Shown here: positions 1 through 64,000 of the stretch, one piece after another
How the letters are laid out: every line of letters begins with the position of its first letter
Position numbering within the stretch: position 1 is the first letter of the stretch
Assembly: GCA_000092065.1 (NCBI GenBank)
Contig: CP000593.1
Reading direction: 5' to 3' (one strand)
From: Ostreococcus lucimarinus
Lineage: Eukaryota
DNA length: 64,000 nucleotides
The notes under the pieces: generated by a model
What the model was told of the DNA's origin: nothing
The model's input: the letters and a program-made list of their open reading frames with translations, nothing else
Databases searched by the model: none
Translations under genes and position numbers: made by a program

Positions 1-2
1 CG

Positions 3-491
3 CGTCCGTTGATAAATAGACGTTCGAGCATGCGGTTTCAAACGCGCGCCATCGCAGCAAATATCCGAGGCGATGGATTCGTGGCCGCGAGCGTCGAGGG
101 ACGCGTAGCGGTGGAGTTCATACGCGATGAAGAGAACGACAAGCGAAAATATGCGTTCAAGTGTCATCGCAAAACCGATGACGCGAGCGTGGGTGAGATT
201 GTTTATCCCGTCCACGCGGTGGCGTTTCATCCCGTCCACGGCACATTCGCCACGGGCGGCGGCGACGGTTACGTCAATTTTTGGGATGGCGACGCTAAAA
301 AGCGACTTTTTCAGTCGCCCCGCTACCCCACCTCCATCTCAGCGCTCGCTTTCAGTCCTTGTGGGTCCTTGCTCGCCATCGCGTCTTCGTACGCGCACGA
401 AGAGCGAGAGAACAACAAGCCCGAAGACCGCGTCTTCCTTCGCGAGACGCGCGCCGAGGAAGTCACCCCGAAATCGGCCAAGACATCCTAG
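3..491 (+). CDS. BUB3: Mitotic checkpoint protein Bub3 (WD40), C-terminal part; 5' end lies outside the window
   Basis: The translation ...KYAFKCHRK...VYPVHAVAFHPVHGTFATGGGDGYVNFWDGDAKKRLFQSPRYPTSISALAFSPCGSLLAIASSY... matches the conserved C-terminal WD repeats of Bub3. The ORF is open to the window edge and its first M in the ORF track is a TTG. Confidence 0.8.
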   Translation, partial: RPLINRRSSMRFQTRAIAANIRGDGFVAASVEGRVAVEFIRDEENDKRKYAFKCHRKTDDASVGEIVYPVHAVAFHPVHGTFATGGGDGYVNFWDGDAKKRLFQSPRYPTSISALAFSPCGSLLAIASSYAHEERENNKPEDRVFLRETRAEEVTPKSAKTS

Positions 492-668
492 ACAAACGAC
501 CGACCGAACGAACGCGCGCGCGTGTCAACGCTCATCGCCAGATATTCATTCGCGCGCCGAACCTTTCGCCGAGACGCTTCGCGTCCCGCTCGCGCCGCGT
601 CCTCACTTTCCCTCGCGCGCGTCCGCCCGCGGCGCGCCCGCGGCCCGCCCGCGCCCGCGCTCGGCGTC

Positions 669-2702
669 ATGTACCGCGCGTCACGCATCCCCGCGCGCGC
701 GCGTTGGCGCATCGCGTCGCTCGCGTCGCCGCGGCGCGCGCCGTCGCCGCGTCACCGCCGCTCGCTCGTCGTCGTTCGCGCCGCGCGCGCGACGCCCGCG
801 ACGTTCGATTACACCGCCCTCGTCGCGAGCGTGCGGGAGATAAACGCGCTGTCGACGCCGGTGAAGATCGACGCGTGCGCGCAGGTGGACGCGCACTCGA
901 TGACGCTGGACGCGCGCGCGGCGGATGGACGGCGGAGCGTGCGAGTGAGTTGGCACCCGGTGACCGCGCACGTCGCGATGAGCGCGCGCGGGGCCAAGGT
1001 GGAGAAGGGGATGAATCTTAGTTTTGGCGAGAGCGCGAACGCGCTGCTCAAGGGGAAGGTGCTGCTGGATGCGCGCGTGGGGACGGCGTGGGAACGCGCG
1101 TGTCGGTTGCGATTCGGCGATAGGCCGGGAGGTGAGGCAGAGTACGAGCTGTTGTGTGAGGTCATGGGGCGGTACAGCAACGCGTTCTTGCTTGATAGTA
1201 AAAATAATGATGAAGTTTTAGCGTGTGGGTATCAGGTTGGGGAGAAACAGACGAGTGTGCGGCGATTGGCGATCGGGTACGCGTACGAGCCGCCGCCCTC
1301 GGCGCCCGGGATCGATCCCACGACCGGGGTTGAAGGGGGCGTGGACGGATGGACCGCGGTGTTGCGCGACGTCGCACGCGGTCGCAGTGGTGATATGGGC
1401 GAAGCGCGTTTGGATGAGTGCATGGTGCGCGCGTTTCGAGGGGTGTCACCGGCTTTGGCCAAGGCGTTGATTCGCGGCGCGGGCGTCGCCGATGGCGAGC
1501 GCGTCGAAACCGCGAGTGCGAGCGATTGGGTCGCCGTGTACGATGAGTTCATGCGATGGATTGCGAGCGTTTCAAGTGATGCCGACAGTGCGGGTACGCT
1601 CGCAAACGCCACGTGGTGCGAAGAGTTCGGGCAGTTGTTATTGCACCCGTCGTCCGCGGGCGTCGTCTTGCCGCCCGCCGCCGACGATTTGAGCGTTGCC
1701 GGCGGGCCGATCGGCGCTCTTTTCGGCGCTGTGTACGGCGAAGCGGGCGAAACCGACGTGTTCGAGCGCGAACGCTCGCGCATTTTACAAGCCGTGCGCG
1801 CGCGTCTGAAAAAGTTGGCGAGCAAAGACGTTGGGTTCCGCAAGCAATTAGAGGCGGCGAGCGGGCACGAAGAAATTCAACTGCTCGCCGACGCGTTGAT
1901 GGCGTACAGTTACAACTATAAGCCTGGTTCGAGCGAGCTTGAGGGTCAAGACTTCACCACGGGCGAGACAGTGATGTTTAAAGTAGATCCCGAGAAAGGT
2001 CCTGTGGGCACCGCCGAGGCGCTGTACAAAAAGACGAGAAAGCTGCGTCGCACCGCCGACGCCGTCGAGCCGCTCATCGAACAAAATGCGAGCGAGATTG
2101 AGTATTTAGAGGGCGTCGAATTTAGTATTCTCGAAGTCAGCGAGTTCAAATCGCGCGACGATTTATTGTTCATCGAGGAAATTGGCGCCGAACTCGTGGA
2201 CGGTGGATTCTTAAAGCCCACGGGCAAGGGCGCCGACGCGAAGACGCGCGCGATGGCGGCGGCGAAGAAGGGCGGCGGCGCGAAGCCGAAAACCGGTAAG
2301 CAAGCGCGTAAGCAAGAGATGATGAACGCCATTCGCATCTATACCGCGCCGAGTGGAAAGGAGGTGTACTGCGGAAGAAATAGCCGCGGAAACGAAGCGG
2401 TTTCGCTTTTCTTCGGACAAGACCAAGACGTGTGGTTTCACGTTCGCGGCGCCCCGGGCGCGCACGTCATCCTTCGCCAACAACCAGGCGAAACCGCCTC
2501 AGACGACGACATCCAATTCGCCGCCAACGTCGCGAGCTTTCATTCGAAAGTGAGAACGGGCGGCAAAGTCAACGTTTCGTACACGTCTCCTAAGTACGTG
2601 AAAAAGCCCAAGGGCGCCAGGCTCGGCATGGTCACCATCGACCGCGAAGACGTCATCGTCGGACGACCGGACGACGTCGCGGACGTCTGCGACGGGCGAT
2701 GA
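669..2702 (+). CDS. NFACT-domain protein (FbpA/Rqc2/NEMF-like; NFACT-N, coiled coil, NFACT-R/DUF814), probably organelle-targeted
   Basis: N-terminal FDYTALVASVREIN...GRYSNAFLL fits the NFACT-N pattern. C-terminal YTAPSGKEVYCGRNSRGNEAVS...FHVRGAPGAHVIL...VSYTSPKYVKKPKGARLGMV fits DUF814/NFACT-R. The ORF opens at 522 with a GTG, the first ATG is at 669, and the N-terminus is R/S/A-rich like a transit peptide. Confidence 0.7.
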   Translation: MYRASRIPARARWRIASLASPRRAPSPRHRRSLVVVRAARATPATFDYTALVASVREINALSTPVKIDACAQVDAHSMTLDARAADGRRSVRVSWHPVTAHVAMSARGAKVEKGMNLSFGESANALLKGKVLLDARVGTAWERACRLRFGDRPGGEAEYELLCEVMGRYSNAFLLDSKNNDEVLACGYQVGEKQTSVRRLAIGYAYEPPPSAPGIDPTTGVEGGVDGWTAVLRDVARGRSGDMGEARLDECMVRAFRGVSPALAKALIRGAGVADGERVETASASDWVAVYDEFMRWIASVSSDADSAGTLANATWCEEFGQLLLHPSSAGVVLPPAADDLSVAGGPIGALFGAVYGEAGETDVFERERSRILQAVRARLKKLASKDVGFRKQLEAASGHEEIQLLADALMAYSYNYKPGSSELEGQDFTTGETVMFKVDPEKGPVGTAEALYKKTRKLRRTADAVEPLIEQNASEIEYLEGVEFSILEVSEFKSRDDLLFIEEIGAELVDGGFLKPTGKGADAKTRAMAAAKKGGGAKPKTGKQARKQEMMNAIRIYTAPSGKEVYCGRNSRGNEAVSLFFGQDQDVWFHVRGAPGAHVILRQQPGETASDDDIQFAANVASFHSKVRTGGKVNVSYTSPKYVKKPKGARLGMVTIDREDVIVGRPDDVADVCDGR

Positions 2703-2723
2703 ATCGCGCGCATCGCTCAAACT

Positions 2724-2728
2724 TGTAA
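2724..2728 (+). promoter_or_regulatory. TGTAA poly(A)-signal-like motif downstream of the NFACT gene
   Basis: A TGTAA pentamer lies ~25 nt after the stop at 2702. TGTAA is the green-algal poly(A) signal. Confidence 0.4.
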
Positions 2729-3085
2729 CATTCGCCCCCTCGTCCCGAGGACCCATAAAGTCATAAAGCGTCCATCGCGTCGTCGCGCGCACCGTCGCGT
2801 CTCGCCGCGCCCTTCGCCGCGCGCCCCGCGGGCTTCGCGCGTCGCGCGCGACGCCGACGCCGACGCCTCGCCTCCGACCGCGCGCGCGTCGACCGCGTCG
2901 ACCGCGGCGACCGCGCGTTTCGTCGCGCGGTCGCGTGACGTCACGCGCGAACCGTCGACGTCGACGATTCGTGTCGCGCGACCGACCGCTCGTATGCGTA
3001 AACAGTGACGCGCGAAAATGACAAAATTCGACGTCACCGTCGACGGCGCGCCGCATCGCGTCACTCTCGCACACGCACGCACGAC

Positions 3086-3742
3086 ATGTTCGCCGTCACG
3101 ACTCGCCCCCAACTCGCCGCCCGCGCCGTCGTCAAGACGCAGCGCGCGCACCGCCGCGCCTCCGTCGCGGTCCGCGCCGAAAACGACGTCTCCAAGGCGG
3201 TCGAAGAGGCGAACTCCGAGTGGAAGGATGCCGACGCGGCGTCCAAGCAGCCGACGATGCGCGTCGACGCGATCGACCCGGCCGACGGCTCCATCGCCGA
3301 AGCGGCGCCGCTCGGGAACGATAACTCCATGCTCGACTCCGTCATGCTCGCGTTCAAGGACTCGCGCGCGGTGGAGACGATCAACGGTCGCGCGGCGATG
3401 ATTGGGTGGACGGCGGCGCTCTACGTGGAGCTGACGTCGAACACGAGCTTCATGCACCAATTGTTCAACGAACGCACGTTCACGCTCGCGGACGGCATCA
3501 CGCGCACGTCCACGTACCCGGCGGCCGGGTTCTTCCTCGTGCCGGCCTGCGTGATCTTGACCTTGGCGTCCTCTTTGGCGCCGGCGCTCAAGAAGTCGTC
3601 GCCGAACGGCTTGGACGAGGCGCCCGAGGCGTTCGGGCCGTTCCGCGCGGAGGCGGAGATGACGAACGGTCGCGGTGCGATGATCGGTCTCGTCGCGTTG
3701 CCGATCGTCGAAAAGATCATGGGCGGCTCCGCGCTGTTCTAA
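3086..3742 (+). CDS. ELIP/LHC-like (Lil) chlorophyll-binding protein with transit peptide
   Basis: Two helix motifs, ETINGRAAMIGWTAAL and AEMTNGRGAMIGLVAL, give the ExxNGRxAMxG signature of ELIP/OHP/LHC helices. The N-terminus MFAVTTRPQLAARAVV... looks like a transit peptide. The ATG at 3086 sits inside a longer GC-driven ORF that opens at 3005. Confidence 0.8.
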   Translation: MFAVTTRPQLAARAVVKTQRAHRRASVAVRAENDVSKAVEEANSEWKDADAASKQPTMRVDAIDPADGSIAEAAPLGNDNSMLDSVMLAFKDSRAVETINGRAAMIGWTAALYVELTSNTSFMHQLFNERTFTLADGITRTSTYPAAGFFLVPACVILTLASSLAPALKKSSPNGLDEAPEAFGPFRAEAEMTNGRGAMIGLVALPIVEKIMGGSALF

Positions 3743-3870
3743 TCGAACGATATCGGACAAAGATAAACAAACAACATTTTTTCAAGCAAGGATGGGCAGC
3801 GCTAACGATGTGCGCTCCGCCGCGCCAATTTTCACGACGATGATCGAAGACTTCTTACTTAGTCAGTTAG

Positions 3871-3875
3871 TGTAA
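3871..3875 (+). promoter_or_regulatory. TGTAA poly(A)-signal-like motif downstream of the ELIP gene
   Basis: TGTAA lies in the AT-richer 3' flank ~130 nt after the stop. Confidence 0.35.
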
Positions 3876-3963
3876 CAACACGAAAACATTTGCGCATCAA
3901 TCATTAAAACAATTGCGTCTAACTATGGCTTCGCGAAAGCCCGCGTCCGCCACGTCGAACGCT

Positions 3964-4608
3964 TCACGCGAACTCGTACGCGCGGCGCGCGAGTCGGGCG
4001 ATTTCCGCGTCGTCCGCGCCGCGAGCCACCGCCGCGTACATCGCATCCTCGCGTTCAGACCACACCATTTTCTTTGCAGAGATGTGAATCGGCGGTAAAA
4101 TCACTTTTTCGTCCGTCACGGCTAAGATGTCCTCCACGGACCAAAATTTTTGATCTAAATATTCGTCGGCGCACATCGTCTTGCGCGCGATTTCCTCCTC
4201 CGTCAGCGTCGCCGCGAGGACCACGTTAATATCGCACGTCCCGTTCCCCGCCGGCTCCTGCACTCGAAATTCCCAATTCATCGTGCTCGTGGTCACGAAT
4301 CGAAACCGCTCCGTGTCGATCTCGATCCCGATGTCTCGCTTCGCGTGCCGTCTCGCCGTCTCCTCCACCGTCTCCCCCGTGCGCATCCGTCCACCGATGT
4401 ACCACCACGTCCCTTTCGCCGGTTCGTGCTTGCGCAGCCCGAGCAAAACCTCTCCCTTTTCGTTCGTCAGCAAGCAATCGACGCAGCCCTTCACCAGCGC
4501 GTCCAAAGCGCGTCCGTACTCGTCGTCCGGCAGGAACAGCCCGCTCGGTTTGTACGTCCCAGTCTCGAAGTGGTGGTGTCGCGTCGGCGGTCGCGTCGGC
4601 GCCGGCAT
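3964..4608 (-). CDS. Nudix hydrolase
   Basis: The Nudix box GGRMRTGETVEETARRHAKRDIGIE fits GX5EX7REUXEEXGU. The ORF starts with ATG. Confidence 0.8.
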   Translation of the reverse strand: MPAPTRPPTRHHHFETGTYKPSGLFLPDDEYGRALDALVKGCVDCLLTNEKGEVLLGLRKHEPAKGTWWYIGGRMRTGETVEETARRHAKRDIGIEIDTERFRFVTTSTMNWEFRVQEPAGNGTCDINVVLAATLTEEEIARKTMCADEYLDQKFWSVEDILAVTDEKVILPPIHISAKKMVWSEREDAMYAAVARGADDAEIARLARRAYEFA

Positions 4609-4817
4609 CGTCTCGACGATCGCCCGCGTCTATCGTCGCTCGTCCGCGCGCGCGCGACCGGTCGAAGCGCGTCGGCGCGTCGCGACGTGCGCGTCGCGCC
4701 TCGGAGTCGCGCCGAAAAGTGTCCCGAGCGAAGTGGATAAAGTCGTCACTCCGCCGCGACGTCGCGTCGCGCGCGCGATCGCGCCCGACCGTCGTCGACG
4801 TCGTCCAACGAAGCGCC

Positions 4818-5810
4818 ATGGGCATTCGCGCCGCGTGCGCGGTGGACATGCGCGGTAAGATCGCCGTGGTCACCGGCGCGAACACCGGGATCGGGTTGCA
4901 GACGGCCAGGTTGCTCGCGGACGCCGGCGCGCGCGTCGTCATGGCGTGTCGCTCGATCGACAGAGCGAGGGCGGCGCTCGAGTACGCGTCAAACGGGGGC
5001 GCGAACGACGTGGCGGTGATGGCGCTCGATCTGAGCGACGCCGCGAGCGTCAGGGCGTTCGCGGAAAAGTTTGGGAAGGAGTATGAAAAATTGGACGTCT
5101 TGGTGAATAACGCGGGATTGAACGGGGCGAGCGGATACAGTGGACCGAAGACGACGAAACAAGGGTACGACATATGCATGGGGGTGAATTATCTCGGACA
5201 CTTCATGCTCACGTCGTTGTTGTTGCCGCAGTTGATGAAGAGCGACGGCGCGAGGGTGGTGGCGTTGAGTTCGGTGACGACGTGGTTCGGGTCAAACAAG
5301 TATCAGTACTACTACAAGGGTGCGAGTAAGACGAAGGGGAACTACGGGTCGAGCAAGTTGGCGTGTTTGGCGATGACGGTGGAGCTGCAGCGACGATTGG
5401 ATGCGGCGTATCCGGATAACAAGATCGTCTGCGCCGCCGCAGATCCGGGCTTCGTGGCGAGCAACATTTGGAGAGATTACAACCCGGTTTTGCGAAAGAT
5501 CATGAGCATCTTGGCCTTGACGCCCGCGCAAGGAGCGATGACGAGCGTGAACGCGGCGTCGCTGCCGTCCATAACAAAGGCGACGCTTTACATGCCGTTC
5601 AAGATTAAAATGTCCAAGCTGTTCAAGATGCACAAGAGCGCGACGTACATGTTCGGCATGCCTCTCTTATCCAAAGCGTTCGCCGGTTTCGGCGCCGATG
5701 CCATGGCGCCGCGCGCGAAAAACGCCGAGTCTAACGCGAAGCTTTGGGATTTGAGCATCGAGTTTTGCAAGGAGAACGGCGTCAAGAGCTGCGAGGCGTA
5801 CAATTTGTAA
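4818..5810 (+). CDS. Short-chain dehydrogenase/reductase (retinol-dehydrogenase/WWOX-like SDR)
   Basis: KIAVVTGANTGIGLQTARLLADAGARVVMACR is a TGxxxGxG Rossmann motif. NNAG is present, and YGSSKLA provides the catalytic YxxxK. The ORF opens at 4719 and the first ATG is at 4818. Confidence 0.8.
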   Translation: MGIRAACAVDMRGKIAVVTGANTGIGLQTARLLADAGARVVMACRSIDRARAALEYASNGGANDVAVMALDLSDAASVRAFAEKFGKEYEKLDVLVNNAGLNGASGYSGPKTTKQGYDICMGVNYLGHFMLTSLLLPQLMKSDGARVVALSSVTTWFGSNKYQYYYKGASKTKGNYGSSKLACLAMTVELQRRLDAAYPDNKIVCAAADPGFVASNIWRDYNPVLRKIMSILALTPAQGAMTSVNAASLPSITKATLYMPFKIKMSKLFKMHKSATYMFGMPLLSKAFAGFGADAMAPRAKNAESNAKLWDLSIEFCKENGVKSCEAYNL

Positions 5811-5858
5811 TGGCTGATTATCTTCGCCGCGTCTCCTACAATTTGTTGTCGATTTTAA

Positions 5859-7007
5859 TTACACCACGCTCCACGGAATTTCCTCACCCGCGTAAAATGG
5901 CACCACCGTAGTGTCACCAAACTTGTACTCATCCGGCACTTTCCAAGCCTTCTTCTCCAACGTCACCGTCTCGGTGTTACGCGGGACGCGGTAAAAGTCG
6001 GCTCCGTTGTGCGACGCAAACGCCTCGAGCTTGTCGAGCGCGTCGACGGATTCGAAAGCCATGGCGTAGAGTGGCAACGCGGCATGCGCAGAGAAGATAC
6101 CCGCGCACCCGCACGCGGCCTCCTTTGCGCCTTTGGGGTGCGGCGCGCTGTCGGTGCCGAGGAAAAACTTGCCGCTCCCGCTCGTCGCCGCCGCGAGCAC
6201 GGCTTCGCGATGCTCCTCACGCTTTAAGATGGGCAAGCAATAGAAATGTGGTCTTAAACCACCCTTGAAAAGGGCGTTACGATTGAACAGCACGTGTTGC
6301 GGCGTCACTGACGCTGCGACGTTCGGCCCCGCCGCGGCGACAAACTCGGCGGCGTCGCGCGTCGTGATGTGTTCCATCACCACCCTCAAATCCGGAGATC
6401 TATCCAACAGCGGCATCAAAACGTCCTGAATGAATCTCGCCTCTCGATCGAACACGTCCACGCTCGCGTGCGTCACTTCTCCGTGCACTTGCAACGTCAG
6501 CCCCAGTTCCGCCATGCGTTTCGTCGCCTTCGCCACGTTCGCCACATCCGTCACCCCAAATTCACTGTTCGTCGTCGCCCCTGCCGGGTACAGCTTATAC
6601 CCTCGCACGAATCCACACGCGTGCGCTTCCTCGACTTGCTCTACCGTGGTGTTATCCGTGAGATACAGCGTCATGTGCGGTTCGAATCCGTCGCTCGCCG
6701 GCGCCGCCTTCGCGATGAGTTCCCGGTACTTTTCAGCCTCGCTCGCCGTGCGCACGGGCGGCGTCAGGTTCGGCATCACCAGCGCGCGCTTGAACGTCTT
6801 CGACGTGAACGGGACGACGTCGGCGAGCTTTGAGGCGTCGCGGACGTGCAGGTGCCAGTCGTCCGGTCGAGCGATGGTCAGCGAGGACGCCCGCGCGACG
6901 GCGACGCGCGCGCGCGGCGAGGCGCGCGCGCGACGACCCGGAAGCACCGTCGCTTCGAGGGAGAGTCGCGACGACGCGAGGGCGCGTGGAGAGAGGAGTC
7001 GCGGCAT
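5859..7007 (-). CDS. Dihydroorotase (type II, E. coli PyrC-like) with N-terminal targeting extension
   Basis: ...RPDDWHLHVRD...LVMPNLTPPV...HGEVTH...FLGTDSAPHPKGAKE... aligns throughout with homodimeric-type DHOase. The ATG at 7007 starts MPRLLSPRALASSRLS..., which looks like a transit peptide, and the ORF continues upstream to 7127. Confidence 0.85.
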   Translation of the reverse strand: MPRLLSPRALASSRLSLEATVLPGRRARASPRARVAVARASSLTIARPDDWHLHVRDASKLADVVPFTSKTFKRALVMPNLTPPVRTASEAEKYRELIAKAAPASDGFEPHMTLYLTDNTTVEQVEEAHACGFVRGYKLYPAGATTNSEFGVTDVANVAKATKRMAELGLTLQVHGEVTHASVDVFDREARFIQDVLMPLLDRSPDLRVVMEHITTRDAAEFVAAAGPNVAASVTPQHVLFNRNALFKGGLRPHFYCLPILKREEHREAVLAAATSGSGKFFLGTDSAPHPKGAKEAACGCAGIFSAHAALPLYAMAFESVDALDKLEAFASHNGADFYRVPRNTETVTLEKKAWKVPDEYKFGDTTVVPFYAGEEIPWSVV

Positions 7008-7166
7008 GGCGGGCGGGCTCGAAGTGACGCGCGAGGGCGGCGGCGGCGCCGAGAGACGCTCGTCTCGATTCGAGCGCGCGCGTCGCGTCGAATCGCGTCG
7101 CGCTGCGCTGTTTAGTTTTACACGCACCCACCGTAGCTAGTGGTGGTTGTCATCTCGCGCGCGGCG

Positions 7167-8102
7167 TCACTTGCGCAGGGCGCAACAACCGCCGCACACG
7201 CTATTGAACATTCGCACAAGCGGACTGAGCTCGGCGCCGTCGCCGCCCCGACCGCCTTTGCCTTCGCCCATGAACTGCGAACTCGATCGACTGAGCGAGT
7301 TCACGCCTCTCGCGGCTAAATCGATGACGACCTGACCGGTCTTCGTGTTCCCGACCACGGGCATGTCGTCCTTGTACTGCTCGAAATCCATCTCGGCGCC
7401 GTTTTCAGTCAACCCGGCTTCGAGCTCCAAGCTCGCGATGCTCTCGTGCAATCGCGACTTGCTCGTCGTTAAACTATCGCTCACCGCGTTTATCCGCCCA
7501 CTCACGCTCCCGAGCTCGCTCTTTTTATCGTTCCTCGCCGTCGCACCCCCAGCCACGCGTTCGCTCGGCAGCGAAAAATCAACCGAAAACTCGCTCGCGA
7601 GCTCATCCGCGTCCGCCGCGCTCCCATCGTCGTCCACCGTGCTCCCGTACATCATCGAGTACCCGACCAACGAATTTTCATCGTTCATCGATCGTCCATC
7701 GCCGCTATCTCCGCTCTTCACGCTCCATTTATCCCCTCCTCGTTCCCGTTCTCGTTCCCGTTCGCCGCGCGTCGTCCCGCTCGTCCCGTTCGCCCCTCGC
7801 GGCGCCTGTCCCGTCCCCGTTCGTTTCTCCGCGAACGACTCCAGCTGCCGCACCAGCGCCGTGAGTTCGTTATCTCCGCCCTCCTCGTCCTCCTCGCCGT
7901 CGTACGGCGAGACGAGCGTCGATCGCGGTTTCGATGCGTCGCGCGCGTCCGCGTCTCTGAATTCCCTCAGCGCGCGCTCCGTGAGCTCCACCGCCTGCAC
8001 CGTGCGCGCGCGCGTGTCCGACAGGCGATGCGAGACGTCGTCCGCGCTCGCGCGCGCGCGCGCGAGGTCCACCGACGCGTCCGCGCGAGGGCGCGGCGGC
8101 AT
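7167..8102 (-). CDS. Hypothetical protein (acidic, Ser/Gly-rich, ending in Cys cluster ...VCGGCCALRK)
   Basis: The ORF is 311 aa and its distal two-thirds has a non-repetitive, protein-like composition. The overlapping plus-strand ORF 7345..8370 is S/L/P/R-rich and looks antisense. I recognise no domain. The 5' third contains an (RE)n microsatellite, so the true start is uncertain. Confidence 0.4.
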   Translation of the reverse strand: MPPRPRADASVDLARARASADDVSHRLSDTRARTVQAVELTERALREFRDADARDASKPRSTLVSPYDGEEDEEGGDNELTALVRQLESFAEKRTGTGQAPRGANGTSGTTRGERERERERGGDKWSVKSGDSGDGRSMNDENSLVGYSMMYGSTVDDDGSAADADELASEFSVDFSLPSERVAGGATARNDKKSELGSVSGRINAVSDSLTTSKSRLHESIASLELEAGLTENGAEMDFEQYKDDMPVVGNTKTGQVVIDLAARGVNSLSRSSSQFMGEGKGGRGGDGAELSPLVRMFNSVCGGCCALRK

Positions 8103-8128
8103 TCGCGTCGAGAATACGATCGCGCGCG

Positions 8129-9088
8129 ATGTGGCGCGTCACAATCGCGCGACGCGCGCGCGACGCGAGTTCGCGGCGCTCGGGCGAACGGGACGCGATC
8201 GCGACGATGCGCGTCGCCGTCGCGCGCGCGGACGCGACGCGCGCGCGCGCGCGCGCGGCGGCGTCGCCGCGAAGGACGACGTCGACGGGGGTCGGTTCGA
8301 GGTTCGAGCGGGCGCGCGCGACGACGACGCGCGCGATCGACGACGCGCGCGCGCGAGGAAAGGGTGGTGACGTCGACGCGGAGGCGCGCGCGGACGAGGC
8401 GCGCGCGCGCGCGAGGGCGCGGCTGCGGGAGGCGTGCGCGGGGACGTATCGCGGGGCGCTGGCGACGCGCGACGACGCGGCGGAGATCATGGCGGCGGCG
8501 GGCGCGCTCGAGCGGCTGACGACGAGCGAGACGATCGAGTGGGATGCGCTGGATGGGAAGTGGCGGTTGGCGTACACGAACGCGGCGGACGTGCTGGGGC
8601 TGTTGATGGCGTCGCAGAGGTTGGGGGTGCCCGAGGTGGGGGATATTTTTCAGAGCTTCGGGTGCGCGAACGGGACGAATACGGGGATCACGAACGAGAT
8701 ACGCCTGAGCGTGCCGTTTTTGTTGAGCGAGGCGAAGGTTGGCGCGCCGGGAGGCGTCGGATTGCGCGTGCAGGCGAGTTTTAAGGATGTCGGGCGGCGG
8801 CGCATCGCGTTGACGTTTCAAGAGGCGCAGGTGAGCGAGATTAGTATTTCGCCGCTCGCCGAGACGTTGTTGGCGCCGGCGATTTTGCCTCGGTCGTCGC
8901 TGAATCATCAAGTGCTGATGTTTATCAAAGAGCTCGAGCTGAAGTTTCCGCTTCGGGGCGCTCTGACGTCCATGGGCGGCGGAGAAGCTGGCGCCGCCGT
9001 GGGCACGTATCATCTCACGTTTTGCGACGAGGACATGTTGATCGGACGCGCCGCCGCGGGCGGAATATACATTTTCACGCGCGCTTAA
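8129..9088 (+). CDS. Plastid lipid-associated protein / fibrillin family (PAP_fibrillin)
   Basis: ...LERLTTSETIEWDALDGKWRLAYTNA...LTFCDEDMLIGRAAAGGIYIFTRA matches the fibrillin fold. Fibrillins typically end ...YLDEDLRISRG...FVL. The N-terminus is transit-peptide-like. Confidence 0.7.
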   Translation: MWRVTIARRARDASSRRSGERDAIATMRVAVARADATRARARAAASPRRTTSTGVGSRFERARATTTRAIDDARARGKGGDVDAEARADEARARARARLREACAGTYRGALATRDDAAEIMAAAGALERLTTSETIEWDALDGKWRLAYTNAADVLGLLMASQRLGVPEVGDIFQSFGCANGTNTGITNEIRLSVPFLLSEAKVGAPGGVGLRVQASFKDVGRRRIALTFQEAQVSEISISPLAETLLAPAILPRSSLNHQVLMFIKELELKFPLRGALTSMGGGEAGAAVGTYHLTFCDEDMLIGRAAAGGIYIFTRA

Positions 9089-9182
9089 TTAGCAATTCTT
9101 TCCTTGTAGATTCACACACGCTGCTACTACGTACGTGCGTACGCACCACCACTAAATTCTATAAGTTTCTGACTCGCGTCGA

Positions 9183-10633
9183 TCATCGCTTGCGCATGTT
9201 CACGCCCGCTCTGAGAACCTCATCCGTGCAGAGTAACTGCGTGGCGATGATGGGCGCAGAGTGCAGAATTTGCTGTTTGACGAGAAAGTTGTCGTAGATA
9301 CCACTCATGGTGGGGTCGAAGGGCTCGCCGATGCTGATATCGAAACCGACGACGTTGCCTCTGTCGTGCTCCTCTTGCATGTCGATGATGGCGTCTTGCG
9401 GATCGTAACCGCTGTTCTCCGCGAGTGTCTTCGGGACCACGAGCATGGCTTCCGCAAACGCCTCGACGCCGCGTTTCGCGCGACCTTCGACCATCTTGGT
9501 GACGTTCTCCTTCAAGTGCTTGTTCAAGGCCATCTCAAACGCACCCGCGCCCGGAACCACGGCCTTGTCGGTCAACACATTCTTCACCGCCCGCAAGCCA
9601 TCTCGCACCGCATCCTTGAGCTGTGCGATGGTGTGATCGTTCGAGCCTTTTAAAAGTACCGTGCACGACGTCGGGTTGACGACTTTTTCCACAAAAGTGT
9701 ACTTTTCCTCGCCCAAGACGTACTCGTACACTTCGCCGGCGTGGCCCAAAATTTCCGGCGAGAGTTCCTCAACAGAGTTGATGCATTGACCACCACATGC
9801 GAGGACGAGACGCTCCATGTTTCGGCGCTTGGCGCGACGAAGTCCCATAATGCCTTCCTTACAGAGCATGTCCAGAGAGATTGGGTCGATCCCCTTTTGT
9901 GTGATGACGACGAAACCCTTGTCGTTGCCGTCGCACACCTGCTTCTTGAGCGCGATCACCTTGCGCACGGTTTCATCGGTGTACGCGCGCTCGGCGGCGA
10001 CCATCTTCTCGCGCTGTTCCGCATCGGTGTACATGAACGTCGAGTTCACCTCCGATCGTTCGTATTCCAGGCTGATGTTACACGTCAACACGAACGCGTC
10101 CTCCACGTATCTCTTCATATCCGGATGTCTCGCCCCGTGGTCGAGGACCAAACCCTGAATCAATTTGGTTTCGTCATCCGTCTGATGCTTCATGGTCATG
10201 ATCTCCACCATGTGCAAATCGATCGACTCTTCCGGTTTGGCGATGCACAACACAGCGTCGACGACGATCGTCGTCAACTTATCAGCCAACTCTTCCCGCA
10301 ACTTTGTTCGCAACGCCGTGCGCGCCACGCACAACAACATTTCTCGATCCGGCGCTTCCACACCCGGCGCCGCGCGCTTGAACGTTTCCAAAAACTTCAG
10401 CGACTCGCGTTTCGCCACATCGAATCCCTCCACGATCACTCTCGGATGCAAACCCTCATTCAAATACCGCTCCGCTTGCTTCAACAACTCTCCGATGACG
10501 AGCACCGTCGTCGTCGTCCCGTCCCCGGTGATATCATCCTGCGCCACCGCCGTCCTCGCGATCATGATCGCCGTCGGGTTTTGAATCTGCATCTCTCTCA
10601 GCAGCACGTTCCCATCCTTCGTGAGCTTCAAAC
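9183..10633 (-). CDS. CCT6: T-complex protein 1 subunit zeta (CCT6), exon 2
   Basis: ...[21 protein letters not shown]...[17 protein letters not shown]...[15 protein letters not shown]...VPGAGAFE... aligns end-to-end with CCT-zeta. It joins exon 1 through a CAG acceptor with the motif tgcgtag|GTTTGAAG. Confidence 0.9.
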
Positions 10634-10796
10634 CTACGCACATCGATTTCAACATCGCCGTCAGTCGTTCGGTCAACAGAGTCAACGCCGCGCCGCGTTC
10701 GCGCGAAATCCAACAGATCACCGTCACCGCGCATCTCTCACGCGCCGCCGTGACGCGCGAAACCGCGATGTATCGACGAAACGATCGTACACGCAC
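10634..10796 (-). other. CCT6: Intron of CCT6 (163 nt, phase 1)
   Basis: The donor is GGAG|GTGCGTGT. An ACTGAC branch-like motif lies ~30 nt before the acceptor tgcgtAG. Splicing joins ...KMLVDGAGG to LKLTKDG..., exactly as in CCT-zeta orthologues. The summed exon lengths, 154 + 1451 = 1605 nt, are divisible by 3. Confidence 0.85.
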
Positions 10797-10950
10797 CTCC
10801 AGCACCGTCGACGAGCATCTTGATCGTCCCTTTCGGGCCTAAATTCGTCTTCATCACGTCTTGGAGACCCTTGGCGGCGTTGATGTTCATGAACAGCGCG
10901 GCATCGGCGTTCATGAGCTCGGCGTTGGGGTTGATGGACTTGAGCGACAT
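10797..10950 (-). CDS. CCT6: T-complex protein 1 subunit zeta (CCT6), exon 1
   Basis: [52 protein letters not shown] is the conserved CCT-zeta N-terminus. The reading frame breaks after this point unless the intron is removed. Confidence 0.9.
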
Positions 10951-11208
10951 CGCGACGGCGTGGGATCACGTTCACGCGCGCGTGTGCGCGTCCAAAGGGA
11001 GATCGATGCGCGCGTGCGTCGTGGACGCGTCGCGATCTGATGCCGACCAAAGTCATCCATCCAAAGTCGCCATTCGCGAGTCCAGCGGCGGTTCGCGATT
11101 TTGACCGTGGCCCCGACGCCGGCGCGGTCGGTCGATTCGGCGCGCGGTGGCTAAAATTAAAAGGGCTACTTTTAGGTTTGGATAGTGCGTGGAACGAGGC
11201 GCGAGCGG

Positions 11209-12465
11209 TCACTTGATGTCGCAAAAATCGACGTCGCCGGCTTCGCCAGAGTACGATACGTGGAGCTCGAGCTCGGGATTCGCGATGTGGAGCATCATTT
11301 TGACCACGGCGCACTCGCTGGTCATGACCGGGCCAGATTTGGCCCCTACGGCTAACGCGCCGAGACCGGCGGCGTAGAGCTCCGGTCGTAATTCGCCGCT
11401 TTGACACTGCGTCGATAGGTAGATTTGCAATCCGCGCGACGCTTGGCTGGTGAGCCAAGGGACGAGGCTCTGCGGGAAGTTTCCCACGCCGAACGCTTCC
11501 AAGATGATGCCTCGCACGCCTCGACCGTACAAATCGCCGTACGCCTTTTCGATGTCTAAGCCAGGAATCACCGGGACGCGTATGACGTTCGAATTCAACT
11601 CAAATTGCGGCGCGTACTCTGGCGCCGGCCGTAACAAACGCGCGTGGTTCCAATCGACCCCCACTCCTAATCTCGCGAGCGCTGGATACGAAGGTGAACT
11701 AAACGCCGCGTACACCGTCGCGCTCGTCTTTGACGCGCGATTCCCGCGTAAAAGCTTACCGCCGAAACAAATCGCCACCTCCGCGAAATCCACGGTACCT
11801 CCGCAGCTTCGACTCGCGCAACAGCACGTCAGGGCGTCAATCAAATTTTGGCGCGCGTCCGATCGCGCGAACGACAGAGGCAACTGCGAGCCCGTCAACA
11901 CGATCGGCTTTCCGAACCCAACCAGCATCAACGACAGCGCGCTCGCCGCGTACGCCATCGTATCCGTTCCGTGCGCCACGACGAACGCCGAGTACTCCTC
12001 CCTCCTCTCGTGCAGCGCCCGCGCGAGCGTCACCCAATCCTTTCCGTCCATCTCGCTCGAGTCTTTATTCATCAACACCTCCACGTCCAGCCGCGCGAAA
12101 TCTCGCAGCTCGGGTATCACCTCCTGCACGTCCAACAGATATTTCGACGCCCCCAGCGGTCTGTACTTGCCACCCGCGCGCGGGACGACGTCCGCCTCTC
12201 GCAGCTCGAACGACTCCACCCCCATCCCGAGCGTGCCGCCGCAGTGGAGCAGCATCACGCGCGGTCGCTCGTCGTCGCCCGTCGTCGCGCTCGCGGAGGC
12301 ATCGCGCGCGCGCGCGAGCGATTTCACCGGCGACGCGCGCGAGTCGGGCACCGACGCGACGAACGCGTCGTAGCTCTCGCTTCGCGGGATCGCGCCGGGC
12401 GCGAACGGCATGGACACGCGCGACGCGTCGCGTCGCTCGCTCGCGACGTCGGGCGCGCGCGACAT
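11209..12465 (-). CDS. L-asparaginase (type I, AnsA/lysophospholipase-N-like)
   Basis: RVMLLHCGGTLGM...AFVVAHGTDTMAYAASALSLML...GKPIVLTGSQLPL...GVRGIILEAFGVGN matches the asparaginase threonine-motif region and fold. Confidence 0.8.
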   Translation of the reverse strand: MSRAPDVASERRDASRVSMPFAPGAIPRSESYDAFVASVPDSRASPVKSLARARDASASATTGDDERPRVMLLHCGGTLGMGVESFELREADVVPRAGGKYRPLGASKYLLDVQEVIPELRDFARLDVEVLMNKDSSEMDGKDWVTLARALHERREEYSAFVVAHGTDTMAYAASALSLMLVGFGKPIVLTGSQLPLSFARSDARQNLIDALTCCCASRSCGGTVDFAEVAICFGGKLLRGNRASKTSATVYAAFSSPSYPALARLGVGVDWNHARLLRPAPEYAPQFELNSNVIRVPVIPGLDIEKAYGDLYGRGVRGIILEAFGVGNFPQSLVPWLTSQASRGLQIYLSTQCQSGELRPELYAAGLGALAVGAKSGPVMTSECAVVKMMLHIANPELELHVSYSGEAGDVDFCDIK

Positions 12466-12550
12466 CGCGTCGCGAAGTGCGCGAGGCGTCGGTCGGCGAA
12501 GCCAATCGTCGTTTCGAGGCGCCCTCGCGCGAGGACGCGTTGCAAACGGC

Positions 12551-12580
12551 TACGCTACGCTACGCTACGCTACGCTACGC
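12551..12580. repeat. (CTACG)n pentanucleotide microsatellite in the intergenic/5' region
   Basis: ctacgctacgctacgctacgctacg lies between the asparaginase start and the carrier gene's 3' end. Confidence 0.6.
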
Positions 12581-13567
12581 GACGGGATCGTCGTTTAATA
12601 CGCCTAAAACGCCCTCGTACGCGGCGAACGTGATGGCCGAACTCGGTAACACGCGAACGACGTTGGGGGCGAAGCCCTTGTAGAAGCCGCGAACGCCCTC
12701 GCGAGCGAAGGTGCGCGAGACGGCTTCGCCGAAGCGCGCGTACGTCGGGGCGTCCGCGGGTCTACCGACGTCCGAGCGCTGTTGAATGCGCGCGCGCACG
12801 ACTTGAATTGGATAAGTCGCGGTCACGGCGATGAATTTCGACGCCAAGCCCAGGGCGCCAGCCTCGACCGGGGCGACGTCCGCCGCGCCCCCTCGCGCGC
12901 GTCTCGCTCTGCCGCTCGCCGCGATTTCCTTCAACCACTCGTACGCCGTCAACTGTATCGAACCGTGCGAGACGAGCCATATCGACGGCACGAGTCCCTT
13001 GTATAACCCTCTCAACCCTTCCTTTCGCGCGATCGTCGCCAACGCGTCGACGAATCCCGCGTATCGCTTTTCGCCGCTCTTCGCCGCTTCGCTCGCCGCG
13101 TCCCCTAATCCTCCTCCTCTCTGCAACTGCAACCGCGTCTTCACCACCCAAATCGGGTTCGTCAGCACCGTCGTCACCACCCCCGCCTCCGTGGCCGCCA
13201 TCATGTTCGCGCCCGCCGGCAGCGCCCCGTTTCGCTCTCGTCCGAGCGCGTCCGCGTACCGCGCCCGCGCGCCGTCGTACCACGCGAAATACGCCCCCCA
13301 GCTCACCGCGCTCCCGACGATCGCCGGCGCGGCGCCCGCGTAGATCCCGCGCGCGCCTTCCTCGGCGACGATCCGTCGCGCGCCTCGCCACGCGCCCGCG
13401 TACCGCGCGCGTCGCGCGTCCGGGTCGTCCTGCACCTGCAGCCGCGTCTTCACGACGTCGAGCGGGTGCAGCGCGAGCGTGCTCGACGCGCCGCCCGCGA
13501 CGCCGGCGACGAACGCGCGCCAATCGCTCGCGCGCGCGTCGCGCGCGTCGGCGCGCGCGCGCGCCAT
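12575..13567 (-). CDS. Mitochondrial carrier family protein (folate/FAD/NAD+ transporter-like, SLC25A32/Flx1-like)
   Basis: Three carrier repeats are present, including HPLDVVKTRLQVQ. The ATG at 13567 starts MARARADARDARASDWRAFVAGVAGG..., and the ORF opens upstream at 13624 with GTG. Confidence 0.8.
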   Translation of the reverse strand: MARARADARDARASDWRAFVAGVAGGASSTLALHPLDVVKTRLQVQDDPDARRARYAGAWRGARRIVAEEGARGIYAGAAPAIVGSAVSWGAYFAWYDGARARYADALGRERNGALPAGANMMAATEAGVVTTVLTNPIWVVKTRLQLQRGGGLGDAASEAAKSGEKRYAGFVDALATIARKEGLRGLYKGLVPSIWLVSHGSIQLTAYEWLKEIAASGRARRARGGAADVAPVEAGALGLASKFIAVTATYPIQVVRARIQQRSDVGRPADAPTYARFGEAVSRTFAREGVRGFYKGFAPNVVRVLPSSAITFAAYEGVLGVLNDDPVA

Positions 13568-14181
13568 GCTGCGGCGTCCGCCGCGCGGGCCGTCGAGGCT
13601 GGGCGGCGTTCTGCTGATACTCACACTGTTTACCCATACGAAGACACATACTCTTGAGTCATGAACCGTCGACGAAACGCACGCGTCGACGCATCCTCGC
13701 GAAGACCCCAGGACGGCGGCGGCGCCATTCTTCGACGGTCAAAGGTGCGCCCGCGCGCGGCGAACGACGCGCGCGCGACGGCGATCGACGGACGCGGCGG
13801 TGGGAAATATTCGCGCGCGTCGCGGCGCGCGCGCGAGGGCGCGCGACGACGCGAGGGCGAGGCGATGCGGGCGCCGCGCGATCGATCGCGGACGACGATC
13901 GATCGCGGACGGCGCGCGGACGACGATCGGACGCGGTGACGCCGCGATGCGACGCGCGAGGCGTCGGTCGCGGATGGAAACGATCGGGAGGAATACGCGC
14001 GCGATGGATCGGGCGGCGCGGGACGCGCGCGAGGGTCGCGAGCGAGGGGGGGGGGCGAGGTTGACGATCGCGATCCGATGGCGGCGCGATGGCGGGAGGT
14101 TTGGACGCGGGACGAGGCGAGACGAGAGGAAGGGGGACTGACGATGCGCGCGTGGCTCGAAACAGTTGAAATAAACGCACA

Positions 14182-15585
14182 ATGTCTGAAGGCAAGGAAC
14201 ATCTTTCCATCGTGATCTGCGGTCACGTCGATTCCGGTAAGTCGACGACGACCGGTCGCTTGTTATTCGAGCTCGGGGGTATCCCGGAGCGCGAACTCGA
14301 AAAGCTTCGCGCCGAAGCCGATGCGCTCGGTAAGTCTTCTTTCGCGTTCGCGTTCTACATGGATCGCCAAAAGGAAGAGCGTGAGCGTGGTGTGACGATT
14401 TCTTGCACGACCAAGGAATTCTTCACGGACAAGTGGCACTACACCATCATCGACGCCCCGGGTCACCGCGATTTCATCAAGAACATGATTTCCGGCGCGG
14501 CGCAAGCCGATGTGGCGCTTCTCATGGTGCCGGCGGACGGTAACTTCACGGTCGCCATCCAAAAGGGTAACCACAAGGCTGGTGAAGTCCAAGGCCAAAC
14601 GCGCCAGCACGCGCGTCTTCTCAACTTGCTCGGCGTCAAGCAGCTCATTTGCGGCATCAACAAGATGGATTGCGACATGGCTGGCTACAAGCAAGAGCGT
14701 TACGAAGAAATTCGCAACGAAATGAAGAACATGTTGATCAAGGTCGGCTGGAAGAAGGATTACGTCGAGAAGAGCGTCCCGGTCCTCCCGATCTCTGGCT
14801 GGAACGGCGACAACTTGTTGTCCAAGTCCGCGAAGATGCCGTGGTGGAACGGCGTCGACGTCGAAGACTACATGGGCGGCGGCAAGAAGTTCCACATCGA
14901 CTGCCTCCTCAACGTCCTCAACGACATGGTCGACAAGCCGGACCGCAACACGGAAGCCGCCATGCGCCTTCCGATTTCCGGTGTCTACAAGATCAAGGGT
15001 GTCGGTGATGTCCTCGCCGGTCGCGTCGAGCAAGGTCTCGTCAAGCCGGGTGAAGACGTCGTCTTCCTCCCGACCCACACCTCCTCCAACCCGTGCGGTG
15101 GTAAGGTGTTCACCGTCGAAATGCACCACAAGCGCGTCGAAGCCGCCGCGCCGGGTGACAACGTCGGTATGAACATCAAGGGTCTCGACAAGCTCAACAT
15201 GCCGCGCACCGGTGACGTGATGATCTACAAGAAGGACACCTCCCTCGCCCCGTGCAAGGAGTTCACCGCGCAAATCCAAACCTTGGACATTCCGGGTGAA
15301 CTCAAGGCGGGCTACAGCCCCATCGGTTTCGTCCGATGCGGCCGCTCCGCGTGCAAGTTGACCGCGCTCAACTTCAAGGTTGGCAAGGAAACCGGCGGTA
15401 AGAAGCTCGAGTCCCCGATGTCGTTGAAGTCCAACGAAGTCGCCGAGTGCGTCTTCGAGCCGGTCCACCCGCTCGTCGTCGACTCCTTCAAGAAGTGCGA
15501 AGGTCTTTCCCGCATCGCTTTCTTGGACGGTAACACCGCCGTCATGTTGGGTAAGATCACCAAGGTTGAGTACAAGGCCATCTAA
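14182..15585 (+). CDS. EFL: Elongation factor-like GTPase EFL (EF-1alpha paralogue)
   Basis: MSEGKEHLSIVICGHVDSGKSTTTGRLLFELGG... contains the G1-G4 motifs. The sequence diverges from canonical EF-1alpha in the EFL-typical way. The ATG has an aaacgcacaATG context. Confidence 0.9.
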   Translation: MSEGKEHLSIVICGHVDSGKSTTTGRLLFELGGIPERELEKLRAEADALGKSSFAFAFYMDRQKEERERGVTISCTTKEFFTDKWHYTIIDAPGHRDFIKNMISGAAQADVALLMVPADGNFTVAIQKGNHKAGEVQGQTRQHARLLNLLGVKQLICGINKMDCDMAGYKQERYEEIRNEMKNMLIKVGWKKDYVEKSVPVLPISGWNGDNLLSKSAKMPWWNGVDVEDYMGGGKKFHIDCLLNVLNDMVDKPDRNTEAAMRLPISGVYKIKGVGDVLAGRVEQGLVKPGEDVVFLPTHTSSNPCGGKVFTVEMHHKRVEAAAPGDNVGMNIKGLDKLNMPRTGDVMIYKKDTSLAPCKEFTAQIQTLDIPGELKAGYSPIGFVRCGRSACKLTALNFKVGKETGGKKLESPMSLKSNEVAECVFEPVHPLVVDSFKKCEGLSRIAFLDGNTAVMLGKITKVEYKAI

Positions 15586-15685
15586 AGCCTTTGCTTCTTG
15601 ATCTTAGCGGTATAGAGTCCCAGTGAGAAAATACGTCGTACCATACTTTTGTGTTCAACGAACGAATGTGATCCTAAAATAAAGT

Positions 15686-15690
15686 TGTAA
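15686..15690 (+). promoter_or_regulatory. TGTAA poly(A)-signal-like motif downstream of EFL
   Basis: TGTAA lies in the AT-rich 3' flank ~100 nt after the stop at 15585. Confidence 0.4.
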
Positions 15691-15766
15691 CGAGAGACGC
15701 ATTCAAATTTTCGCCGAAAACAACCTCGAATTCAACATCAAATTAAAACACGTAAATCTACGCCGC

Positions 15767-17537
15767 CTACTTGGAAATCTTTGCACACGCGCGTTCGAGC
15801 CACGTTTTAGTCTCCCCCGACACTCGCGGGGAAATTTGTTGCCAAACTTTTTCGTGATACGCGTTCACCCACGCGATTTCTTTTTCACTCATAATGCTCA
15901 AGTCCATGAGTTTCGTTTGAATCGGGATCAACGTCAAGACGTCAAAGCATAAAAATCCAGTGTCTCCGAAGTTGTGCGCAGTCTTCGCCTCCTTCACTTG
16001 CAGAAGCGTCTCGATGCGGATACCGAACGCACCGTCTTCGTAATACCCCGGCTCGTTGCTCAAGATCATTCCTGGCATAAGGGGCGTCATGTTTCCAAAA
16101 CGCGGAGAGATTCCTTGCGGACCTTCGTGCACGTTGAGCGCCGCGCCGACGCCGTGGCCGGTGCCGTGACGGTAATCCAAGCCGTTGGCCCACAGGTGCG
16201 ATCGCGCAAAGGCGTCGAGAACGAAACCTTTCGTGCCGACAGGGAAAACCATTTGGTCGAGTGCGATGTGACCTTGGAGCACGCGCGTGTAGCACTCCTT
16301 TTGATGAGCGGTGGGCGTTCCGAAGTGCACCGTTCGAGTGACATCCGTCGTGCCACACGCGTACTGGCCGCCGCTGTCGCAGAGTAATAAGCTGTCCTTA
16401 CCGATAGCCCTCGCGCTCTTTTTCGAAGCACGGTAGTGCACCACGGCGCCATGAGGACCTTCACCCGCGATCGTCGGGAACGATTCTTCGAAGAAACCGT
16501 TTTGCTTGGCTCGGCACGCCAAGACCCTCTCGCCAGCTTCGTACTCGTCAATGGCGCGCCCCTCGGCGACGTCTCGCTCGATCGCGCACCAGAATTCAGC
16601 CATCGCAGCGCCATCCATGAGGTGGGCTTCGACCATACCGGCCATCTCGGCCTCATTCTTCACCGCCTTTGCGATCGGGACCGGACACGTGCCCTCCTTG
16701 ATGGCGGACGGCGCGCTCTCCGTCTTCACCTTTTTCGCATCCTTGGGCGCTTCGGCGGCTCCGGCTTCAGCCTGTTCGAGCATGGCGATGGAGACCTTAT
16801 CGACGTCCATCCAGAGTCGCTCACCGCGCTGTGCCGCGGCATACACGTCTTTGGCCATGTCTTCGTACGGCTTGATCGTCACGTTTGCCTCGGCGAGATG
16901 CGCCACGACTTCAGGCGTCGCCTTGTCCGTGTCGACGTAAAACGAAGCGTCGTTTTCACCCACCAAGACGTAAGACAACGTCACCGGATTACACGGTGCA
17001 TCACCGCCTCGAACATTGCATAGCCACATGACGTCATCCAACGAGCTCACGACGAGCTTCTGCGCGTCGTTTTCCTTCATTTTTTCTCGAAGGTTTTCCA
17101 ATTTTTCCGCCACGCTCTTCCCCGCGTACTCCATCGGGTGCACTCTGAGCGGCGTCTTCGGGAACGGTGGACGATCGCTCCAAACCAAATCTACCAAGTT
17201 CTCTTCGACGCTCATCAACTCGATCCCGCACGCGCTCAACGCTTCTCTCAAACCTCGCGCCTCGCTCACCGAGTGCACGTTTGGATCGATGCCCACCTTG
17301 GCTCCGGTAAACGCCAGTCCCGCCTCCTCCGCGCACAACCACTTCTTCACGTCCGGCACATCCTTCACCCCACTTCGCATCAGAGTCCAGTCCTCGCTCA
17401 GCTCGTCTTCAGCCTGCACGAAATACCGTCCATCCGTCCACAACAACGCCGCCGCGTCCGTCACCACCACCGTCCCCGCCGACCCCGTAAAATCGCTCAA
17501 CCATCGTCGTCGCTCGAAGCACGCCGCCACGTACTCA
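15767..17537 (-). CDS. Xaa-Pro aminopeptidase (aminopeptidase P, M24B), exon 2
   Basis: SEYVAACFERRRWLSDFTGSAGTVVVTD...HGTGHGVGAALNVHEGPQGI...NEPGYYEDGAFGIRIETLL aligns with APP1/XPNPEP1 from residue ~40 onward. The ORF track begins it at an in-frame GTG, and no in-frame ATG lies upstream before a stop. Confidence 0.85.
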
Positions 17538-17641
17538 CTGCGTTCCCCACAAAAACACGCCCTCGCCCGTTCGTCAGTCTTTCCCGTCGCGCGCGTCGTC
17601 GTTCCTCGTTTCGTTCGTTCGCCTTCGCTTCGCCGACGCGC
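17538..17641 (-). other. Intron of the aminopeptidase P gene (104 nt, phase 2, apparent GC-AG)
   Basis: Exon 1 ends ...CCG CAC TTT AG| and is followed by gcgcgtcgg. Exon 2 begins after ...ggggaacgcag|T GAG TAC. ACTGAC lies ~45 nt before the acceptor. Splicing gives PSQDPHF-S-EYVAAC, aligning with human PSGDAHQSEYIAPC. No GT donor is available in the required phase. Confidence 0.55.
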
Positions 17642-17751
17642 CTAAAGTGCGGATCCTGCGACGGCACGACGACCGCTCGCACCCCTCGCTTCGCCATCGC
17701 CTCTCGCACCGCCGCGAGCTTCGACGCGTTCGAGCGTTCGCCCGTCGTCAT
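17642..17751 (-). CDS. Xaa-Pro aminopeptidase, exon 1
   Basis: MTTGERSNASKLAAVREAMAKRGVRAVVVPSQDPHF matches the APP N-terminus, compare human ...LRQLRQAM...AYIIPSGDAHQ. An alternative upstream ATG at 17880 would add an organellar-like presequence. Confidence 0.6.
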
Positions 17752-18103
17752 GCTCGCTCGCTCGGCGATCGCGGCGTCGCGCGCGCGGGTCGTCGTTTTG
17801 AGTTTTCGAGCGGCGAGGCGACGCGATGACGTCGGCGTTCTCGCGGCGACGCGCGCGGCGACGAGACGCGCGGCGCGCATGCACGATTCGAACGCGCGCG
17901 TCGGTCGCGTCGGTCGCGTCGGTCCGTCCGTCGAGCCGGTGGCGCGCGCGGGAGTGACGACCGAGGCGCGCGCGGTCGACGCGCGTCGGTTGAATCGAAC
18001 GGCTGGTTGGTTCACGATTTCAAGCTTTACGACCGGGCGACGCGCCGCGAGACGATTCGGAACGCCGACGCCGTTCGAGGGCGACGACGACGACGCGGAC
18101 CGA

Positions 18104-20176
18104 CTAACAGCGCTCGAAAATTTTGTACAACTGCTCGAGGCACGCGATCTGAATGACGGTGCCGTCGTCGGCGAAACGACGAGGCGGGGCGAGACGGCGC
18201 TTCATCGCGGGAAAGACGCAGAGGCGAGCGACGCGACGAGCGTCGGACTCGGCGTCGCCTTCTTCGGCTTTCGGATCGTGGAAAGAGCAGTCCATGGCGA
18301 AAAATGCGCCGATGACTCGAGCGCAGGTTTCGAAGCACTCTTTTTCACTCGTCCAATCGACGTCTTCGGCGAGGGCGAGGACGAACTCGGGAAGTTTGCC
18401 GATTTCCGGCGCGTACCCGGGAAGCATCGACGGCACTCCGGTGATCTGACGCCGTTCCTTGTCGATGACGACGCCGAGATACTCCTTGAGCATGTCCGCC
18501 TTTTCGACGAGCATCTCTGCGATTTTCTCTGCGACTTCCTCCTTGGAGCCATCGCTCGCGTCCCACTCTTCGTCGTCGACGAATTTATCCTCCAGCGCGC
18601 ACAGCGCGAGTTCGGCCAAAGACGCGGGATCTTGCAGCGATTGGTACCCAAAGTTGGCGAAGTTCTTCAAAGCCATTTGATGGAACATTTCCTCGGTGAG
18701 CTTTACGGCGTCCACCATGAAGAGCTTGGTTTGGTGCTGAAGTAACCACACGCCTTTGCGCGCGTCCACGGCGCCGACGAGTGTGTGATTTTTAATCACG
18801 TCGCCGAGCTCCTTGTGCGCGCGATTGGCGATTTCGGTGTTAAGCTGGCGAATAGACGTCAACTCGCACACGTACGTGTCTTCGGGTTCCGTGCGCTGTC
18901 CTCGACGCTCTCTCACCGCGCGTCGAACCTCTTCTATTTTCTCGTGTTCGCGTCCCTCGGAATTCATCGCTCGCTGCAAGTACGCGTCCAAACTCCCCGC
19001 TGCTAAATTCGCATCCGTGCGAACGAGCTTGTGATCACCACCCGCGCGTTCGCGCTGTGTCCGCATCGTCTTCGCCTGCGACGCCGGCGGTTCGTCCGCT
19101 TTTTCGCTATTTTCCTTGTCGCCGCTTCGCTCGGCGTCGTTTTCGTCATCCTTCTTTGCCAGTTTCTCCGCGCCAGGAAGCAGTGTTTGCACGGTGAATG
19201 TTCGCGACGAATTCGTCGCGAGAAGAATCTTCTCTAGTTTGGACTGAATCAACTCCACAATGGCTTCTTGGTGCAGAAAGTGCACCTCCTGTTTCGTGGG
19301 ATGCACGTTGACGTCGACGTCTTCAAACGGCAGGCGGAGGTGCATGAATACAAACGGCTTCTCAGCCTTGGGGAGTATCGCCGCGTACACCGACTCACAC
19401 GCGCGCTTGAGCGGCGCGCACTCCACTAAACGCGAATTGATGAACAAAATGAACGTCGTCTTCTTTGAATGATAATTCCCACCGCTCACTAAACCGTCCA
19501 CTTGCAGCTTGAAATCAAACTTTTTCTTGGACAGCTCGCTGTCGAAGTCGAGCTTCTTCAAATCTCTCGCCACCGTGGGACCGTAAATCGCCTGCAACCG
19601 CTCGACGCGCGATTGCGCCACGGGAGTGTGCAACGTCGCTCGCGACTCACCGTGCTTCCGACACGTGAACGCCACATCCGTTCGCAACGCCGCGTACCTC
19701 TGCAACACCTCGAGCACTTTCGAGTACTCCTCTGACGCGCTCTTCAACGCCTTCCTTCGAGTCACGACGTTATAAAACAAGTTCTCCACGCTAATCGTAG
19801 TTCCTAACACCCCCGCGATCGGTTTCGCCCCCTCCGCATCCATCTTCCCATCCGTATACGTCGCTCGAGTCGCGTGCGTCGCCCCCGCCGCCATCGTCGT
19901 CGCCGACACGTGCGCCACGTAGCTCATGCTCGCCAGCGCCTCTCCTCGAAACCCAAAGCTCTCGCATCGCGCTAAATCCTCAAACTTTTCAATCTTACTC
20001 GTCGCGTGTCGCTCGCACAGCAGCGGCAAGTCCTCTATTCGCACTCCGTGTCCGTCGTCTTGCACTCGCAACAGTTTATTCCCGCCCTCCCTCGTCGTCA
20101 CCGCGATCGACTTCGCGCCCGCGTCCAACGAGTTCTCCACCAGCTCTTTCAGCGCGTTCGACGGTCGATGGATCAC
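18104..20176 (-). CDS. MLH1: DNA mismatch repair protein MLH1, exon 2
   Basis: VIHRPSNALKELVENSLDAGAKSIAV...GFRGEALASMSYVAHV... is the GHKL ATPase domain. The C-terminus ends in the MLH1-specific ...LYKIFERC. Confidence 0.9.
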   Translation of the reverse strand: MIHRPSNALKELVENSLDAGAKSIAVTTREGGNKLLRVQDDGHGVRIEDLPLLCERHATSKIEKFEDLARCESFGFRGEALASMSYVAHVSATTMAAGATHATRATYTDGKMDAEGAKPIAGVLGTTISVENLFYNVVTRRKALKSASEEYSKVLEVLQRYAALRTDVAFTCRKHGESRATLHTPVAQSRVERLQAIYGPTVARDLKKLDFDSELSKKKFDFKLQVDGLVSGGNYHSKKTTFILFINSRLVECAPLKRACESVYAAILPKAEKPFVFMHLRLPFEDVDVNVHPTKQEVHFLHQEAIVELIQSKLEKILLATNSSRTFTVQTLLPGAEKLAKKDDENDAERSGDKENSEKADEPPASQAKTMRTQRERAGGDHKLVRTDANLAAGSLDAYLQRAMNSEGREHEKIEEVRRAVRERRGQRTEPEDTYVCELTSIRQLNTEIANRAHKELGDVIKNHTLVGAVDARKGVWLLQHQTKLFMVDAVKLTEEMFHQMALKNFANFGYQSLQDPASLAELALCALEDKFVDDEEWDASDGSKEEVAEKIAEMLVEKADMLKEYLGVVIDKERRQITGVPSMLPGYAPEIGKLPEFVLALAEDVDWTSEKECFETCARVIGAFFAMDCSFHDPKAEEGDAESDARRVARLCVFPAMKRRLAPPRRFADDGTVIQIACLEQLYKIFERC

Positions 20177-20306
20177 CTGCGCGCGCGTTCGGTCGTCGCG
20201 TCGTCTCGCGTCGTCAGTCGCGCGTTCGCGTCGTCCGTCGTCGAGCTGACGTTCAAACATTCAATCTCTCATCGCGCGCGCCGTCGCGCGCCGGCCCTCG
20301 ACGCAC
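20177..20306 (-). other. MLH1: Intron of MLH1 (130 nt, phase 0)
   Basis: The donor is GAG|GTGCGTCGAG. ACTGAC lies ~35 nt upstream of the acceptor gcgcgCAG|GTGATC. The apparent ORF start MFERQLDD... lies inside this intron. Confidence 0.75.
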
Positions 20307-20402
20307 CTCTCCCGCGGCGACGCGATTGACGACGTCGCTCGGCAGGCGCCCGATGGCGCGCGGCGTCGACGCGCCGTCGCGCGCGCCGTCACCGCGCGTC
20401 AT
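20307..20402 (-). CDS. MLH1: MLH1, exon 1 (32 codons)
   Basis: MTRGDGARDGASTPRAIGRLPSDVVNRVAAGE aligns with the universally conserved MutL N-terminus IRRLDETVVNRIAAGE. Splicing restores ...AAGE|VIHRPSNA. Confidence 0.75.
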
Positions 20403-20476
20403 GACGAATCCTTTCGCCGCACACCGCGTCGCGCTCTGCCGCGCGCGCGCCGTCGGGCGCGCCCGCGCGTCGACGC

Positions 20477-21454
20477 ATGCGCGCCGCCGCCCGCGCGCGC
20501 TCGCCCGCGCGCTCGAGCGCGCCCGCGCGCGCCGTCGCGCGCCGTCGACCGGCGCCGATTCGCCGCCGCCGCGCCGCGCGCGCCGACGCGACCGCGACGC
20601 GCTCGAGCGCCGACGACCGCGACGCGCTCGACGCGTTCGCGCGCGCGACGCCGCGCGCGACGCGCGCGTTCGAGCTCCTGCGCGAAAGCCGACGCGCGAT
20701 CGACGCGGAGGCGATGACGGCGATGTGCTACGTCGGCGCGATTCGGCGTCGGCGCGCGACGCGCGGCGAGACGGCGTGCGTCGCGAAGATTTGTGAACGG
20801 TGGAGCGCGCGCGTCGGCGGGCGACTGGGACGCGTGCGAGCGTCGCTGGAGGCGGAGGATGGGTCGGCGGCGGCGCGAGCGGTGGCGAGGGAGGTGGGAA
20901 AGTGCGAGGCGGAGGCGACGGCGCTCGCGCGGCGATTCGCGCACGAGGCGATCGAGGCGACGGAGGCGTTCGAGACGCGCGAGGCGGCGGACGACGCGAC
21001 GACGTCCGAGGCGCGCGGTGACGGTGACGGTGACGGTGACGGTGACGGCGTGAATGGGATACCGGAGAAGTGGCGCATGGCGTGCGGGAACGTGAACGGA
21101 TACTTGGAGTACGCGGGGGCGACGTTGACGTTTGAGGAGTGGGCGCGGGTGCGCGAGGCGTTCGACGCCGTCGTGACGGAGGTGGACGGGGACGACGCGA
21201 GCGCGCGGTACGTGCGCGACGATGGGAATTGGAACGCGATGAAGGCGATGATGGATGATTCCGTCGTGCGACCGAGAAGGCTGTCGCAGGTGGAGAATAA
21301 CGCGCGGTACGCGAACGCCAAAGCCGAGCTCGACGAGGCGAAAAAGGCGTGGAAGGAGGCGAACGAAATTTACAAGGACGCGCGAAGGAGAATTAAGCAG
21401 GCCAGGCACGAGGTGCACAAAACGCGCAAGGCGGTGAGAATAGAGTACAGATGA
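20477..21454 (+). CDS. Hypothetical protein (Arg/Ala-rich N-terminus, internal (GD)n repeat, K/E-rich C-terminus)
   Basis: The ORF is 325 aa and starts with ATG. The C-terminal half (...NGIPEKWRMACGNVNGYLEYAGATLTFEEWARVREAFD...KAELDEAKKAWKEANEIYKDARRRIKQARHEVHKTRKAVRIEYR) has a normal composition. The opposite-strand ORF is pure R-rich and looks antisense. I see no recognisable domain. Confidence 0.4.
   Translation: MRAAARARSPARSSAPARAVARRRPAPIRRRRAARADATATRSSADDRDALDAFARATPRATRAFELLRESRRAIDAEAMTAMCYVGAIRRRRATRGETACVAKICERWSARVGGRLGRVRASLEAEDGSAAARAVAREVGKCEAEATALARRFAHEAIEATEAFETREAADDATTSEARGDGDGDGDGDGVNGIPEKWRMACGNVNGYLEYAGATLTFEEWARVREAFDAVVTEVDGDDASARYVRDDGNWNAMKAMMDDSVVRPRRLSQVENNARYANAKAELDEAKKAWKEANEIYKDARRRIKQARHEVHKTRKAVRIEYR
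21008..21048. repeat. (GTGACG)n hexanucleotide microsatellite encoding (GD)n
   Basis: gtgacggtgacggtgacggtgacggtgacggc lies within the hypothetical gene above. Confidence 0.6.
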
Positions 21455-21510
21455 TGACGATGACAATCCGCGGTACGAGTAGTAGTTTTGTAAGGTGACG
21501 CGTACGACAT

Positions 21511-23319
21511 CTAAGGACGAGACGTCTTCAAAACCTCGACGCACCAGTTGCCGTGATCGTAATACGCCGCCGTGACCTCGCACCAAGGAAGGTTTTCAAA
21601 CAGCTTTGGAAGCTCACCCTCGGTGTACACGTGACAATATCGCTGATACACAACCGATCGTTTCTCGCGATCGGCCTCACCGTGCGTGGGCGCGCCGCTC
21701 ACGCGCGATTGGCGCTCTCGCTCGTCCTCGGGCGCGACGCCCTTGACTTTGATCTTGTTATGAAACGGCACCAAGACGTCTTGGCCTTCAAATTGGTGAC
21801 CAGAAACCCCCCCTTGCTCTTGCTCGAGCGCCCAGGCGTAGAATAATGCGACACCACCAACCTTGACGATGCGCATCGTTTCCTTTACGAGCTCCACGCG
21901 ACGTTCGGGAGACGATATGTGATGCAACACGGCGATGTTGAGCGCGTAGTCGAACACGTCGGATCGATACGGCAAAATAACGGCGTCGGCCACCATTACC
22001 TCGTATCCGCTATCGCGACAGATTTCAATCAAGCCTCTGCTAAAGTCGCTTCCGAGCGCGAAACCACCGCCCTTGACGATTTCGGGAATGTTCTTACCGT
22101 TGCCGCATCCGACGTCCGCGGCGAGCAAACCGGGCGGCTGTTTCCTAACGAAAGCCTCCACCCCGGTCCACGCGCGATACCTCGTGCCGTGCCATTGCTG
22201 CGCGACGATATCGTACACCTTCTGCACGTGCTCGCGCTCGACTTCGGGCATCGCTGTCACCTTTTCCGCGGCGTCTATGAAATTTTCTGGCACCACGGCG
22301 CACGCTCGCTTGGGCGGCTTCTTCACCAACTCTGTCGCCGTCGTCCCTGCGTTCGACACGCTCGTTTTTACGGACGGCGACGGATTCTTCCTCGTCGCCT
22401 CTTCCATTTCGAGCGCATCCGACCGCTTACCTTCCTTGCGCAACTGTTTCGCCTTCTTACGCTCCTCTCGCGCCGCCTTGATCGCCGCCCTCTCGGCGGC
22501 GATGCTCTCGCGTCGTCTCTGCTCCTCGGAAACTTCCTTGGGTTCCTTCAACGAATCGTCTCGACCGACCGCGCGCTTTTCCCTATACATCGCTCGAAAC
22601 TGCTCCGTCATCGCCATCTGCGCCGCGATCGCGTCGCCTTCGGTATTCGCCGCCATTCGTCGTCTAAACGTGAGCGAAATCCTATCCTCGCTCACGGGCG
22701 GAATCGCGTGCTCGTACTCGTCCGCCGCCCTTCCCTCCATGCGCACCGCCGATTTCGCCGGAAGCACCACCCTGAACTCCTCCCCCTCATAAACGACCCC
22801 CGGATCCGGTTTTTCGTCCCCACTCGGCCACAGCATCCCTCGCCCCATCGTCATCGTCTGCGCGCTCGCCAACGAAACCGTCACAAACGGCCGCGCGAAC
22901 GTCGGATTATCGATGTGCGGCGGTATCCACTGTCCCTTCCCGTACACGTTCACCGTGCACGAATCCATCTTTTCATCCTTCCCGATCACCCCTCTCGCCA
23001 CCAGCGCGTCCAGCACGTCTTCAAACATCGCCGGCATCGCCGCTACGCGCGTCTCCGCGTCCACTCGGTTACTGTGCGTGTACGTCCCGTACTGCAGCAT
23101 CTCCCTCGACTGATCCCTTCGCGCCCACTTCGGCGGCACCGGCGCGTGCGTCTTACCCTCAAGCTCCCCTCGCCGTCCTCGCTCGAGCTCTTCCGCGACC
23201 CACGCGCACACCGCGTCGTGCAAACCGTCGTCGACGGCGTCTCGAAAGACCTCGGCGCCGATCGTTTCGACGTCCGCGCGCGTCGCGCGCGCCGCGGCCG
23301 ACGCGCCGGACGCCGTCAT
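21511..23319 (-). CDS. ALKBH8-like bifunctional protein: AlkB-type 2OG-Fe(II) dioxygenase fused to a Trm9-type tRNA (mcm5U) methyltransferase
   Basis: The N-terminal half has ...QWIPPHIDNPTFARPFVTVSLAS...ISLTFRR, an AlkB-like double-stranded beta-helix. The C-terminal half has ...LLAADVGCGNGKNIP...ALNIAVLHHI...GGVALFYAWALEQE, a class I SAM MTase Trm9/ALKBH8-like motif I and post-I. A K/E-rich linker sits between the two. Confidence 0.75.
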   Translation of the reverse strand: MTASGASAAARATRADVETIGAEVFRDAVDDGLHDAVCAWVAEELERGRRGELEGKTHAPVPPKWARRDQSREMLQYGTYTHSNRVDAETRVAAMPAMFEDVLDALVARGVIGKDEKMDSCTVNVYGKGQWIPPHIDNPTFARPFVTVSLASAQTMTMGRGMLWPSGDEKPDPGVVYEGEEFRVVLPAKSAVRMEGRAADEYEHAIPPVSEDRISLTFRRRMAANTEGDAIAAQMAMTEQFRAMYREKRAVGRDDSLKEPKEVSEEQRRRESIAAERAAIKAAREERKKAKQLRKEGKRSDALEMEEATRKNPSPSVKTSVSNAGTTATELVKKPPKRACAVVPENFIDAAEKVTAMPEVEREHVQKVYDIVAQQWHGTRYRAWTGVEAFVRKQPPGLLAADVGCGNGKNIPEIVKGGGFALGSDFSRGLIEICRDSGYEVMVADAVILPYRSDVFDYALNIAVLHHISSPERRVELVKETMRIVKVGGVALFYAWALEQEQGGVSGHQFEGQDVLVPFHNKIKVKGVAPEDERERQSRVSGAPTHGEADREKRSVVYQRYCHVYTEGELPKLFENLPWCEVTAAYYDHGNWCVEVLKTSRP

Positions 23320-23696
23320 CGCGTCGACCGCGCGCGTCGTCGTCCGGTTCCTTCGCTCGCGCGCGCGCCGAGGCGTCGAGCGTCGCGCGACGCCGCGCGA
23401 AGCGACGCGGTGTGCGCGCCGCGCGCCGTCCGTCGCGCGACCTAAACCGTTTTTTTTTGCCGATTCGGCGCCGGCACGCGCGCGTCGCGACGCGACGCGC
23501 GCGACGACGGGCGACGCGACGCGCCGAAAACGATGGATCGCTTCGTTTTCGACGCCCCCGCGCGCGCGACGCGACGCGCGCGCGACGCGACGCGCGTCGA
23601 AGGCCGACGGCGGCGCGCGCGACGGACCGTTTTTATTTTACTCGAGCGCGAAACGCACGTCGACGGAAAACGCGTCACACGGCGACGCGCGCGACG

Positions 23697-24329
23697 ATGG
23701 GCGCCGGCGACGCCGACGATGGGTACGACAGCGACGGATGCGTCGCGCGCGCCGACGGCGACGCCGACTCGGCGCGCGCGCGTCGCGCGTGGTCGTCCGC
23801 GTGTCGCGGTTCTTCGAGGTGCTGGACGGAGATTGCGTTGTGGAATCAAACGACGTCGACGGTGGAGATCACCGTCGAACTGCCCGCGAACACGCGCGGG
23901 CGGGACGTGCGCGTGACGGTCGACGACGGCGCGCTGACGGTGTGGACGTCGTGGCACGGCGTCGTCGAGGGATTATCCGGCGCGCTCGCGCGGCGAGTCA
24001 AGGCGGACGAGACGGCGTGGAGCGTCGCGTCGGACGCGCTCGAAATCGTCCTCGCGAAGGACGCCGACCGCGACGGCGATCCGTGGGGATGCGTGTTCGC
24101 GGACGCTCGCCTCGGGTGCGCCAAGTCGCCGCGGGAGGTTTTGAAGGACATGGTGTTCGCAGACGAACCCTTCGATTCCGCGGACGATTTCTCGCTCGAG
24201 AGTCGAGCGCTCCTGGGCGAGATGCGTCAACGCCACGCCGCGCTCGTCCGCGGCGCGCTCGTCGATCCGGGAGACGATTTAGATTTTAAGCTCGGGTTGG
24301 CGTTGAACGCCAACGCGCGCTTCGCGTGA
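23697..24329 (+). CDS. CS (p23/HSP20-like) domain protein
   Basis: IALWNQTTSTVEITVELPANTRGRDVRVTVDDGALTV fits the CS-domain core. The ATG at 23697 lies inside a longer R-rich GC-driven ORF that opens at 23412. Confidence 0.55.
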   Translation: MGAGDADDGYDSDGCVARADGDADSARARRAWSSACRGSSRCWTEIALWNQTTSTVEITVELPANTRGRDVRVTVDDGALTVWTSWHGVVEGLSGALARRVKADETAWSVASDALEIVLAKDADRDGDPWGCVFADARLGCAKSPREVLKDMVFADEPFDSADDFSLESRALLGEMRQRHAALVRGALVDPGDDLDFKLGLALNANARFA

Positions 24330-24429
24330 GAACTCGCGTGAGAATTCCGCGCGCTTCGCGCGTCGCCTTCGCGTTCGCCGCGCCGCCGGCGCCGCACTCG
24401 TCGTCGCGCGTGTCGCGCGCCGTCCCGTC

Positions 24430-25380
24430 ATGTCGCTCCCCGAGGACGGGCTCGATCTGTTACCCGCGGCGTCCTTCGACGTCTCGGGCGTCGCGCACGT
24501 CGTGCCGACGCGCCACGGCCCCGTCACCGTCACCGCGCAGGGCGCCGATCGCTCGAGACCCGCGCTCGTCACCTACCACGACGTCGGTTTAAACCACCGC
24601 ACGTGCTTCCAGCCGCTGTTCGTGTGCGCGGGACCGCGGAGCGACCTCGTCAGCAGGTTCTGCGCGTATCACATCGACGCCCCGGGGTGCCAGGACGGCG
24701 CGCGGGGGCGAGATCGAGGCGGGGACGGGGACGCGGCGACGACGGCGACGACGCTGGACGCGCACGCGGAGATCGTCGAGGACGTCGTGAAACACTTTGG
24801 ATTGCGCGATGTGACGTGCTTGGGGGTCGGCGCGGGAGCGACGGTGATGGCGCTGTACGCGGGACGACACTCGAGCGCGTGTCGGGCGGGAATATTCGTG
24901 TCGCCGAGTTGCGGACGAGCGAGGACGATGGAGCACGCGTTGGGGGCGGTTTGCAAGTTTAATTTGAAGCGTCACGGATGGACGCCGTGGACGTTGAAAC
25001 ACTTGCTGAAGCGAATGTTTAGTTATCGCGGACTTGGTGGGTCGAATGGGATGTACGAGAGCGATCTGGCGCAGACGGCGCGAAGGGAGATGCGAGAGAT
25101 GAACCCGGAGGCGACGTTGGCGTATTACGACGCGGCGTTGCATCGATTGGATAACGAGCACGTGTACGCGTCGTTAGACATAGACGCGATGATTTTGGCG
25201 GGAACGAGCAGCCCTTGGTACAAGGACACGATCGTGATGAATTCGTTGATGAAGGCGAGCAAGACGAGCTGGATCGAGATCGAGGGCTGCGGCACCGTGG
25301 CGACGATGGAGGATCCGCAGCAGCTCCTGTCGCCGATTAATTTGTTCATCCAGCGTTTGAAGAGCCAAGGGTTGGCGTGA
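24430..25380 (+). CDS. NDRG/Ndr family alpha/beta-hydrolase-fold protein
   Basis: ...VTVTAQGADRSRPALVTYHDVGLNHRTCFQPLF...LGVGAGATVMALYA... matches the Ndr family signature region. The ORF starts with ATG. Confidence 0.75.
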   Translation: MSLPEDGLDLLPAASFDVSGVAHVVPTRHGPVTVTAQGADRSRPALVTYHDVGLNHRTCFQPLFVCAGPRSDLVSRFCAYHIDAPGCQDGARGRDRGGDGDAATTATTLDAHAEIVEDVVKHFGLRDVTCLGVGAGATVMALYAGRHSSACRAGIFVSPSCGRARTMEHALGAVCKFNLKRHGWTPWTLKHLLKRMFSYRGLGGSNGMYESDLAQTARREMREMNPEATLAYYDAALHRLDNEHVYASLDIDAMILAGTSSPWYKDTIVMNSLMKASKTSWIEIEGCGTVATMEDPQQLLSPINLFIQRLKSQGLA

Positions 25381-25444
25381 GATTTCGACACGTCGGCGCT
25401 GCGATAGCCTAGTACTTCTACATCGACTACATCGACTACTGTAG

Positions 25445-27664
25445 CTAATTTCTAATAATTCTACGCACGATGTCATGCTCGGAGACGATGACGTCGCGCG
25501 CCGCGGCGTCTTCGACGAGCGAACGCAACGCGTCGACGCCGCATCGAGACAACGTATCGCGCGACCCGAGGACAATTGAGGAATATTTTGCGCGCGTCAG
25601 CGCGACGTTGAGACGACGTTTATCGGATAAAAATCCCACGTTCGCCTTTGCGTTGCTTCGCACGGCGGAACACACGACGACGTCCGCCTCGCTTCCTTGA
25701 AACGAATCGACGCTGTGCACCGCCACATCGCGAACGCCTGCTCGTTGCAAAGCTCGAGCGATGGCACGAACTTGCGCGCTGTAAAACGTAATGCACACGA
25801 CGAAAAGCGTCGGAGACTTGGTTTTCAACGCTCGAATCAGCGCACACGCGACGTCGGCCTCGCGCTGGTTCCACTTCGATTTTCCCACTCCGCCACTCTC
25901 GACGCTCGCCACGTCCACGAAGGCGTACGACGGCACGCTGGATGAAAGACCTTGCGGGAGATTTCGCGTCAACACGTGATCGGCGTTCGCGAGGCGTCCA
26001 CCGTAAAATTGCGCTGCAGGCCAACTCGCGATCGACGGATGCATTCGGTATTGCGTGTCGAGCAAACTCGCGCGCTCGGCGTTCGCGGACATCAATCGTT
26101 CCATGAGCGAAGTCGCGTGGCCGTGACGTCGAGCGATTTCCGAGATCAACGTGGCTGGCAACTGCGCAGGATCGCCCACGAGCAGTGCTTTTCTTGGATA
26201 CCGCAAAAATGGAATCGCAATCTCCGGCTCGAGCGCCTGCGCGGCTTCGTCCACGACGAGGGCGTCGGGCTGCTCGAGCGAAGACATGATCGACTGGCCT
26301 GCGCTCGCGAGCGTGCAGAACACCAAGCTCGCGCGATTCAAAGCTTCGCGCGCGAATTCATCCGAACGCTCACCGCGCCCCGAGCCCTTTTCGATTTCTC
26401 GCGCGATCTCCTCACCTCGAGCGCGCATGGACGCTTCGTCGTCCATCGCGGCGACGGCGGAGAGACCTTCGGCGACGACGCCCTTGCAAAACGAAGGCGC
26501 TATGGATTCCAGAGCTCGCCGCGCGGCTTTCGCGCTCTCGCGAATGCCGTCGCCTCCCGAAACGAAAGATCGTCGAAAAGACGACGCGATGACGTTGCAA
26601 CGTTCGAAAATGAAATAATCCATCGCCCCGCCGTCGACCGACGACGCCTCTCGCAACGTATCCTCGGCGCCCGTGAGCACGCACGGCGCGGCGTCTTCGC
26701 CGCACGTTCGCAGGTAAAGTTCCATCACGACGCACACAGCCTTGTTGCTCGGCGCGCACACGAGTACGCGCTGTTTCTTCGCCGCGAGCACCGCGAGGAG
26801 CGATACGATGAAGTGCGTCTTCCCACATCCCGGCGGTCCTTGAACCATTTGTAACTGATCGAAATGCCCGTCGCGCGCGAAGAATCGACGCAACGCCCGT
26901 CGCTGCGACGCATTCAGCGGTAAAACGTACTCGCCCTCGCGCTCGTCGCACGAGGATTCATCATCACCCTCGACACCACTTTTCCCGTCGACTCGCTCGT
27001 CGTCGTCTTCGTCGGAATCGCTAAATTTTATGTGCGTCGCGCGTTTGGCGCCGACGATTTGGTGCGCAAACGCCACGCGCGGTCGCACGAAGCACGCGTG
27101 CGCCATGCGCTGATACGAGACGAGCGACGCCAGCGCGACGGCTTTAAACTCGACGCCCTCGACGTCGTCGAAAATGCGCGAACGTTTCGCCAACAGCGGC
27201 ACGACGTCCGCGCCCCGCGCGTCGCCGCGTCCCCGCACGAGCGCGAGCGCCGAGCGCGTCTCGTCGTCGGCGCGACGCAACAGCACCACCGTCGCCGGTC
27301 GACGCCAATCCGCGTCGTCGCCTCCGCGCCTCGCCGTCTTCTCGCCACCGACGCGTCGCGCGCTCAGCTCCACGAATCCATCGCTCGCGCGCGTCTCCAC
27401 CACCTCCGCGTCGAACGCTTCGCCTCGTCCTCGCGACGTCGCCGCCGCCGTCGTCGCCCGCGCCTCCTCGTACGCCAACGCCTCGCACGTCGCGTACCAC
27501 GCGTCCGCGCTCGCGTACGTCGCGCGCGCCGCCACCATCCGCCCGCCCTCGCCCTCCCGCGCGTTCGCCGTCAGGTCTTTCGCCGTCCACGCCGCGACGG
27601 TTCGCTCGAACGCCGTCGCCGCCGTCGTCGCCCGTCGTCCCGTCGCGCGTCGTCGCCGTCGCCG

Positions 27665-27695
<31 letters not shown>

Positions 27696-27823
27696 AACGC
27701 GTCGCGCGACCTCGCGAGCGCGGACGATTCTTCTTCTTCTTCTTCGTCGTCGTCGCCGTCGTCGATCGCGCGCGCGTCGTCTCGGTCGTCGACCGCGCCG
27801 TCCCAGCCGAAATCGCTCTCCAT
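25445..27823 (-). CDS. Superfamily-1 helicase, UPF1/SEN1-like (AAA_11/AAA_12 domains)
   Basis: Walker A is MVQGPPGCGKTHFIV. ...VVDEAAQALEPE... is motif II. ...TQYRMHPSIASWP... is motif IV-like. ...SVDSFQGSEADVVVCSAVRSN... and ...LNVALTRAKYSSIVLG are motifs V and VI. The N-terminus is acidic. Confidence 0.8.
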
Positions 27824-27951
27824 CGCGCGCGTCGCGTCGCTCGCGCCTACGCCGTCGCCGACGCGCGTCGCGCGCGACGCGCGTCGCGCTCGAGCATCCC
27901 GCGCGCGCGCGCGCGCTCGCGGGGCCGCGCGACGACGCGCGGCGTCAGATT

Positions 27952-29910
27952 GTGACGCGGCATCGCGTCGGCGCTTCGCGAATGTCGCGCGCGACCGACG
28001 CGGCGACCGGCGCCGCGTTCGTCGCGATCGACGACGACGACGGGACTCCGACGGTGGTGTTCGCGACGCTCGCGGGCGACGACGGCGCGCTCGCCGCGGA
28101 GCTGCGCGCGATGTGCGCGAACGTCGTCGACGGGAGATTCGCGTTTCCCGAGCGTCGCGCCGCGGCGCGCGCGCGGACGACGGACGGCGCGACGACGACG
28201 ACGCGATTCACGTTTTGCCTGACGCGCGCGGACGGCGCGCGGACGATCGGGGCGGTGCGACGCGTCGGCGCGAGGCGGGCGGCGGCGGCGCTGACGCGGA
28301 CGGCGCGGTTCGAGTACCACGACGACGTCCTGCGACACGCGATGACGCGCGCGATGGAGGCGCTGGACGCGACGGCGCGCGGGACGACGCGGGAACTCGC
28401 GCGGGGGGACGCGCTGTGGGAGTACCTGGATCGAACGATCGGGACGCGGGCGCCGACGGCGGGGACGACGGCGGACGTCGGGCTGCCGTGGACCGAGTTC
28501 GCGGGCGTCGCGACGCAGAGCGTGCGGCTGCGAGCGCCGGATCTGAGGAAGGAGTTTAACGGGGGGATAAAATTTACGGCGCTGTTGGACTGCGGGCACG
28601 TGGAGGCGGTGCTGGCGCTGTTCGCGGCGTTGGTGACGGAGCGACGGGTGGTGCTGACGAGCGGGCGGTTGGAGGCGGTGAGCGCGGCGGTGCACGCGGC
28701 GAACGCGGCGCTGTATCCGCTGAGTTGGCAGCACATATTTTTACCCGTCGTTCCGGAGGCGTTTTTGGATTATTTGACGGCGCCGATGCCGTTTTTGGTC
28801 GGTTTGCATTCGAGTCTGTCGGAGGACGCGAAGCGACTTCCGTGCGACGACGTCTTTACGTTGAATCTCGACGACGGATCGTTCACGTACTTTGAGGAAG
28901 ATTTCGAGGCGATTCCGTCCGGTCCGTTCACGCTCCTTCGCGTCGGGTTGCTCAGGGAGATCGAGCGCACGCGAGGTGAAGACTCGCAAGCGGTGGCGCG
29001 CGTGTTTCGAACGTTTTTCTCGAGCGTGCTCGGGCCGTACAAGCAGCACATCAAGGGCGTCGTCGCGCATCCGCCGCCTCGAGACGCCATCATCGCCGAT
29101 AGTTTATGGCTCGACCAACGAGGACTCGAGCTCGGAAACTTGAAGCACGCCGGCATTCTCGCCGCGATGCGAGGGACGCAAATGTACGAAGTCTTCGTGC
29201 GACAGCGATTGCGCATGTGCGCCCAGGTGGCGAGGAAAACCGGCTTCGTGCCCATGGGGGACGAAATCGTCGATTTCGATCTCGAAGAGGGCGAGTTGAC
29301 GCTTTCTGATTTAATGATGCGAGGTCAAGCGTTGTCCGAGCAGTTCGCCTCCGCTTCGTCGCACGCGTTCTCCGTGGGAAGCTCCGCGCTTCGCGAGACG
29401 ATGCGAAAGGCGAAGAAGGCGTACTCGACGTCAAAGACGATTCAGGGCATGCGCGAGGCGTTCGCATCGAAACGTTCGCAGCTCGCACACTCAATAGGAA
29501 AACTCAGAGAAAAGAGTTCGGAGGATTTGCAGGCGAAATGGGCGGAGTGGACGGACGAGGGAACGGCGAAGAATTTGAGTTTCGCCGAGGCGTCGACCGC
29601 AGAGGCGCCGGTTCCCGCGCCGCCGCAGACGCAATCACCGGTGGTCGAGCGCGAAGCCGTCGAAGTGAACGAACCAGTGGCGATGAGCGAGCCCATCGTC
29701 GACTCGCTCGCATCGGCACCGACGCCGGCTCCGACGCTCGCGTCGGCACCGCCGCCACGCGTCGAATCAGTCTCGGGCGCGGCAAACATGATGGCGAACT
29801 TGATGTCTTTCGACGACGCCGGAGACACGCTCGCCCCCGTGACGCCGTCTAAGCGCACGGGCGCGACGATGGCAGACGTTGACGAGCTCCCAAACTTAAT
29901 CGACATGTAG
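27952..29910 (+). CDS. DENN-domain protein (uDENN-cDENN-dDENN; putative Rab GEF)
   Basis: ...FTFCLTRADGARTIGAVRR is uDENN-like. ...LLDCGHVEAVLALFAALVTERRVVLTSGRLEAVSAAVHAANAALYPLSWQHIFLPVVPEAFLDYLTAPMPFLVGLHSSL is the core DENN. The tail is Ser/Pro/Ala-rich. Confidence 0.7.
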   Translation: MTRHRVGASRMSRATDAATGAAFVAIDDDDGTPTVVFATLAGDDGALAAELRAMCANVVDGRFAFPERRAAARARTTDGATTTTRFTFCLTRADGARTIGAVRRVGARRAAAALTRTARFEYHDDVLRHAMTRAMEALDATARGTTRELARGDALWEYLDRTIGTRAPTAGTTADVGLPWTEFAGVATQSVRLRAPDLRKEFNGGIKFTALLDCGHVEAVLALFAALVTERRVVLTSGRLEAVSAAVHAANAALYPLSWQHIFLPVVPEAFLDYLTAPMPFLVGLHSSLSEDAKRLPCDDVFTLNLDDGSFTYFEEDFEAIPSGPFTLLRVGLLREIERTRGEDSQAVARVFRTFFSSVLGPYKQHIKGVVAHPPPRDAIIADSLWLDQRGLELGNLKHAGILAAMRGTQMYEVFVRQRLRMCAQVARKTGFVPMGDEIVDFDLEEGELTLSDLMMRGQALSEQFASASSHAFSVGSSALRETMRKAKKAYSTSKTIQGMREAFASKRSQLAHSIGKLREKSSEDLQAKWAEWTDEGTAKNLSFAEASTAEAPVPAPPQTQSPVVEREAVEVNEPVAMSEPIVDSLASAPTPAPTLASAPPPRVESVSGAANMMANLMSFDDAGDTLAPVTPSKRTGATMADVDELPNLIDM

Positions 29911-30013
29911 AAACGTAGGAATAGCGCGCGCACTGTAAATAGCTTCAGCTTAGACGCTCGACGAAACGCGACGACTACTGTACGATTATCAAATCTCTAA
30001 ACTCTTGATCGAA

Positions 30014-30631
30014 TCAAGGCATCCCCGGCGTCCGCGGCGCCGCCCTCGCGCGTTGTCCGTCTCCACCTACATTCAAATATTCGACCGGAAACGTCGCATT
30101 CGACGTCGACGTTTCGCCTCGCCAAATCCGTCCCGCGCGCGGCGTCACCGCCCACCGTAATTTCACCTCCATCCCTCGTCCGGACAACCGCTCGTCCACG
30201 CTCCGTAGCTTATACTTCGCCCGTATCACGCCCTGTTTCCTCAATTTCTTCGCCTTACTCTCCGCGCTTTCCCATCTATCAAACTTTACCGCGTCGTCCC
30301 AAATCGTCGCCTCGTTGACGCCGCGCGTCTCCGTCTCCCACGACACCGTCACGTGCGCGAACACCATCTTCGTGTTCCAGCTCGCGCACGACGACAGATC
30401 GTAGTCTACTTCCAGCCTCACCACTGCCTCGTCTCGGCTGTCGGCGACGCGCGCGAAGCGTTCGTAGTCGACGACTCGAACGATCGGGCTTCGGGACATG
30501 AACGGCATCGAAGACGTCGGCGCGCAGGCGTGAAAGACATCGGTGACGGACGCGCACGCGACGAGGACGGCGAAAATGGCGACGGCGAGCGTGAGCGTGG
30601 CGTTGAGGCGGTGCCACGGGGAGTGGGACAT
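30014..30631 (-). CDS. SPCS3: Signal peptidase complex subunit 3 (SPC22/23, SPCS3)
   Basis: MSHSPWHRLNATLTLAVAIFAVLV is an N-terminal signal-anchor. ...WNTKMVFAHVTVSWETETRGVNEATIWDDAV... matches the conserved SPC3 block W.TKQ.FVY..AEY...N...LWD.I. The ATG is 21 codons into an ORF that opens with TTG at 30694. Confidence 0.7.
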   Translation of the reverse strand: MSHSPWHRLNATLTLAVAIFAVLVACASVTDVFHACAPTSSMPFMSRSPIVRVVDYERFARVADSRDEAVVRLEVDYDLSSCASWNTKMVFAHVTVSWETETRGVNEATIWDDAVKFDRWESAESKAKKLRKQGVIRAKYKLRSVDERLSGRGMEVKLRWAVTPRAGRIWRGETSTSNATFPVEYLNVGGDGQRARAAPRTPGMP

Positions 30632-30690
30632 GGCGGCGAGGCGCGCTCTGCGGCTGACCCGGGACGCGCGCGGACGGTTACAATACGAGG

Positions 30691-31548
30691 TCAAGCGGAC
30701 GCGTCGCCGCGCTCGCGCCTATTTTGGGCTTCTAAATCTTTCAACGCGGTCTCCACGCGACGCATGATCTGCGCGTGCAGATGGTCGCGCGCCTTGGCGT
30801 TCTTCTCGCAGCGCGCGCACTTGGCCGTCAAGTCGGTCAAATCGAGCGGTTCGCCGACGGTAACGTGCACGCGCTTACCCACGCCAATCTCCCATCGCCC
30901 GTACGGTTTTACGTCGGACATGCCGGAGTGCCAAAACGGTAGCACCATCGGCGGCGTTCCGCCCGCGATCTCGACGTCGCACAGCAATTTCGCCACGCCT
31001 CTTCGCATCGTTCCCAACTCTCCGTCGCGACTGACGCGACCCTCGGGAAACAAGTGCACCCAATCCCCTCTCAGTAACAGATTCGCCGCCGTTCGCATCG
31101 CCGGCTGCTCCACCCCACCGCCTCGCTTGATCGCCAGCGCCTTACCGCACAAGAAAAAGCTCTCTCGCAGCTTGGTTTTCGCGCAAATCTCATCCGTGCA
31201 CAGCGTCCACCGCACGCCCCCGCGCCGCGGCTCGCCGACGAAGACCGACCACGGGATCAGCGCGCTCAGCATTCCCGGGTCGTCGAACGTGCTCACGTGA
31301 TTGCACACCGTGAGTAATCCCTGCGCGTTCGCTCGATCGCGATTCGCGATGGCGCGCTCGAACGTCGCGAGATTCGTCGTCGTCGTGACGTTGGCGACGT
31401 CCAGGACGCACTTGCTGAACGCCGCCACCGCGGCGAGCACCGCCTGACGCCCGACGACGCCCCAGGGCGAGGCCGTGGGCAGGACGTCGTCGTAGACCGC
31501 GCGTCCGCTCGTCGAGGGCGCGGCGTCGCCGGACGACGGCGCGGACAT
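30691..31548 (-). CDS. TAZ: Tafazzin-like phospholipid/lysophospholipid acyltransferase
   Basis: The HX4D acyltransferase motif is present in LLTVCNHVSTFDDP. FPEG is present in WVHLFPEGRVSRDGELG. The overall length and order match tafazzin. Confidence 0.8.
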   Translation of the reverse strand: MSAPSSGDAAPSTSGRAVYDDVLPTASPWGVVGRQAVLAAVAAFSKCVLDVANVTTTTNLATFERAIANRDRANAQGLLTVCNHVSTFDDPGMLSALIPWSVFVGEPRRGGVRWTLCTDEICAKTKLRESFFLCGKALAIKRGGGVEQPAMRTAANLLLRGDWVHLFPEGRVSRDGELGTMRRGVAKLLCDVEIAGGTPPMVLPFWHSGMSDVKPYGRWEIGVGKRVHVTVGEPLDLTDLTAKCARCEKNAKARDHLHAQIMRRVETALKDLEAQNRRERGDASA

Positions 31549-31837
31549 CGGAGGCGAGGCGAGGCGCGCGCGCGCGGCGGCTTCGGGACGCCGCGCGGCG
31601 GCTTCGGGACGCGCGGACGCGCGCGCGGACGGCGAGGCGAGGGCGACGCGCGCGGGATGGGCGGCGAACGGTGCGCCGACGCGCGCGCTGGTGGACGGTC
31701 GACGCGGCGCGGAAGGGCGGCGCGGTGTGCGGGCGACGGGACGAACGCGTCGAGTGGTACGAGTTACAACGGCGACGAATGAATGAAAAAAGTTTGCGGT
31801 ACAGACGGATTCGTATCGAAAGAAAGAATGCGGTGAA

Positions 31838-33628
31838 TCACCGAATGCTCGTGCGCGCGAGCGTGCTGACGGTGTTGTCGCCGGCGCCCGAGACGGGGGA
31901 CTTCATGCCGGGGAAGACGTTCCAAAAGCGCAACGTCTCGTCGCCGGCGCCGGTGACGATGGTTTGGCCGTCGGGAGAAATGGCGAGAAAGAGCACGCGG
32001 AGGGTGTGGCCCGTGAGCGTGGTGAGCTTGGACATACTCGGATAACGCCAGACGACGATTTGATTTTGGCTGTAGCCGTGCGTGCTGACGATCTCGTTCA
32101 CGTTCTTGCTCCAAACCAAGTTGCACACCTGCGAACCGGTGTCGACGCACTGCAACGGCGTGTTGGTGACGGTGTTCCAAAACCGAATGCATCGGTCGGC
32201 GGTACCGCCGCCGCTGGCGAGTAAGCCGTGTTGATGTGGAGACCACGCGATGGCCTTGACCGCGGCGGTGTGCTCGCTGCATCGCAAGATTGGTGACGTC
32301 GAGTGCGAATTCCACACGAAGAGTTGATTGTCGTTGCCGCCGCTCGCGAGCTGTTGGTCGTCGTAAGACCACTTCAATCCGCACACCTCGCTCTTATGCC
32401 CGAGAAGCTTGCTAGAGTAATCGCTCGGTGATCGAATGTCGCGATTCAAGATGGCGCGATCGCGACTCCCGCTCGAGAGCGTGTGCGAGTTCCACGCCAA
32501 CGTCCCGGCGCGACTGCGGTGCCCGAGCATCGCTCGCGTCTTTTTGCACTTGGCCACGTCCCATATCTGCACCTCGCCGCTGTTCGTGCCGACGCCCAAA
32601 TACGTCCCACGCTGCGTCCACGCCACAGAGGCGACGGAATCGTTAGGAGCGAGCTCACACAGCTTGGTCACCTTGCTAGTGCACGCGCTCCACAGGTAGA
32701 CGCACGTTCCCAAACCGACGGCTAACACGTTGCTCGAACTCCAATCGACGAGGTTGAGGTAGAAATCGTCCTGCAACGCCGGCGCGTCGAGTACTTTGAA
32801 CGGACTACGCGCGATCTTTCGCGGCGCGCGGCGGCGCGGCGATAAAAGCGTCATGCCGAGCGGTCCGTCGCCGTCGCCGACTGGATTCAACGCGTACGGC
32901 GATTCGCCTCGAGCGATCGTCCCGAACGAGCCATCGTCGCGAAATTTGAACAAGTTCCTTCCGGGAGTGGAGTACGAGTACGACGATCCATCGATCGGCG
33001 TCGCCGGCGTCCGCGGTCGGTACCTCGCCGCGCTCGGCGTCGCCGGCGGCGTCACGCCGTACGCCTCGGGCGGACACACGTCTCCGAGCAACTCGCTTCG
33101 CAACAACGCCCCGTACGCCGCGCTCGTATCCTCGCGCTCGTGCGCTCGCGCCGAACCACCATCACCCCTGTGCGCGCCCGCGCTATCAGCATCGCGATTC
33201 GCGTCCCCCTCCCGTCCCCGATCGGCGTCGCCGCGTCCGTCCCGACCGATTCGTCCGCCGCCGCCGCCGCTCGCGCCGCCGATCTCTTCACCCCTACCCC
33301 CTCCCGTCGCCCCGACCCCGACGCTCGCGCACGCCTCCAGCATACTAAAATCACCCCGAAATCCCGCGCTCGCGCTCCTCGACGGCACGTACCGATCGCT
33401 GTATCCCGCGTTCGCCCGTCCCGCGCTCGCGCCGCGTCCCGCGCTCGCCCGCCCCTCCCTCTCCGGCGTCCCCGGCGCGCTCCCATCGCGCGCGCCCGTC
33501 CCGCGTCGCGTCGAGTCCTCGAAAATCAATCGCCGCGCCACGTCCACGCCGCGATGCCCCCCGTTCGCCATCCCGCGCGCGCCGTCGCCGCGAATCAGCG
33601 TCGTCGTCCCGGCGCTCCCGAGACGCAA
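31838..33628 (-). CDS. CDH1: APC/C activator CDH1/FZR (Cdc20 family WD40)
   Basis: DRYVPSRS is the C-box. ...FKVLDAPALQDDFYLNLVDWSSSNVLAVGLGTCVYLWSACTSKV... and the WD40 repeats are near-identical to FZR1. The C-terminus ends in the IR tail (...RTSIR). Confidence 0.9.
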   Translation of the reverse strand: MRLGSAGTTTLIRGDGARGMANGGHRGVDVARRLIFEDSTRRGTGARDGSAPGTPEREGRASAGRGASAGRANAGYSDRYVPSRSASAGFRGDFSMLEACASVGVGATGGGRGEEIGGASGGGGGRIGRDGRGDADRGREGDANRDADSAGAHRGDGGSARAHEREDTSAAYGALLRSELLGDVCPPEAYGVTPPATPSAARYRPRTPATPIDGSSYSYSTPGRNLFKFRDDGSFGTIARGESPYALNPVGDGDGPLGMTLLSPRRRAPRKIARSPFKVLDAPALQDDFYLNLVDWSSSNVLAVGLGTCVYLWSACTSKVTKLCELAPNDSVASVAWTQRGTYLGVGTNSGEVQIWDVAKCKKTRAMLGHRSRAGTLAWNSHTLSSGSRDRAILNRDIRSPSDYSSKLLGHKSEVCGLKWSYDDQQLASGGNDNQLFVWNSHSTSPILRCSEHTAAVKAIAWSPHQHGLLASGGGTADRCIRFWNTVTNTPLQCVDTGSQVCNLVWSKNVNEIVSTHGYSQNQIVVWRYPSMSKLTTLTGHTLRVLFLAISPDGQTIVTGAGDETLRFWNVFPGMKSPVSGAGDNTVSTLARTSIR

Positions 33629-33862
33629 TTCCCGTCCGTTTTCTCGCGCGTGGGACGTCGGCGCGCGCGTTTTCGGTTCGCGTCTCGGCGTCTCGGCGTT
33701 AAAGCGCGCGTCCGCTCGCGATCGGCGCGGTCGAGCGGTCGTCGTCGCGCGCGACGCGCGTCGCGGTGCGTCGGTCGTCGCGCGGTCGCGTCGCGCGGTC
33801 GTCGTAATCCGTGTGTGACGCCTTCCGACGACAGTGATACTAAGTCACGACACGCAGACGAC

Positions 33863-33961
33863 GCGCGCAAAGTCGTATTCACCGGGGCGAAACCGCGATC
33901 GCGACGCGTGCCGAATGTATACATAAACGCGAACGACGCGCGCAAAGTCGTATTCACCGGG
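33863..33961. promoter_or_regulatory. Two copies of a 39-bp direct repeat (acgacgcgcgcaaagtcgtattcaccggggcgaaaccgc) in the CDH1/RRM-gene bidirectional promoter
   Basis: There are exact copies at ~33863-33901 and ~33923-33961. Each contains GCGCGCAAA, i.e. TTTGCGCGC on the other strand, which resembles an E2F site. Confidence 0.4.
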
Positions 33962-34535
33962 GCGAAACCGCCATGAACTTTCGACGCGCGACGTGACCTT
34001 TGGGCGCCACGCGCGCCCGGAGACGGCGCGCGCGCGTCGGCACGACGCGACGCTCGAGGACGCGGGAGACGCGCGATGTCGCCGCCGACGCCGCGCGACG
34101 TCGATCGCCCGTCCCCGCGCGCGCCCGCGCCGAGACGCGCGACGCGAGGCGACGACGACGCGGGAGACGACGGCGTCGCCGTCACGCGCGCGAATGCGAA
34201 AAATGAAAATGAAGCGAATGCGAATCGAACGGCGCGCGCGTCGACGACGCGCGAGGACGCGCGCGAGGCGAACGGGAACGATGGGAAAACCGCTCGAGAG
34301 CCGACGAGGGTGCGCGCGACGCGCGAACGGGCGATGCGATGGCGACGGGAGGGAAACATTCGGGAGATGGGCGATCTTTCAAACGGCTGGTGATTTTGAA
34401 AGATTTTTTAAACGCGAGGACGCGAAGACGCGAGGGCGATCGGGGCGCGGTGAAGGCGCGCGAGAGACTGACGAAGGCGCGAAACGTGGATTTTTAACGT
34501 CGCAGAGCGCGTCGTACGAGTCGAGCGAACGACCG

Positions 34536-36545
34536 ATGATGACGCCGTCGTACATGGAGTGGTATCGAGCGGCGATGGCGAACGGCGGCGTGGTGCCGGC
34601 GGCGGGGACGCCGTTGCAGGTGGTGTCTCAGCACGAGTTCGCGGTGCCGGTGGTGGTGCCGGTGAACTTAATGCCGGGTGGGGAGGGTATGTCACCGCCT
34701 GGGGTGGCGGATATGGGGTACGGGGGGTACGATCCGCACGCGATGGCGGCCGGTTCGTACGCGCCGGCGGGCGCGTACGGGGTGCCGCCGCCGATGATGA
34801 TGATGGGCGCGCCGGCGCCGCCGGGGGCGTACGGTGAGTACGCATACGCGGCGATGACGGCGGCGCAGCACGAGTATTACGCAGCCATGCATAACGCGCA
34901 TCATTACGACCACTACGGGTACGTGATGCCGCCTTACATGGGCGCGGGCTTTGTCCCTGGCGGTCGCGGATACGGCAGGCGATCGCCGGGAGGTCGCGGC
35001 GGTCGAGTGGGAGGTCGTGGCGGCCGAGGTCGCGGCGAGCAGTGGCGTAATGGTGTGCACGTGAACGGTGGTATCGTCGGTGGCCGCTTCTACGGCGCCA
35101 GTGGACGATATTTCGGCGATGGACGTGCGAACGAAAAGGCGGTGCCGTACACCGTCTTCGTCAAGGATGTGCCGGCGAGCGTGAGCGAACGCGAATTAGC
35201 GGATGTTTTCGCCTCGTGCGGCCGCATCATAGACTGTCGCATGTGCGGTGATGCGAACACACACAAGTTTAGCTACGCCTTTGTGGCGTTTGAGTGCGCC
35301 GAGGCGGTGGATCGGGCGTTATTGTTGGACAAGACGCCGCTCCACGGGAAAAACATCATGGTGAAGAAGAGCGACACCGCGGTGATCCCAGTGAACCCGT
35401 TACTGCTACCGCAGAATGAACGAGAGGTTGAATCGTGCGCGAGGACAATTTACGTCGCAAACGTCGACAAGACCGTGGACTCGCACGCGTTGAAGTTACT
35501 TTTCGAGGACCGCGCCGGCCCCGTCAACCGCTTGCATTTGCAAGTGAAGAACAACGCCGTGGCGAATGTAGCCTTCGTAGAGTTCGTCGACCTCGAAAGC
35601 GTGGGAACCGCGCTGCATTTGACGGGTGAACAGCTTGGAAACCGCATGATTCGCGTGAGTGCGTCAAAGACGCCGCTCCGTTTGCATCGACGAACGAATC
35701 ACGGATCCGCGGCTTCGACTTCGGGCGACTCGTCTGCCGAATCGCAGCGCGCAACCATGCCACCGTTCCCTTACCCGTACTCGACGTCCACCCGGACCAT
35801 CGGTGATGAACCGACGACGCCGGAGTCGCCGCCGTGCAAAGTTTACGTGAGGAACATTCCGAAAACTTTATCTCCAGGGAGTCTCAGGGCGATGTTTTCC
35901 GAATGTGGACAAGTGAGACACGTCGAGTTGCTCACCAACCCAAAGAGTAAGTTTCCGTACGCTTTCATAGACTTTGAGGACAACGAAGCGGTAAAGCGCG
36001 CGTTGGATTTAGACGGCAAAGAAGTGGATGATTGCCAGCTCAAAGTTGAGATCTCGCACAGCAAAAAGCGCGCCCTGACACGGCCATTGGATCCAGTAGC
36101 GCAAGAAAAGGCGGATCGCACGGTTTACGTGACGGATATCGACCCTGAGATCGAACCGACGCTCGTGCGCGACAAGTTTGAGGAGGAATGCGGTGAGGTG
36201 GCGTTATTCTGGTACAAGGCGTTCGAAAAGGGCGAGAAGCAAGCCATCGCCTTCATCGAGTTCGCTGAACTGAGCTCTGTGGGTAAGGCGTTGAAGCTGT
36301 GTCGGACGCACTTTTTGTGTGACTCGCGCTTGGTCAAGGTTCGACACTCCGTCACAGCGTTGACACCCAAAGAAGGTCATCCCGGGACGTGCCACACTCC
36401 TGAATTAGACAGCCCCGCGAGCTCGAGCGGTGATGAAGGTCCGGATGATCGCGAGAGCGTCGTGCGTAATTTATCGTCTCCGCTCGACGCCGAAATCGTC
36501 GCGGCGAAGGTTGAGAAGTTAGGCATGAAGAACGCCGCGGCGTAG
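34536..36545 (+). CDS. CID (CTC-interacting-domain)-like RNA-binding protein with four RRMs
   Basis: The four RRM cores are VFVKDVP...YAFVAF, TIYVANVDKTVDSHALKLLFEDRAGPVNRLHLQ...ANVAFVEF...RVSASKTP, KVYVRNIP...YAFIDF and TVYVTDID...IAFIEF. The second matches the CID11/12-type RRM. The N-terminus is Tyr/Gly/Met-rich and low in complexity. The ATG at 34536 lies inside a GC-driven ORF that opens at 33993. Confidence 0.75.
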   Translation: MMTPSYMEWYRAAMANGGVVPAAGTPLQVVSQHEFAVPVVVPVNLMPGGEGMSPPGVADMGYGGYDPHAMAAGSYAPAGAYGVPPPMMMMGAPAPPGAYGEYAYAAMTAAQHEYYAAMHNAHHYDHYGYVMPPYMGAGFVPGGRGYGRRSPGGRGGRVGGRGGRGRGEQWRNGVHVNGGIVGGRFYGASGRYFGDGRANEKAVPYTVFVKDVPASVSERELADVFASCGRIIDCRMCGDANTHKFSYAFVAFECAEAVDRALLLDKTPLHGKNIMVKKSDTAVIPVNPLLLPQNEREVESCARTIYVANVDKTVDSHALKLLFEDRAGPVNRLHLQVKNNAVANVAFVEFVDLESVGTALHLTGEQLGNRMIRVSASKTPLRLHRRTNHGSAASTSGDSSAESQRATMPPFPYPYSTSTRTIGDEPTTPESPPCKVYVRNIPKTLSPGSLRAMFSECGQVRHVELLTNPKSKFPYAFIDFEDNEAVKRALDLDGKEVDDCQLKVEISHSKKRALTRPLDPVAQEKADRTVYVTDIDPEIEPTLVRDKFEEECGEVALFWYKAFEKGEKQAIAFIEFAELSSVGKALKLCRTHFLCDSRLVKVRHSVTALTPKEGHPGTCHTPELDSPASSSGDEGPDDRESVVRNLSSPLDAEIVAAKVEKLGMKNAAA

Positions 36546-36601
36546 GGCACGACACCAGAGAATGTACATATAAACTAAGTGTGATATACTACTACAATAT
36601 T

Positions 36602-38011
36602 CTACTGCGCCTCGGCTATGCCGCGAACGATGCCGTTCGCGTGCGCCAAGCCGGTGACGATGACGCACGTGACGACTTCGTCGTCGTCTTCATCAATCCG
36701 CGGCGCTTGCGACGCCTCGACGCTCGCGCTCGCGAGTAAATACCCAGCCGGATGTGTCTCTAACGCGTGCACGTCGCACTCGTCCATTCCTTCGATCCAA
36801 ACCTCCAATTTCCGAGCCTTTGTCGTCGGGCGCTCGCCCTCCACCACGCGCGTCACTCGTGCGCGGCGCATGGAATCCTCAACGGCCACGGTTCCAGTAC
36901 GTCGAGCCGCATCGCCTAGAATCTCAAAGCAAGAACTACTCACGTAATGTCTCGCGCGCCCGAGTAAACACCCGAGCTCGGCGCCCACGAGGGATCCGCC
37001 ATTCGCTTCCGCGAGCGAGTCCATGAGCGCTAGCCAACGCGGCTCCCACAAGTTCAGCCTTCTCGTTTCGCCCCGTTTCAGCGGACGTTTCAGCGTGAAG
37101 CACGGCACCGCGCCAGCATCACTCGGGGTGAATGTTTGCATGCTCTTCTTCGTCGCCGACGGATCGGTGGAAAACCCAAATCGCACGCGGCGTACCCGCC
37201 CTCGAGCGATGCCCGAGCACACGTCGACGGCGTTCAACGCGTTGGCGCACAACACCTCGTCTCTTTCCATCCACAGCGTCTCCACGAGCGGGCAAAATAA
37301 TAAAAGCGCAAGGAACACGCCGACTGCGTCCACGAGACCGTTCTCCGCTCCGTTCGGCATCGCCAAGCTCGCCAACGTCGCCGCGACGAACGCCGCCGCC
37401 GGTCCCGCGAGCGGCGTCAGATTTCTCGGCTCGTCCATGAGAGCTCTCGCCACGTCCGCCGCGGCGAGCGCGCCATCGCTCGAAACACCCACGGATCCAC
37501 CATCCCACGCGTTTTTCACGTACGCCAACACCGTTTTCCACCGTTCGATCGCGAAAGGGTTCGTCCCGAACGCGCGAGCCGCCAACGCCTCGCCTATACC
37601 TCTCGCCCGCACGTCCCCGTACACCGTCAGCGCGTCCTCGCGCTCTGATTCGATGATACCGGTCAACAAATCGCTCCCGTATTCGGAATCGTCGATCACG
37701 CGCGCGCGTTCGACGAAGCTCGCGACGAGGGCGTCGGCGCGCTCTTGGTCGAGCTCGAGCACCACAGCCTGCGGTTTCGCGCGTCGTATGACCCGTCGAA
37801 CGTCTGCCGCCGCCGCCGCGCTCGCGTGGGAGGTACCGACGACGTAGAATTCGCACTGCGTCGCGCGGGAGGGTCGAGAGACGTCGAGTTTGAGGCTTTT
37901 TGAGACGAATCCCGTGCCGGGAGGGAGCCAGGTCGGGACGGCGGCGCCCGACGACGACGACGACGACGACGGGACGTCCGGGACGACGACGCGCACGCAC
38001 GCGGCGCGCAT
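36602..38011 (-). CDS. TraB-family protein with C-terminal Lon-N (substrate-binding)-like domain
   Basis: EFYVVGTSHASAAAAADVRRVIRRAKPQAVVLELDQER is the TraB/PrgY-type N-terminal motif. The C-terminal ...FTLKRPLKRGETRRLNLWEPRWLALMD resembles the Lon N-domain core (LPLFPL...L.IFEPRY). Confidence 0.7.
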   Translation of the reverse strand: MRAACVRVVVPDVPSSSSSSSGAAVPTWLPPGTGFVSKSLKLDVSRPSRATQCEFYVVGTSHASAAAAADVRRVIRRAKPQAVVLELDQERADALVASFVERARVIDDSEYGSDLLTGIIESEREDALTVYGDVRARGIGEALAARAFGTNPFAIERWKTVLAYVKNAWDGGSVGVSSDGALAAADVARALMDEPRNLTPLAGPAAAFVAATLASLAMPNGAENGLVDAVGVFLALLLFCPLVETLWMERDEVLCANALNAVDVCSGIARGRVRRVRFGFSTDPSATKKSMQTFTPSDAGAVPCFTLKRPLKRGETRRLNLWEPRWLALMDSLAEANGGSLVGAELGCLLGRARHYVSSSCFEILGDAARRTGTVAVEDSMRRARVTRVVEGERPTTKARKLEVWIEGMDECDVHALETHPAGYLLASASVEASQAPRIDEDDDEVVTCVIVTGLAHANGIVRGIAEAQ

Positions 38012-38176
38012 GGCGATCGACGCCGACGTCGGGCGCCTCGCGCGCGTCGCGACGTGAAGTTTGGGTCGGTTCTCTGTGTGTGACGTAGCAATTTGTCTAT
38101 TCTACCCGACGGGAGGGACGACGACGACGACGCGGGCGGCCTACCTCGCTTCACCGCGGCCGCGATCGCGCGGCTT

Positions 38177-41100
38177 TCACTTTTCCATCCTTGCCGCTCG
38201 TTTCTTTTTAGCCTTCTCTTCCTCTCGAGCGAGTTTCAACGACCTGGACGCGACGAAGCCTTCAAACGTCAAATCGCCCGTCTTCGCGATCGCCTCCTCG
38301 TCCGAATCGATGTCGTCGTCGGTGTCGTCTTGCGCGAGGATTTGCCTGCCATCGCGCCACTTTAACGTGGACTTTCGGTTGTCGATGCCGATGATCTTGG
38401 CCGTGACGTCGCGGCGAGTCTCGTCTTCTTCTTCTGACGAATATTCGGCCGTTTGCAAACGGTCGCCGGTGTCGGTGTCAAACAGCTCTCGACTTTGATC
38501 GTGGACGTTGCGAGCGACGAAAACATCGCTCCAAAATTGACGCCACACCGCATCGCCGGAGAGCGTACACGTGCGCTTATTGATGATGATCATCGCTTGC
38601 AAGATGAAACCGTATCGCTCGTCGATGGTGACGTTAATCTTCGGGGGCGTTCCTTTCCACTTTTTGACGTCGATGGGCTCGGTCCAGCCGTATTTCACCA
38701 CGCGACGGTTGTTCTCCTCCTTAAAAGCCGTCGACTCCACGTTGCGCGTCGCGATGAATCGCCGCCATCGCGACAAATGAATGGGTTTATTGAGTGTGAG
38801 CTTTTTCGTCTCCACGCTGCAATGCATGTAGGCCAAGTAGCGCATCAAATAAACAATTCCACCGCCCAACGCCGACCACGCGAGCATGTTCAAGATGAAC
38901 CAAACCGCGGGAACATTCACTATGTACGGCTGCACCGCTTCGACGGCCCATCGAATCTCGGTGAACGAAAGGTATTGCCCCGTGAATCGATCGAGAATGT
39001 CAAACGCGAGCGTCCCCGACAAAATCACTTGCGTCACCTCGAGCGTGGTGCTGTTGCGCGCCTGCGCTCGGAAAGCATCCTCTAAGTTTTTCGTCGTCCC
39101 TTCTATCGCCTCGTTGATGCGGAGCTTTCTTCGTGAGCCGATGACGGCGTTCATTTCTCGCAGAGACTCGAGATCGTTGACGCACGCCGCGATGACTTTT
39201 TCCAAGTCAACGGCGCGTCTTTGCAAGCGTTTCCACGACGGTTCCAACTGAAACAAGTCGTACAACACTTGCGACGCGCCGTCGCTCATATCCGCGCTCA
39301 ACTTTTCACGAGACGTGTCGACGTTTTCGAGCGACTCGAGCACGAACTGCTGAGTGGCGCTCAAGATCGTCACCGTCGTCGTGTGATCGGCGAGGCGCGA
39401 ACGAATGCGCGTTACGTTCGTCGGATCGATCTGATAGGTTTCAATCAACGCTCGCGTCTTCTTCAACTCGTCGTTCAGCGCGAAACAACTGCTGAAGACA
39501 CTTTTGATGAACAACGAGCGAGCTTGGAACGCTGAATATGTCGCGAGAAGCTTGTGATGACGTTCGGTGCGCGGACCAAAGACGACGACACCGCGTGAAC
39601 CAAAGACGATGACTTCTTGTTCGTTCAGGTCGTACGCGTAAAACGTCGCGCCGATGACTTGCTTGAGCTCGTTTTCGTTATCTTCACCATCCATGTACGC
39701 CGCGGCTTTCAGTTTTGGCGTCGCGCGCTCGGCGATGATGCACGTAAACTTGTCGCGATTGTCCGGCTCGCCCTTGTATGTGATGTTCAACATGGAGCGC
39801 TGACGCTCGGAAAATAAATTTCCCACCAGCGAGCTCGTGTCTTCGTGGACGTCGGAAAGTAAGCGCGCGAGTAAATCGACGCTGATATCGTTTCGAATTC
39901 GATCGGCGATGCCGTTGACGACGATGCCGTAAGTGATGGCGCCGTTTTCCCGAAAGTTGATGCCGAAAACCTCGATTTGCTGCTGCACCAAGTTACTCTT
40001 GGGCGCCCCGGTGGCGAGCAAGTCTGCCTCGACGTTTACGAATCGCGTTTCGTCGACGTCGAGGACTTTTAGCTCGGTTTTATTGTCGGCGTTGATCCCG
40101 ACCACCATGTTGAATTCGTCCTGCGTCGCGCTCGCTTCCGCGGTGAACATACCGCCCGCGACGCGGTCTCCCGTGCCGAGTTTTCTACAGAAAGAAACCA
40201 TTTCGTTCGATCCCATCGGCACGTATTCGGTGACGATGATTTTCACCGAGTCGAGCAAGATACTTTCACTCAGGCGCGGGTCGCGAATATCGCGACTACT
40301 TTGAACGGCGCCGCCGAGCACGCGTTTTGCCTTTTTGTGCCCGTTCAACGCGTTCGGTGTGAACGCATCGGAGCTCAGCATGTGCGGAGGGATGTACGGA
40401 GACGAGACGTACGGCACGTCTTCGACGTCCGTGATGGTGGAGCGGATGCGGACCCCGATCGAGGGGACGGTGAGGAAAAAATCCGAGGACTCGCGGTCGT
40501 ACCGCACCTCGAGGAGGTGACCAGCTTCGTGCACCAACGAATCTACCGACTGGCGCATCGCGCTCGTGAACCGTCCCGAGGCCGTCATCCTCTGCAAGAA
40601 TTCGCTCCCCTTCTTGGAAATCTTCAACAACGTCGAGTGATCGTACGTCTCGCTCGTCACCTTGAGCGCCGTGATGAAACCAAGCTCACGCAAATCGTCT
40701 AAATCGTCTCGTCCCTCTTCCGAGACGTTCAAATACCTCGGACACGCTCCAAATATCTTTTCTGATTTTGGCGCGTAATCGTAATCGAACACCGCGTTTC
40801 GCACGATGCCCTCGTACACGAGCACCAGGAGCGGCAGCTCGCGAATCCAGGGAGAACGTTTGTTGTTGTTGTTGTTGGAAACCGCAGACTTCGACTTCGA
40901 CTGTTTCTGAGACGCGTCGGTGTACAAACTCAGCATGTACAACAATTTCAACGCCTCGGGCGATTCCTCCATCTCCCGCTCGCGCGACTCGACTTCCCGC
41001 CGACGCCGAGTCGTGGACGAGGCGGAAGTGCTCGAGTCGGCGTCTGAAGCGCTCGAGTCCCGGGCGTCCCGGGCGTAGTGCGAAGAATCATCGTCATCAT

Positions 41101-41236
41101 CGTCATCGTCGACGCGAATCGTTGCGTCCGAATCCGAATCGTAGCCCTGCGGCGCCCCGCATTCCGCGCACGTCGCCGCGCCGCCGCGCACGACGGCCCG
41201 GCACGTCGCGCACCGCGTCGAATCCATCGTATCCAC
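38177..41236 (-). CDS. Large conserved-looking hypothetical protein (1019 aa) with N-terminal Cys4 zinc ribbon, acidic tracts and C-terminal hydrophobic segment
   Basis: It is a single long ORF with normal codon composition. CATCRAVVRGGAATCAECGAP is a CxxC...CxxC motif. D/S/E-rich linkers follow, and there is a predicted TM segment PAVWFILNMLAWSALGGGIVYLM. I could not assign it to a named family. Confidence 0.6.
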   Translation of the reverse strand: MDTMDSTRCATCRAVVRGGAATCAECGAPQGYDSDSDATIRVDDDDDDDDSSHYARDARDSSASDADSSTSASSTTRRRREVESREREMEESPEALKLLYMLSLYTDASQKQSKSKSAVSNNNNNKRSPWIRELPLLVLVYEGIVRNAVFDYDYAPKSEKIFGACPRYLNVSEEGRDDLDDLRELGFITALKVTSETYDHSTLLKISKKGSEFLQRMTASGRFTSAMRQSVDSLVHEAGHLLEVRYDRESSDFFLTVPSIGVRIRSTITDVEDVPYVSSPYIPPHMLSSDAFTPNALNGHKKAKRVLGGAVQSSRDIRDPRLSESILLDSVKIIVTEYVPMGSNEMVSFCRKLGTGDRVAGGMFTAEASATQDEFNMVVGINADNKTELKVLDVDETRFVNVEADLLATGAPKSNLVQQQIEVFGINFRENGAITYGIVVNGIADRIRNDISVDLLARLLSDVHEDTSSLVGNLFSERQRSMLNITYKGEPDNRDKFTCIIAERATPKLKAAAYMDGEDNENELKQVIGATFYAYDLNEQEVIVFGSRGVVVFGPRTERHHKLLATYSAFQARSLFIKSVFSSCFALNDELKKTRALIETYQIDPTNVTRIRSRLADHTTTVTILSATQQFVLESLENVDTSREKLSADMSDGASQVLYDLFQLEPSWKRLQRRAVDLEKVIAACVNDLESLREMNAVIGSRRKLRINEAIEGTTKNLEDAFRAQARNSTTLEVTQVILSGTLAFDILDRFTGQYLSFTEIRWAVEAVQPYIVNVPAVWFILNMLAWSALGGGIVYLMRYLAYMHCSVETKKLTLNKPIHLSRWRRFIATRNVESTAFKEENNRRVVKYGWTEPIDVKKWKGTPPKINVTIDERYGFILQAMIIINKRTCTLSGDAVWRQFWSDVFVARNVHDQSRELFDTDTGDRLQTAEYSSEEEDETRRDVTAKIIGIDNRKSTLKWRDGRQILAQDDTDDDIDSDEEAIAKTGDLTFEGFVASRSLKLAREEEKAKKKRAARMEK

Positions 41237-41463
41237 CGATGGATTCGACCGCGGAGTGACGACGAACGAACGAACGCGCGAAAACCACCGACGTCCTCGC
41301 CCGAGCCCTCAACCTGTAACATTCGCGATCGCGGATCGACGGCGTCAAGCCGCGAAGATCTGTCGCAAACCCACCATCGAGCGACGTATAATACCAATTA
41401 TTCGTCCACCTCGCCGAGTTAAGCCTCGAAATAAAGAGCATGGGCAGTCGAATGTCCGCGATG

Positions 41464-41577
41464 TTGTGCGTATGCATAAACAGTCTTCCTTAACTCAGCT
41501 GGTAGAGTGTCAGACTGTTAGGAAAAAGTCTCCGTCGAATATGACGGCTGCTCCGATAGAGATCTGGAAGCCGCGGG
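41464..41577 (+). tRNA. tRNA-Asn(GUU)-like sequence with a 41-nt insertion (intron-like) between positions 37 and 38; possibly a pseudo-tRNA or SINE head
   Basis: The cloverleaf can be drawn by hand. Acceptor TCTTCCT pairs with AGGAAGA and the discriminator is G. D-arm ACTC-AGCTGGTA-GAGT has G18G19 and an A-box-like TAACTCAGCTGG. The anticodon stem is TCAGA/TCTGG and the loop CTGTTA|A carries anticodon GTT. The T-arm GCGGG-ATCGAAA-CCCGC is B-box-like. T5 lies ~25 nt downstream. Unusual features are U1-A72 and A54. Confidence 0.4.
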
Positions 41578-41700
41578 ATCGAAACCCGCAGGAAGAGATG
41601 TGTCGACATCAAACCTTACTTTTTCCCATACCCGATTGTCCGTGATGGAAAAGCGACACGACAACACTGTGACTTTCGTCGTTTCGGGGTGACGGATAGT
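41464..41700 (+). mobile_element. tRNA-derived SINE-like repeat, copy 1 (full length with tRNA-like head)
   Basis: A ~222-nt body from gctggtagag to tatcgct is near-identical to 47434..47655. It ends in an A-rich tract (actttaaaaaatttatcgct) and is followed by T9 and a GC inverted repeat. Confidence 0.6.
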
Positions 41701-41840
41701 ACTTTAAAAAATTTATCGCTATGAGTAATAAAAATAAACTTTTTTTTTGAGTTGGGGCACCCCAACATGATAAAACCGCACATCGACGTTGATGTACCGC
41801 ATGTAAGATTTCTCCAGAACCAATCGTGTGAGTGAAGTGG

Positions 41841-42338
41841 TCAAGCCAAGCCGCGTAACTCATCTACCGTAAATTGATACTTGTCGAGACTGCGCTTCGA
41901 AGGCAGCGTGCCGCGCGCTCGGGCATTCTTGAGGCACGTCTTGCGCAGTATTCCTTTTGCGTGCTGCTTGTAATAATTGAGTTGTCTGTAGTTACCATCG
42001 CCGCCGTCCCGCTTCGGCGTATATTGAGCTCTGCTGTAGGCTGGACTCTCGTCCACGTTCTCGCGGCACGCGTGTTTCTGGCTGCGTCCAGCAGCTCGGG
42101 AGTTGAATAAGCCGTCACGCTTCTCTCTCATGTAGGCACCTTTACGTTGATGGAGCTCTCCAGCTGGAATGTCCTTTTCGAGAACTCTCACGTCCGCGTC
42201 GCCAAACGTGAAGATTGGATGTCGTGCGTATTTATGCGAGGCAAGGCGCGCTCTGAGCGAACCCGTCGTCGATCCGATGTACGTTTTGTTACATTTCGCA
42301 TTATCGCTAAACATTTCGTACACGCATCCCGACGGCAT
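41841..42338 (-). CDS. Free-standing GIY-YIG endonuclease-domain protein (homing-endonuclease/viral-like), located in a low-GC island
   Basis: MPSGCVYEMFSDNAKCNKTYIGSTTGSLRARLASHKY matches GIY-(x10)-YIG-ST..L..R...H. A downstream ...LFNS... supplies the conserved Asn region. The C-terminal 70 aa are basic. The ORF GC (~52%) is well below its neighbours (~68%). There is no RING, so it is not SLX1. Confidence 0.6.
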   Translation of the reverse strand: MPSGCVYEMFSDNAKCNKTYIGSTTGSLRARLASHKYARHPIFTFGDADVRVLEKDIPAGELHQRKGAYMREKRDGLFNSRAAGRSQKHACRENVDESPAYSRAQYTPKRDGGDGNYRQLNYYKQHAKGILRKTCLKNARARGTLPSKRSLDKYQFTVDELRGLA

Positions 42339-42521
42339 TTGTCCTGGTTACCTATCTATCCCTAAGAAAATATTGTTGCCAAAAGTGCCTCCTCCTGCGG
42401 TTTGCAGTCACATCCGAGAGACCATAGGTACGCGTATCGCTGCGTGGGCTGCAAGGTCCGGAATGTAGATACCGAACCGCCTGATTTCACACCTGGACGT
42501 TCGTGATCCGTCGAGACCTGA

Positions 42522-42710
42522 CGAAATGACGAACTTGTTTTGTCGTCCACAAATTCGTCAACCCGTCGTTCGGTGACACTTTGTGTGTACCAATGATGAA
42601 AATGACGAAATGTTAAAATATTTTAATGTTTATTTTTATTTTAGATCTATGACAAGCAACAGTGTGGACCTTTATGAAAACAGTTCGTCATTCGTCATTT
42701 CGTCAGGATC
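42522..42710. repeat. Inverted repeat pair (ctgacgaaatgacgaac ... gttcgtcat(tcgtcat)ttcgtcag) flanking an extremely AT-rich ~150-bp spacer, with a third direct copy (gaaaatgacgaaatg) inside
   Basis: The ~17-bp arms are reverse complements of each other, and the spacer is >75% A+T. Confidence 0.5.
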
Positions 42711-42772
42711 CAAACCATGGTCTTTTTGGTGTCTCGTTGAGTCTTCATATTGCAAATGTACGAATTACAAAA

Positions 42773-43069
42773 TTAGTATGAGCACCAGACGACCGCCGGC
42801 GCGAGCTCCGTCTCCCCTGTGTACCCATTGTCCTTCAGCCACTCGAAGCACCCGTCGCGGTGAATTTCCCAATAGACGCCCTTCTCGTCTCTACCTTGCC
42901 TCAGGTGGTCCTCTTCCATTGGGACCCTGTGGCCCTTTTCCTTCTTGAAGAAGTCCTTGAGCTTATTGCCGACCTTCGTCGCGCTATCTTGACCGCGCGC
43001 AGCCGCTGGCAACCACGTCTGGTATTCGATGAAGATGTCACTGTGTGCATAAAAATGACTTGCGCTCAC
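42773..43069 (-). CDS. Small ORF (98 aa) of unknown function downstream of ZNG1; it may be UTR rather than a gene
   Basis: The ORF opens with GTG and has no ATG until codon 51. Its composition is not GC-skewed (...GVYWEIHRDGCFEWLKDNGYTGE...). A TGTAA on this strand follows directly after its stop. Confidence 0.25.
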   Translation of the reverse strand: MSASHFYAHSDIFIEYQTWLPAAARGQDSATKVGNKLKDFFKKEKGHRVPMEEDHLRQGRDEKGVYWEIHRDGCFEWLKDNGYTGETELAPAVVWCSY

Positions 43070-43169
43070 ATCGGTGTGGGCTCACTATAAAGGACAAGCT
43101 TACATGTCGGAAGAGTTGCCCGAGTCCACATCTCCACCCTGTTCCGCTTCAGTGTCACCTAGAAAGACA

Positions 43170-44810
43170 TCAGACTAAGCCGTCGTTTTGAGAGGGCGCC
43201 GACTTTGCCTTTGGTTTTGCCTTCGACTTTGAAGTGGGTTGCGGCCTGATCTCCTCTTCGATCTCCTCGTCGTCGACCAAATCTTCGTCGATTTCTTCGT
43301 CGTCTTCGTCATCGACTTCGTCGTCTTCGTCTTCGTCGTCTTCGTCTAGAAAGACATCACCCATGACTGCTCTCCAGCCATCAGAACCCATTTCGAATTC
43401 TTCGTCGGTCAAGAGGCAAGAGTCCAACGTTGATTGAATTTCATCGTATTTAAGATCCTTGCCAATGAACACCAGTTCTTGTCGGCGATCACCATAAGGC
43501 CCCTCCCAGTCTTTACGAAGTTCTTGCTTTATCCCCTGTGAGCCGACCCAAGCATTTTTATTCAGCGCGGTCCATCGGCTTGATCCTTCGAGAGAGTAAA
43601 TATTACCAGCCTGACTGAAAACAATTATCAAGTCGTGGGCATCACTGAGCCACGTTACACCCTTCGAACGTAGCAGCACACCAATTTCACCTTCCCTTTT
43701 ACGGCGCTTGAGTTTCATCGCTTCTTGTCGCGCTCGAATATCTTTCACTGCACTCCAGTCTACACTTGGTGTCTCTTCATCTTTTTCTTCATCACGGTCA
43801 TCGGCCTCGAGGGAGCTGAAGAAGCGCTCGACAAATGAGCCTAAAAACCGTTTGGGATGAAAAGGTCTTCTGGCTCGGTAAATGAAAGACGTAATACCGA
43901 ACCGACTATCGTGACGTGTTTGGGAAGAACTTGGTGCAAGCGTGACCTCGCTTAAGGCTGTTTCTCTCATGCGAGCTCGCTTACAGCATGGAGACTCACC
44001 TTTGTCCCTAGCGCCGGCGCAGCATGACTTCACAGATGTTGCTTCTATCTCTTGTTCCCATGTTATGAAACCAGCAAAGTCATTCTCTTTGTAAAGTTTT
44101 GTATTGACGATTCGCGTAACGTCGATCGCGCCGTTCACAGCTTCAAGAATATCAGCACGTGAATTGAGAAGTTGTATCTGCGCTTTAATCTCGGCGAGTT
44201 GTTCGTCATCGACAGTGTCGACCTTGTTCAATACGACGACATTCGCGTACTCTATCTGTTCAGCCAACAATTGAGAGTAAGACTGCCTGTTCACAGCTGA
44301 CGCCCTGAAAGAATCAATCATGTCGAGAAAGTCACCTGCAGCGATGACCGTCACGCACGTATCCAGCCGCGCCAGTGTGCTCAAATGTTCATGCTCATCA
44401 ACGTGCGCAGCTTCATGATCGTGATCGTCCTCACAATTTGCGAAGAGTTTCGCAATTTCCGCCGGTTCCGACACTCCTGATGCCTCTACGATCATGTAGT
44501 CAAAATTGCCACTCTTGGCCATGTCCCCGATTTGTTTTACAAAGTCTCCGCTCAACGAACAGCACACGCATCCGTTCTGCATGGCAACCACCTCGTCGCT
44601 CTGCAGCAAAGCGGAATCATCGATTAATTTTTTGTCGATGTTCAACTCCGCGACGTCGTTCACGACGACGGCACACCGAAACTTTCCGTTCGCGTCTCGC
44701 TTAGCTTCGAGCACGCGTTTCAGAGTTGTCGTCTTCCCAGCGCCGAGGAACCCGCACAGCGTTGTCACCGGCAATCGATTATGATTGGCGATTGCGGCGG
44801 GTGTGGACAT
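43170..44810 (-). CDS. ZNG1: COG0523/CobW-family GTPase (ZNG1-like zinc metallochaperone) with acidic C-terminal tail
   Basis: PVTTLCGFLGAGKTTTLKRVL is the P-loop. The CxCC metal-binding motif is present in ...MQNGCVCCSLSGD.... A CobW_C domain and a D/E-rich tail follow. The ATG is at 44810. Confidence 0.85.
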   Translation of the reverse strand: MSTPAAIANHNRLPVTTLCGFLGAGKTTTLKRVLEAKRDANGKFRCAVVVNDVAELNIDKKLIDDSALLQSDEVVAMQNGCVCCSLSGDFVKQIGDMAKSGNFDYMIVEASGVSEPAEIAKLFANCEDDHDHEAAHVDEHEHLSTLARLDTCVTVIAAGDFLDMIDSFRASAVNRQSYSQLLAEQIEYANVVVLNKVDTVDDEQLAEIKAQIQLLNSRADILEAVNGAIDVTRIVNTKLYKENDFAGFITWEQEIEATSVKSCCAGARDKGESPCCKRARMRETALSEVTLAPSSSQTRHDSRFGITSFIYRARRPFHPKRFLGSFVERFFSSLEADDRDEEKDEETPSVDWSAVKDIRARQEAMKLKRRKREGEIGVLLRSKGVTWLSDAHDLIIVFSQAGNIYSLEGSSRWTALNKNAWVGSQGIKQELRKDWEGPYGDRRQELVFIGKDLKYDEIQSTLDSCLLTDEEFEMGSDGWRAVMGDVFLDEDDEDEDDEVDDEDDEEIDEDLVDDEEIEEEIRPQPTSKSKAKPKAKSAPSQNDGLV

Positions 44811-44867
44811 GATGTACGGCGATCGACGTCTCCGCGCGCGAACGAGCCGAAGAGGCGTCGCGAAGTG

Positions 44868-45142
44868 CGGCGATGCGCGCGCGTCGTGCACGTGTCGACG
44901 ATTCGCGTCGTGCACGTGTCGAGGATCGTCGTACGCGACGCCCCGCGAAGCCCATCACGGATCGCGTCGCGACGCGCGTCGTAAACATGTCGACACGCAT
45001 GTCGACATATTTACCCACGCGCGTGTACGCATTGAACCCCGTGATGCATCTATATACGAAAAACGTCTCGACGCACATGTCGACATATTTCGACATATCC
45101 AAGTACCACCGAGATGTGTCGACACTGCGGCGGATGTCGACA
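44868..45142. promoter_or_regulatory. Cluster of GTCGAC-centred palindromes (5x [A]TGTCGACA[T], plus a 2x 23-nt tandem cgtcgtgcacgtgtcga(c/g)g) in the ZNG1/ZIP bidirectional promoter
   Basis: ATGTCGACA occurs at ~44987, 45000, 45078, 45117 (as TGTGTCGACA) and 45135. Two copies extend to CATGTCGACATATTT. The tandem repeat with CACGTGTCGAC lies at ~44875-44925. Confidence 0.55.
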
Positions 45143-45368
45143 TTTTGTCGTTCGCGAGTCGTGACTTATAAACGACCGCCCTCCATCGCGCCGGTTCGGT
45201 TCGTATGCCGCTTTAGTTTGTGCGCAGCCGCACTTACCGACGCCGGCGAAGACGACGACGACGACGGAAACGATGACGAACGAAAACACGAAGAACACGA
45301 AGACGACGATGCCGCCGCGCGAACGCGCACGCGGTGCGAGGACGGTCGAGCGACGACGAGGGCGAACG

Positions 45369-46802
45369 ATGCGCTGCGCGAGCGCGCTCGGTGGTGGCAT
45401 CGCGATCGTCGCGAGCGCGCTCGCGCAGCGCGGCGCGCACGCGTCCGGCGCGCACGCATTCGAATGGGCTGGAATCTTTGAGACGCCAGAGAATGAATAC
45501 GTGTGGCAGGCGCAAAAGGTGGCCGATAAGTACGCCGCCGATACCATGAAAATGGTCATCTACGACGAAATCGCCGCCGGACACGACGAGCTCGAAGCCC
45601 GCGAGGATAGCGGTGATACCGCAATCGGGGGAGCTTGTACGACGGCTAAGATACGAGATAGTGTTTTGACACCTGATAGTGGGTGTGTCAACCTTGAATT
45701 TGACAACACCTGGCACACGACGCCGTTTAAGATTAATACGACTGGCATCGACGCGATCTCAATCTTCGCTGAGCACGTTCCCACCGAGTTCGAGCGCGAC
45801 GCGCACTATCTCAAGGACCTCCACGGAGATGACGTGGTGCCAAAAGCTTCACTTCCCGAAGCATCCACCGTGAGCGAATCGAAATCAAAACCGTGGGCCA
45901 ACGCCATTGGGGCGGCAATTATCGTCAATATCGTCACACTTTCTGGTGTGGTCTTTCTCATCCCGAGTATCGCTAAGAAGCAGAAAGCGTACCCTGAAAC
46001 TGTGAGTTGCACAATTAACTCGTTTGCCGCCGGCGCACTTCTTTCGGCTGCGTTTTATCTGATGTTCTACGAAGCCACGCATTTAATCAAACCTGCTGGC
46101 TCGGATGAGGCAGAGCAGACCGCATGGTGGGCTTCCGCTTCTATCTTCGGCTTTCTCATGGCCTACTTCATCGACTTTGGTATCTCTGTCGTGTTCCCAA
46201 CTCTTGGAAATACAGCGAAGACAACCGATGCGGAACTTGCAGTCAAAGGCGCTCAAGATGACTGTGATACTTGTACTTGTAACTCACACAAGTATCGCGT
46301 TCGAAGTGGTATCATTCTTGGAGATTTCATGCACAACCTAGTGGATGGTATTTTCATTGGCTTCGGCTTTCTGAACTGCGACAGTACCATGGGATGGTCG
46401 ATCACCGCCGCGACCGTCTATCACGAAATCGCTCAAGAGCTTGCTGACTACTTGGTGCTCGTAGACCCCTTCCAGGGCGATCTCGCGCCGTTGCCGACGC
46501 TGACTTTAAACTTCGTTTCCGGCTTGAGTGTCATTCTTGGCGTCCTCATTAGTGTTGGATCGGGAAATAACAACGACTTCTGGCATGGACTGCTGCTCGC
46601 CTTCGGTGCTGGAGTCTATCTGCAAATCGCCGCCGCAGAGTGCATGCCCCGAGTATCAGTGAGCGCCACTTCACCTCGTCTTCGCGCGACGAGCATTCTC
46701 ACCTTCATCGTCGGCGTTGTTGCCATCAGTCTCGTGCTCCTCAACCACAAGCATTGCACAGGCGGTGGCGGTGGCGGAGACTCACACGCACACGCGCACT
46801 AA
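45369..46802 (+). CDS. ZIP (Zrt/Irt-like) family metal transporter
   Basis: MRCASALGGGIAIVASALA is a signal peptide. Multiple TM segments follow. HNLVDGIFIGFGF and YHEIAQELADYLVL are variants of the ZIP TM-IV and TM-V motifs HNFxDGLAIG and HEIPHELGDF. The C-terminus has a His-rich stretch HKHCTGGGGGGDSHAHAH. Confidence 0.75.
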   Translation: MRCASALGGGIAIVASALAQRGAHASGAHAFEWAGIFETPENEYVWQAQKVADKYAADTMKMVIYDEIAAGHDELEAREDSGDTAIGGACTTAKIRDSVLTPDSGCVNLEFDNTWHTTPFKINTTGIDAISIFAEHVPTEFERDAHYLKDLHGDDVVPKASLPEASTVSESKSKPWANAIGAAIIVNIVTLSGVVFLIPSIAKKQKAYPETVSCTINSFAAGALLSAAFYLMFYEATHLIKPAGSDEAEQTAWWASASIFGFLMAYFIDFGISVVFPTLGNTAKTTDAELAVKGAQDDCDTCTCNSHKYRVRSGIILGDFMHNLVDGIFIGFGFLNCDSTMGWSITAATVYHEIAQELADYLVLVDPFQGDLAPLPTLTLNFVSGLSVILGVLISVGSGNNNDFWHGLLLAFGAGVYLQIAAAECMPRVSVSATSPRLRATSILTFIVGVVAISLVLLNHKHCTGGGGGGDSHAHAH

Positions 46803-46906
46803 TGAGAGCGGTAAAAAAATGTCAATTACTATCAAATCAAGTTGTGGCAAACACACCCACGGCCACTGACGGAGATCTATTTTTCAAGCTAGAGGATCAT
46901 ATAAAT

Positions 46907-46911
46907 TGTAA
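46907..46911 (+). promoter_or_regulatory. TGTAA poly(A)-signal-like motif downstream of the ZIP gene
   Basis: aaattgTGTAAatcg lies ~105 nt after the stop at 46802. Confidence 0.35.
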
Positions 46912-47025
46912 ATCGAAACGCTCTTCGTAATTTACGGCACCTGTTCCTCGATCTCCTGGCGAACATCGATGAATTATTTCGATAAGATGTCCCAGATGTT
47001 ACCCACACCACGGTACTTGTGAAGC

Positions 47026-47137
47026 TTAATCCAGATACGCGCGCACGCCTTTCTGAAGCATGGTCGGTACCTCGGCTTTCAACTTGTCTGGGAGCGTCGC
47101 GTCGGCGTCCTTGACCTCGCGCAGAAAATCGAGCACC
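47026..47137 (-). CDS. Small hypothetical protein, exon 2
   Basis: It encodes ...VLDFLREVKDADATLPDKLKAEVPTMLQKGVRAYLD*. This frame is reached only by removing a 53-nt intron. Confidence 0.35.
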
Positions 47138-47190
47138 CTATTGGTGGAGAACTGTCAGGGAAGGATCCAAGGTGGCGGCATTTGATACAC
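47138..47190 (-). other. Putative 53-nt intron (GTGTAT...CTGAC...AATAG) in the small hypothetical gene
   Basis: The donor is CT|GTGTATC and the acceptor is ccaccaatAG|G. CTGAC lies ~14 nt upstream of the acceptor. The length of 53 nt restores a long ORF across the two flanking frames. Confidence 0.35.
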
Positions 47191-47369
47191 AGGTTGCGCC
47201 AGGCTTTGTTAGACAGCAACGGACTCGATTTTACATCATCCGCCAGTATTGCAATTCCTACACGCTTCCCATTTAGCCAGTGCTTGGGCTCCTCGAATTG
47301 GTCTGTTTCGGGATTATACAGACTGAGCATCTCTGGGGTCAAATACTCGTCCCACACGGAGGCGTTCAT
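47191..47369 (-). CDS. Small hypothetical protein, exon 1 (from first ATG)
   Basis: It encodes MNASVWDEYLTPEMLSLYNPETDQFEEPKHWLNGKRVGIAILADDVKSSPLLSNKAWRN. Its composition is moderate in GC and coding-like. The ORF opens upstream at a TTG. An acceptor-like tttacAG lies just 3' of repeat copy 2. Confidence 0.35.
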
Positions 47370-47433
47370 CAGGTGCCCATCGAGTTCCTTGTATTGCTTC
47401 AATCTCGTCGCGGTATCTCTGTAAACAATTTTG

Positions 47434-47655
47434 CTGGTAGAGTGTCAGACTGTTAGGAAAAAGTCTCCGTCGAATATGACGGCTGCTCCGATAGAGATCT
47501 GGAAGCCGCGGGATCGAAACCCGCAGGAAGAGATGTGTCGACATCACACCTTACTTTTTCCCACACCCGATTGTCCGTGATGGAAAAGCGACACGACAAC
47601 ACTGTGACTTTCGTCGTTTCGGGGTGACGGATAGTACTTTAAAAAATTTATCGCT
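47434..47655 (+). mobile_element. tRNA-derived SINE-like repeat, copy 2 (5'-truncated, begins in the D-loop)
   Basis: It is ~98% identical to 41478..41700. It lacks the first 14 nt of the tRNA-like head. It is followed by a 12-bp palindrome, CCCCCATGGGGG. Confidence 0.6.
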
Positions 47656-47770
47656 GTGAGATTCACCCCCATGGGGGGAGCTCGGCTTCCCTGATTTTTT
47701 TGTCACTTTTTCACGACGCCGCGAACCCCTCGTCCCGAACTCCGAGACGCGACGCGAGACATCCATCCCA

Positions 47771-48943
47771 TCACACGAGTCGCCCCCCCGCGAGATAATC
47801 GGCGACTCGCACGACGCGCGCGTTCGCGTCGAACGCGCCCGCGTGGACGTCGTCGTCGCCCGCCGCGAGCGCGGCGCCTTCGTCGTCGAAATCCACCTCG
47901 TCGAGCGCTCGGTAGCTCTCCATCAACGCGGGATCTTTGGCGGCCATGAGCTTTAAATCTTCCAACACGCGGTCCAGATTGACGTCGTCGACGAAGTTTC
48001 CCGCGAACGCCACCGTGCAATCGAGGTTTCGAACGGCGTGCGGCGAGCCGCCCGGCACGAAAAGCACCTCGCCCGGGCCAAGATCGACGTCCCATCGGCG
48101 CGCGCCGAATTCACGCGGGAGCGGTAACATTCCCATCTCTTCTTGTTCCTCCAACGGTGGCATCGCGGGATCGAGCGTGCCGCGCGACCAGCTCGGCCGT
48201 AAAAACGCGAGCGATTCGCGCGAGAAGACGGTCCATCGCTTCGTGCCGCGCACCACGGCCATGAAAAAGTGCCCCTGCCACTGATCGACGTGCAGGGACG
48301 ATCGCGTGTTCTTCGCGGCGACAAACAAGCTCGGCCACGACCGTGAAAATGCCGTCAATCGCATCGTGCGCTGCATGTAATCGTGTGCCACGTACGCCGG
48401 TACGCGCACGCTCTCCGACAACGACGGCAGCTTGAGCGGAATCGACGTGTCGTACAAGTAACTCCCCGCCCCTCGATCGTCCACGACTTCCGCGAAAAAG
48501 TCCTTTAAATCCAAAACGTCCGTCACCTCGCACGACAGCGTCGCGCGTCGGTGACCATCCTTCCTCGTGACGGCGACTTTTTTATTCCCGGCGCGCCGCG
48601 TCAACCACGCGCACGTCTCGCCGTCCGCGCCGTCCTCCGTCAGCGCGCTCCCGAGCCCCTCGATCACGACCGGGGTATCCGTGGCGACGTATTCGAGTCG
48701 AAAACGTCGCGGCGTGAGATCGCGCGCGTGCACGCGCGCGACGTCGCGTCCCGTCGTCGTCGGTTTTTCGACACCCGAATCTGCGGCGGCGGCGGCGGCG
48801 AGCGTCGCGCGCGCGCGCTCGACGCGCGCGACGATCGCGTCGACGTACGCGCGACGACCGTCGTCGGTCTCTCGGGCAGCGCGCGCGGCGAGATCGGCGC
48901 GCTCGACGTCGAGGCGCGCGATCTCTTCGTCGAAAAGCGTCAT
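47771..48943 (-). CDS. JmjC-domain (cupin-like 2OG/Fe(II) oxygenase) protein
   Basis: ...SSLHVDQWQGHFFMAVVRGTKRWTVF... (Hx(D/E) region) and ...GEVLFVPGGSPHAVRNLDCTVAFAGNF (distal His) fit the JmjC double-stranded beta-helix. The ORF starts with ATG. Confidence 0.75.
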   Translation of the reverse strand: MTLFDEEIARLDVERADLAARAARETDDGRRAYVDAIVARVERARATLAAAAAADSGVEKPTTTGRDVARVHARDLTPRRFRLEYVATDTPVVIEGLGSALTEDGADGETCAWLTRRAGNKKVAVTRKDGHRRATLSCEVTDVLDLKDFFAEVVDDRGAGSYLYDTSIPLKLPSLSESVRVPAYVAHDYMQRTMRLTAFSRSWPSLFVAAKNTRSSLHVDQWQGHFFMAVVRGTKRWTVFSRESLAFLRPSWSRGTLDPAMPPLEEQEEMGMLPLPREFGARRWDVDLGPGEVLFVPGGSPHAVRNLDCTVAFAGNFVDDVNLDRVLEDLKLMAAKDPALMESYRALDEVDFDDEGAALAAGDDDVHAGAFDANARVVRVADYLAGGRLV

Positions 48944-49055
48944 CTTGTGCGGGACGGCGTCGGCTCGACCGCGCTCGACTCACTGCGACTGGCTCTGACT
49001 CTTCTACATCTTCGGGACGCGGCGTCCCGATCCCTAACGCGTTCGCCGTCGCGAC

Positions 49056-50285
49056 CTATCGTCGCGGCGCCTCGTCGTCGTCGTCCGCGGCGCGCTCTAA
49101 CAACCGTCGCGCGGCTTCGAAGACGCTAAAAGTAATCGCGCTCGCGGGGGCGGACTTGATCAGACTCGGCATCAAGCCCTTGTAAAACCCACCCACGCCC
49201 TCGCTGCGCGCGATCGTTCGCACGGCGGCGAAGAAACTTTTGTACGCGCCCGCGTCGACGCGTTGGCCGTAGGCTAAACTTCGAGAGAATCCGGCGACTT
49301 GGAATCGTTTCTTGACGACGTCGAGCGGGTGAATGACGAGCCGCGCGATGGTGCCCGCGGCGAACCCGCACGCGAAATCGTTCTCCCCGAACACTTCGGG
49401 GAGGTTTGATTTCAACGCAGCGTACGAGCCGAACTGCACCGCGCTCGCGGGAACGATCTCGGCGAGCGTCACGGAGACGCCCGCGTACAAACCTTTGGCG
49501 ACGCCGCGTTCGCGAACGACGCCGAGCGCGGCGTCGAACACGTTATTATACACCTTCGGGTGACCCTGACTCGCCAGTAACGTTCGAATGACATCGAACG
49601 GGTACGTCGCCACCGTCGCCACCGATCCCGCGGCGGCGCCACCGATGAAACTCACCGGCAGTCCCGCCGTCGATCCCGGTTTCGCGCGCTCCCGCTCCCT
49701 CGCCGCCTCCTTAAACTTATTCAACACCGTGAACTGTATCGCCGTGTACGGCACCCACAGCAGCAGCGCCGGCACCGTCCCCGCCCACATCGCGCGCCCC
49801 CCCTCCTCGCGCAGTATCGTCCGCGTCGCGTCCGCCAGCCCTCGATACTTCCCGCTCGCGCCTCGCTCGACTTGCACCTGCAACCGAATCTTAATCACGT
49901 CCAACGGCGCCACGCACACGCGCGCCGTCGCGCCCGCCAGCGCGCCCGCCGTCGTCGTCACCCACACCGCCGTCGTTCGCGCGTCCTCGCTCGCGTCCCT
50001 CGCGATTCGCGTCCTCCCTCTCGTCGCGTCTCGCGTCGTCGTCGCCGTCGTCCCGCTCGCGGCTCGCGCGCGCGCCTCCTCTCGCGTCCCTTCGCGTCGT
50101 TTCGCCGACGTCGACGCCTCCGCGCCGCGCGCGCTCGCGCGCGACATCGTCGCCGTCGTCACCGTCGCCGCGAGCGTCGCCGCGGCGAGCGCGCGCGTCG
50201 CGCGCGTCGTCGTCTCGCGTCGCTTTCCGCGCGCGTGGAATTGGAATTTGAATCCCGGCGCGCCGTCGCCGAACGCCGCGCGCAT
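49056..50285 (-). CDS. Mitochondrial carrier family protein, thiamine-pyrophosphate-carrier-like (SLC25A19/TPC1-like)
   Basis: Three carrier repeats are present. The first signature, APLDVIKIRLQVQ, is TPC-like (PFDVIKIRFQLQ). There is an N-terminal basic extension. Confidence 0.75.
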   Translation of the reverse strand: MRAAFGDGAPGFKFQFHARGKRRETTTRATRALAAATLAATVTTATMSRASARGAEASTSAKRREGTREEARARAASGTTATTTRDATRGRTRIARDASEDARTTAVWVTTTAGALAGATARVCVAPLDVIKIRLQVQVERGASGKYRGLADATRTILREEGGRAMWAGTVPALLLWVPYTAIQFTVLNKFKEAARERERAKPGSTAGLPVSFIGGAAAGSVATVATYPFDVIRTLLASQGHPKVYNNVFDAALGVVRERGVAKGLYAGVSVTLAEIVPASAVQFGSYAALKSNLPEVFGENDFACGFAAGTIARLVIHPLDVVKKRFQVAGFSRSLAYGQRVDAGAYKSFFAAVRTIARSEGVGGFYKGLMPSLIKSAPASAITFSVFEAARRLLERAADDDDEAPRR

Positions 50286-50668
50286 TCGCGCGCCGCGCCG
50301 GCGCGTTCGAACGCCGACGTTCGAGCGCGCGTCGCGTCGTCGCGTCGGCGCCGCGCCGCGCCGACGTCTCGCGCGATTCGACGGCGCGCGCGCGATCGAG
50401 CGCGCGACGATGCTTACACTAAACTATCACGTACACTAAATACACACACCCGTATGTCCGAATACGTACGACCAGTATTGTGATTCATATTTACCCCATC
50501 ACGTATATTTTCTCGAAACGCTATCCACGACGGCGCCACGCGCCACACCGCGACGCGACGCGACCGCGCGACGCGCCGGCGCGCGCTCGACCGCGCGCGC
50601 GCGACTCGAGCGTCGACTCGACCGCGCTCGACCGCGCGCGAGCGCCGACGGACGCCGCGGTGGCGACG

Positions 50669-50688
50669 ATGCCGACGACGACGATGCG

Positions 50689-50719
<31 letters not shown>

Positions 50720-52681
50720 CGCGGCGGGCGACGCGCGCGCGAGGGACGCGCGCGCGACGACGGGCGACGACGCGCGATGCCTCGATGCGGCGCGACGGCG
50801 CGGGACGAGCGCGCGATGGGACGCGCGCGATGGGCGGGACGAGGGCCGGGACGCGCGCGAGCCGGGACGCGCGCGGCGGCGTCGGGCGACGATAAAAAGG
50901 CGCTGACGCTCGAGGAGCGCATCGCGAGCGGAGAGTTCACGAAGGCGTCGTCCACGGGACCGTTTCGAAAGGTGGCGGACGGGCTGCGGGGACTGGTGCC
51001 CGAAGACGCGGGACCGGTGGGGCGAGGGGTGTCGCTGGCGCTCGCGAGGTTATCGAGGCGGTGGCGCGCCGAGGCGATGTCGAAGATGCCGGTGGCGAGC
51101 GGGGACATTCGCGAGATCGCGGGACAACCGGTTTTTGTGCCGCTGTATAAGCTGTTCTTGGCGTACGGGGAGATGTTCGTCCTGGCGATCGGGCCGAAGA
51201 AATTCGTCGTCGTGAGCGACAACGCGGTGGCCAAGGAGATGTTGCTCACGCAGGCGAAGAGCTTCTCCAAGGGATTGCTGTCGGAGATTTTGGACTTTGT
51301 CATGGGTCAGGGGTTAATCCCGGCGAACGGTGAGGTGTGGAAGATTCGACGCAAGGTGATCGTGCCGAGCTTGCACAAAAAGTACGTCACGTCCATGGTG
51401 GACATGTTCGGCGACTGCGGGTTGAAGGGGATGTCGCAGCTCGCGCGCGCGGAGAAGGCGAACGAGTCGGTGGAGATGGAGAACTTTTACTCGCGATTCG
51501 CCTTGGATATCATAGGCAAGGCGGTGTTCAATTACGATTTCGACTCCTTGTCCACGGACGACCCCGTGATCAAAGCCGTGTACACGGTTTTGCGCGAAGC
51601 CGAGTACCGGAGCGTGACGTTTATTCCCTATTGGAAGGTTCCCCCGCTTCGCTGGCTCGTGCCGAGGCAGCGTCAGTGCCAGGAGGCGCTGCAAGTGGTG
51701 AACGACACCTTGGATGACCTCATCAACCGATGCAAAGCCGTGGTGGAGGAAGAGGATGAGGAATTCGTCGAGGAGTACATGAACACGGACGATCCGAGCA
51801 TTTTGCACTTTCTCATCGCGAGCGGCGACGACGTGACGTCCAAGCAACTTCGCGATGATTTAATGACGCTCCTGATCGCCGGCCACGAAACCACCGCCGC
51901 GGTGCTGACGTGGACGACATTTTTGCTCGCCAAGCACCCCGAAGTGAAGGCCAAGGTATTCGAGGAGGTTGACCGCGTCGTCGGCGACCGCAACCCGACG
52001 GTGGCGGATATGCGCGCGCTCGTGTACACGACGCGCGTCATCAACGAGTCCATGCGACTTTACCCGCAACCTCCGGTGTTAATCAGGCGCGCGTTAGAGC
52101 CCGTCACCCTCGGAGGGTACAACATCGACGCCGGAACCGACTTCTTCATTTCGGTTTGGAACTTGCACAGAAACCCGCGGATTTGGGACGAACCCGACGC
52201 GTTCAAGCCCGAACGCTTCCCGATCGACGCCCCGATGCCGAACGAGTACACCGAAGAGTACGCGTACTTGCCCTTCGGCGGTGGCCAGCGCAAATGCGTG
52301 GGCGATCAGTTTGCTATTTTTGAGTCAATCGTGTCGCTCGCCATGCTCATGCGACGATTCGACTTTGAACTCGACGAGTCCAAGCACCCCGACGGCGAAT
52401 GCGGCATGACGACGGGCGCGACGATTCACACCACGAACGGCTTGCACGTCAAGCTCAAGCGCCGCGATGGGCGAGGTGGGCGAGAGATGGACGGCACGTA
52501 CGTCACCGGTATGGCGTTGAGCAACCTGGAAGACGTCGACGTCGTTCGAGGGTCCATCGACGCCCCGACGGCGAGCGCGGACGAGTTCGACGCCGCCGTC
52601 GACGACGTTGACGGGGACACGTCGGAGAAACTCGAGCGCGCGAAAGAGATCATCGAGGAAGAGACAGCGAAGGCGCGCTAG
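50669..52681 (+). CDS. CYP97: Cytochrome P450, CYP97-like (carotenoid hydroxylase family), with transit-peptide-like N-terminus and acidic C-terminal extension
   Basis: ...SKGLLSEILDFVMGQGLIPANGEVWKIRRKVIVPSLHKKY is the CYP97 hallmark block. LIAGHETT is the I-helix. FLPFGGGQRKCVGDQFA is the heme-Cys loop. The ATG at 50669 lies inside a longer ORF that opens at 50480. Confidence 0.8.
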
Positions 52682-52845
52682 TCGTAGGCAACGAAAATCG
52701 CATCGATCGTTCATCATCAGTAGCTCAAACGAATTTTAATTCTATTCATCGGAACGTCGAACGCCGAAGCGCGGTGGTGTCTCGCTTAGCGATAACGCTT
52801 ATAATATCGGTATTAAGAAAGAATCGCGCGCGCACGCAGTCTAGT

Positions 52846-54237
52846 CTACAACAAGAGTTTATTAAGCGCATCGTCCATGTCGTTCACCACCACCGTCGCC
52901 GTGGACGTGTCGGAGTCGAGCGGATAAATAAACGTCACCACGGCGGTGATGTCGTCGGCTCGCTCGTCGTGCTCTTGCCAACGCGAGAACGCGGCGCGCA
53001 CGATGGCGTGCGCGGCGCGTTCGGCGGCACCGGGCATGTTCTCCTCGTAAAATTTCTCCGCGATCGCCATCGTTTCCGCGCTGGACATGAACTCGAACAC
53101 GCCGTCGGAGGCGACGACGACGCACCGCGTCGACGGCTCGGCGTTCAAGTCAAACTCGCTCATCTCGGGCGTCGCGCTCACGCCGAGCGACTTCCCCACG
53201 GTGTCACCGATCGAGCGAGTGAACGCGCATCCGGGAAAACGATAACCAGCCATGAAAACGCGCGGCGGGTCGTCGCAATATTCCTCGTCCGAACCCGGTT
53301 CGCCGTCGCCAAAGTCCTCGTGCGCCTCGGTTTCGCCCAAAACCATGCCGATGGTGGCGAACGTCATCGGCGACGTCGCCTCCGCTTTCATCCGCGCGCG
53401 CTCGTCCGCGCGAAAGCACGTCTGATCATGCGTCAAATCTCTCACCTCCCATCGCCTCGTGTGTCGATTCCCGACCGCGACGCCCGCCGCGCGCTCGACG
53501 CCGACGACGCATCGCGAATCCCCGACGTTTCCCACGCGCACCACGCCTTCGTCATCAAACAGCGCCGTGATCGCCGTCGACCCCGAAAACGACGCGTTCT
53601 CCCCCATCTCTTTGCACACCACCGCGTTCACCGCCTCGAACGTCCGCGCGTACCCATCCCTCAGCGCCGCGCCTCCCCGCGTCTCCCTCGCCAGCGTCTC
53701 CGCGAACGTCGCCCGCGCGATTTGCGCGCACTCCTCCCCGTGCTTCCCGTGCCCATCGAACACCCCCACCAGCACCCGTCCCGTCTCTCGCCGCGCCACC
53801 GCATCGTTTCCCTCCCCATCGATCACCGCCTCCTCGTGCGCCATCTCCCTTCCCTCCCACGTCGCGCACGCGTCCTGATTCACGTGATGATCCTTGTGCG
53901 GATAACATCCCTCCTGGCAGCACCACGCCACGCGCGCCGCGAACCGCGCGCTGAGCGCATACGCCCGTTCGCTCGCCACCTCCCGTCGCGTCGCGTCCAT
54001 CTCGAACCTCAGCGGTCGCGCGCGCGGCGGCTTCGCGCGCGGTCGCCACGCCGTCGCCGCGCGTCCCGCGCGCGCGTTATCCGCTTTCGCGTCGGTCGCT
54101 GTCGGCGCGTTTGCGTCGATCGCGGGCGTCGCCGCGCGACGCGCCGGATCGAACGCGACCGTCGCGCGCGCCGCGTCGTGGCCATCGCGCGCGGGCGCGC
54201 GCTCGCGCGCGCGGTACGCGCCGGGCGCGAGCGCCAT
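52846..54237 (-). CDS. Protein phosphatase 2C (PPM family)
   Basis: VGVFDGHGKHGEECAQ, GSTAITALFDD, VGNVGDSRCVVG, SIGDTVGK, VVASDGVFEF and DDITAVVTF match PP2C motifs 1-11. The ORF starts with ATG. Confidence 0.8.
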   Translation of the reverse strand: MALAPGAYRARERAPARDGHDAARATVAFDPARRAATPAIDANAPTATDAKADNARAGRAATAWRPRAKPPRARPLRFEMDATRREVASERAYALSARFAARVAWCCQEGCYPHKDHHVNQDACATWEGREMAHEEAVIDGEGNDAVARRETGRVLVGVFDGHGKHGEECAQIARATFAETLARETRGGAALRDGYARTFEAVNAVVCKEMGENASFSGSTAITALFDDEGVVRVGNVGDSRCVVGVERAAGVAVGNRHTRRWEVRDLTHDQTCFRADERARMKAEATSPMTFATIGMVLGETEAHEDFGDGEPGSDEEYCDDPPRVFMAGYRFPGCAFTRSIGDTVGKSLGVSATPEMSEFDLNAEPSTRCVVVASDGVFEFMSSAETMAIAEKFYEENMPGAAERAAHAIVRAAFSRWQEHDERADDITAVVTFIYPLDSDTSTATVVVNDMDDALNKLLL

Positions 54238-54480
54238 GTGACGCGTTACCGGGACGCGGCGGCGCGTGGCGGCGGGGCGACCGACCGTATGTGCGTAAAC
54301 AGTACAGACGACATTTTCGACGCCCGCGCGTCGACGTCTCGAACGAATTCGTTCTCGAATACGACGTATGGAGGCGCAGTCAGCGCGCTGTTTGCGCGGT
54401 GCTTCAATACGGGCGGTGTGATTTAATTAGCGCCGACGGATCGCGCGATCGACGGCGCGCGCGCGACACGGCGACGCGCG

Positions 54481-54501
54481 ATGCGCGACCTGACGTCGAC
54501 G
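54481..54501 (+). CDS. EIF3E: eIF3 subunit E, exon 1 (7-codon micro-exon, MRDLTST)
   Basis: ATG CGC GAC CTG ACG TCG ACG is followed by the donor GTGCGA. Joined to exon 2 it gives MRDLTST|IAARLDAHLTLPLLEF, aligning with human [25 protein letters not shown]. Confidence 0.7.
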
Positions 54502-54776
54502 GTGCGACGCGACGCGACGCGAGCGCGACGCGACGCGCGACGGGAGACGACGGGAGACGACGGGCGGCGACGCGACGAGCGGACGGCGAACGCGAACGCG
54601 GCGACGCGGCGGCGGCAGGGTTTGCGCGATCGCGACGGCGACGCGGCGCGCGCGACGGCGGCGGACGCGCGAGGACGCGGGCGAAGAGTAACGCATCGCG
54701 AACGCGTCGCGGACGCGAAGGGCCGACGCGCCGCGGTCGAGCGCGAGGACTGACGGAGCGCGGGACGACGACGCAG
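54502..54776 (+). other. EIF3E: Intron of eIF3e (275 nt, phase 0)
   Basis: The donor is GTGCGA. CTGAC lies ~25 nt before the acceptor acgCAG|ATC. Read-through gives only R-rich sequence and a stop at 54753. Confidence 0.7.
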
Positions 54777-56018
54777 ATCGCGGCGCGGCTGGACGCGCAC
54801 CTGACGCTGCCGCTGCTGGAGTTCGCGCTCGCGGAGGGCACGCACGATGCGAAGTCGCTGCGAGAGGCGAAGCTGGCGACGCTGGTGAAGACGAAGATGT
54901 GCGATTGGGCGGAGGAGGCGCGCGCGGAGGCGAGCGGGTCGGGATCGGCGGCGGAGGCGAAGGCGAGGCGGGACGCGACGGTGGAGGCGCACGCGGCGCT
55001 GGGGAAGGCGGCGGCGCGGGCGGTGAAGTTCGCGAGCGATGGGGCGCTGATCAAGAACTTGCGACGGGATAAGGCGGCGAACGCGAAGTTCGCGGAGGAT
55101 AATCACGGGGTGACGAGCGCGGACGTGGACGCGCTGTACAAGTTTGCCAAGTTTGAGTACGAGTGCGGCGATTACGAAAACGCCTCGGAGCACTTGGGCG
55201 CGGTGCAGTTGTTGAGCGCGGACAACGAGCGGTGCGAGAGCGCGCTGTGGGGGAAGTTCGCGGCGGACATTTTGTTGCGGAACTGGGGCGGGGCTCTGGA
55301 CGACATGAATAGGTTGCGAGACGCGTTGGAGAGCAACGCGAGCACGAGCAACCTCGTCAAGATGAAGCAGCGCGCGTGGTTGTTGCATTACGCCCTGTTC
55401 GTCTTCTTCAACCACCCGAACGGTCGCAACTTGATCATCGACGTGTTGTTCCAGGAGCGATACATGCAAGCGGTGCAACAAGAGGCGCCGCATTTGTTGC
55501 GTTACCTCGCCGTCGCCATCGTCGCCAACAAGAAGCGCCGCAACATGCTCAAAGACTTAGTGAAGATTATCCAGAGCGACGTGTACGACGATCCCGCGCT
55601 CGACTTCGTCGTCGCGGCCTTCGTCGACTACGACTTCTCCAAGACGCAAGAGATGCTGAAGAAGTGCGACGCGATGATTGAAAAGGATTTCTTTTTAATC
55701 GGCTGCAAGGACGCGTTTGACGAAAACGCTCGACAGTACGTCATCGAAAACTACTGCAAGGTGAACAAGCGCATCGACATCGCCAACTTGGCGCAAATGC
55801 TCGGTATGCCCGCCGCCGACGTCGAGGCCACCATCGCGACTCTCATCCGCGGCAGTAAGCTCAACGCGCGAATCGATTCCGAAGCCGGCTTCGTGCACGT
55901 GCACGTCGAGAAGAAATCCGTCAACGAGCAAATCATCGAAAAGACCAAAGCCTTGCTGTCCAAGACCACCGCCCTCACGCAAGCCGTGTTGGCCAACACC
56001 CAGGCGCAGGCGTATTAA
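54777..56018 (+). CDS. EIF3E: eIF3 subunit E (Int-6), exon 2
   Basis: ...YKFAKFEYECGDYENASEHL...WGKFAADILLRNW...WLLHYALFVFFNHPNGRNLIIDV...HLLRYLAVAIVANKKRR...VIEKTKAL... is collinear with eIF3e, including the PCI domain. The long upstream ORF (54111-) has no in-frame Met before this block. Confidence 0.85.
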   Translation: MAARLDAHLTLPLLEFALAEGTHDAKSLREAKLATLVKTKMCDWAEEARAEASGSGSAAEAKARRDATVEAHAALGKAAARAVKFASDGALIKNLRRDKAANAKFAEDNHGVTSADVDALYKFAKFEYECGDYENASEHLGAVQLLSADNERCESALWGKFAADILLRNWGGALDDMNRLRDALESNASTSNLVKMKQRAWLLHYALFVFFNHPNGRNLIIDVLFQERYMQAVQQEAPHLLRYLAVAIVANKKRRNMLKDLVKIIQSDVYDDPALDFVVAAFVDYDFSKTQEMLKKCDAMIEKDFFLIGCKDAFDENARQYVIENYCKVNKRIDIANLAQMLGMPAADVEATIATLIRGSKLNARIDSEAGFVHVHVEKKSVNEQIIEKTKALLSKTTALTQAVLANTQAQAY

Positions 56019-56097
56019 CGACAATTTGTCATCGTCAACGCACCGGTATAGTTCGCGCCGCGCCGCGTCCCTCGCGTCACTTCGCCTCGCGCGCGCG

Positions 56098-56475
56098 ATG
56101 TCCCCGCCCCTCCGTCGCCTCGCGCGCCTCGTCCCGCGCGTCGCCGACGCGCGCGCGTTCGCGTCCGGCGCGGGCAAAGACGTCGTCCGCCGCGACTCGA
56201 GCGACGTCGCGTCGTCGTCGTCGTCGTCGGACGCCAATCCTTGGCGACCGGTGGTGGACCGCGAGACGCGGCGCGTGTACTTTTGGAATCCTCGCACCGG
56301 CGAAACCTCCGCGGTCGGCGCGCCGCGCCCCGCGACGGAATTTTTAGCGGACGATCCAGGCGCGTCCGCGCGCGAGGGAATCGGGACGCAGATCGGGTCG
56401 GCGTTCGCGATGGGCGCGGGCGCGTCCCTCGGTTTCGCGGCGGTCGCCGTCGCGGCGAGAATCGCGTTCGGTTGA
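56098..56475 (+). CDS. Small protein with WW-like motif and C-terminal transmembrane anchor (hypothetical)
   Basis: MSPPLRRLARLVPRVADARAFAS looks like a presequence. PWRPVVDRETRRVYFWNPRTGETS fits W-x7-R-x-YFWN-x2-TGE-T, a WW-domain-like core. GTQIGSAFAMGAGASLGFAAVAVAARIAFG is a hydrophobic C-terminus. Confidence 0.45.
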   Translation: MSPPLRRLARLVPRVADARAFASGAGKDVVRRDSSDVASSSSSSDANPWRPVVDRETRRVYFWNPRTGETSAVGAPRPATEFLADDPGASAREGIGTQIGSAFAMGAGASLGFAAVAVAARIAFG

Positions 56476-56700
56476 TCGCGAGCGGTTCTTTAAAGACGCG
56501 ATCGATCGCGCGGATGGCGCGAACGCGCGTGGATCTCGTAGCGCGCTGTTGTTACAAAAGAATGGTTTCGTGGGTGCATCGCGGGATGGTTTCGTGAGCG
56601 CGTCGCGAGTTCGCGACGGGACGCCGACCTCGACGGCGTCCTCGCCGTTCCGACCAAATTTCACTCAAAAAATGTTTCGCCGACGCGCGACCGGTCCGCA

Positions 56701-57300
56701 TCACAGCGCGTCTCGCGAGGATAGACGACGAGAATAATCATCGCTCGACGGCGTCGTCGTCGCCGCCGCGCGCTCGAATTCTCGATCGGAATCTCGAAAT
56801 AAAATCCCGAGCGCCTCGAGCGCGGAGCCCCCGCGGGTCTGTAGAATTTCCTTCATCGGCGCCACCGAGGCGTAACCCACGCGAGGCTTCGCGCGTCGTT
56901 CGCCCTCGTCCGCGCGCGACGATTCCGACGAATCGTCGCGCCGTTCGATCCCGAGCGCGTCGAAATCTTGGAAAAGCGTCCCCGCGCGTTCTCGTTCTCG
57001 TTCTCGTTCTCGTCTCGGGACGTCCCGCGCGCGCGCCTCTTCGCTCTTCGCGCGCCGGTGCTTTCGCGCGTCGCGCGAGACCGCGCGCGGACGAAACTCG
57101 ACGCGCGCGTTCGCGTCCTCGCGCTTCGGCGCGCGTCGCGCGCGGCGCGGCGACGCCGGCGCGCTCGCGACGTCCCGTCGCGCCGCCGCGTCTCGCCGCG
57201 GCGAGGGCACCTTCACCCGGCTCGACGACGTTCCCATCGCCGGCGACCGCGCGAGCGCCGGAAGCGCGTTCCCGTGTTCGTCCGTGATCAGGCACATGCG
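56701..57300 (-). CDS. Possible gene for a low-complexity (RE)n-containing acidic/basic protein; unresolved
   Basis: The distal part of minus ORF 56701..57684 (...VAPMKEILQTRGGSALEALGILFRDSDREFER...) has moderate GC and a protein-like composition. The remainder is R-rich. It contains a (CGTTCT)n microsatellite at ~56991-57015. The start is not determinable. Confidence 0.2.
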   Translation of the reverse strand, partial: RMCLITDEHGNALPALARSPAMGTSSSRVKVPSPRRDAAARRDVASAPASPRRARRAPKREDANARVEFRPRAVSRDARKHRRAKSEEARARDVPRRERERERERAGTLFQDFDALGIERRDDSSESSRADEGERRAKPRVGYASVAPMKEILQTRGGSALEALGILFRDSDREFERAAATTTPSSDDYSRRLSSRDAL

Positions 57301-58085
57301 CCCGCGCGCGTCTCGGACGTCGCGCGCGAGGTGGCCGCGCCGACTGTCCGGAGACGCCCACCCCGAGCGCACGTCGCGAACTGCGGCGCGGCGTCGACCG
57401 CGACCGCTCGCGCGGCGACGCGCCGCGTCGATTTTCGTCGATTCGATCCTCGGCGGTATCGGAACGCGCCGATTCTCGGCGGTCTCGGAACGCGCGACGA
57501 GTCGGGAACCGATGGGCGCGGATTTTCGTTTGGTCGTTGCCAACGCTACGACGCGAACGCGCGCGACGCCTGACGACGCTACGACGCGAACGCGCGCGAC
57601 GCCACGCGCGCGACGAAAGAATACAAGGAATACGCGCCGCCGACGACGGCGAAGAACGCGACGACGGCGAAGGCGGCGAACCACTCGCGCGAGACGCGCG
57701 CGCCGTCGGCCGCGGCGGCGACGCCGTCGGCCGCGGCGGTCGGTTTCTTTTTCTTTTCGTTTTCGCGTCGTCGAGCCGCGCCGTTCGACGCGTCGCCGTC
57801 CGCGTCATCCCGCGACGCGTCTTCGCGCGCCGCGGCGACTTCGCGCGCTCGCAAGAACGCGTCGATCTCGGCCATTCGCCGCGCCTTCTTCTCGGCTTTG
57901 TCCAGCTCGCGGCGCCGCGTCGCCGTCGAGGGCGGTTTCGCCGCGTCGATCGAGGTCGTCGCCGTCGTCGCGGCGTCTTCGCTCGTCGTCGCGACGTCCG
58001 CGCGCGCGACGCGCATCGCGGCGCGGTCGACGCGCGCGGCACAGTGCCGCGCGAGGATCGAATCGATTCGCGTTCGTGCGTCGCG

Positions 58086-59405
58086 ATGTCGGCGTCGCGC
58101 GCGCTTCGTCGCGTCGTCGCGGGCGCGTCGAACGCGTCGCGACCCGCGCGCGGCGCGTCGGCGGTCGCGGACGCCGCGCCGCGCGTCGGCGGCGGCGAAG
58201 GGCGCGAATCGACGTCGTCGTCGATGCCGGCGTCGCGGTGGCGTCGCGGCGCGCGCGCGCGCGGCGCGTGCGACGGGACGACGTCGTCGCGGTGCGCGCC
58301 GTCGTCGTCGTACCTGGAGTCGAAGCGTCGACGCGCGGCGGTGGCGGCGGCGATCGCGCGGTCGACGCGCGCGGCGGCGGCGGCGGCGGCGCGGCGAGCG
58401 CGCGCGTGGGACGCGACGGCGCGCGCGGACGCGCGCGACGGCGCGTACCGCGACGACGGCGCGCGTCGCGTCGAAAAGTTGTCGCGGGTCGGCGTGCTGG
58501 GCGCGCCGAACGCGGGGAAGAGCGCGCTGGCGTGCGCGCTCGTCGGCGACGCGGTGAGCGCGGTGAGTCGAAAGACGAACACGACGCGGACGCGCGCGCT
58601 GGGGGTGCGCACGGTCGGGGACGCGCAGGTGGTGTTCGTGGACGCGCCGGGGATCGTGGGGCGCGAGCACTACAGGAACGCGGCGCACGCGAGAAAGGTG
58701 GAGGACGCGACGGCGCTGGCGAGCGAGTGCGACGCGTTGGTCTTCGTCGTGGACGCGGCGAGACAGTTGGAGCGACGGGATTTGCGCGTGCTGGAGGCGG
58801 TGCGAAAGACGCGAGCGGCGCTGGGGGAGATGCGCGCGCCGCCGGAGGCGGTGCTGGTGCTGAATAAGGTTGATAAGATTCCGAAGGAGCGACGCGCGGG
58901 GTTGACGAAGATGGTGGACGATTTCCGCGCCGCGGGGGATTTTGAATTCGCGCGCGTGTTTCCCGTCAGCGCGCTCACGGGGGCGGGAACGAGAGCGCTG
59001 ATGGATCACATCGTCGCCGGCGCTCGGGAGGCGCCGTGGGAGTTCGACGCGACGTCGACGAGCGATATGACGCCGGCGCAGAGGGCGCTGGAAATCGTGC
59101 GCGAGAGCGTGTACGACGGCGTGCACGAAGATTTACCGTACGGCATCGACATCGCGCACGTCTCGTGGGAAGACTTTAGAAACGGTGACGCGCGCATAGA
59201 GCAAAATATTTTAGTCGACACCGCGTCGCAGAGGAAAATAGTCGTCGGAAAGTCGGGCGAAGTCGTCGGGCGAATCGGCATCAACGCCAGAGCGATGCTC
59301 GAGCGCGCGCTCAATCGCAAAGTGCACTTGATCCTGAACGTGAGACTGAAGAAGAAGAAGAAGAACTATCGCAGCGATGACGTCGTGTTCGCGGAGCAGT
59401 ACTGA
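58086..59405 (+). CDS. ERA: GTPase Era (ERAL1-like) with C-terminal KH domain
   Basis: VGVLGAPNAGKSAL is G1. DAPG is G3. NKVD is G4. The KH fold is ...KIVVGKSGEVVGRIGINARAMLERALNRKVHLILNVRL. The ATG at 58086 (MSASRALRRVVAGAS..., presequence-like) lies inside a longer GC-driven ORF that opens at 57537. Confidence 0.8.
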   Translation: MSASRALRRVVAGASNASRPARGASAVADAAPRVGGGEGRESTSSSMPASRWRRGARARGACDGTTSSRCAPSSSYLESKRRRAAVAAAIARSTRAAAAAAARRARAWDATARADARDGAYRDDGARRVEKLSRVGVLGAPNAGKSALACALVGDAVSAVSRKTNTTRTRALGVRTVGDAQVVFVDAPGIVGREHYRNAAHARKVEDATALASECDALVFVVDAARQLERRDLRVLEAVRKTRAALGEMRAPPEAVLVLNKVDKIPKERRAGLTKMVDDFRAAGDFEFARVFPVSALTGAGTRALMDHIVAGAREAPWEFDATSTSDMTPAQRALEIVRESVYDGVHEDLPYGIDIAHVSWEDFRNGDARIEQNILVDTASQRKIVVGKSGEVVGRIGINARAMLERALNRKVHLILNVRLKKKKKNYRSDDVVFAEQY

Positions 59406-59542
59406 TTAGTCGTAGGCGTAGTCGTAGATGGACGCGGCGCGGACAACCTTCGGGGCGTCTCGTAGCGGTAAACAACAACAAATCAATCACAACTGCACAA
59501 TAACGTTAAACACGACGCGCCTCGCTTCGAAGCGCGACGCGA

Positions 59543-60484
59543 CTACACGGTTTTCAAAACCTTCGCGTCTTTCGTCTCTCTGGACGACGACTCAAAGTAC
59601 CTCCTCGTGGTTTCGATGACGGTGAAGTAAATCACCCCGCCCAAACCGATTTCCAGCGCGCGCGGCGCCGCGCCGCGAAAGAAAAACGACATCCCGAACC
59701 TCTCCTTCAGTCGTTTCAACCCCGCCAATCCCTTTGGATGCGTCTTGAGATCGATTCCCATCGAAGACGCGCACACGTGCGCCGTGCGCGAGACGTCAAA
59801 CGGCGTCGTCACCAATCCCGTGAGACCGCCCGCGACGCCGCCGATGATCGCCGTCTGTCGCTTCCCCAGCGCTCTCTTCTTCTTCGTCTTCTTCCCGCTC
59901 TCGTCCGCCGCCGCGCCCTCGATCGCCAGCGTCGCTCGTTTCATCGCCTCGAACGCGCTCATCTGGATCGTGTCGAACGGCAGTTCCCTCGCCAGAAAGC
60001 TTCCGAATCCCGCGAACAGCTCTCCTCGTCTCGCCGACAGCCTCGCCGCCGTCGCCAGGCTCAACCGCGACACTTGCATTCGCCGCGCGATCAGCTCCAT
60101 CGGCGCCAGCACCGCGCTCGACGCCAGCGCGCCGAGCATCGCCGCGATCGACGGGTCCAACCCGAGCGTGCTCTTCGCGCACTCGTACGCCGACATGAAC
60201 AACGCGGTGCCCGGCGCCGCGCCGAGCAGCTCCGCCGCGACGCCGCCGTACAGCCGGTCCGCGGTCAATCGCCCGCCCGCCTGCGCGCGCGTCTTGAGCG
60301 TGTTCAGCGGGAACAGCACGAGCTGGCACGCGATGCCGGCGCACGCGCCGCTCGCGATGCCGACGCGGAGGGAACGCGCGAACGACGGCGGTCGGTCGGT
60401 CGCCGACGACGAAGCGTCGCGGCGCGTTTCGCGGCGCGCGCGCGCGCGATCGGCGTCGGCAGGGACGCGGGAGGGAGGCGGCAT
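59543..60484 (-). CDS. Mitochondrial carrier family protein, S-adenosylmethionine-carrier-like (SAMC)
   Basis: Three carrier repeats are present. The first signature FPLNTLKTRAQAG resembles SAMC (FPLDTIKTRLQ). The ORF starts with ATG. Confidence 0.7.
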   Translation of the reverse strand: MPPPSRVPADADRARARRETRRDASSSATDRPPSFARSLRVGIASGACAGIACQLVLFPLNTLKTRAQAGGRLTADRLYGGVAAELLGAAPGTALFMSAYECAKSTLGLDPSIAAMLGALASSAVLAPMELIARRMQVSRLSLATAARLSARRGELFAGFGSFLARELPFDTIQMSAFEAMKRATLAIEGAAADESGKKTKKKRALGKRQTAIIGGVAGGLTGLVTTPFDVSRTAHVCASSMGIDLKTHPKGLAGLKRLKERFGMSFFFRGAAPRALEIGLGGVIYFTVIETTRRYFESSSRETKDAKVLKTV

Positions 60485-60661
60485 GCGCGCTCGACCCGGG
60501 CGTCGCCGTGCGCGCCGCGCGCGCGCGGCAGGGGCGCGGAGTGGCGCGCGATGGCGCGGCGATGGACGACGGGCGACGCCGCGAGCGAACGCGCGAGAGG
60601 GACGGAGACGCGAAGGAACGAATGCGCGGTCTTAGCGTTGAAACCGAGGCGCGTCGCGCGA

Positions 60662-63425
60662 TCACTCGAGCGACTTGGAGACGATCTCGAAGACGTTTTC
60701 GCTCAGACCCGTCTTGGCGGCGATGCGCTCGAGCTGCGCCTTCATCGCCGACGCGCGCGTCGGCTCGAATTTGCGCCAACGCGTAAACGCGGACACCATG
60801 CGAGAGGCGACTTGGCCGTTGAGATCGTCGAGCTCGAGGACGATGTCGGCGAGGAATTCGTAACCGGAGCCGTCGATGGCGTGAAAGTTGGTGGGAGAGG
60901 CGCAGAAACCACCGATGAGGGAGTACACTTTGTTGGGGTTCTTGATGTCGAAGGCGGAGCCGGCGGCGAGCGCGCGAACGTTGGCGAGGTTGTTCGGGAG
61001 CGACGACGCGGCTTGGATGCTGAGCCATTTGTTCATGACGAGCGGGTCGTGCGACCACTCGGCGTAAAACGCATCGATGGCTTTGATGCGTTCGTCGCAG
61101 TCTTTGCCGCTGAGCGCGCTCAGGGCGGCAATCTTATCCGTCATGTTGTCCGCGGCGACGTAGCGCTCGTACGTCATCGCGGCGATTTCCGGCGCGTCCA
61201 AATACGACAAATATCCGATGCACGCGTTTTTCAGCGATCGCGCGGCGCGATCGGCGGGTTCGTTCGAATACACCGCGGCGCTGTTCGCTTGCGCCGTGGC
61301 TTCCAACTCAGCGCGAAGCTCCGTGGCGAGCGTCTTCATGACAAAGTCGCGAGCGGCGTGCACGGCGGCGGGATCCACCGTGCCCTCTTCGAGCATGTCG
61401 CTCAGCTCGCCCTCGGAAGGCACCATCATGGCGCGCGCGATGAACGCCTTGTCCGCGTCGGCAGCCTTGGCGCCCGAAAGAATCGTGCGCATCGCCGCCG
61501 TGATGGCGTCGTTCATCTTGAATGACTGCTCGCCGCCCTTGATCAGATCCAGGCAGAGGTTTCTGAGCAGCGTCTGCCCAGCCTCCCATCGGTTGAACGC
61601 GTCCGAGTCGTTCGCCATGAGGAACAACAAGTCGTCTTGCGTCAAGTTGGTCGTCAAACGCACGGGCGCGCTGAAGTTGCGCAAGATGCTCGGCACGGGC
61701 TTGGCGTCGACGCCGGTGAAAGTGTACGTCGCCGAGGCTTGATCGAAACGAAGCACCGCCGTCGTGCCGTGGGATTTGCCGTCGATCGTGAGGTTCATGT
61801 CTGCACCGTCGGGACCAACGAGACCAACGGCGATCGGGCACAAGACCGGAACCTTGGAGTCTTGACCGGGCGTTTTCGGAACCACTTGCGAGCATTCGAG
61901 GGTGAACGTCTTCGCGGCGGCGTCGTAAGACCCGTTCGCGGTGACGCGCGGCGTACCCGCTTGGGAGTACCAGGGCTTGAACGTGGACAAGTCCGCACCG
62001 TTGGCGTCGCACATGGCGGCGAAGAAATCCTCCGTCGTCACCGCTTGACCGTCGTGACGTTCAAAGTACAAATCCATCCCCTTGCGGAACCCATCCTTGC
62101 CGAGGAGCGTCTCGTACATGCGCACGACTTCCGCTCCCTTTTCGTAAACTGTCACGGTGTAAAAGTTATCCATCTTAATGTACGATTCCCGGGCGAATCC
62201 GGTGCGCCATCGGACCCGCGTCTTGGGCGAATTGCGCCATGCGAAGGCGCGAGACGTCGCCGATGCGCTTGACGCCTCGCGAGTTCATATCCGCGCTGAA
62301 CTCTTGGTCTCTGTACACAGTCAGCCCTTCCTTGAGGGACAGTTGGAACCAATCACGACACGTCACACGGTTTCCAGTGTAGTTGTGAAAGTATTCGTGC
62401 GCCACGACACCTTCAATGGCGGCGTAATCGGCATCCGTGGCGCTCTGCGGCGTCGCCAACACGAGACGCGAGTTGAAAATGTTCAGCGACTTGTTCTCCA
62501 TGGCGCCCATGTTGAAATCGTCCACGGCGACGATGTTGAAAAGCTCCAAGTCGTACTCCAAACCATACGTGTCTTCGTCCCATTTCATGGATTTGATCAA
62601 GCTCGTCATCGCGTGCGCGCACTTGTCCAAGTTGTGCGTCTCGGTGAAGATGCGAAGCGTCACTTCTTTGCCCGTCATCGTCTTGAATTTATCCTCCACC
62701 ATCCCGAGATCACCCGCGACGAGCGCGAAAAGGTAACACGGTTTTGCCCACGGATCTTCCCACACGGTGAAGTGCTTACCACCCTCCAAATCTCCAGAAT
62801 CCACCAAGTTTCCGTTGCCGAGCAGCACCGGATACTTCGTCTTATCCGCCGTGATGCGCGTCGTGAATATCGACATCACATCCGGTCTATCTTGATAAAA
62901 CGTGATTCGTCGGAAACCTTCCGCCTCGCATTGCGTGCAAAAGTTCCCAGACGACTTATAAAGTCCCTCGAGCGCGGTGTTCTCTTGCGGCTTAATCGTC
63001 GTCGTCACTCGCAAATCAAACGCCTCCGTCGGCAGCGCGCGCAGCGTGATCCCCTTCCCCGTCCGTTCGTACGTCGTGAATTTCGCGCCGTCCACCTCGA
63101 TCGCCGCCAACTCCACCGATTCATCGCCGTTCAGGAACAACGATTTCCCATTCGCATCGTTCGCCGGTCGAACTCGAATCGTCGACGTCACCGTCGTCGT
63201 CGCCTCCCCGAGCTCAAAGTCCAAATTCACCCTTTCGAACGCGTACGCCGGTCGCTCGTAATCCTTCAGATATATCGTCTTCGGCGCCTCCGTCGGCGTC
63301 TCCGTCGCCGTCGTCATCGCGCGCGGCTTCACCGCGCTCGTTCGCGACGTCGCGTTCGATGGTTTCGGTCGTGACGTCAGCGCTCGAAACGCCGCGCTCG
63401 CGACGCCTCGCGCGCTCGATCGCAT
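60662..63425 (-). pseudogene. pepN: Aminopeptidase N (M1 family, bacterial/plastid PepN-like) split into two frames by a 1-nt indel near 62176-62190; either a sequencing error or a pseudogene
   Basis: ORF 62175..63545 gives ...[37 protein letters not shown]... (HEXXH+E) ...[16 protein letters not shown] and then stops. ORF 60662..62173 in the neighbouring frame gives (ESYIK)MDNFYTVTVYEKGAEVVRMYETLLG.... Deleting one nt in cgcCCGGGaatcg yields [14 protein letters not shown], collinear with E. coli PepN [14 protein letters not shown]. The ATG at 63425 precedes a transit-peptide-like region. Confidence 0.7.
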
Positions 63426-63698
63426 CGTCGGCGCCGACGCTCGCTCGGGCGTCGTCTCGGGGATTCGTCGCGGCGCGCGCGAGCGTCCGGGCGCGCGTCG
63501 TCGTCGCGCTGTGCGGCGCCGAGCGCGACTGCGAGCGAAAAGCACACTTTCCAGCGCTTCAAAACGCGGCGACGCGGCGCGCGTCGCGTCGAGCGCGACC
63601 GCGGCGCGCGCGCGCGTCGCGAAGGCTTTATAACGGGCGCGCGCGGCGTCGGCGCGCGGAATCGCCGCGCGACGCGCGCGAAAGACGGCGAAACGTCG

Positions 63699-64000
63699 AT
63701 GGTGGAAAACTCGTCCGCGACGGGGACGACTCGAGAAACGTACGAAAGCGCCAAGCGCGCGCGCGAAGACGCGCGAACGGAGATCGCCATGGATGCCGTG
63801 CGCCGCGCGGGCGACGCAGACGCGTCAACGAGCGCGACGGTGAGGGATGGGGAGGTGTTTTCGAAGAATTTGTACTTTGAGCACCCGTCGACGACGGCGC
63901 GAAGCGCGAGAGCGACGGAAGACGCGATGCGAGCGCGCGGCGTGCGCGTGGTGCGAGGGGCAGATGTGCCCAAAATCGTGACGACGTTCGAGGAGGCGTC
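63699..64000 (+). CDS. DEAD-box RNA helicase (DDX5/Dbp2-like), N-terminal part; continues beyond the window
   Basis: MVENSS...[50 protein letters not shown] matches the conserved pre-Q-motif block FEKNFY.EHP...E.E.YR....I.V.G...PKPV..F.EA. It is open to the window end. Confidence 0.6.

Follow-up and report, generated by a model that had tools for sequence, protein, structure and literature searches.

Why does a COG0523 GTPase gene stand head to head with a ZIP transporter gene in Ostreococcus lucimarinus, and is the pairing an old linkage, a metal-responsive unit of recent origin or a by-product of rearrangement? We addressed these questions in a window of 64,000 nucleotides (contig CP000593.1; the whole stretch of DNA that was analysed), in which the following features define the pair.

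43170..44810, minus strand: long-type COG0523 (G3E) GTPase, 546 aa (Pfam, motifs, homologue alignment)
44811..45368, no strand: shared intergenic region, putative bidirectional promoter (sequence; blocks conserved across five Ostreococcus lineages)
45369..46802, plus strand: ZIP transporter, 477 aa, XP_001420991.1 (Pfam Zip, exact protein match, motif census, BbZIP alignment)

Identity and layout of the two genes

The two genes are separated by 558 bp, or by 462 bp if the ZIP begins at an upstream in-frame ATG, and both the positions and the Pfam matches agree with an earlier note, which had described a CxCC-type COG0523 GTPase and a ZIP transporter encoded on opposite strands around a single short promoter. 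The same pair was found at 99-100% identity on the independent metagenome contigs L001, L005, L008 and L021, which rules out an assembly artefact, and contigs L010-L012 match it at 99-100% identity as far as they extend. Assuming about 8000 genes, including about 5 for COG0523 and about 6 for ZIP proteins, we estimate that a COG0523 gene would be the immediate neighbour of any ZIP by chance with a probability of <1%, making such a coincidence unlikely.

The minus-strand ORF 43170-44915 matched Pfam cobW (PF02492; 6e-41, 140.4 bits, cut-off 20.7) and CobW_C (PF07683; 1.5e-18, 66.9 bits, cut-off 22). Within it, the ATG at 44810 is almost certainly the true start (546 aa), since all homologue N-termini align there, the 546-aa product was called on 15 independent contigs and homology to the paralogous copies starts only at 44833-44842. 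The Walker A motif GFLGAGKTT and the CxCC motif, present as GCVCC (C81/C83/C84), are invariant across the homologue alignment; the protein also carries a His-rich stretch (CEDDHDHE..H), a second cysteine cluster, CC...PCC (C263/264, C275/276), and an acidic, Lys-rich tail.

These GTPase motifs, the CxCC element and CobW_C are features of the family to which ZNG1 belongs, and ZNG1-type proteins of other eukaryotes are zinc-regulated, both of which would fit a eukaryotic orthologue of human ZNG1/CBWD and yeast YNR029C metalating methionine aminopeptidase, its pairing with the ZIP being an ancient conserved linkage. The label ZNG1, used in the earlier note, was nevertheless not borne out. In a comparison with libraries where ZNG1 has no entry and where the PDB offers YjiA only, the best curated NCBIfam match was ZigA (NF038288), which was matched in three stretches with 288.2 bits, below its equivalog cut-off of 600. 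No named ZNG1/CBWD protein occurred among the top 120 matches, and the compact YjiA-like COG0523 found near the ZIP in O. tauri and in lineage L002 is only 30-32% identical to the window protein. O. tauri and other Ostreococcus have no orthologue of the long protein, nor was one found elsewhere outside the O. lucimarinus group, the identities of the matches falling from 97% to 53% (diatom homologues, 44-56%). In the alignment, the CC...PCC cluster and the His-rich loop are subfamily-specific insertions common to homologues from Nitrospirales, Cymbomonas and Hondaea. An N-terminal motif of the CPELVP type binds METAP1 and is a ZNG1 feature; no such motif was found in the N-terminus MSTPAAIANHNRLPVTT, a point of little weight. 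Together with an arrangement that is not conserved (see below), these observations make a ZNG1 orthologue in an ancient linkage highly improbable.

The plus-strand ORF 45273-46802 matched Pfam Zip (PF02535; 1.2e-21, 77.7 bits against 35.1), and translation of 45369-46802 gives 477 aa identical to XP_001420991.1 of strain CCE9901. The protein has a signal-peptide-like N-terminus and an extracytoplasmic domain of some 180 aa. TM4 carries HNLVDG (residues 322-327) and TM5, as the earlier note had read, HEIAQE (352-357); H322/N323/D326 and H352/E353/Q356 aligned with the BbZIP metal-site residues H177/N178/E181 and Q207/D208/E211, respectively. The LIV-1 subfamily of ZIP proteins is marked by HEXPHEXGD in TM5, which the window protein does not match, having HEIAQELAD. 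That HEIAQE is non-canonical and may alter metal selectivity is a suggestion we do not follow: 119 of 120 ZIP homologues, drawn from many protists, have Gln at the position of the second His, and most have Ala for Pro. Judged by these homologues, HEIAQE is a subfamily signature and not a peculiarity, and no inference on selectivity follows. The O. tauri orthologue is 84% identical; a homologue from another protist, at 50% identity, has neither a ZDRE (see below) nor a divergent partner.

Elements of the putative shared promoter

The land-plant zinc-deficiency element ZDRE is defined as RTGTCGACAY, a 10-bp imperfect palindrome. Three groups of elements were located between the two genes.

44880..44926, no strand: 23-nt repeat (CGCGTCGTGCACGTGTCGA[CG]GAT) present twice, each time with a CACGTG G-box (repeat search; COG0523 side of the promoter)
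44987..45143, no strand: perfect ZDRE palindromes (RTGTCGACAY) at five start positions, 44987, 44999, 45077, 45116 and 45134
45157..45173, plus strand: GAGTCRTGAC half-palindrome followed by TATAAA (invariant columns of the five-lineage alignment)

The ZDRE cluster in the shared promoter is our main new result. The 64-kb window holds 7 ZDREs against 0.43 expected, a number reached in none of 100 shuffles of the window, and five of them fall inside 157 bp between the two genes. ZDREs also lie upstream of the ZIP orthologue in the other lineages (two in L002, three in L003, three in L004, which is O. tauri, and two in L029); in O. tauri, all three ZDREs within 21 kb fall between the bZIP gene described below and the ZIP. 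The copies at 45116 and 45134 are those conserved across species: their cores are invariant in the five-lineage alignment, as is a GAGTC..GAC block. The segment 45157..45173 is likely to be the core promoter of the ZIP gene, and a functional role for the 23-nt repeats and their G-boxes is conjectural. The earlier note had made no mention of the ZDREs, the most informative feature of the locus.

The ZIP locus in other Ostreococcus lineages

In all four other lineages compared at the ZIP locus (L002, L003, O. tauri and L029), a gene for a bZIP transcription factor faces the ZIP head to head; only two of them (O. tauri and L002) have a COG0523 gene next after it, and this is another paralogue. 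The O. tauri cluster ostta06g02290-02300-02310 thus reads cobW, bZIP, ZIP, its cobW being a 431-aa YjiA-like protein with no perfect ZDRE directly upstream; in L029, a ferric reductase gene flanks the ZIP. The conserved functional linkage that the earlier note saw in the divergent pair is thus not supported, given this arrangement, the absence of an orthologue of the long COG0523, which also sits at a second locus, beyond the O. lucimarinus group, and wild contigs that carry alternative partners for the same ZIP.

The basic regions of the algal bZIPs (NRAAVRRYRERKR in type 1, NKRAVKRYRDRQR in type 2) share the contact residues N, A, V, Y and R, and that of the ZIP-adjacent protein, NRAAVRRYR, matches plant F-bZIPs, whose basic region is GNR[AE]AVRKYREKKK (sugar-beet table). 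A profile search of 1.8 billion representatives returned land-plant F-bZIPs with the Cys/His sensor motif and GNR[AE]AVRKYREKKKA, and NR[AE]AVR[RN]YR was common to the top matches from outside the family. The algal bZIPs match F-bZIPs weakly (E about 1e-5 to 1e-3) and mostly within the basic region, and ATF4-like bZIPs also scored. None of 19 aligned algal bZIPs has the N-terminal Cys/His zinc sensor motif (ZSM) of F-bZIPs; they share a conserved C-terminal H-x-D-x-C-P-C motif (FTHGDACPC or VHEDGKCPC). F-bZIPs have been stated in the literature to be absent from green algae, O. lucimarinus included. In O. lucimarinus, we did not find the type-1, ZIP-adjacent bZIP; the only paralogue found, XP_001421642.1 (type 2), lies on another chromosome.

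Origin of the pairing

The flanks of the pair contain the following features.

41484..41597, plus strand: tRNA-Asn (GUU) gene, interrupted by an intron of 42 nt (Rfam tRNA, 49 bits, gathering score 29)
41498..41725, plus strand: 228-nt direct repeat, left copy, covering the tRNA-Asn 3' part and about 128 nt downstream (repeat search, 99% identity)
41720..43069, minus strand: virus-like mobile-element remnant (94.8% identical to L013 13536-14789)
44833..44842, no strand: 5' boundary of the COG0523 cassette (blastn break-points)
47433..47660, plus strand: right copy of the 228-nt repeat, a 5'-truncated tRNA-Asn (repeat search, sequence)

Homology to a second COG0523 locus (L013-L020) and to L022 ends at 44842, and homology to contigs that carry an Irt1-like ZIP in place of the COG0523 begins at 44833. 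The second-locus copy is 98.8% identical and is flanked by a bHLH gene; roughly 254 nt upstream of it lies a separate ZDRE, the sequence around which is otherwise unrelated. The COG0523-ZIP pairing appears to be recent, because no COG0523 matches fall between 53% and 97% identity, because the 98.8% identical copy lies elsewhere with homology starting at 44842, and because the GC3 of the window gene, 0.525 and the lowest within the window (0.71-0.83 elsewhere), is near that of the low-GC second locus (0.505) and unlike its surroundings. The COG0523-ZIP haplotype is apparently polymorphic. The remnant holds a GIY-YIG ORF (41841-42338), whose cluster has 898 members and further copies in CCE9901, and a 98-aa ORF (42773-43069) found on 257 contigs, which corresponds to the 3' end of a primase-helicase gene that in L013 continues into a 733-aa DUF5906/DNA-primase protein. 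The tRNA-Asn gene was not called by ARAGORN.

Such surroundings raise the possibility that mobile elements rearranged a fragile locus and made the two genes neighbours by accident, a neutral outcome with no useful co-regulation. Sharp cassette boundaries, the primase-helicase/GIY-YIG remnant alongside, the second locus, the 228-nt tRNA-derived direct repeats that bracket the whole 5.9-kb low-GC block, the other partners on wild contigs (a RING flank, an Irt1-like ZIP) and a mosaic allele of the ZIP gene itself would all be consistent with this. However, only 23-32 nt of the COG0523 gene's own 5' leader moved along with it, so that it must use the ZDRE promoter, and a ZDRE also lies upstream of the COG0523 at the other locus. 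Moreover, the partners seen at the promoter (the long COG0523, the Irt1-like ZIP, or the bZIP and then the YjiA-like COG0523) are all metal-homeostasis genes, which is very unlikely for random insertions. We consider a neutral origin of the adjacency improbable.

Expression and the metal concerned

In published O. tauri RNA-seq at low iron, ostta06g02290 (cobW) rose 8-17-fold, ostta06g02310 (ZIP) 3.4-5.9-fold and ostta06g02300 (bZIP) up to 4-fold. Cells had been grown for one week at 54 nM versus 1080 nM Fe-EDTA in EDTA-buffered Aquil, a limitation of iron and not of zinc, and the authors, who stressed a strong Fe/Zn connection, assigned the ZIP to iron uptake. With five perfect ZDREs in the window promoter and the O. 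tauri ZIP and neighbouring COG0523 induced together, the co-regulation by metal limitation that the earlier note had supposed is plausible.

The module could instead respond to iron limitation. The ZIP would then import Fe(II) or mixed metals, the COG0523 would be a chaperone related to iron, and the ZDRE-like palindrome would mean something else in this alga than it does in plants. The rise of all three O. tauri genes and the authors' classification point this way, as do the iron-responsive COG0523 subfamily of other algae, the two CACGTG G-boxes in the promoter, the bHLH beside the second COG0523 copy and the ferric reductase beside the ZIP in L029. Yet the cis-element is exactly the zinc-specific plant ZDRE, the adjacent bZIP has F-bZIP contact residues, the nearest curated GTPase family is the Zur-regulated zinc chaperone ZigA, the known iron-responsive COG0523 clade is confined to chlorarachniophytes, diatoms, dinoflagellates and one euglenid, and iron limitation can disturb zinc status secondarily. 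An iron-responsive module is therefore doubtful, and zinc is the metal that we infer to be sensed. COG0523 subfamilies vary in metal and client (Haas 2009), and any client ascribed to the window protein is conjectural.

Comparison with known systems

The closest parallel to the proposed circuit is Arabidopsis bZIP19/bZIP23-ZDRE-ZIP4, in which a ZIP importer gene likewise has several copies of the identical RTGTCGACAY upstream. The small algal bZIP that is the candidate regulator agrees with the Arabidopsis F-bZIPs in its base-contact residues (N..AV..YR) and in having a conserved Cys/His motif, but the algal proteins lack the N-terminal CxHTHTCNP...HTHTCxHxHT and have the C-terminal FTHGDACPC or VHEDGKCPC instead. 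In the algae, moreover, regulator and target are physically clustered, in some lineages with a COG0523 as well, and the target ZIP is of another subfamily (HE-x-A/P-Q-E). In Arabidopsis, zinc deficiency induces the targets through the bZIP factor, whereas the algal unit is compared by motif and the O. tauri induction was at low iron.

The fungal pairs PRA1-ZRT1 and aspf2-zrfC share a short intergenic promoter and are co-regulated. They are divergent zincophore/ZIP pairs of Candida albicans and Aspergillus, respectively (PMC3386192), and like the window pair place a eukaryotic ZIP opposite a zinc-homeostasis partner. The fungal partner is a secreted zincophore and not an intracellular GTPase chaperone, regulation is by Zap1/ZafA and ZRE sites where we propose a candidate bZIP and ZDREs, and the fungal synteny is ancient, while the O. 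lucimarinus pair is recent and apparently polymorphic. In bacterial Zur regulons, COG0523 genes (zigA, zagA/yciC, yeiR) lie beside zinc-uptake genes (Haas 2009), and metallochaperone and importer respond together to zinc limitation, as the proposed unit would; ZigA is also the best curated match of the window protein. The window has a putative eukaryotic bidirectional promoter and no operon, and its COG0523 differs from ZigA in extra Cys clusters and an acidic tail as well as in the score given above. Algal COG0523 proteins induced at zinc (or cobalt) scarcity, both marine and freshwater, include diatom ZCRP-A and Chlamydomonas 123019/117458; long-type homologues exist in diatoms, but physical linkage to a ZIP is unreported for these genes. 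The O. tauri cluster shares with the window the orthologous ZIP and its ZDRE-bearing upstream region, and its co-induction was measured, but there the bZIP faces the ZIP and the COG0523 is the YjiA-like paralogue.

A proposed mechanism and its meaning

We propose that the 558-bp intergenic region is probably a metal-deficiency bidirectional promoter, most likely for zinc, which recently captured a second chaperone gene. The five palindromic ZDREs, being orientation-independent, would drive the ZIP on the plus strand and the ZigA-like COG0523 on the minus strand, so that metal scarcity would raise uptake and chaperone capacity together. The factor reading them, as we infer, is probably a small bZIP with an F-bZIP-type contact surface (N-x2-A-V-x2-Y-R), whose C-terminal His/Asp/Cys motif may sense the metal. 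The ZDRE-ZIP unit, common to five Ostreococcus lineages, would be old and the COG0523 partner new. The latter was presumably brought in on a cassette about 1.65-2.6 kb long, starting 23-32 nt upstream of the ATG, perhaps through copying or exchange involving a low-GC region that bears a primase-helicase/GIY-YIG element.

More tentatively, the land-plant zinc circuit of F-type bZIP sensor, ZDRE and ZIP may predate land plants and run in Mamiellophyceae as a regulator-importer-COG0523 cluster, the metal being sensed through the C-terminal H-x-D-x-C-P-C; its ZDRE promoter might then serve as a docking site to which metal-homeostasis genes are recruited time and again, the one captured in O. lucimarinus being a ZigA-like COG0523 on a mobile cassette. 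If the reading of the ZDRE promoter is true, changing TGTCGACA to TGTAGACA in reporter constructs would have an effect. Taken together, the ZDREs suggest that the zinc-sensing circuit of plants arose before land plants did, although the COG0523-ZIP pairing itself is recent.

Organization of the divergent gene pair

Two long uninterrupted open reading frames were found in divergent orientation:

43170-44915, minus strand: COG0523 GTPase (Pfam cobW, 6e-41; CobW_C, 1.5e-18)
45273-46802, plus strand: ZIP transporter (Pfam Zip domain, 1.2e-21)

Exact-sequence look-up assigned the window to O. lucimarinus CCE9901: the 477-aa product of 45369-46802 corresponds to XP_001420991.1 ('ZIP family transporter: zinc ion'), and the neighbouring JmjC and GIY-YIG proteins to XP_001421140.1 and XP_001421138.1, respectively. 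The most likely start of the GTPase is the ATG at 44810, giving a predicted product of 546 aa, since this position aligns with the N-termini of the homologues and the 546-aa product is called on 15 contigs; the coding regions of the GTPase and the ZIP would thus lie 558 bp apart. The pair was recovered on independent metagenome contigs with 99-100% identity which, together with the reading frames and Pfam domains, confirms the head-to-head arrangement described in the earlier note.

The intergenic promoter carries zinc-deficiency response elements

Five perfect copies of RTGTCGACAY are located between the two genes, starting at positions 44987, 44999, 45077, 45116 and 45134. [quoted passage not shown] Each ZDRE of the 558-bp promoter contains the stretch TGTCGACA. 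The 64-kb window holds seven matches against 0.43 expected, a number reached in none of 100 shuffles; the two further copies, one of which has a mutation in wild contigs, belong to a duplicated tRNA flank and were therefore treated as chance occurrences. An Rfam BTH_s1 match in the promoter was discarded as fortuitous, as it is driven by the palindromes and scored 24 bits (gathering score, 74).

At each related locus analysed, the perfect ZDREs were mostly or entirely positioned just upstream of the ZIP orthologue.

Gene order and perfect ZDREs at the ZIP locus of other Ostreococcus lineages
O. tauri, chromosome 6: cobW (431 aa, minus) - bZIP (209 aa, minus) - ZDREs - ZIP (plus); three ZDREs upstream of ZIP, the sole copies in 21 kb
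L002: order identical to O. tauri chromosome 6 (cobW - bZIP - ZDREs - ZIP); two ZDREs upstream of ZIP and one at the cobW 5' end
L003: bZIP-ZIP, no cobW within reach; three ZDREs upstream of ZIP and one just past the 3' end of the bZIP gene
L029: bZIP-ZIP, no cobW within reach; two ZDREs upstream of ZIP and one between ZIP and the ferric-reductase gene

When five lineages were aligned, the invariant columns were both ZDRE cores and the subsequent GAGTC..GAC block, followed in the window promoter by TATAAA, while the rest had diverged; judged from this alignment, the cores and the block are a phylogenetic footprint. Neither a ZDRE nor a partner gene was found at the more distant ZIP homologues (L024-L028), and full-text literature searches returned no report of ZDREs in algae. 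One of these distant contigs (L024; 1.69 Mb, GC 0.42, from a protist) carries four full-length copies (458 aa) and one disrupted copy of the homologous ZIP gene in a ZDRE-free tandem array that repeats about every 2.6 kb.

A bZIP gene is the conserved partner of the ZIP

The earlier note regarded the COG0523-ZIP pair as a conserved linkage. It is not an ancient conserved pair, since a bZIP gene lies opposite the ZIP in O. tauri, L002, L003 and L029; the gene order in these lineages indicates that the conserved head-to-head pair is bZIP-ZIP. In L029 this pair is adjoined by genes for a ferric reductase and a eukaryotic SBP_bac_5 protein. The ZIP-adjacent bZIPs have a common basic region, NRAAVRRYRERKR, and a C-terminal ELELKDFLEEYFTHGDACPC motif, and a paralogous type is characterized by NKRAVKRYRDRQR, HGAGCPLG and FLKEFLVHEDGKCPCPG. 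In strain CCE9901 this second type (XP_001421642.1) and its HAD neighbour are encoded elsewhere in the genome, on a 468-kb chromosome.

When 1.8 billion representatives were searched with a profile of the algal bZIPs, land-plant F-bZIPs were retrieved, identifiable from the CTHTHTCNPP...HTHTCVHVHT sensor motif and the GNR[AE]AVRKYREKKKAH basic region, and the top matches outside the family all had NR[AE]AVR[RN]YR. The F-type basic region was present in only two of the bZIPs tabulated for sugar beet. The base-contacting N, A, V, Y and R are the same in algal bZIPs and F-bZIPs; the candidate algal regulator agrees with the F-bZIPs in basic region and in cis-element, and lacks their defining N-terminal sensor motif. 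F-bZIPs have been described as not found in green algae, with O. lucimarinus named (Castro et al. 2017; Assunção 2022).

The GTPase is a ZigA-like long COG0523 protein

The GTPase has the Walker A motif GFLGAGKTT and GCVCC as its CxCC motif. It also displays an invariant CEDDHDHE..H loop, a second CC-x(n)-PCC cluster and a TRH..RFGITSF.Y.ARRPFHP block, hallmarks of a 'long' COG0523 type common to proteins from Cymbomonas, Hondaea, diatoms, ichthyosporeans and Nitrospirales metagenome-assembled genomes (46-53% identity). Its top NCBIfam match was ZigA, a Zur-regulated zinc chaperone, with 288 bits, below the equivalog cut-off of 600 bits and thus outside the ZigA equivalog, whereas the 431-aa COG0523 protein of O. 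tauri, to which it is about 30% identical, matched a YjiA-type model best. The PDB, where YjiA was the only COG0523 entry, yielded no subfamily assignment. We found nothing in support of the ZNG1 label given previously, and refer to the protein as a ZigA-like long COG0523.

Homologues of the GTPase passed from 97-100% identity straight down to 53%, in contrast to the graded orthologue series of the ZIP (79-91%); this gene is thus lacking in O. tauri and the other Ostreococcus lineages. The spread of the long type is patchy, covering few bacterial groups and many eukaryotes. In marine Nitrospirales genomes (L031, L034) a long-type COG0523 gene (46-49% identity) is preceded by a Zn_ribbon_8 ORF, and in L034 a CDF transporter and MerC are nearby; this bacterial context is suggestive of metals and not diagnostic. 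A viral origin of the COG0523 gene gained no support, as an IMG/VR scan was without any relative and tblastn against phage records gave YjiA-like matches only (at most 32% identity).

A young and mobile COG0523-ZIP pairing

A second COG0523 copy (98.8% nucleotide identity, 510 aa) was detected in a low-GC context near the end of long-read contigs of 584-611 kb, with a ZDRE upstream and head to head with a 950-968-aa gene without assigned identity. Downstream of it come the 98-aa ORF also present in the window, a GIY-YIG ORF and a gene for a 733-aa primase-helicase (DUF5906; PHROG DNA primase, 2e-32); a bHLH gene stands immediately after the copy in L016, L019 and L020. The window's 98-aa ORF corresponds to the 3' end of this primase-helicase gene:

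41841-42338: GIY-YIG gene
42773-43069: 98-aa ORF, truncated 3' end of a D5-like primase-helicase (DUF5906/Prim-Pol)

Both genes are multicopy: the GIY-YIG gene falls in a cluster of 898 members, with three or more CCE9901 accessions, and the 98-aa ORF occurs on 257 contigs. Together with their counterparts at 13536-16721 of the second-locus contig L013, they look like a virus-like mobile element family of Ostreococcus genomes. Homology between the two loci begins at 44842, 32 nt upstream of the COG0523 ATG; having brought almost no upstream sequence, the cassette has to use the ZDRE promoter. The COG0523-ZIP pairing of the window is thus young and mobile.

The GC3 of the COG0523 gene (0.525; 0.505 at the second locus) is the lowest in the window, where ordinary genes range from 0.71 to 0.83, and weakly points to an origin in a low-GC region. 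For the ZIP (GC3 0.61), low GC was dismissed as evidence that both genes of the pair had been transferred horizontally, since its O. tauri orthologue is equally low (0.58); low GC3 may instead reflect the low expression reported for O. tauri.

Contigs matching the window exactly in the ZIP protein and sharing its right flank were compared, revealing three left-hand arrangements, of which B and C derive from short-read metagenome assemblies.

Left-hand arrangements of the ZIP locus
A (L005): as in the window
B (L001, L008, L021): APC11 RING gene 9 nt past the COG0523 stop
C (L006, L007, L009): Irt1-like ZIP and paralogous-type bZIP instead of COG0523 from 44833

If a second copy of the ZDRE promoter precedes the Irt1-like gene, arrangement C could be a chimera; its Irt1-like ZIP has a GHGHGHGHG loop.

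The element remnant, COG0523 and ZIP together occupy a low-GC block (41.5-47.7 kb; 5.9 kb) bracketed by direct repeats:

41498-41725 and 47433-47660: 228-nt direct repeats (99% identity), 3' part of tRNA-Asn(GUU) and 128 nt of downstream flank

Their geometry is reminiscent of attL/attR sites flanking an element that has inserted at a tRNA gene. Against site-specific integration at tRNA-Asn, the repeat runs 128 nt past the tRNA, and neither an integrase nor an empty site was found for the 5.9-kb block. The intron-containing tRNA-Asn gene was recovered by Rfam and missed by ARAGORN. In wild contigs of the same species both tRNA-Asn copies bear insertions of 86-88 nt lacking in CCE9901 (window 47523 and ~41500; L005 12150-12235 and 6023-6120). 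These start with GTAAGT, contain an ACTGAC branch-site-like motif and end in CAG, and look like population-polymorphic spliceosomal-type introns, possibly introner-like, in a Pol III gene. The ZIP, JmjC and GIY-YIG proteins (41.8-48.9 kb) each have two GenBank/RefSeq accessions on two records (e.g. ABO99284.1 and ABP01263.1), which suggests that the deposited assembly contains this segment in two copies. To its left, a further gene makes up the left-hand portion of the lower-GC stretch (GC 0.56):

38177-41236, minus strand: 1019-aa protein, no Pfam match in our scan (L005 counterpart with precomputed annotations MJ1567 and MJ1566_N)

The ZIP belongs to a widespread protist subfamily

The TM4 motif HNLVDG and the TM5 motif HEIAQE of the ZIP, which is not a member of the LIV-1 subfamily, align with the binuclear metal site of BbZIP (H177/N178/E181 and Q207/D208/P210/E211). 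HEIAQE had been read as a local peculiarity that might alter selectivity; its fifth residue is Gln in 119 of the 120 best homologues, from prasinophytes, haptophytes, pelagophytes and others, most of which also have Ala instead of Pro. HE-x-[AP]-Q-E thus marks a ZIP subfamily that is widespread in protists, and no inference on selectivity can be drawn from it. We also detected a mosaic allele (L021/L022 versus window 45825-46802), in which the ZIP 5' half and COG0523 are 99-100% identical to the window and the transmembrane 3' half 71-89%; in L022 the promoter segment 44842-45095 is replaced as well. Both features point to gene conversion or introgression at the locus.

Expression of the O. 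tauri cluster and proposed regulation

Fold changes were calculated from the supplementary RNA-seq tables of Lelandais et al. (2016), in which O. tauri was kept for one week in Aquil with 54 nM versus 1080 nM Fe-EDTA. At low iron, ostta06g02290 (cobW) was up 8-17-fold, ostta06g02310 (ZIP) 3.4-5.9-fold and ostta06g02300 (bZIP) up to about 4-fold; this joint induction indicates that the cluster is co-regulated by metal status, the stimulus being iron. A module that senses iron rather than zinc would fit this stimulus, and the authors of that study emphasize an unusual Fe/Zn connection; with a zinc-deficiency element in the promoter, we consider this reading unlikely, though worth keeping in mind.

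Across these loci the ZDRE-bearing ZIP promoter is conserved, its divergent partner is always a metal-homeostasis gene and the O. tauri trio is co-induced. We propose that the F-like bZIP would bind the ZDRE palindromes and activate transcription in both directions at low metal, that its C-terminal His/Asp/Cys motif would sense the metal, and that the ZIP would import it and the GTPase hand it to client proteins. Such a bidirectional, metal-deficiency ZDRE promoter is, on balance, the probable mechanism. The small remaining probability falls to a neutral juxtaposition, which the cassette's mobility would allow and its dependence on the ZDRE promoter speaks against, or to a true ZNG1. We conclude that the pairing is functionally meaningful. 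The module is similar in function to the plant bZIP19/23-ZDRE-ZIP4 circuit, in architecture to the fungal PRA1-ZRT1 divergent pair and in gene content to bacterial Zur regulons with zigA.

In reviews on zinc in plants, F-bZIP regulators, and implicitly the ZDRE circuit, are dated to the origin of land plants and said to be missing from green algae; what stands out here is that a chlorophyte shows a ZDRE/F-like-bZIP signature to which chaperone genes have been recruited in modular fashion. Ocean productivity is shaped by scarce zinc and cobalt, and the locus matters for how eukaryotic phytoplankton sense zinc, as it offers a concrete candidate sensor, cis-element and regulon. O. tauri is genetically tractable, supporting homologous recombination and luciferase reporters. 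The locus is a natural experiment in which a promoter gains a new co-regulated gene via a mobile cassette and, if the ZDRE responds to iron in this alga, it would be informative on the evolution of the element's meaning.

Follow-up and report, generated by a model that had tools for sequence, protein, structure and literature searches.

A cluster of ZDRE-type palindromes as a probable shared enhancer of divergent ZIP and COG0523 genes in an Ostreococcus-like alga

Palindromic elements in described metal-deficiency systems

[quoted passage not shown] The central C of the element is essential, and TGTAGACA is not bound by F-bZIP dimers (PMC5476651). Castro et al. 2017 and a 2022 review place the origin of the F-bZIPs and their ZDRE regulon in the first land plants and report that green algae have neither, Ostreococcus being named among these algae (PMC5476651, PMC9643250). 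Like the algal promoters described below, ZIP genes under the control of the land-plant system, that of Arabidopsis bZIP19 and bZIP23, are commonly preceded by at least two copies of RTGTCGACAY, for example the two ZDREs of ZIP4. The host differs in being a chlorophyte (Mamiellophyceae), and the candidate algal targets include COG0523 genes whereas the plant targets in the cited ZDRE literature are ZIP and NAS genes. Judged by sequence, the algal array is a ZDRE-type element, known from land plants, in an algal group reported to be without F-bZIPs.

Zap1 is an activator in yeast under zinc deficiency, and its palindromic element ACCTTNAAGGT (ZRE) is found in the promoters of the ZIP genes ZRT1 and ZRT2 and in its own promoter. 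Zap1 is, however, a C2H2 zinc-finger protein, and both element and protein are unrelated to the algal ones. In bacterial Zur regulons a palindromic operator is common to divergent zinc importer and COG0523 GTPase genes. Zur is a repressor of the Fur family and not a bZIP activator, and its likeness to the algal promoter is by analogy only. ATF4 binds CARE/CRE-type sites and not TGTCGACA, and it is not known to be a metal sensor. In profile comparisons the algal bZIP domain considered below is matched best by animal bZIPs of the ATF4/ATF5 type (PDB 1ci6), and it has in common with ATF4 the basic-region Tyr (N..AA..YR in ATF4) and an 'EC' where the zipper begins. ATF4 has Ala at the position where the algal bZIP and the F-bZIPs have Val.

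The palindrome array and its recurrence in related algae

The window, by which is meant the whole 64-kb stretch of DNA analysed, comes from an Ostreococcus-like alga (Mamiellophyceae). The palindrome TGTCGACA occurs seven times in it against a mean of 1.43 expected from dinucleotide shuffles (maximum 5; 0 of 100 shuffles reached 7). Five of the copies lie within 155 bp, inside the 558-bp divergent promoter bounded by the start of a COG0523 gene at 44810 on the minus strand and the start of a ZIP gene at 45369 on the plus strand (Table 1). The five copies claimed for this promoter in the preliminary description are thus confirmed, at positions 44988-45142, and both of the copies said to be extended to CATGTCGACATATTT were found. 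All seven palindromes in the window match RTGTCGACAY, and the enrichment is confined to perfect matches, one-mismatch variants occurring at chance frequency. The array probably represents a homotypic cluster of ZDRE-type (RTGTCGACAY) sites and a shared enhancer for the divergent ZIP and COG0523 genes, and the cluster is most likely a metal-deficiency enhancer.

Table 1. Coordinates of the genes and promoter features in the window.
Feature	Position	Strand	Remarks
COG0523 (CobW-type) GTPase gene	43170..44810	-	546 aa; GCVCC motif, His-rich stretch
24-nt tandem pair	44880..44926	.	G-box-like CACGTG at 44889-44894 and 44913-44918
ZDRE 1	44987..44996	.	ATGTCGACAC; TGTCGACA at 44988-44995; COG0523 side; 12 bp from ZDRE 2; allele A only
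ZDRE 2	44999..45008	.	ATGTCGACAT, perfect 10-bp palindrome; TGTCGACA at 45000-45007; begins 78-nt duplicated unit
ZDRE 3	45077..45086	.	ATGTCGACAT; TGTCGACA at 45078-45085; within truncated second copy of 78-nt unit
ZDRE 4	45116..45125	.	GTGTCGACAC; TGTCGACA at 45117-45124; distal half of conserved ZIP-proximal pair
ZDRE 5	45134..45143	.	ATGTCGACAT; TGTCGACA at 45135-45142; proximal half of conserved pair; TATA-like box ~25 bp downstream
Second conserved palindrome-like element	45156..45167	.	GAGTCGTGACTT, consensus GAGTCRYGACYY; ZIP side of ZDRE pair
ZIP-family transporter gene	45369..46802	+	477 aa; 84% identity to O. tauri ostta06g02310
ZDRE-like copy, left direct repeat	41600..41609	.	GTGTCGACAT; 3 nt past tRNA-Asn gene
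ZDRE-like copy, right direct repeat (47433-47660)	47535..47544	.	GTGTCGACAT, same sequence as left copy

After ZDRE 3 comes a copy with one mismatch, ATTTCGACAT (45087-45096), and the second copy of the 78-nt unit, truncated in the window, is complete in the related haplotype L006. The tandem pair described alongside the array is present with its CACGTG, but its unit is 24 nt long and not 23; it holds decayed ZDRE copies (GTGTCGACGA at 44892-44901 and GTGTCGAGGA at 44916-44925). On the ZIP side, TATAAA at 45167-45172 comes after the GAGTCGTGACTT element, and an element of the GAGTCRYGACYY type adjoins the ZDREs in the window and in L007, L008, L009, L011 and L016.

The COG0523 protein contains a CobW nucleotide-binding domain (PF02492 at 5e-41) and a CobW_C domain (PF07683 at 1e-18), and its translation shows GCVCC (the CxCC motif) and the His-rich stretch DDHDHEAAHVDEHEH, as in ZNG1-type metallochaperones. 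The ZIP-bZIP-CobW clusters of sister lineages contain a different CobW paralogue, to which it is ~30% identical. No bZIP gene was found in the 64-kb window by tblastn with the bZIPs of sister lineages, and the window locus has no flanking genes in common with their bZIP loci.

Two to five ZDREs are located upstream of the ZIP orthologue in eight related Mamiellophyceae lineages, including O. tauri chromosome 6 (the lineages listed are the window, L007, L008, L009, L014, L016, which is O. tauri, L019 and L132), and they persist in the midst of diverging sequence. The window, L007, L008 and L009 all retain the ZIP-proximal pair at its 18-bp spacing, with different spacer and flanks. In O. tauri three sites lie between ZIP and bZIP and in its sister L132 there are five, while the divergent lineage L014 has two perfect copies of ATGTCGACAT upstream of a ZIP gene that adjoins a bZIP gene. 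In each of the 21 sites tabulated from six lineages, position -1 is R and position +1 is Y (42/42 flanking positions). Across seven non-redundant loci amounting to 145 kb, 26 sites were counted against 3.8 expected, 22 of them within ~4.4 kb of ZIP/bZIP/CobW intergenic DNA.

In the sister lineages a small bZIP gene adjoins ZIP and is usually followed by a COG0523 gene with ZDREs of its own; CobW promoters with sites were seen in L007, L017 and L019, and the promoter of the bZIP gene itself also carries ZDREs. This clustering of regulator, transporter and COG0523 chaperone, with sites in the promoter of the regulator, differs from the land-plant system.

A metagenome scan for RTGTCGACAY-N8-RTGTCGACAY, meant to look for regulon members without bias, gave 109 loci, of which 14 were Mamiellophyceae ZIP/bZIP/CobW loci. 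One further Mamiellophyceae-like locus, L110, has four sites between an ORF for an 88-aa membrane protein and a Methyltransf_16 gene. Homologues of ZIP, bZIP and CobW were absent from the remaining 94 loci. The GC content or repeat structure of many of these 94 loci is unlike that of the algae considered here.

The candidate bZIP and the signal to which it may respond

The basic region of the algal bZIP, NRAAVRRYRER, was compared with the F-bZIP form NR[EA]AVRKYREK using the AtbZIP19 and monocot F-bZIP sequences from the supplement of Castro 2017. Apart from the E/A position, which is variable within the F-bZIPs, only conservative K/R changes separate the two. N-R-x-A-V-R-R-Y-R is invariant in the algal family, giving it a basic region of the F type, and the base-contacting residues N..AV..YR are common to the algal bZIP and the plant F-bZIPs, the only factors known to bind RTGTCGACAY (sequences from Castro 2017). 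Among 47 bZIP motif sites of sugar beet (PMC11319121), the signature is shared by only two proteins, both of the NREAVRKYR type, and it is with these two that the algal basic region scores highest. The algal proteins score 28-31 bits with Pfam bZIP_2 against a cut-off of 22.3.

The family assignment is less clear at the level of the whole domain. HHalign matched the algal bZIP to the F-bZIP domain with a probability of 96.6% and E = 6e-10, and to the animal ATF4-like bZIPs with E = 1e-14. By profile score the algal bZIP is thus at least as close to ATF4-like bZIPs as to F-bZIPs. The bZIP profile, used in a word-indexed search of proteins, retrieved only 29 close relatives. HMMER, run exhaustively over 1.84 billion proteins, additionally recovered one divergent clade of algal proteins, the two F-like proteins P0329 and P0346, and animal proteins of the ATF4-like kind; among 14 of its 36 matches no F-bZIP of land plants was recognisable. 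There are no ZDREs at the P0329 and P0346 loci. P0330 was rejected as a low-complexity artefact.

The land-plant F-bZIPs and the algal bZIP each have, besides the shared contacts, a Cys/His-rich region that is a candidate for metal sensing. The F-bZIP zinc-sensor motif C[ST]HTH[ST]CNP[PT]GPE-H[ST]HTC[FL]H[AV]HT is, however, absent from 28 of 28 aligned algal bZIPs. Instead of this N-terminal motif the algal proteins have a C-terminal FTHGDxCPC together with Cys/His inside the zipper, and C63, H86, H173, C177 and C179 (O. tauri numbering) are invariant in the 28 proteins. An AlphaFold2 model of the O. tauri bZIP monomer is confident only for the 61-residue bZIP helix (mean pLDDT 62) and is uninformative about a metal site.

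From these observations a mechanism can be proposed. The small Mamiellophyceae bZIP, that is the family of O. tauri ostta06g02300, would bind each palindrome as a dimer; its gene lies next to that of the ZIP orthologue in sister lineages but not in the window. When a labile metal pool, most likely of zinc, drops, the bZIP would switch on ZIP and COG0523, and in the sister lineages also the gene that encodes it. Sensing would probably depend upon the five invariant residues, namely C63 at a zipper 'a' position, H86 and the C-terminal H173-x3-C177-P-C179, and this set would take the place of the N-terminal sensor motif of the F-bZIPs. The suggestion in the preliminary description that the palindrome is a cis-element for a dimeric, zinc-responsive regulator gains computational support, zinc specificity apart, from the full ZDRE match, the recurrence before ZIP genes in eight further lineages and the adjacent bZIP with F-type contacts, a bZIP being an obligate dimer.

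The identity of the metal is the point on which the O. tauri expression evidence bears. In published RNA-seq data the CobW, bZIP and ZIP genes (ostta06g02290/2300/2310; ostta06g02300 is annotated as ATF4/5-like) are co-induced under long-term low iron, i.e. one week of low Fe-EDTA, with log2 fold changes of 3.5 for CobW, 2.0 for ZIP and no more than 2.1 for bZIP at single time points. The ZIP gene is barely expressed in replete medium and is listed among the iron-regulated ZIPs by Lelandais et al. 2016. These data, and a ferric-reductase-like gene located 1.8 kb from ZIP in L009, are in keeping with a circuit in which the same element and bZIP respond to iron or to general divalent-metal or redox stress, with ZIP as an Fe(II)/Mn importer within an iron-limitation regulon. 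This is unlikely. The RNA-seq behind it concerns iron and not zinc, the motif is identical to the zinc-deficiency element of plants, and a link to zinc is reported to be typical of COG0523 proteins with CxCC and His-rich stretches (PMC2770081). Furthermore, 56 genes that encode zinc-containing proteins are induced when iron is withheld (Lelandais et al. 2016), and this could raise the demand for zinc and give a secondary zinc-deficiency response.

A response to zinc through the neighbouring bZIP also has to be weighed against binding of the palindromes by some other factor, the adjacency of bZIP and ZIP then being synteny without a regulatory link. The absence of the bZIP gene from the window, the ambiguous family assignment and the second conserved palindrome GAGTCRYGACYY, which implies that further factors act on the promoter, all lean this way. 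We regard it as improbable, given that the linkage of ZIP and bZIP persists even in L014, where the genes are convergent and the ZIP has no BLASTP match to the other ZIPs at E 1e-5, that ZDREs are found in the promoter of the bZIP gene itself and that the bZIP has the same DNA-contact residues as the only known binders of the 10-mer.

Structural variation at the locus and the possible origin of the proposed circuit

Outside the promoter, the motif is found in the window solely in a tRNA-derived repeat, which has two copies. Three occurrences of the 14-mer GAGATGTGTCGACA were located, at 41595-41608, 45111-45124 and 47530-47543. The copies reported beside both tRNA repeats are therefore real, but lie roughly 15-25 nt from where they had been placed. 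The left repeat had been labelled as tRNA-derived; it actually contains a complete intron-bearing tRNA-Asn(GUU) gene at 41484-41597 (Rfam, 49 bits), the right repeat being a tRNA fragment without the first 14 nt. ARAGORN detected no tRNA, because of the 42-nt intron. The left copy of the motif is mutated to TGTTGACA in L004 and the right copy to TGTCAACA in L003 and L004, so that some haplotypes show CpG-to-TpG/CpA changes in these copies, whereas the promoter pair is invariant. The earlier idea that the motif belongs to a dispersed repeat family is not supported by this comparison, and the ZDRE-like copies at the tRNA repeats are probably incidental.

Two promoter alleles, A and B, were distinguished, with breakpoints at 44842 and 45095. 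Haplotypes with allele B are without three of the five ZDREs, and those three are therefore dispensable; wherever a haplotype covers the proximal pair, both of its sites are intact. The ancestral module would be this ZIP-proximal pair with its 18-bp spacing, situated roughly 25-55 bp before the TATA-like box. The three distal sites may represent a promoter block from the COG0523 side, including the 78-nt tandem duplication and present only in some haplotypes (allele A), that was fused head-to-head to the ZIP promoter.

The array lies in a cassette with direct repeats of 141 or 228 nt and a lower GC content. L006 shows a tandem or circular junction at the locus, the 3' part of ZIP is a mosaic among haplotypes and a GIY-YIG insertion is polymorphic. 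Among the ORFs scanned there was no integrase as expected for a tRNA-targeted integrative element, and no empty tRNA-Asn integration site was observed. A viral origin of the cassette was considered and rejected, since IMG/VR scans with the GIY-YIG ORF and with ZIP gave no relatives. This rearrangement in the population, together with the one ZDRE copy in each flanking repeat, might be read as making the array a non-regulatory by-product of structural turnover, such as palindromic repeats at a hot spot of recombination or at the termini of a mobile cassette, the dispersed-repeat idea included, but this is very improbable and appears largely refuted by cross-lineage conservation, as sites precede ZIP at ordinary syntenic loci free of tRNA-type repeats in L007, L008 and O. 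tauri, the R/Y flanks are constrained, the tRNA-flank copies decay while the promoter copies do not, and further copies are absent from the 64 kb.

Returning to the reading of the array as a ZDRE-type enhancer, the identity of the algal palindrome with the land-plant ZDRE suggests that the control circuit predates land plants, contrary to Castro et al. 2017 and the 2022 review. A tentative joint reading, in which we have rather less than even confidence, is that a ZDRE-bZIP metal-deficiency circuit was ancestral to all green plants and was not a land-plant innovation. The Mamiellophyceae would have retained the DNA-binding half, consisting of the 10-mer and the contact residues, and would combine it with a Cys/His sensor of another kind, at the C terminus, in the form of a compact, self-regulated cluster of regulator, transporter and chaperone. 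In the window species the target module, comprising ZIP, a second COG0523 paralogue and an expanded five-site enhancer, would now be a low-GC, tRNA-repeat-flanked cassette that is variable in copy number and differs between ocean haplotypes.

For marine picophytoplankton the literature found describes no cis-element or factor of a zinc or trace-metal regulon, and the circuit would be the first concrete candidate for one; an alternative Cys/His sensor would widen the view of metal sensing by bZIP proteins. Common origin and convergence could be tested against each other directly in O. tauri, which is culturable and transformable (PEG-mediated transformation, PMC8002553) and for which relevant RNA-seq is at hand. 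The genes of the circuit could serve as markers by which trace-metal stress is read from ocean metatranscriptomes, and allele A with five sites and allele B with two constitute a natural experiment.

Identity of the palindromes

The window holds seven copies of TGTCGACA, against a mean of 1.43 in 100 dinucleotide-preserving shuffles of it, none of which reached seven. Five copies lie in a 155-bp stretch inside the divergent COG0523/ZIP promoter, which bears out the array reported in the preliminary description, and the other two lie one in each copy of a 228-nt direct repeat. Two sites do extend to CATGTCGACATATTT as first described, and the tandem pair noticed beside the array is a 24-nt pair containing CACGTG and decayed motif copies. 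The three occurrences of the 14-mer GAGATGTGTCGACA were also real, but the outer two had been misplaced by roughly 15–25 nt. Enrichment in the window is confined to perfect copies, one-mismatch variants of the 10-mer being at chance level, and all seven copies fit RTGTCGACAY.

[quoted passage not shown] The same papers report that F-bZIPs were not found in green algae, including Ostreococcus lucimarinus and Chlamydomonas reinhardtii, and the subfamily is proposed to have originated with the first land plants (PMC5476651, PMC9643250). The host group here, the chlorophyte Mamiellophyceae, is precisely the one reported to be without the ZDRE/F-bZIP system, and full-text literature searches turned up neither ZDREs nor F-bZIP-like regulators reported from chlorophyte algae. 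The element itself is already known; its presence in Mamiellophyceae is new, as are the grouping of genes for regulator, transporter and chaperone at one locus and the candidate pairing of ZDREs with a bZIP bearing another, putative sensor region. The window ZIP is 84% identical to that of O. tauri chromosome 6, and the best named relatives of the window CCT-zeta chaperonin are from Viridiplantae (closest Mantoniella beaufortii, 78% identity), with further relatives at 91–95% identity on metagenome or genome contigs as long as 887 kb. The window is accordingly assigned to an Ostreococcus-like alga within the Mamiellophyceae.

Positions of features in the window and in comparison loci (L handles)
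Feature	Position	Strand	Remarks
CCT-zeta gene	9183-10805		
tRNA-Asn(GUU) gene	41484-41597		complete, 42-nt intron
Direct repeat copies	41498-41725; 47433-47660		
1073-bp insertion	41639-42711		exactly at repeat/cassette junction
ORF in insertion	41841-42338		weak GIY-YIG-like, Pfam E = 0.009
4.7-kb cassette	42712-47432		within 41484-47660
COG0523/CobW GTPase gene	43170-44810	minus	PF02492 5e-41, PF07683 1e-18
One-mismatch ZDRE ATGTCCACA	44801-44810		COG0523 start
Divergent intergenic region	44811-45368		between COG0523 and ZIP genes
Allele A block	44843-45094		three other ZDREs, 78-nt tandem duplication, 24-nt tandem pair
24-nt tandem pair	44880-44926		
TGTCGACA in array	44988, 45000, 45078, 45117, 45135		last two: ZIP-proximal pair
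GAGTCRYGACYY	45156-45167; L007 7786; L008 7641; L009 2413; L016 5873		
TATA-like box	45167-45172		after GAGTCRYGACYY
ZIP transporter gene	45369-46802	plus	PF02535 9e-22
86-nt insertion	L003 1242-1327; L004 2724-2809		window position 47523
Head-to-tail cassettes	L006 1-6988		= window 42712-47573
ZDRE at bZIP start	L008 7538-7547		
Four ATGTCGACAT sites	L110 2187-2245		
O. tauri locus (L016)	CAID01000006.2: 372826-385455		chr 6; ostta06g02310 ZIP, ostta06g02300 bZIP (annotated ATF4/5-like), ostta06g02290 CobW

Conservation of the sites and the adjacent bZIP gene

The comparison loci either encode ZIP orthologues (75–89% amino-acid identity) or were reached via the neighbouring bZIP. A ZDRE pair exactly 18 bp apart lies upstream of ZIP in L007/L019, L008 and L009/L010, matching the ZIP-proximal pair of the window; O. 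tauri has three ZDREs 12 bp apart in this position, its sister L132 has five, and the divergent lineage L014/L015 has two perfect copies of ATGTCGACAT. The 10-mers are constant between lineages while spacers and flanks differ, with a purine at -1 and a pyrimidine at +1 in all 21 tabulated sites from six lineages (42 of 42 flanks). Seven non-redundant loci totalling 145 kb contain 26 ZDREs where 3.8 are expected (Poisson P about 1e-13), and 22 of the 26 fall in roughly 4.4 kb of intergenic DNA adjoining ZIP, bZIP or CobW genes. A second conserved palindrome-like element, GAGTCRYGACYY, composed of two TGACTC-like halves facing outward, lies on the ZIP side of the ZDREs in five lineages; copies are also seen just beyond the ZIP 3' end in L007 and L011. 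On L110, a Mamiellophyceae-like contig, the four ATGTCGACAT sites are spaced 18, 18 and 12 bp and lie between a predicted membrane ORF of 88 aa and a lysine-methyltransferase gene (Methyltransf_16); this locus may be a further regulon member.

In L007, L008, L009, L016, L019 and L132, ZIP has as its immediate divergent neighbour a gene for a bZIP protein, roughly 210–230 aa long (gene calls up to 265 aa) and passing the Pfam bZIP_2 cut-off. In L014 the bZIP is the convergent neighbour of ZIP, and the L017 contig ends just upstream of it. A CobW/COG0523 gene follows the bZIP in most such loci (L007, L016, L017, L019, L132), with its own upstream ZDREs in the loci checked (L007, L017, L019). ZIP, bZIP and CobW make up a conserved three-gene cluster, to which L132 adds a GATA factor and a further ZIP that has EF-hands.

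The basic region of the algal bZIP is invariant, N-R-x-A-V-R-R-Y-R. Comparison with the F-bZIP alignment in the supplement of Castro 2017 (AtbZIP19, GNREAVRKYREKKKA; monocot F-bZIPs, GNRAAVRKYREKKKA) showed that all five base-contacting residues N, A, V, Y and R are identical. Among 47 sugar-beet bZIP motif sites (PMC11319121), the signature was common only to two NREAVRKYR-type proteins, which also gave the best scores in that set against the algal sequence. The likeness extends into the zipper, with Asn at an 'a' position, the Leu register and the common motif EAE[VL][ST]x[LT]K[CW]LL, and HHalign matched the algal bZIP to F-bZIPs with a probability of 96.6% (E = 6e-10). However, animal ATF4-like bZIPs are by profile score at least as near (E = 1e-14; best PDB match 1ci6), and the algal proteins are without the N-terminal Cys/His zinc-sensor motif that defines F-bZIPs. 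They have instead an invariant set of their own which may act as the sensor, namely C63, at the 'a' position of the first zipper heptad, H86 and a C-terminal H173-x3-C177-P-C179, the last extended in the divergent clade to HDDGCPCPGHHSHHG. An exhaustive HMMER scan of a nameless library gave no recognisable land-plant F-bZIP among 14 of the 36 matches. When these similarities and differences are weighed, the sequences support well the statement that the algal bZIP probably works like an F-bZIP; by descent it may be either an F-bZIP orthologue or a convergent look-alike.

Metal response and interpretation

Normalised read counts for O. tauri after one week in 54 nM or 1080 nM Fe-EDTA, at four time points, were taken from the supplementary tables of Lelandais et al. 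2016 (PMC4855317). The low/high iron counts were 110/9.6, 157/15, 135/16 and 235/13 for CobW (log2 fold change 3.5) and 7.8/1.9, 18.6/5.3, 13.5/4.0 and 19.1/3.3 for ZIP (2.0), the ZIP transcript being, according to the authors, barely detectable in replete medium (PMC4855317). For the bZIP they were 32/7.5, 93/31, 195/229 and 74/30, a log2 fold change of 0.41 overall with 2.1 and 1.6 at the first two time points (PMC4855317). The O. tauri cluster is therefore co-regulated by trace-metal status, the contrast being one of iron, with zinc limitation addressed there only physiologically.

The array is probably a homotypic cluster of ZDRE-type bZIP sites driving ZIP and COG0523 when labile metal falls. 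A falling labile metal pool, most probably of zinc, would cause the Mamiellophyceae bZIP family encoded beside ZIP in sister lineages to bind the sites and activate both genes divergently. It is rather unlikely that such a circuit responds to iron or general metal stress: the expression contrast is indeed one of iron, but iron deprivation also induced 56 genes for zinc-containing proteins and iron uptake was altered by zinc status (PMC4855317), so a secondary zinc-deficiency signal is possible. Binding of the palindromes by a different factor is improbable: although no bZIP gene lies in the 64 kb of the window itself, the bZIP linked to ZIP in sister lineages carries F-type contact residues. 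That they are non-regulatory recombination or mobile-element repeats is very hard to credit, being largely refuted by their conservation at ordinary syntenic loci.

Composite promoter and tRNA-flanked cassette

Metagenome contigs 99.5–99.9% identical to the window showed the promoter to be composite and polymorphic among haplotypes. Every covering haplotype keeps the ZIP-proximal pair, the GAGTC element and the TATA-like box. The allele A block is replaced in allele B (L002, L004, L012 and the second copy in L006) by about 320 nt of unrelated AT-rich DNA, leaving only the two ZIP-proximal ZDREs; L062 and L109 likewise have the proximal pair only. Five ZDREs against two would constitute a natural dosage polymorphism of a putative enhancer. 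In L006 the allele A block, with a complete second 78-nt unit, lies upstream of a COG0523 copy beside an LHC (chlorophyll a/b-binding) gene. Since haplotypes keep the proximal pair and the three-site block occurs separately before COG0523 in L006, the five-site array is best read as a three-site COG0523 promoter fused head-to-head to an ancestral two-site ZIP promoter. The window COG0523 shares no more than about 30% identity with the CobW of the ZIP-bZIP-CobW clusters, thus two different COG0523 paralogues stand behind ZDREs, and site numbers of two, three or five among other lineages indicate that cluster expansion is recurrent.

Contigs L011, L012 and L013 match the window almost exactly between 43200 and about 45900 but drop to 69–89% identity over the 3' two-thirds of ZIP (45900-46802); L011, the only one to reach past COG0523, has a different flank there. 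The pattern suggests that ZIP is mosaic or gene-converted here, or that these contigs carry a paralogous copy of the cassette. The window COG0523 starts M-S-T from its one-mismatch ZDRE; the L008 bZIP likewise starts M-S-T (ATG TCG ACA), its start codon sharing bases with a ZDRE. The resemblance could be chance or a relic of reused promoter and 5'-end sequence.

In the left direct repeat the motif starts 3 nt past the 3' end of the tRNA gene, and the right repeat is the left sequence minus the first 14 nt of the tRNA. The tRNA-flank motif is mutated to TGTCAACA in the right copy of L003 and L004 and to TGTTGACA in the left copy of L004, both CpG transitions, whereas the promoter pair is never altered. 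No motif copies occur in the window beyond the promoter and the two repeats, and the extra ZDREs of other lineages are not beside tRNAs. The tRNA-flank copies thus seem to be neutral passengers, and the dispersed repeat family that had been offered as an alternative is not supported.

The cassette contains a 98-aa ORF, COG0523, the promoter, ZIP and ORF107, and has a GC content of 0.525 compared with 0.62–0.66 immediately beyond (36000-38176 and from the JmjC gene onward). It is bracketed by direct repeats of the tRNA-Asn(GUU) 3' part and 3' flank; most haplotypes have a 141-nt version of them, the window a 228-nt one. Such an arrangement is what an element inserted into a tRNA gene would leave, which is not usual in a green alga; no integrase turned up among the ORFs scanned, nor was an empty site observed. 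L006 carries cassette, repeat and cassette head to tail with 42712 joined to 47573, implying a tandem or circular form, and its COG0523 copy with a three-ZDRE block beside the LHC gene implies several cassette contexts or copy numbers. The 1073-bp insertion is present in the window and L004, absent from L001, L002, L003, L005 and L006; its opening 87 nt are a duplicate of sequence lying right of the other repeat copy. The 86-nt insertion, in the T-arm of the tRNA fragment of the right repeat, starts with GTAAGT and ends with CAG, the form of a spliceosomal intron.

What the first reader, a model, noticed from the sequence alone, without database searches (positions are those of the whole stretch)
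54481..54776. eIF3e starts with a 7-codon micro-exon that ORF-based annotation would miss
The conserved eIF3e body begins at IAARLDAHLTLPLLEF with no in-frame Met for more than 600 nt upstream. A 21-nt exon (MRDLTST) 275 nt upstream, ending in the donor GTGCGA, splices in phase 0 to acgCAG|ATC. That reconstitutes MRDLTSTIAARLDAHLTLPLLEF, which is residue-for-residue collinear with the human N-terminus. Without this exon the gene would be annotated with a bogus 200-aa R-rich N-terminus or a truncated start.
Basis: partly seen in the sequence, partly recalled or inferred. Interest (0 to 1): 0.6.

Follow-up and report, generated by a model that had tools for sequence, protein, structure and literature searches.

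The report
eIF3e first exon: 7 codons, already annotated

Summary
ATG 54481-54501 (MRDLTST) is followed by donor GTGCGA, a 275-nt intron with the branch motif GACTGACG, and acceptor CAG|ATC at 54776/54777, in phase 0.

The spliced 420-aa protein is identical over its full length to XP_001420993.1 / XP_001422902.1 of Ostreococcus lucimarinus CCE9901. The model is therefore already public and the window is almost certainly from that species.

Three independent lines support the splice:
- About ten orthologous lineages keep an ATG-initiated 7-14-codon exon with a GT(G/A)CG donor and an intron at the same phase-0 position.
- An MMETSP transcript-derived protein (MTDLTAT|IAARVEAHL) equals the splice predicted from its genomic locus.
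- In close strains both exons are invariant, while the intron carries substitutions and frame-breaking indels.

ORF callers do produce the predicted bogus products of 542 and 574 aa and a truncated one of 373 aa. Start-proximal introns with the same signals are common in this window, so nothing here is unusual.

One by-product may be new. A heptamer, AGGGTTT (54617-54623), equals one unit of the Mamiellales telomere repeat. It is conserved in sense orientation in the eIF3e 5' transcribed region of 16 of 17 representative loci. It lies in the intron in Ostreococcus and in the 5'UTR in Micromonas-like relatives.

The parts
54422..54432 (+). AT-rich TATA-like element (TTTAATTAGCG), about 50 nt upstream of the ATG. 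It is the putative core promoter in the 243-nt divergent intergenic region shared with the PP2C gene, whose minus-strand ATG is at 54237.
   Evidence: Inferred only. It is the only 8/8 A+T octamer in the region scanned, 60-330 nt upstream of the AGGGTTT heptamer. Comparable AT-rich boxes occur at the same place in L003, L009 and L001. No TSS data are available.
54481..54501 (+). Coding part of exon 1: ATG CGC GAC CTG ACG TCG ACG = MRDLTST.
   Evidence: The D-L-T residues align to human eIF3e D5-L6-T7 and to Pfam eIF3_N profile position 1 onward. The exon is identical in close strains. Orthologs keep M(x)nDLT.. with synonymous codon changes (GAC/GAT, CTG/CTC/TTA, ACG/ACC) and in-frame length changes of 7, 8, 9 and 14 codons.
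54502..54776 (+). Phase-0 GT-AG spliceosomal intron of 275 nt.
   Evidence: It evolves as non-coding DNA: 12-16 mismatches and 27-37 gap columns against close strains, with lengths of 275/275/284/286/266 nt, while the flanking exons are invariant. An intron at the same position is found in all Ostreococcus-like loci and in L046 and L049.
54502..54508 (+). 5' splice site GTGCGAC.
   Evidence: It matches the atypical O. lucimarinus non-chromosome-2 consensus GTGCGTG (PMC2483917). The same GTGCG donor is used by the CCT-zeta and MLH1 introns and by the putative 5'UTR intron of the EF-1alpha-type gene in this window.
54617..54623 (+). Conserved heptamer AGGGTTT, equal to one unit of the Mamiellales telomere repeat. 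It is a candidate cis-regulatory element inside the intron.
   Evidence: It is the only internal intron sequence conserved across all 20 distinct Ostreococcus-like intron alleles. In 16 of 17 representative loci there is one sense copy in the eIF3e 5' region, a rate of 2.6/kb against 0.049/kb elsewhere. The telomere repeat is given as AAACCCT in PMC5455958.
54748..54755 (+). Branch-point motif GACTGACG, with the branch A 24 nt before the acceptor.
   Evidence: It is identical to the extended branch consensus found in 66.5% of EST-confirmed non-chromosome-2 introns of O. lucimarinus (PMC2483917).
54774..54776 (+). 3' splice site CAG.
   Evidence: The acceptor [CT]AG directly precedes [IVL]xxx[LMV][DE]AHL in every ortholog.
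54777..56018 (+). Exon 2: residues 8-420 of eIF3e plus the TAA stop.
   Evidence: Pfam eIF3_N and PCI domains. Alignment to human eIF3e chains in PDB at 3e-92.

Best explanation
This is the 5' end of the eIF3e (translation initiation factor 3 subunit E) gene of Ostreococcus lucimarinus or a near-identical strain.

Transcription probably starts a few tens of bases upstream of 54481; that step is inferred. Translation starts at ATG 54481. After seven codons (MRDLTST) a canonical U2-type intron of 275 nt is removed. Its signals are donor GTGCGAC, branch GACTGACG and acceptor CAG. Splicing joins T7 in phase 0 to I8 (IAARLDAHL...) and gives a 420-aa protein with a complete eIF3_N domain and a PCI domain.

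If the intron is retained, the exon-1 frame ends at a TGA inside the branch motif and yields a 90-aa arginine-rich peptide. Splicing is therefore obligatory for a functional product.

The architecture, a very short first coding exon followed by a 5'-proximal intron with strong signals, is the normal pattern for the few intron-containing genes outside chromosome 2 in this intron-poor genome.
For: - Sequence features are exactly as stated.
- The spliced protein equals XP_001420993.1 / XP_001422902.1 / ABO99286.1 / ABP01261.1 of O. lucimarinus CCE9901 by exact-sequence look-up (sequence P0121).
- Pfam eIF3_N starts at residue 3, which is profile position 1. The protein aligns without an N-terminal gap to human eIF3e in PDB.
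- Orthologous loci give MTTTDLAST, MAEDLTSA, MTDLTAT, MGDLTAT, MADLTAT, MADLTTT, MANEDLTIE, MTTTDLTAQ, MANVTAQ, MASDVGE, MSQIDSKQYDITPK and MASFDVKKYDLTAT. Each is followed by a GT(G/A)CG donor and an intron at the same phase-0 site.
- The transcript-derived MMETSP protein P0153 begins MTDLTATIAARVEAHL, which is exactly the predicted splice of L004/L005.
- In close strains the exons are invariant while the intron has substitutions and indels that are not multiples of three.
- Donor and branch motifs match the published EST-derived consensus for this species (PMC2483917). They also match other introns in the window: CCT-zeta, MLH1 and the putative 5'UTR intron of the EF-1alpha-type gene.
Against: - No RNA read or EST from this exact locus was examined. 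The junction is shown at transcript level only in a 69%-identical ortholog.
- The exon coordinates of the GenBank CDS could not be fetched. Only identity of the protein was shown.
- The TSS and the length of the 5'UTR are unknown.
Confidence: 0.97

Rival explanations
1. There is no splicing, and translation starts at the first in-frame ATG of the long ORF (54897, KTKM). This gives a 373-aa eIF3e without the N-terminal 47 residues.
For: ORF callers produce exactly this product. P0122 (373 aa) was seen on 182 contigs.
Against: - It would delete residues that align to human eIF3e 5-49 and to the first third of Pfam eIF3_N.
- The IAARLDAHLTLPLLEF segment upstream of that Met is conserved in all orthologs.
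- The transcript-derived ortholog starts at the short exon.
Confidence: 0.01
2. The long open frame upstream of 54777 is translated, from a non-AUG start or as annotated by ORF callers. This gives eIF3e an arginine-rich N-terminal extension of 120-220 aa.
For: The frame is open for 666 nt. Products of 542-574 aa are in public metagenome protein sets.
Against: - There is no ATG in that frame.
- The region differs between near-identical strains by indels of +9 and +11 nt and by many substitutions, while the flanking exons are invariant.
- The extensions of P0001, P0002 and P0003 are not alignable.
- The open frame is expected by chance in stop-poor CGCGAC-rich sequence (78% G+C).
Confidence: 0.005
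3. A different 5' exon is used, for example one starting at ATG 54289 or 54368, or a different donor or acceptor pair.
For: Two further ATGs lie upstream in the intergenic region.
Against: - ATG 54368 runs into a stop after 17 codons, and the 54289 frame ends at 54426. Neither restores a conserved eIF3e N-terminus. Whether they have in-frame donors was not examined in detail.
- They lie upstream of the TATA-like box.
- Only the 54481 exon is conserved in orthologs, and only it reproduces the deposited protein.
Confidence: 0.015

Closest known systems
O. lucimarinus CCE9901 gene model XP_001420993.1 / XP_001422902.1 (UniRef name: Eukaryotic translation initiation factor 3 subunit E)
   Different: Nothing at protein level. 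The record's exon coordinates could not be inspected.
Human eIF3e / INT6 (PDB 5a5t, 6zmw, 6zvj and others)
   Same: The two are collinear from the DLT motif to the PCI domain (query 3-408 vs human 5-419, E about 3e-92).
   Different: - The alignment columns show roughly 40% identity (my estimate from the alignment; no figure was computed).
- The algal protein is 2 residues shorter before the DLT motif.
- It lacks the human C-terminal tail.
Canonical non-chromosome-2 introns of O. lucimarinus (Irimia & Roy 2008, PMC2483917)
   Same: The donor is GTGCG.. (published consensus GTGCGTG). The branch GACTGACG is exact and close to the acceptor. The acceptor is AG.
   Different: - At 275 nt it is longer than the annotated median of 111 nt given in that paper.
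- Position +6 of the donor is A instead of T.
Plant telo box (AAACCCTA / TAGGGTTT) of translation-apparatus genes (Gaspin et al. 2010, PMC3022908; PMC2576244)
   Same: - The intronic AGGGTTT is one unit of the host's own telomere repeat.
- It lies in the 5' transcribed region (first intron or 5'UTR) of a translation-factor gene. This is the compartment where plant telo boxes are enriched.
   Different: - The eighth base is never the T/A required for the octamer.
- There is no associated site II or TEF box.
- It sits at about +140 to +165 from the putative TSS, not at -50 to +50.
- The EF-1alpha-type gene in the same window lacks it.

Membership tests
eIF3 subunit E (eIF3e/INT6) | N-terminal eIF3_N domain (PF09440) present from its first position | tested here: met
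   E = 1.6e-33; residues 3-133 match profile positions 1-132 of 133, but only when the 7-codon exon is included.
eIF3 subunit E (eIF3e/INT6) | C-terminal PCI domain (PF01399) | tested here: met
   E = 1.4e-12, residues 303-383.
eIF3 subunit E (eIF3e/INT6) | Full-length collinearity with experimentally characterised eIF3e | tested here: met
   phmmer vs PDB: human eIF3e chains, E about 3e-92, query 3-408 vs chain 5-419.
eIF3 subunit E (eIF3e/INT6) | Incorporation into the eIF3 complex | not testable with these tools
   This needs biochemistry.
U2-type GT-AG spliceosomal intron (O. lucimarinus non-chromosome-2 class) | GTGCG-type 5' splice site | tested here: met
   GTGCGAC at 54502. The consensus GTGCGTG is from PMC2483917.
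U2-type GT-AG spliceosomal intron (O. lucimarinus non-chromosome-2 class) | ACTGAC / GACTGACG branch motif near the 3' end, followed by YAG | tested here: met
   GACTGACG at 54748-54755, 24 nt before the CAG.
U2-type GT-AG spliceosomal intron (O. lucimarinus non-chromosome-2 class) | Exon-exon junction observed in RNA | tested here: inconclusive
   The junction is shown for the ortholog, where MMETSP transcript protein P0153 equals the predicted splice of L004/L005. No transcript from this species could be retrieved; one search found no contig record.
Micro-exon in the strict sense (internal exon of about 30 nt or less) | Flanked by introns on both sides | tested here: not met
   It is the first coding exon. 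It begins with the start codon and is preceded by promoter/5'UTR sequence, not by an acceptor. Only its coding part is 21 nt.
Plant-type telo box | Octamer AAACCCTA / TAGGGTTT | tested here: not met
   The heptamer AGGGTTT is invariant, but the preceding base is C or G in the 12 Ostreococcus-like alleles shown, and also in the four Micromonas-like loci. It is never T.
Plant-type telo box | Location in the 5' flank, 5'UTR or first introns of translation-related genes | tested here: met
   It lies in the first intron (Ostreococcus) or the 5'UTR (L033, L047, L048, L049) of eIF3e. The plant distribution is from PMC3022908 and PMC2576244.
Plant-type telo box | Topological association with site II (TGGGCY) or TEF boxes | tested here: not met
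   A site II motif lies within -350..+150 of the heptamer in only 2 of 14 loci. The TEF box was not searched.
Plant-type telo box | General presence in translation-apparatus genes of the same genome | tested here: inconclusive
   The only other translation gene in the window, the EF-1alpha/EFL-type GTPase at 14183-15582, has no heptamer in its 5' region or its putative 5'UTR intron. No ribosomal-protein genes were available.

The most novel reading that the evidence does not exclude
The intron is kept partly because it houses a regulatory element. The heptamer AGGGTTT is one unit of the Mamiellales telomere repeat. It has been held in sense orientation about 140-165 nt downstream of the putative eIF3e core promoter across Ostreococcus and Micromonas-like lineages (49-100% protein identity). 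That distance is preserved whether the position falls in the first intron or in the 5'UTR.

This would be a telo-box-like, DNA-level or co-transcriptional element of a translation-factor gene in prasinophyte algae. It would push telomere-motif gene regulation back before land plants. It would also give a concrete function to one of the introns that O. lucimarinus retains preferentially in highly expressed genes.
Probability: 0.3. Interest if true: 0.45.

Novelty: already known. Interest (0 to 1): 0.12.

Why it matters
For the finding as given, very little. It confirms that a public eukaryotic gene model is right. It also shows concretely that prokaryote-style ORF calling on marine metagenomes mis-annotates this gene: hundreds of database entries carry bogus R-rich N-termini or a 47-residue truncation.

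The side observation is a small but testable lead on two questions. One is how promoters work in the most compact free-living eukaryotic genomes. The other is why some introns are retained there.

Tried and rejected
- **Introner or repeat element.** I tested whether the intron is a repeated 'introner'-type element. blastn of the intron against the window found only low-complexity CGCGAC-type matches and no second copy.
- **Intronic snoRNA or other known RNA.** Rfam at E <= 10 gave only sub-threshold noise. Nothing but the heptamer and the splice signals is conserved in the intron.
- **Motif enrichment in the window.** AGGGTTT/AAACCCT is not enriched window-wide: 4 observed against 4.8 expected. 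The other three copies are Gly-Leu or Gly-Phe codons inside the CCT-zeta CDS.
- **Other start-proximal micro-exons.** A strict scan for further ATG micro-exons found only eIF3e. A looser scan of ACTGAC sites then found ordinary 5'-proximal introns in other genes.
- **NCBI locus retrieval.** The exact-protein look-up for contigs returned nothing on record.
- **Fixed TATA-to-motif spacing.** The spacing is only approximate, about 170-240 nt in most lineages, and some lineages have no clear AT-rich box.
- **Site II association.** This was tested and is absent.
- **Literature.** Searches found no paper linking telo boxes or AAACCCT motifs to Ostreococcus gene regulation.

Full report
**1. The observation**

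- ATGCGCGACCTGACGTCGACG (54481-54501) encodes MRDLTST and is followed by GTGCGA.
- The stretch 54502-54776 is 275 nt and ends GACGCAG.
- ATC at 54777 opens the frame that runs to the TAA at 56016-56018.
- In that frame the ORF is open back to 54111 (666 nt) without any ATG. The first in-frame Met is at 54897.
- The intron length is 2 mod 3, so the two exons are in different genomic frames and no single ORF can join them.

**2. What the gene is**

The spliced 420-aa product carries Pfam eIF3_N (E = 1.6e-33) and PCI. The eIF3_N match starts at residue 3, which is profile position 1, so the short exon supplies the start of the domain.

Against PDB sequences, residues 3-408 align to residues 5-419 of human eIF3e at E about 3e-92. 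There is no gap over DLTSTIAARLDAHLTLPLLEF / [21 protein letters not shown].

**3. It is already annotated**

An exact-sequence look-up found the 420-aa spliced protein in NCBI as XP_001420993.1, XP_001422902.1, ABO99286.1 and ABP01261.1. It is listed as 'predicted protein [Ostreococcus lucimarinus CCE9901]', and UniRef names it eIF3 subunit E (sequence).

The same 90% cluster holds ORF-caller products from metagenomes.
- Products of 542, 574, 557, 515, 512, 468 and 463 aa carry arginine-rich read-through N-termini.
- A 373-aa product starts at the internal Met and was seen on 182 contigs.

**4. Comparative evidence for the splice**

I fetched orthologous loci from metagenome and Logan assemblies. 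Every Ostreococcus-like locus with enough upstream sequence has the same architecture:
- an ATG-initiated short exon;
- a GT(G/A)CG donor;
- an intron of 130-294 nt with ACTGAC placed 24-44 nt before a YAG;
- then [IVL]xxx[LMV][DE]AHL in phase 0.

The exon-1 peptides are MRDLTST, MTTTDLAST, MAEDLTSA, MTDLTAT, MGDLTAT, MADLTAT, MADLTTT, MANEDLTIE, MTTTDLTAQ, MANVTAQ and MASDVGE.

The D-L-T codons differ synonymously between lineages (GAC/GAT, CTG/CTC/TTA, ACG/ACC). Length changes are whole codons.

Two more distant relatives keep the intron at the same site with 14-codon first exons. These are L046 (MSQIDSKQYDITPK|GTGCGA) and L049 (MASFDVKKYDLTAT|GTACGT). Three Micromonas-like loci (L033, L047, L048) have lost the intron and read ...[HY]DLTSELGK.LDRHL continuously.

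**5. Transcript evidence**

Cluster 3 contains an MMETSP transcriptome ORF marked complete, P0153 (420 aa). It begins MTDLTATIAARVEAHLVLPLLEF. That is exactly the product of splicing ATGACGGATTTAACCGCGACG|GTGCGT...CAG|ATTGCCGCGCGGGTGGAG in the genomic loci L004/L005. The junction is thus seen in RNA of a 69%-identical ortholog. I could not retrieve transcripts of O. lucimarinus itself.

**6. Population-level evidence**

I compared the window with three near-identical strains, L003, L009 and L010.
- Exon 1 is 21/21 identical.
- The first 300 nt of exon 2 are 299-300/300 identical with no gaps.
- The intron has 12-16 mismatches and 27-37 gap columns, with lengths of 275, 275, 284 and 286 nt.

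Indels of +9 and +11 nt in a region that would otherwise be an 'N-terminal extension' rule out coding.

**7. Splice signals are textbook for this species**

Irimia & Roy (PMC2483917) studied EST-confirmed O. lucimarinus introns outside chromosome 2. They report ACTGAC in 87% of them, GACTGACG in 66.5%, and the atypical 5' consensus GTGCGTG. This intron has GTGCGAC and an exact GACTGACG at 54748-54755.

Other introns I found in the window use similar signals:

| Gene | Coordinates (strand) | Length | Phase | Donor |
|---|---|---|---|---|
| CCT-zeta | 10796..10634 (-) | 163 nt | 1 | GTGCGTG |
| MLH1 | 20306..20177 (-) | 130 nt | 0 | GTGCGTC |
| M24 aminopeptidase | 17641..17538 (-) | 104 nt | 2 | GCGCGT (apparent GC-AG) |
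| EF-1alpha/EFL-type GTPase (putative 5'UTR intron) | 13745..14165 (+) | 421 nt | n/a | GTGCGCC |

Start-proximal introns are therefore ordinary here, and eIF3e is simply the shortest first coding exon. Lanier et al. (PMC2367439) showed that introns in this genome are enriched in highly expressed genes.

**8. Mechanism**

Shown:
- the sequence signals;
- the protein identity to the public model;
- the conservation of the architecture;
- the orthologous transcript.

Inferred:
- The TSS lies shortly upstream of 54481, because a TATA-like TTTAATTA sits about 50 nt before the ATG.
- Splicing is obligatory, because the exon-1 frame continues into the intron for 90 codons and stops at the TGA inside the branch motif.

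**9. Rejected ideas**

- The intron is not a repeated introner-like element.
- It matches no Rfam family.
- Nothing in it is conserved except the splice signals and one heptamer.

**10. Side observation: a conserved AGGGTTT**

*Conservation.* All 20 distinct Ostreococcus-like intron alleles contain exactly one AGGGTTT. It is in sense orientation, 70-117 nt after the donor, and sits in otherwise unalignable sequence. The window copy is at 54617-54623.

*Relatives.* In the intronless Micromonas-like loci L033, L047 and L048, the only copy in about 4.2 kb lies 46-72 nt upstream of the ATG, again in sense. L049 has one further copy about 2.4 kb away; the relevant copy lies 26 nt upstream of its ATG, also in sense.

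*Enrichment.* Over 17 representative loci the eIF3e 5' regions hold 16 copies, or 2.6/kb. The remaining 122 kb holds 6 copies on both strands, or 0.049/kb.

*Position relative to the promoter.* In the four Micromonas-like loci a TATA box is followed about 30 nt later by CCCTCTT[TC], a pyrimidine-rich putative initiator. That element lies 142-157 nt upstream of the heptamer. In the O. lucimarinus-type loci the TATA-like box is 196 nt upstream. The element therefore seems to sit about +140 to +165 from the promoter, whether that position is 5'UTR or intron. This argues for a DNA-level or co-transcriptional role rather than a role in mature mRNA or in splicing.

*Relation to the plant telo box.* AAACCCT is the Mamiellales telomere repeat (PMC5455958). 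In plants, the telomere-derived telo box AAACCCTA is enriched in the 5'UTRs and first introns of translation-apparatus genes (PMC3022908, PMC2576244). The resemblance is suggestive, but membership fails on three counts:
- the eighth base is never right;
- site II motifs are absent;
- the EF-1alpha-type gene in the same window lacks the motif.

I found no paper describing this element.

**11. Verdict**

The observation and its interpretation are correct, but already known and typical of the genome, so interest is low. The conserved heptamer is the only possibly new item. It is recorded as a lead, not a result.

Noticed in passing
window 54617-54623 (+); also L033:1399, L047:1436, L048:1455, L049:264, and all Ostreococcus-like loci: The heptamer AGGGTTT, one unit of the Mamiellales telomere repeat, is conserved in sense orientation in the eIF3e 5' transcribed region. 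It is intronic in Ostreococcus and in the 5'UTR in Micromonas-like relatives. The rate is 2.6/kb there against 0.049/kb elsewhere. It is telo-box-like but fails the strict octamer and the site II association.
   Followed up: partly
L033, L047, L048, L049 (142-157 nt upstream of the heptamer): Micromonas-like eIF3e promoters share a TATA box followed about 30 nt later by CCCTCTT[TC]. This pyrimidine-rich putative initiator is reminiscent of TCT/TOP-type starts of translation genes. The O. lucimarinus-type promoter in the window lacks it.
   Followed up: partly
window 13745-14165 (+), upstream of the ATG at 14183: The EF-1alpha/EFL-type elongation-factor gene (14183-15582) appears to have a 421-nt 5'UTR intron. 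The donor is caaag|GTGCGCC, the branch is GACTGACG, and the acceptor aaaCAG lies 17 nt before the ATG. It contains GGAGGTTTGG, a one-G-shorter relative of the eIF3e heptamer.
   Followed up: partly
window 10634-10796 (-): The CCT-zeta chaperonin gene has a 163-nt phase-1 intron: exon 1 [12 protein letters not shown]...KMLVDGAG, donor G|GTGCGTG, branch GACTGACG, acceptor TAG|GT TTG AAG. ORF-based calling would truncate or extend this N-terminus too.
   Followed up: partly
window 17538-17641 (-): The M24 (Xaa-Pro aminopeptidase-like) gene seems to use a GC-AG intron of 104 nt in phase 2, with donor TTTAG|GCGCGT. Splicing restores ...DPHF-S-EYVAAC...
   Followed up: no
window 20177-20306 (-): MLH1 has a 130-nt phase-0 intron after a 32-codon first exon (…NRVAAGE|GTGCGTC … CAG|VIHRPSNALKELVEN). 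This is another 5'-proximal intron with the same signals.
   Followed up: partly
window ~62177-62195 (-): The M1 aminopeptidase gene is split over two overlapping ORFs (62178-63824 and 60665-62284). The split looks like a 1-nt frameshift in CGCCCGGGAATCG, where ..IRPESYIK.. is expected, and there are no splice signals nearby. It could be an assembly error or a real lesion.
   Followed up: no
whole eIF3e locus (54481-56018): The identical 420-aa protein has two RefSeq/GenBank accession pairs, so the gene is present twice in the O. lucimarinus assembly. This may reflect chromosome 21 being a chimera of chromosomes 9 and 13 (PMC2367439).
   Followed up: no
window 52846-54237 (-) and 56026-56475 (+): Gene order P450 - PP2C (divergent from eIF3e, sharing a 243-nt intergenic region) - eIF3e - small WW-domain protein is conserved in the related contig L001. 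PP2C and the WW-domain protein also flank eIF3e in L003, and the WW-domain protein follows it in L007.
   Followed up: no

What the first reader, a model, noticed from the sequence alone, without database searches (positions are those of the whole stretch)
62150..62200. Frameshift splitting an otherwise intact PepN-like aminopeptidase N
Two adjacent minus-strand ORFs (456 aa and 503 aa) together reconstruct a complete M1 aminopeptidase. They are collinear with E. coli PepN across the junction (…PMAHRIRPG / [18 protein letters not shown] versus [26 protein letters not shown]). One extra nucleotide in the CCCGGG run shifts the frame. The frameshift has three possible explanations. (a) An assembly or sequencing indel in a homopolymer-like run. 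(b) A very recent pseudogenisation. (c) Programmed frameshifting. Everything else in the gene looks functional, including HEXXH+E, the transit peptide and the full length, so (a) is most likely. It still needs flagging because it would create two spurious gene models.
Basis: seen in the sequence. Interest (0 to 1): 0.5.

Follow-up and report, generated by a model that had tools for sequence, protein, structure and literature searches.

The report
Frameshifted duplicate of an aminopeptidase gene
One extra base and a neighbouring substitution break an aminopeptidase N gene in the green alga Ostreococcus lucimarinus, but an intact twin sits on the recently formed chromosome 21, so this is either a newborn pseudogene or a sequence error and not a recoding signal.

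Summary
Two minus-strand ORFs, 63425-62175 and 62173-60662, together make a complete M1 aminopeptidase N. They are separated only by one extra G in CCCGGG at 62188-62190.

- A second private change lies 10 nt upstream, at 62200. It turns the invariant PMAHPIRP motif into PMAHRIRP.
- All 28 environmental contigs I fetched (98.5-99.9 % identical) carry neither change.
- The window matches Ostreococcus lucimarinus CCE9901, and the region is duplicated in that genome.

The repaired protein, with Pro restored, is exactly GenBank ABP01169.1 on a 321,799-bp chromosome. Neighbouring genes each carry two accessions, ABO994xx on a 528,469-bp chromosome and ABP011xx. The literature describes Chr 21 as a fusion of duplicated parts of Chr 9 and Chr 13. 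So the window holds the broken ancestral-locus copy, and Chr 21 holds an intact twin.

About 38 other window genes show no frameshift.

Weights:
- Real, very young inactivation of a redundant duplicate: about 0.55.
- Sequencing, cloning or finishing artefact: about 0.40.
- Programmed frameshifting: rejected.

Raw reads, or an alignment of the two chromosome records, would decide. I could retrieve neither. Interest is low to moderate.

The parts
62175..63425 (-). N-terminal fragment ORF, 416 aa from ATG 63425. The GenBank model of the intact paralogue starts at the second ATG, 63317. It holds the R/S/A/T-rich leader, the M1 N-domain and most of the catalytic domain, and ends ...[15 protein letters not shown].
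   Evidence: Pfam PF17900 and PF01433 positions 2-141.
60662..62173 (-). C-terminal fragment ORF, 503 aa, starting MDNFYTVTVYEKG. It holds the rest of the catalytic domain, including the Tyr of TVYEKG (62135-62149), the Ig-like domain and the ARM-repeat domain.
   Evidence: Pfam PF01433 positions 150-216, PF11940 and PF17432.
62188..62190 (-). GGG run, CCC on the + strand. All relatives have GG here. This is the 1-nt insertion that shifts the frame.
   Evidence: 28 of 28 related contigs lack the base, and a metagenome scan that accepted both alleles found only the intact one.
62200..62200 (-). Private C->G change (CCG->CGG), Pro->Arg in the invariant PMAHP(I/V)RP motif, 10 nt upstream of the insertion.
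   Evidence: Pro is present in every homologue inspected and in the CCE9901 paralogue ABP01169.1.
62175..62177 (-). TAA stop reached in the shifted frame, four codons after the insertion.
62493..62507 (-). GAMEN exopeptidase motif.
62325..62399 (-). Zinc-binding motif HEYFH (62385-62399) followed by the Glu of LKEG 18 residues after the second His, that is HEXXH-X18-E.
63544..63544 (-). Third change not seen in any related contig, T versus C, 119 nt upstream of the ATG in the intergenic region. Significance unknown.

Best explanation
The window comes from the 528,469-bp chromosome of Ostreococcus lucimarinus CCE9901, either Chr 13 or Chr 9. This is the ancestral, syntenic locus of a single-exon aminopeptidase N gene. 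A block that includes this gene was recently copied onto the strain-specific Chr 21, the 321,799-bp record.

The Chr 21 copy is intact and is annotated as ABP01169.1 / XP_001422810.1. The copy in the window has suffered one local, probably single, complex mutation: C->G at 62200 plus a 1-bp insertion at 62188-62190. Translation stops after [12 protein letters not shown].

The N fragment keeps GAMEN and HEXXH-X18-E but loses the catalytic Tyr and domains III-IV. The C fragment lacks the zinc site. Neither piece can be an active enzyme, so this copy is a newborn, non-processed pseudogene that is tolerated because the twin supplies the function.

Shown here: the lesion, its absence in all relatives, the intact twin, and the duplication. 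Inferred: that the lesion is biological rather than a flaw of the deposited sequence, and that the two changes arose together.
For: - Anatomy of the lesion.
- All 28 related contigs, from well over 20 marine metagenome assemblies, read CACCCGATTCGCCCGGAATCG. Intact proteins P0121 and P0133 alone sit on more than 140 contigs.
- The repaired 884-aa protein with Pro is found exactly as ABP01169.1, 'predicted protein [Ostreococcus lucimarinus CCE9901]', on a 321,799-bp contig. The version with Arg and the split ORFs are not on record.
- Flanking genes each equal two CCE9901 accessions, with the longest contig 528,469 bp: Mito_carr ABO99437+ABP01170, PP2C ABO99435+ABP01172, JmjC ABO99433+ABP01174.
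- About 38 other genes of the window have no frameshift against environmental orthologues, so the sequence is not generally indel-prone.
- The other SNPs that first looked private (61817, 61277, 61037, 60782, 60711 and others) are reproduced 100 % by independent Logan contigs, so the window is otherwise accurate.
- Process argument, which is inference: in a finished Sanger assembly, reads from both near-identical copies pile up together. A low-quality miscall would be outvoted, whereas a high-quality discrepancy would be kept as a copy-specific difference.
Against: - Two changes 10 nt apart, against a background where three neighbouring paralogue pairs are identical in protein, is also what a localised base-calling, compression or clone artefact looks like.
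- Both changes are G/C events in a G+C-rich stretch with a 6-bp inverted repeat, CGATTC...GAATCG.
- No read-level or transcript evidence was obtainable. No independent dataset that matches the window 100 % reaches the junction: L024 stops at 62057.
- I could not retrieve the DNA of the paralogous chromosome to count other copy-specific differences.
Confidence: 0.55

Rival explanations
1. The lesion is an artefact of the deposited sequence. The living cell has two intact copies. The extra G and the C->G would then come from one of three sources: clustered base-calling or compression errors, a mutation acquired in the E. coli clone used for finishing, or a finishing mistake in a hard-to-resolve duplicated region.
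For: - The two anomalies cluster within 10 nt and are both G/C changes in a G+C-rich stretch.
- The allele is absent from all 28 related contigs and from a JGI metagenome scan that would have accepted it.
- The rest of the gene is identical in protein to the intact paralogue.
- Near-identical duplicates are hard to finish (general knowledge).
Against: - The genome is a finished Sanger assembly (my knowledge of Palenik et al. 2007, not verified here).
- None of about 38 other genes in the window has a frameshift.
- Everywhere an independent 100 %-identical dataset overlaps, the window is confirmed base for base over more than 10 kb.
- The G run is only three bases long, so this is not a typical homopolymer error.
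- The related contigs come from other strains, which probably lack the duplication, so their intact state is expected under both hypotheses.
Confidence: 0.4
2. The gene is recoded. Full-length enzyme would be made from this locus by programmed +1 ribosomal frameshifting at CCG-G-GAA, by transcriptional slippage, by editing, or by a tiny intron.
For: - The +1 frame is open across the site.
- The 0-frame stop follows four codons later.
Against: - The extra base is absent from the paralogue and from 28 of 28 close relatives, so nothing here is conserved or 'programmed'.
- CCG-GGA-A matches no known +1 shift site, by inspection against RF2 (CUU UGA C), antizyme (UCC UGA U), Ty1 and Ty3 from my own knowledge.
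- Runs of three C and three G are too short for polymerase slippage.
- Homology is gap-free across the junction, so no intron fits.
Confidence: 0.02

Closest known systems
Ostreococcus lucimarinus CCE9901 predicted protein ABP01169.1 / XP_001422810.1 (UniRef A4SBP7), on the 321,799-bp chromosome
   Same: It is identical to the window's conceptual product at 883 of 884 residues once one G is removed. This includes the strain-specific Thr in ...AAKTGL.... The flanking genes are the same.
   Different: It has no frameshift, and it has Pro instead of Arg in PMAHPIRP. It lies on the derived, duplicated chromosome rather than at the ancestral locus.
Bacterial aminopeptidase N (PepN, MEROPS M1): N. 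meningitidis 2GTQ/4QHP and E. coli 2HPO/2DQ6
   Same: The alignment runs end to end with E about 1e-255 to 1e-247. The four-domain architecture, GAMEN, HEXXH-X18-E and the Tyr of (T/L)TVYEKG are all shared.
   Different: The algal gene has an N-terminal extension. In this window the frame is broken between the zinc site and the catalytic Tyr.
Plant 'puromycin-sensitive aminopeptidase'-annotated M1 peptidases
   Same: They are 56-60 % identical over at least 95 % of the length and have the same Pfam architecture.
   Different: They are multi-exon plant genes. They are orthologue-level relatives only.
Young non-processed pseudogenes after segmental duplication (duplication-degeneration, divergent resolution in the sense of Lynch and Force)
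   Same: There is a recent block duplication, one copy is disabled by a single lesion, and the other copy is intact.
   Different: The disabled copy here is the ancestral-locus one and the survivor sits on a neo-chromosome. The reality of the lesion is not yet proven.
Programmed +1 frameshift genes (prfB/RF2, antizyme, Ty1/Ty3)
   Same: A +1 shift would be needed to make the full-length product.
   Different: There is no conserved shift site, no stop or hungry codon at the site, and no conservation in any relative.

Membership tests
M1 aminopeptidase N (PepN type) | GXMEN exopeptidase motif | tested here: met
   GAMEN at 62493-62507.
M1 aminopeptidase N (PepN type) | HEXXH-X18-E zinc-binding motif | tested here: met
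   HEYFH at 62385-62399, with Glu 18 residues after the second His.
M1 aminopeptidase N (PepN type) | Four-domain architecture (PF17900, PF01433, PF11940, PF17432) collinear with solved PepN | tested here: met
   Met only across the two ORFs taken together. The repaired protein aligns at 13-883 with 4QHP, with no gap at the junction.
M1 aminopeptidase N (PepN type) | Uninterrupted reading frame linking the zinc site and the catalytic Tyr | tested here: not met
   The frame is broken at 62188-62190 and a stop follows at 62175-62177. The Tyr of TVYEKG lies in the downstream ORF.
Duplicated (non-processed) pseudogene | An intact paralogue in the same genome | tested here: met
   ABP01169.1 on the 321,799-bp contig. 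Flanking genes carry paired ABO and ABP accessions. PMC2367439 describes Chr 21 as duplicated parts of Chr 9 and Chr 13.
Duplicated (non-processed) pseudogene | A disabling lesion that is absent from orthologues | tested here: met
   28 of 28 related contigs are intact.
Duplicated (non-processed) pseudogene | The lesion is present in the organism's DNA, with read-level support | not testable with these tools
   No raw reads are available. Logan contigs identical to the window stop short of the site.
Programmed +1 ribosomal frameshift | Shift site and frame arrangement conserved in orthologues or paralogues | tested here: not met
   The extra base is unique to the window.
Programmed +1 ribosomal frameshift | A recognised shift-prone site with a stop or rare codon in the A site | tested here: not met
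   CCG GGA ATC, with the stop four codons downstream. The comparison with known sites rests on my own knowledge.
Sequencing or assembly indel artefact | Other spurious frameshifts in the same stretch of assembly | tested here: not met
   About 38 genes were compared with environmental orthologues and none other is split.
Sequencing or assembly indel artefact | The allele is contradicted by independent reads of the same strain | not testable with these tools
   The NCBI chromosome records and the reads were not retrievable.

The most novel reading that the evidence does not exclude
The lesion is real, so the ancestral-locus copy of aminopeptidase N is dead and the only working copy now rides on the strain-specific neo-chromosome 21. 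That would be an observed first step of divergent resolution. A freshly formed chromosome becomes indispensable, and crosses with wild strains that lack Chr 21 could yield progeny with no functional copy.
Probability: 0.3. Interest if true: 0.5.

Novelty: new member of a known kind. Interest (0 to 1): 0.3.

Why it matters
For annotation, this locus should be marked as a pseudogene or a low-quality site and not as two genes. Anyone counting M1 peptidases in O. lucimarinus should know that the functional copy is the Chr 21 one.

For biology, if the lesion is real it dates the Chr 9/13 to Chr 21 duplication as very recent. It also shows that degeneration has begun at the ancestral locus, which bears on how a new chromosome becomes fixed in one of the smallest eukaryotic genomes.

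If the lesion is an artefact, it is a correctable error in a much-used reference genome.

Tried and rejected
- **Paralogous chromosome DNA.** The look-up of encoding contigs counts one 0.2-1 Mb contig but never shows it. It reports nothing for P0177. The two copies could therefore only be compared through exact protein look-ups.
- **Frameshift allele elsewhere.** Exact look-ups of the 380-, 416-, 456- and 503-aa split products and of the Arg-containing repaired proteins found nothing on record. A JGI metagenome scan with a pattern that accepts both alleles found 5 contigs, all intact.
- **Independent datasets identical to the window.** Logan contigs from SRR23274481 and SRR1179203 match 100 % but end at 62057 and 59697. 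A guessed edge-partial product of 508 aa was not on record. A literature search for the two run accessions found nothing.
- **Palenik et al. 2007.** The paper is not held. The Chr 21 statement is taken from PMC2367439.
- **Intron explanation.** Rejected, because homology is gap-free across the junction.
- **Quasi-palindrome or template-switch origin of the double change.** I inspected the 6-bp inverted repeat CGATTC/GAATCG by eye. The changes do not improve any repeat, so there is no support.
- **First guess at the organism.** I initially guessed Micromonas from the G+C content. This was replaced by exact matches to O. lucimarinus CCE9901 proteins.

Full report
**Observation**

On the minus strand, ORF 62175..63545 runs straight into ORF 60662..62173 (503 aa) in the next frame. 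The upstream ORF is 456 aa from a GTG, and its first ATG is at 63425.

The DNA reads ...ATG GCG CAC CGG ATT CGC CCG GGA ATC GTA CAT TAA G ATG GAT....

Pfam splits one M1 peptidase between the two ORFs:
- The upstream ORF holds PF17900 and PF01433 positions 2-141.
- The downstream ORF holds PF01433 positions 150-216, PF11940 and PF17432.

Removing one G of CCCGGG gives a 920-aa protein. Its 884-aa form aligns from residue 13 to 883 with Neisseria and E. coli aminopeptidase N structures at E about 1e-255. There is no gap at the junction: [28 protein letters not shown] against [28 protein letters not shown].

GAMEN (62493-62507) and HEYFH-X18-E (62325-62399) lie upstream of the break. The Tyr of TVYEKG (62135-62149) lies downstream. 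From my own knowledge this Tyr is the transition-state Tyr, Tyr381 in E. coli. Neither fragment could be an active enzyme.

**What the relatives show**

The nearest database proteins are intact. A 90 % cluster of 101 sequences from Tara, ENA, JGI and Logan marine assemblies includes 884-aa and 920-aa full-length forms.

I fetched 28 related contigs that are 98.5-99.9 % identical in DNA. Every one reads CACCCGATTCGCCCGGAATCG where the window reads CACCGGATTCGCCCGGGAATCG. The window therefore carries two private changes 10 nt apart:
- C->G at 62200, which turns the invariant PMAHPIRP into PMAHRIRP.
- One extra G at 62188-62190.

A scan of JGI metagenomes with a pattern that accepts either allele returned five contigs, all with the intact allele.

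Contig L028 differs from the window over 64000..61933 only at 63544, 62200 and 62190. The other SNPs that first looked private are reproduced exactly by an independent Logan contig that is 100 % identical over 62057..58418. Two more Logan contigs are 100 % identical over 59697..51877. The window is therefore otherwise accurate. Unfortunately none of these contigs reaches the junction.

**Identity of the organism, and the twist**

An exact look-up of my repaired protein found GenBank ABP01169.1 / XP_001422810.1, 'predicted protein [Ostreococcus lucimarinus CCE9901]', on a 321,799-bp contig. The look-up used the 884-aa form with the frameshift removed, Pro restored and the strain-specific Thr kept. 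The same protein with Arg, and all the split products, are not on record. No splicing of the window's DNA can yield HPIRPE, so that protein is encoded elsewhere.

Exact look-ups of neighbouring window genes explain this. Each equals two CCE9901 accessions, with the longest contig 528,469 bp:
- Mito_carr (59546-60484): ABO99437 and ABP01170.
- PP2C (52846-54000): ABO99435 and ABP01172.
- JmjC (47774-48943): ABO99433 and ABP01174.

The block is therefore present twice in this genome, on a 528-kb chromosome and on the 321.8-kb chromosome. Only the latter carries the intact aminopeptidase.

The gene order in the window matches that of all the environmental contigs. These include chromosome-length JGI contigs of 526-532 kb. 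The window is therefore the ancestral locus on Chr 13 or Chr 9, and the intact twin is on Chr 21. The chromosome numbers are inferred from sizes and accession order. I could not open the records, because the contig look-up tool counts one 0.2-1 Mb contig but never displays it.

**Is the assembly error-prone here?**

I translated the called genes of environmental contigs and aligned them to the window. About 20 genes in 34-64 kb and about 18 genes in 4-25 kb each align in a single frame. The aminopeptidase is the only split gene.

Private indels elsewhere in the 13 kb nearest the gene are intergenic or are multiples of three. One of them, the 3-nt insertion in Mito_carr, is confirmed by four independent contigs.

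**Explanations**

*Programmed +1 frameshifting, slippage, editing or an intron: rejected.*
- The extra base is in neither the paralogue nor any relative.
- The site resembles no known shift site.
- The C and G runs are only three bases long.
- Homology leaves no room for an intron.

*Real lesion in a redundant duplicate.* Points in favour:
- The twin removes purifying selection.
- The surrounding sequence is verified base for base where it can be checked.
- No other frameshifts occur.
- In a finished Sanger assembly of two near-identical copies, a low-quality miscall should be outvoted by reads from both copies. A high-quality discrepancy would be preserved. This last point is inference.

*Artefact of the deposited sequence.* Points in favour:
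- Two G/C changes lie within 10 nt, against a background where three neighbouring paralogue pairs are identical in protein.
- Clustering of this kind is typical of local base-calling, compression or clone problems.
- The allele is seen nowhere else. The other sequences come from other strains, however, so their intact state is expected under both hypotheses.

I put the real young pseudogene at about 0.55, most simply a single complex substitution-plus-insertion event. I put an artefact at about 0.40 and recoding at about 0.02.

**Comparison with what is known, and novelty**

The protein is an unremarkable PepN-type M1 aminopeptidase. It is the green-lineage orthologue of proteins annotated 'puromycin-sensitive aminopeptidase' in plants, at 56-60 % identity.

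The Chr 21 duplication is published. I did not find the broken state of the ancestral copy described, but I could not read the genome paper. At most this is a new example of a well-known process, degeneration of one copy after segmental duplication.

The only mildly interesting angle is that the ancestral-locus copy is the broken one. That would make the neo-chromosome indispensable. Interest is low to moderate (0.3).

The decisive tests are simple but lie outside these tools: allele counts in raw CCE9901 reads, and a DNA alignment of the two chromosome records.

Noticed in passing
window 41,496-47,660: A low-GC (50-55 %) island of about 6 kb carries a Zip-family transporter ORF (45273-46802 +), a CobW-like GTPase (43170-44915 -) and small ORFs. 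It is bounded by direct repeats of about 230 bp (41496-41725 and 47435-47660). It is present in contig L034 and partly in L037, and absent from L035, L036, L038 and L039. It is therefore a presence/absence polymorphism among near-identical Ostreococcus strains.
   Followed up: partly
window 43,172-43,346: The 3' end of the CobW-like gene has a 175-nt insertion relative to L034, flanked by a 14-nt direct repeat TGATGTCTTTCTAG. It adds an acidic D/E-rich tail and a new stop.
   Followed up: partly
window 38,177-38,179: A window-private CGA->TGA change, against four environmental contigs, removes the last 11 residues of the 1028-aa MJ1567-like protein. This is a second possibly degenerative change in this strain.
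   Followed up: partly
window 59,912-59,914: A 3-nt in-frame insertion in the mitochondrial-carrier gene gives 313 aa instead of 312 aa. It is shared with four independent contigs, so it is a genuine allele.
   Followed up: yes
window 57,430-58,000: The 5' part and upstream region of the GTPase gene (KH_2/MMR_HSR1) is a hotspot of multi-base indels (15, 26, 5 and 2 nt) between strains. Gene callers give 367-759 aa for it in different contigs, which suggests a repeat-rich or intron-containing segment.
   Followed up: no
window 14,182-15,585: EF-1alpha equals three CCE9901 accessions (ABO99278, ABO99358, ABP01268). It occurs in two different genomic contexts in environmental contigs (L040/L042 versus L041/L043). 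There are therefore two ancestral loci plus, apparently, a Chr 21 copy.
   Followed up: no
loci L034, L035, L036: JGI samples 3300046163, 3300050343 and 3300047157 hold chromosome-length contigs (531,512, 526,947 and 526,351 bp) collinear with this window. These sizes are close to the 528,469-bp CCE9901 chromosome.
   Followed up: no
window 51,877 (loci L044, L045): Logan contigs from two unrelated runs, SRR1179203 and SRR23274481, are both 100 % identical to the window and both end at exactly 51,877 inside the P450 gene. That suggests a graph branch there, either a repeat or a copy-specific difference.
   Followed up: no
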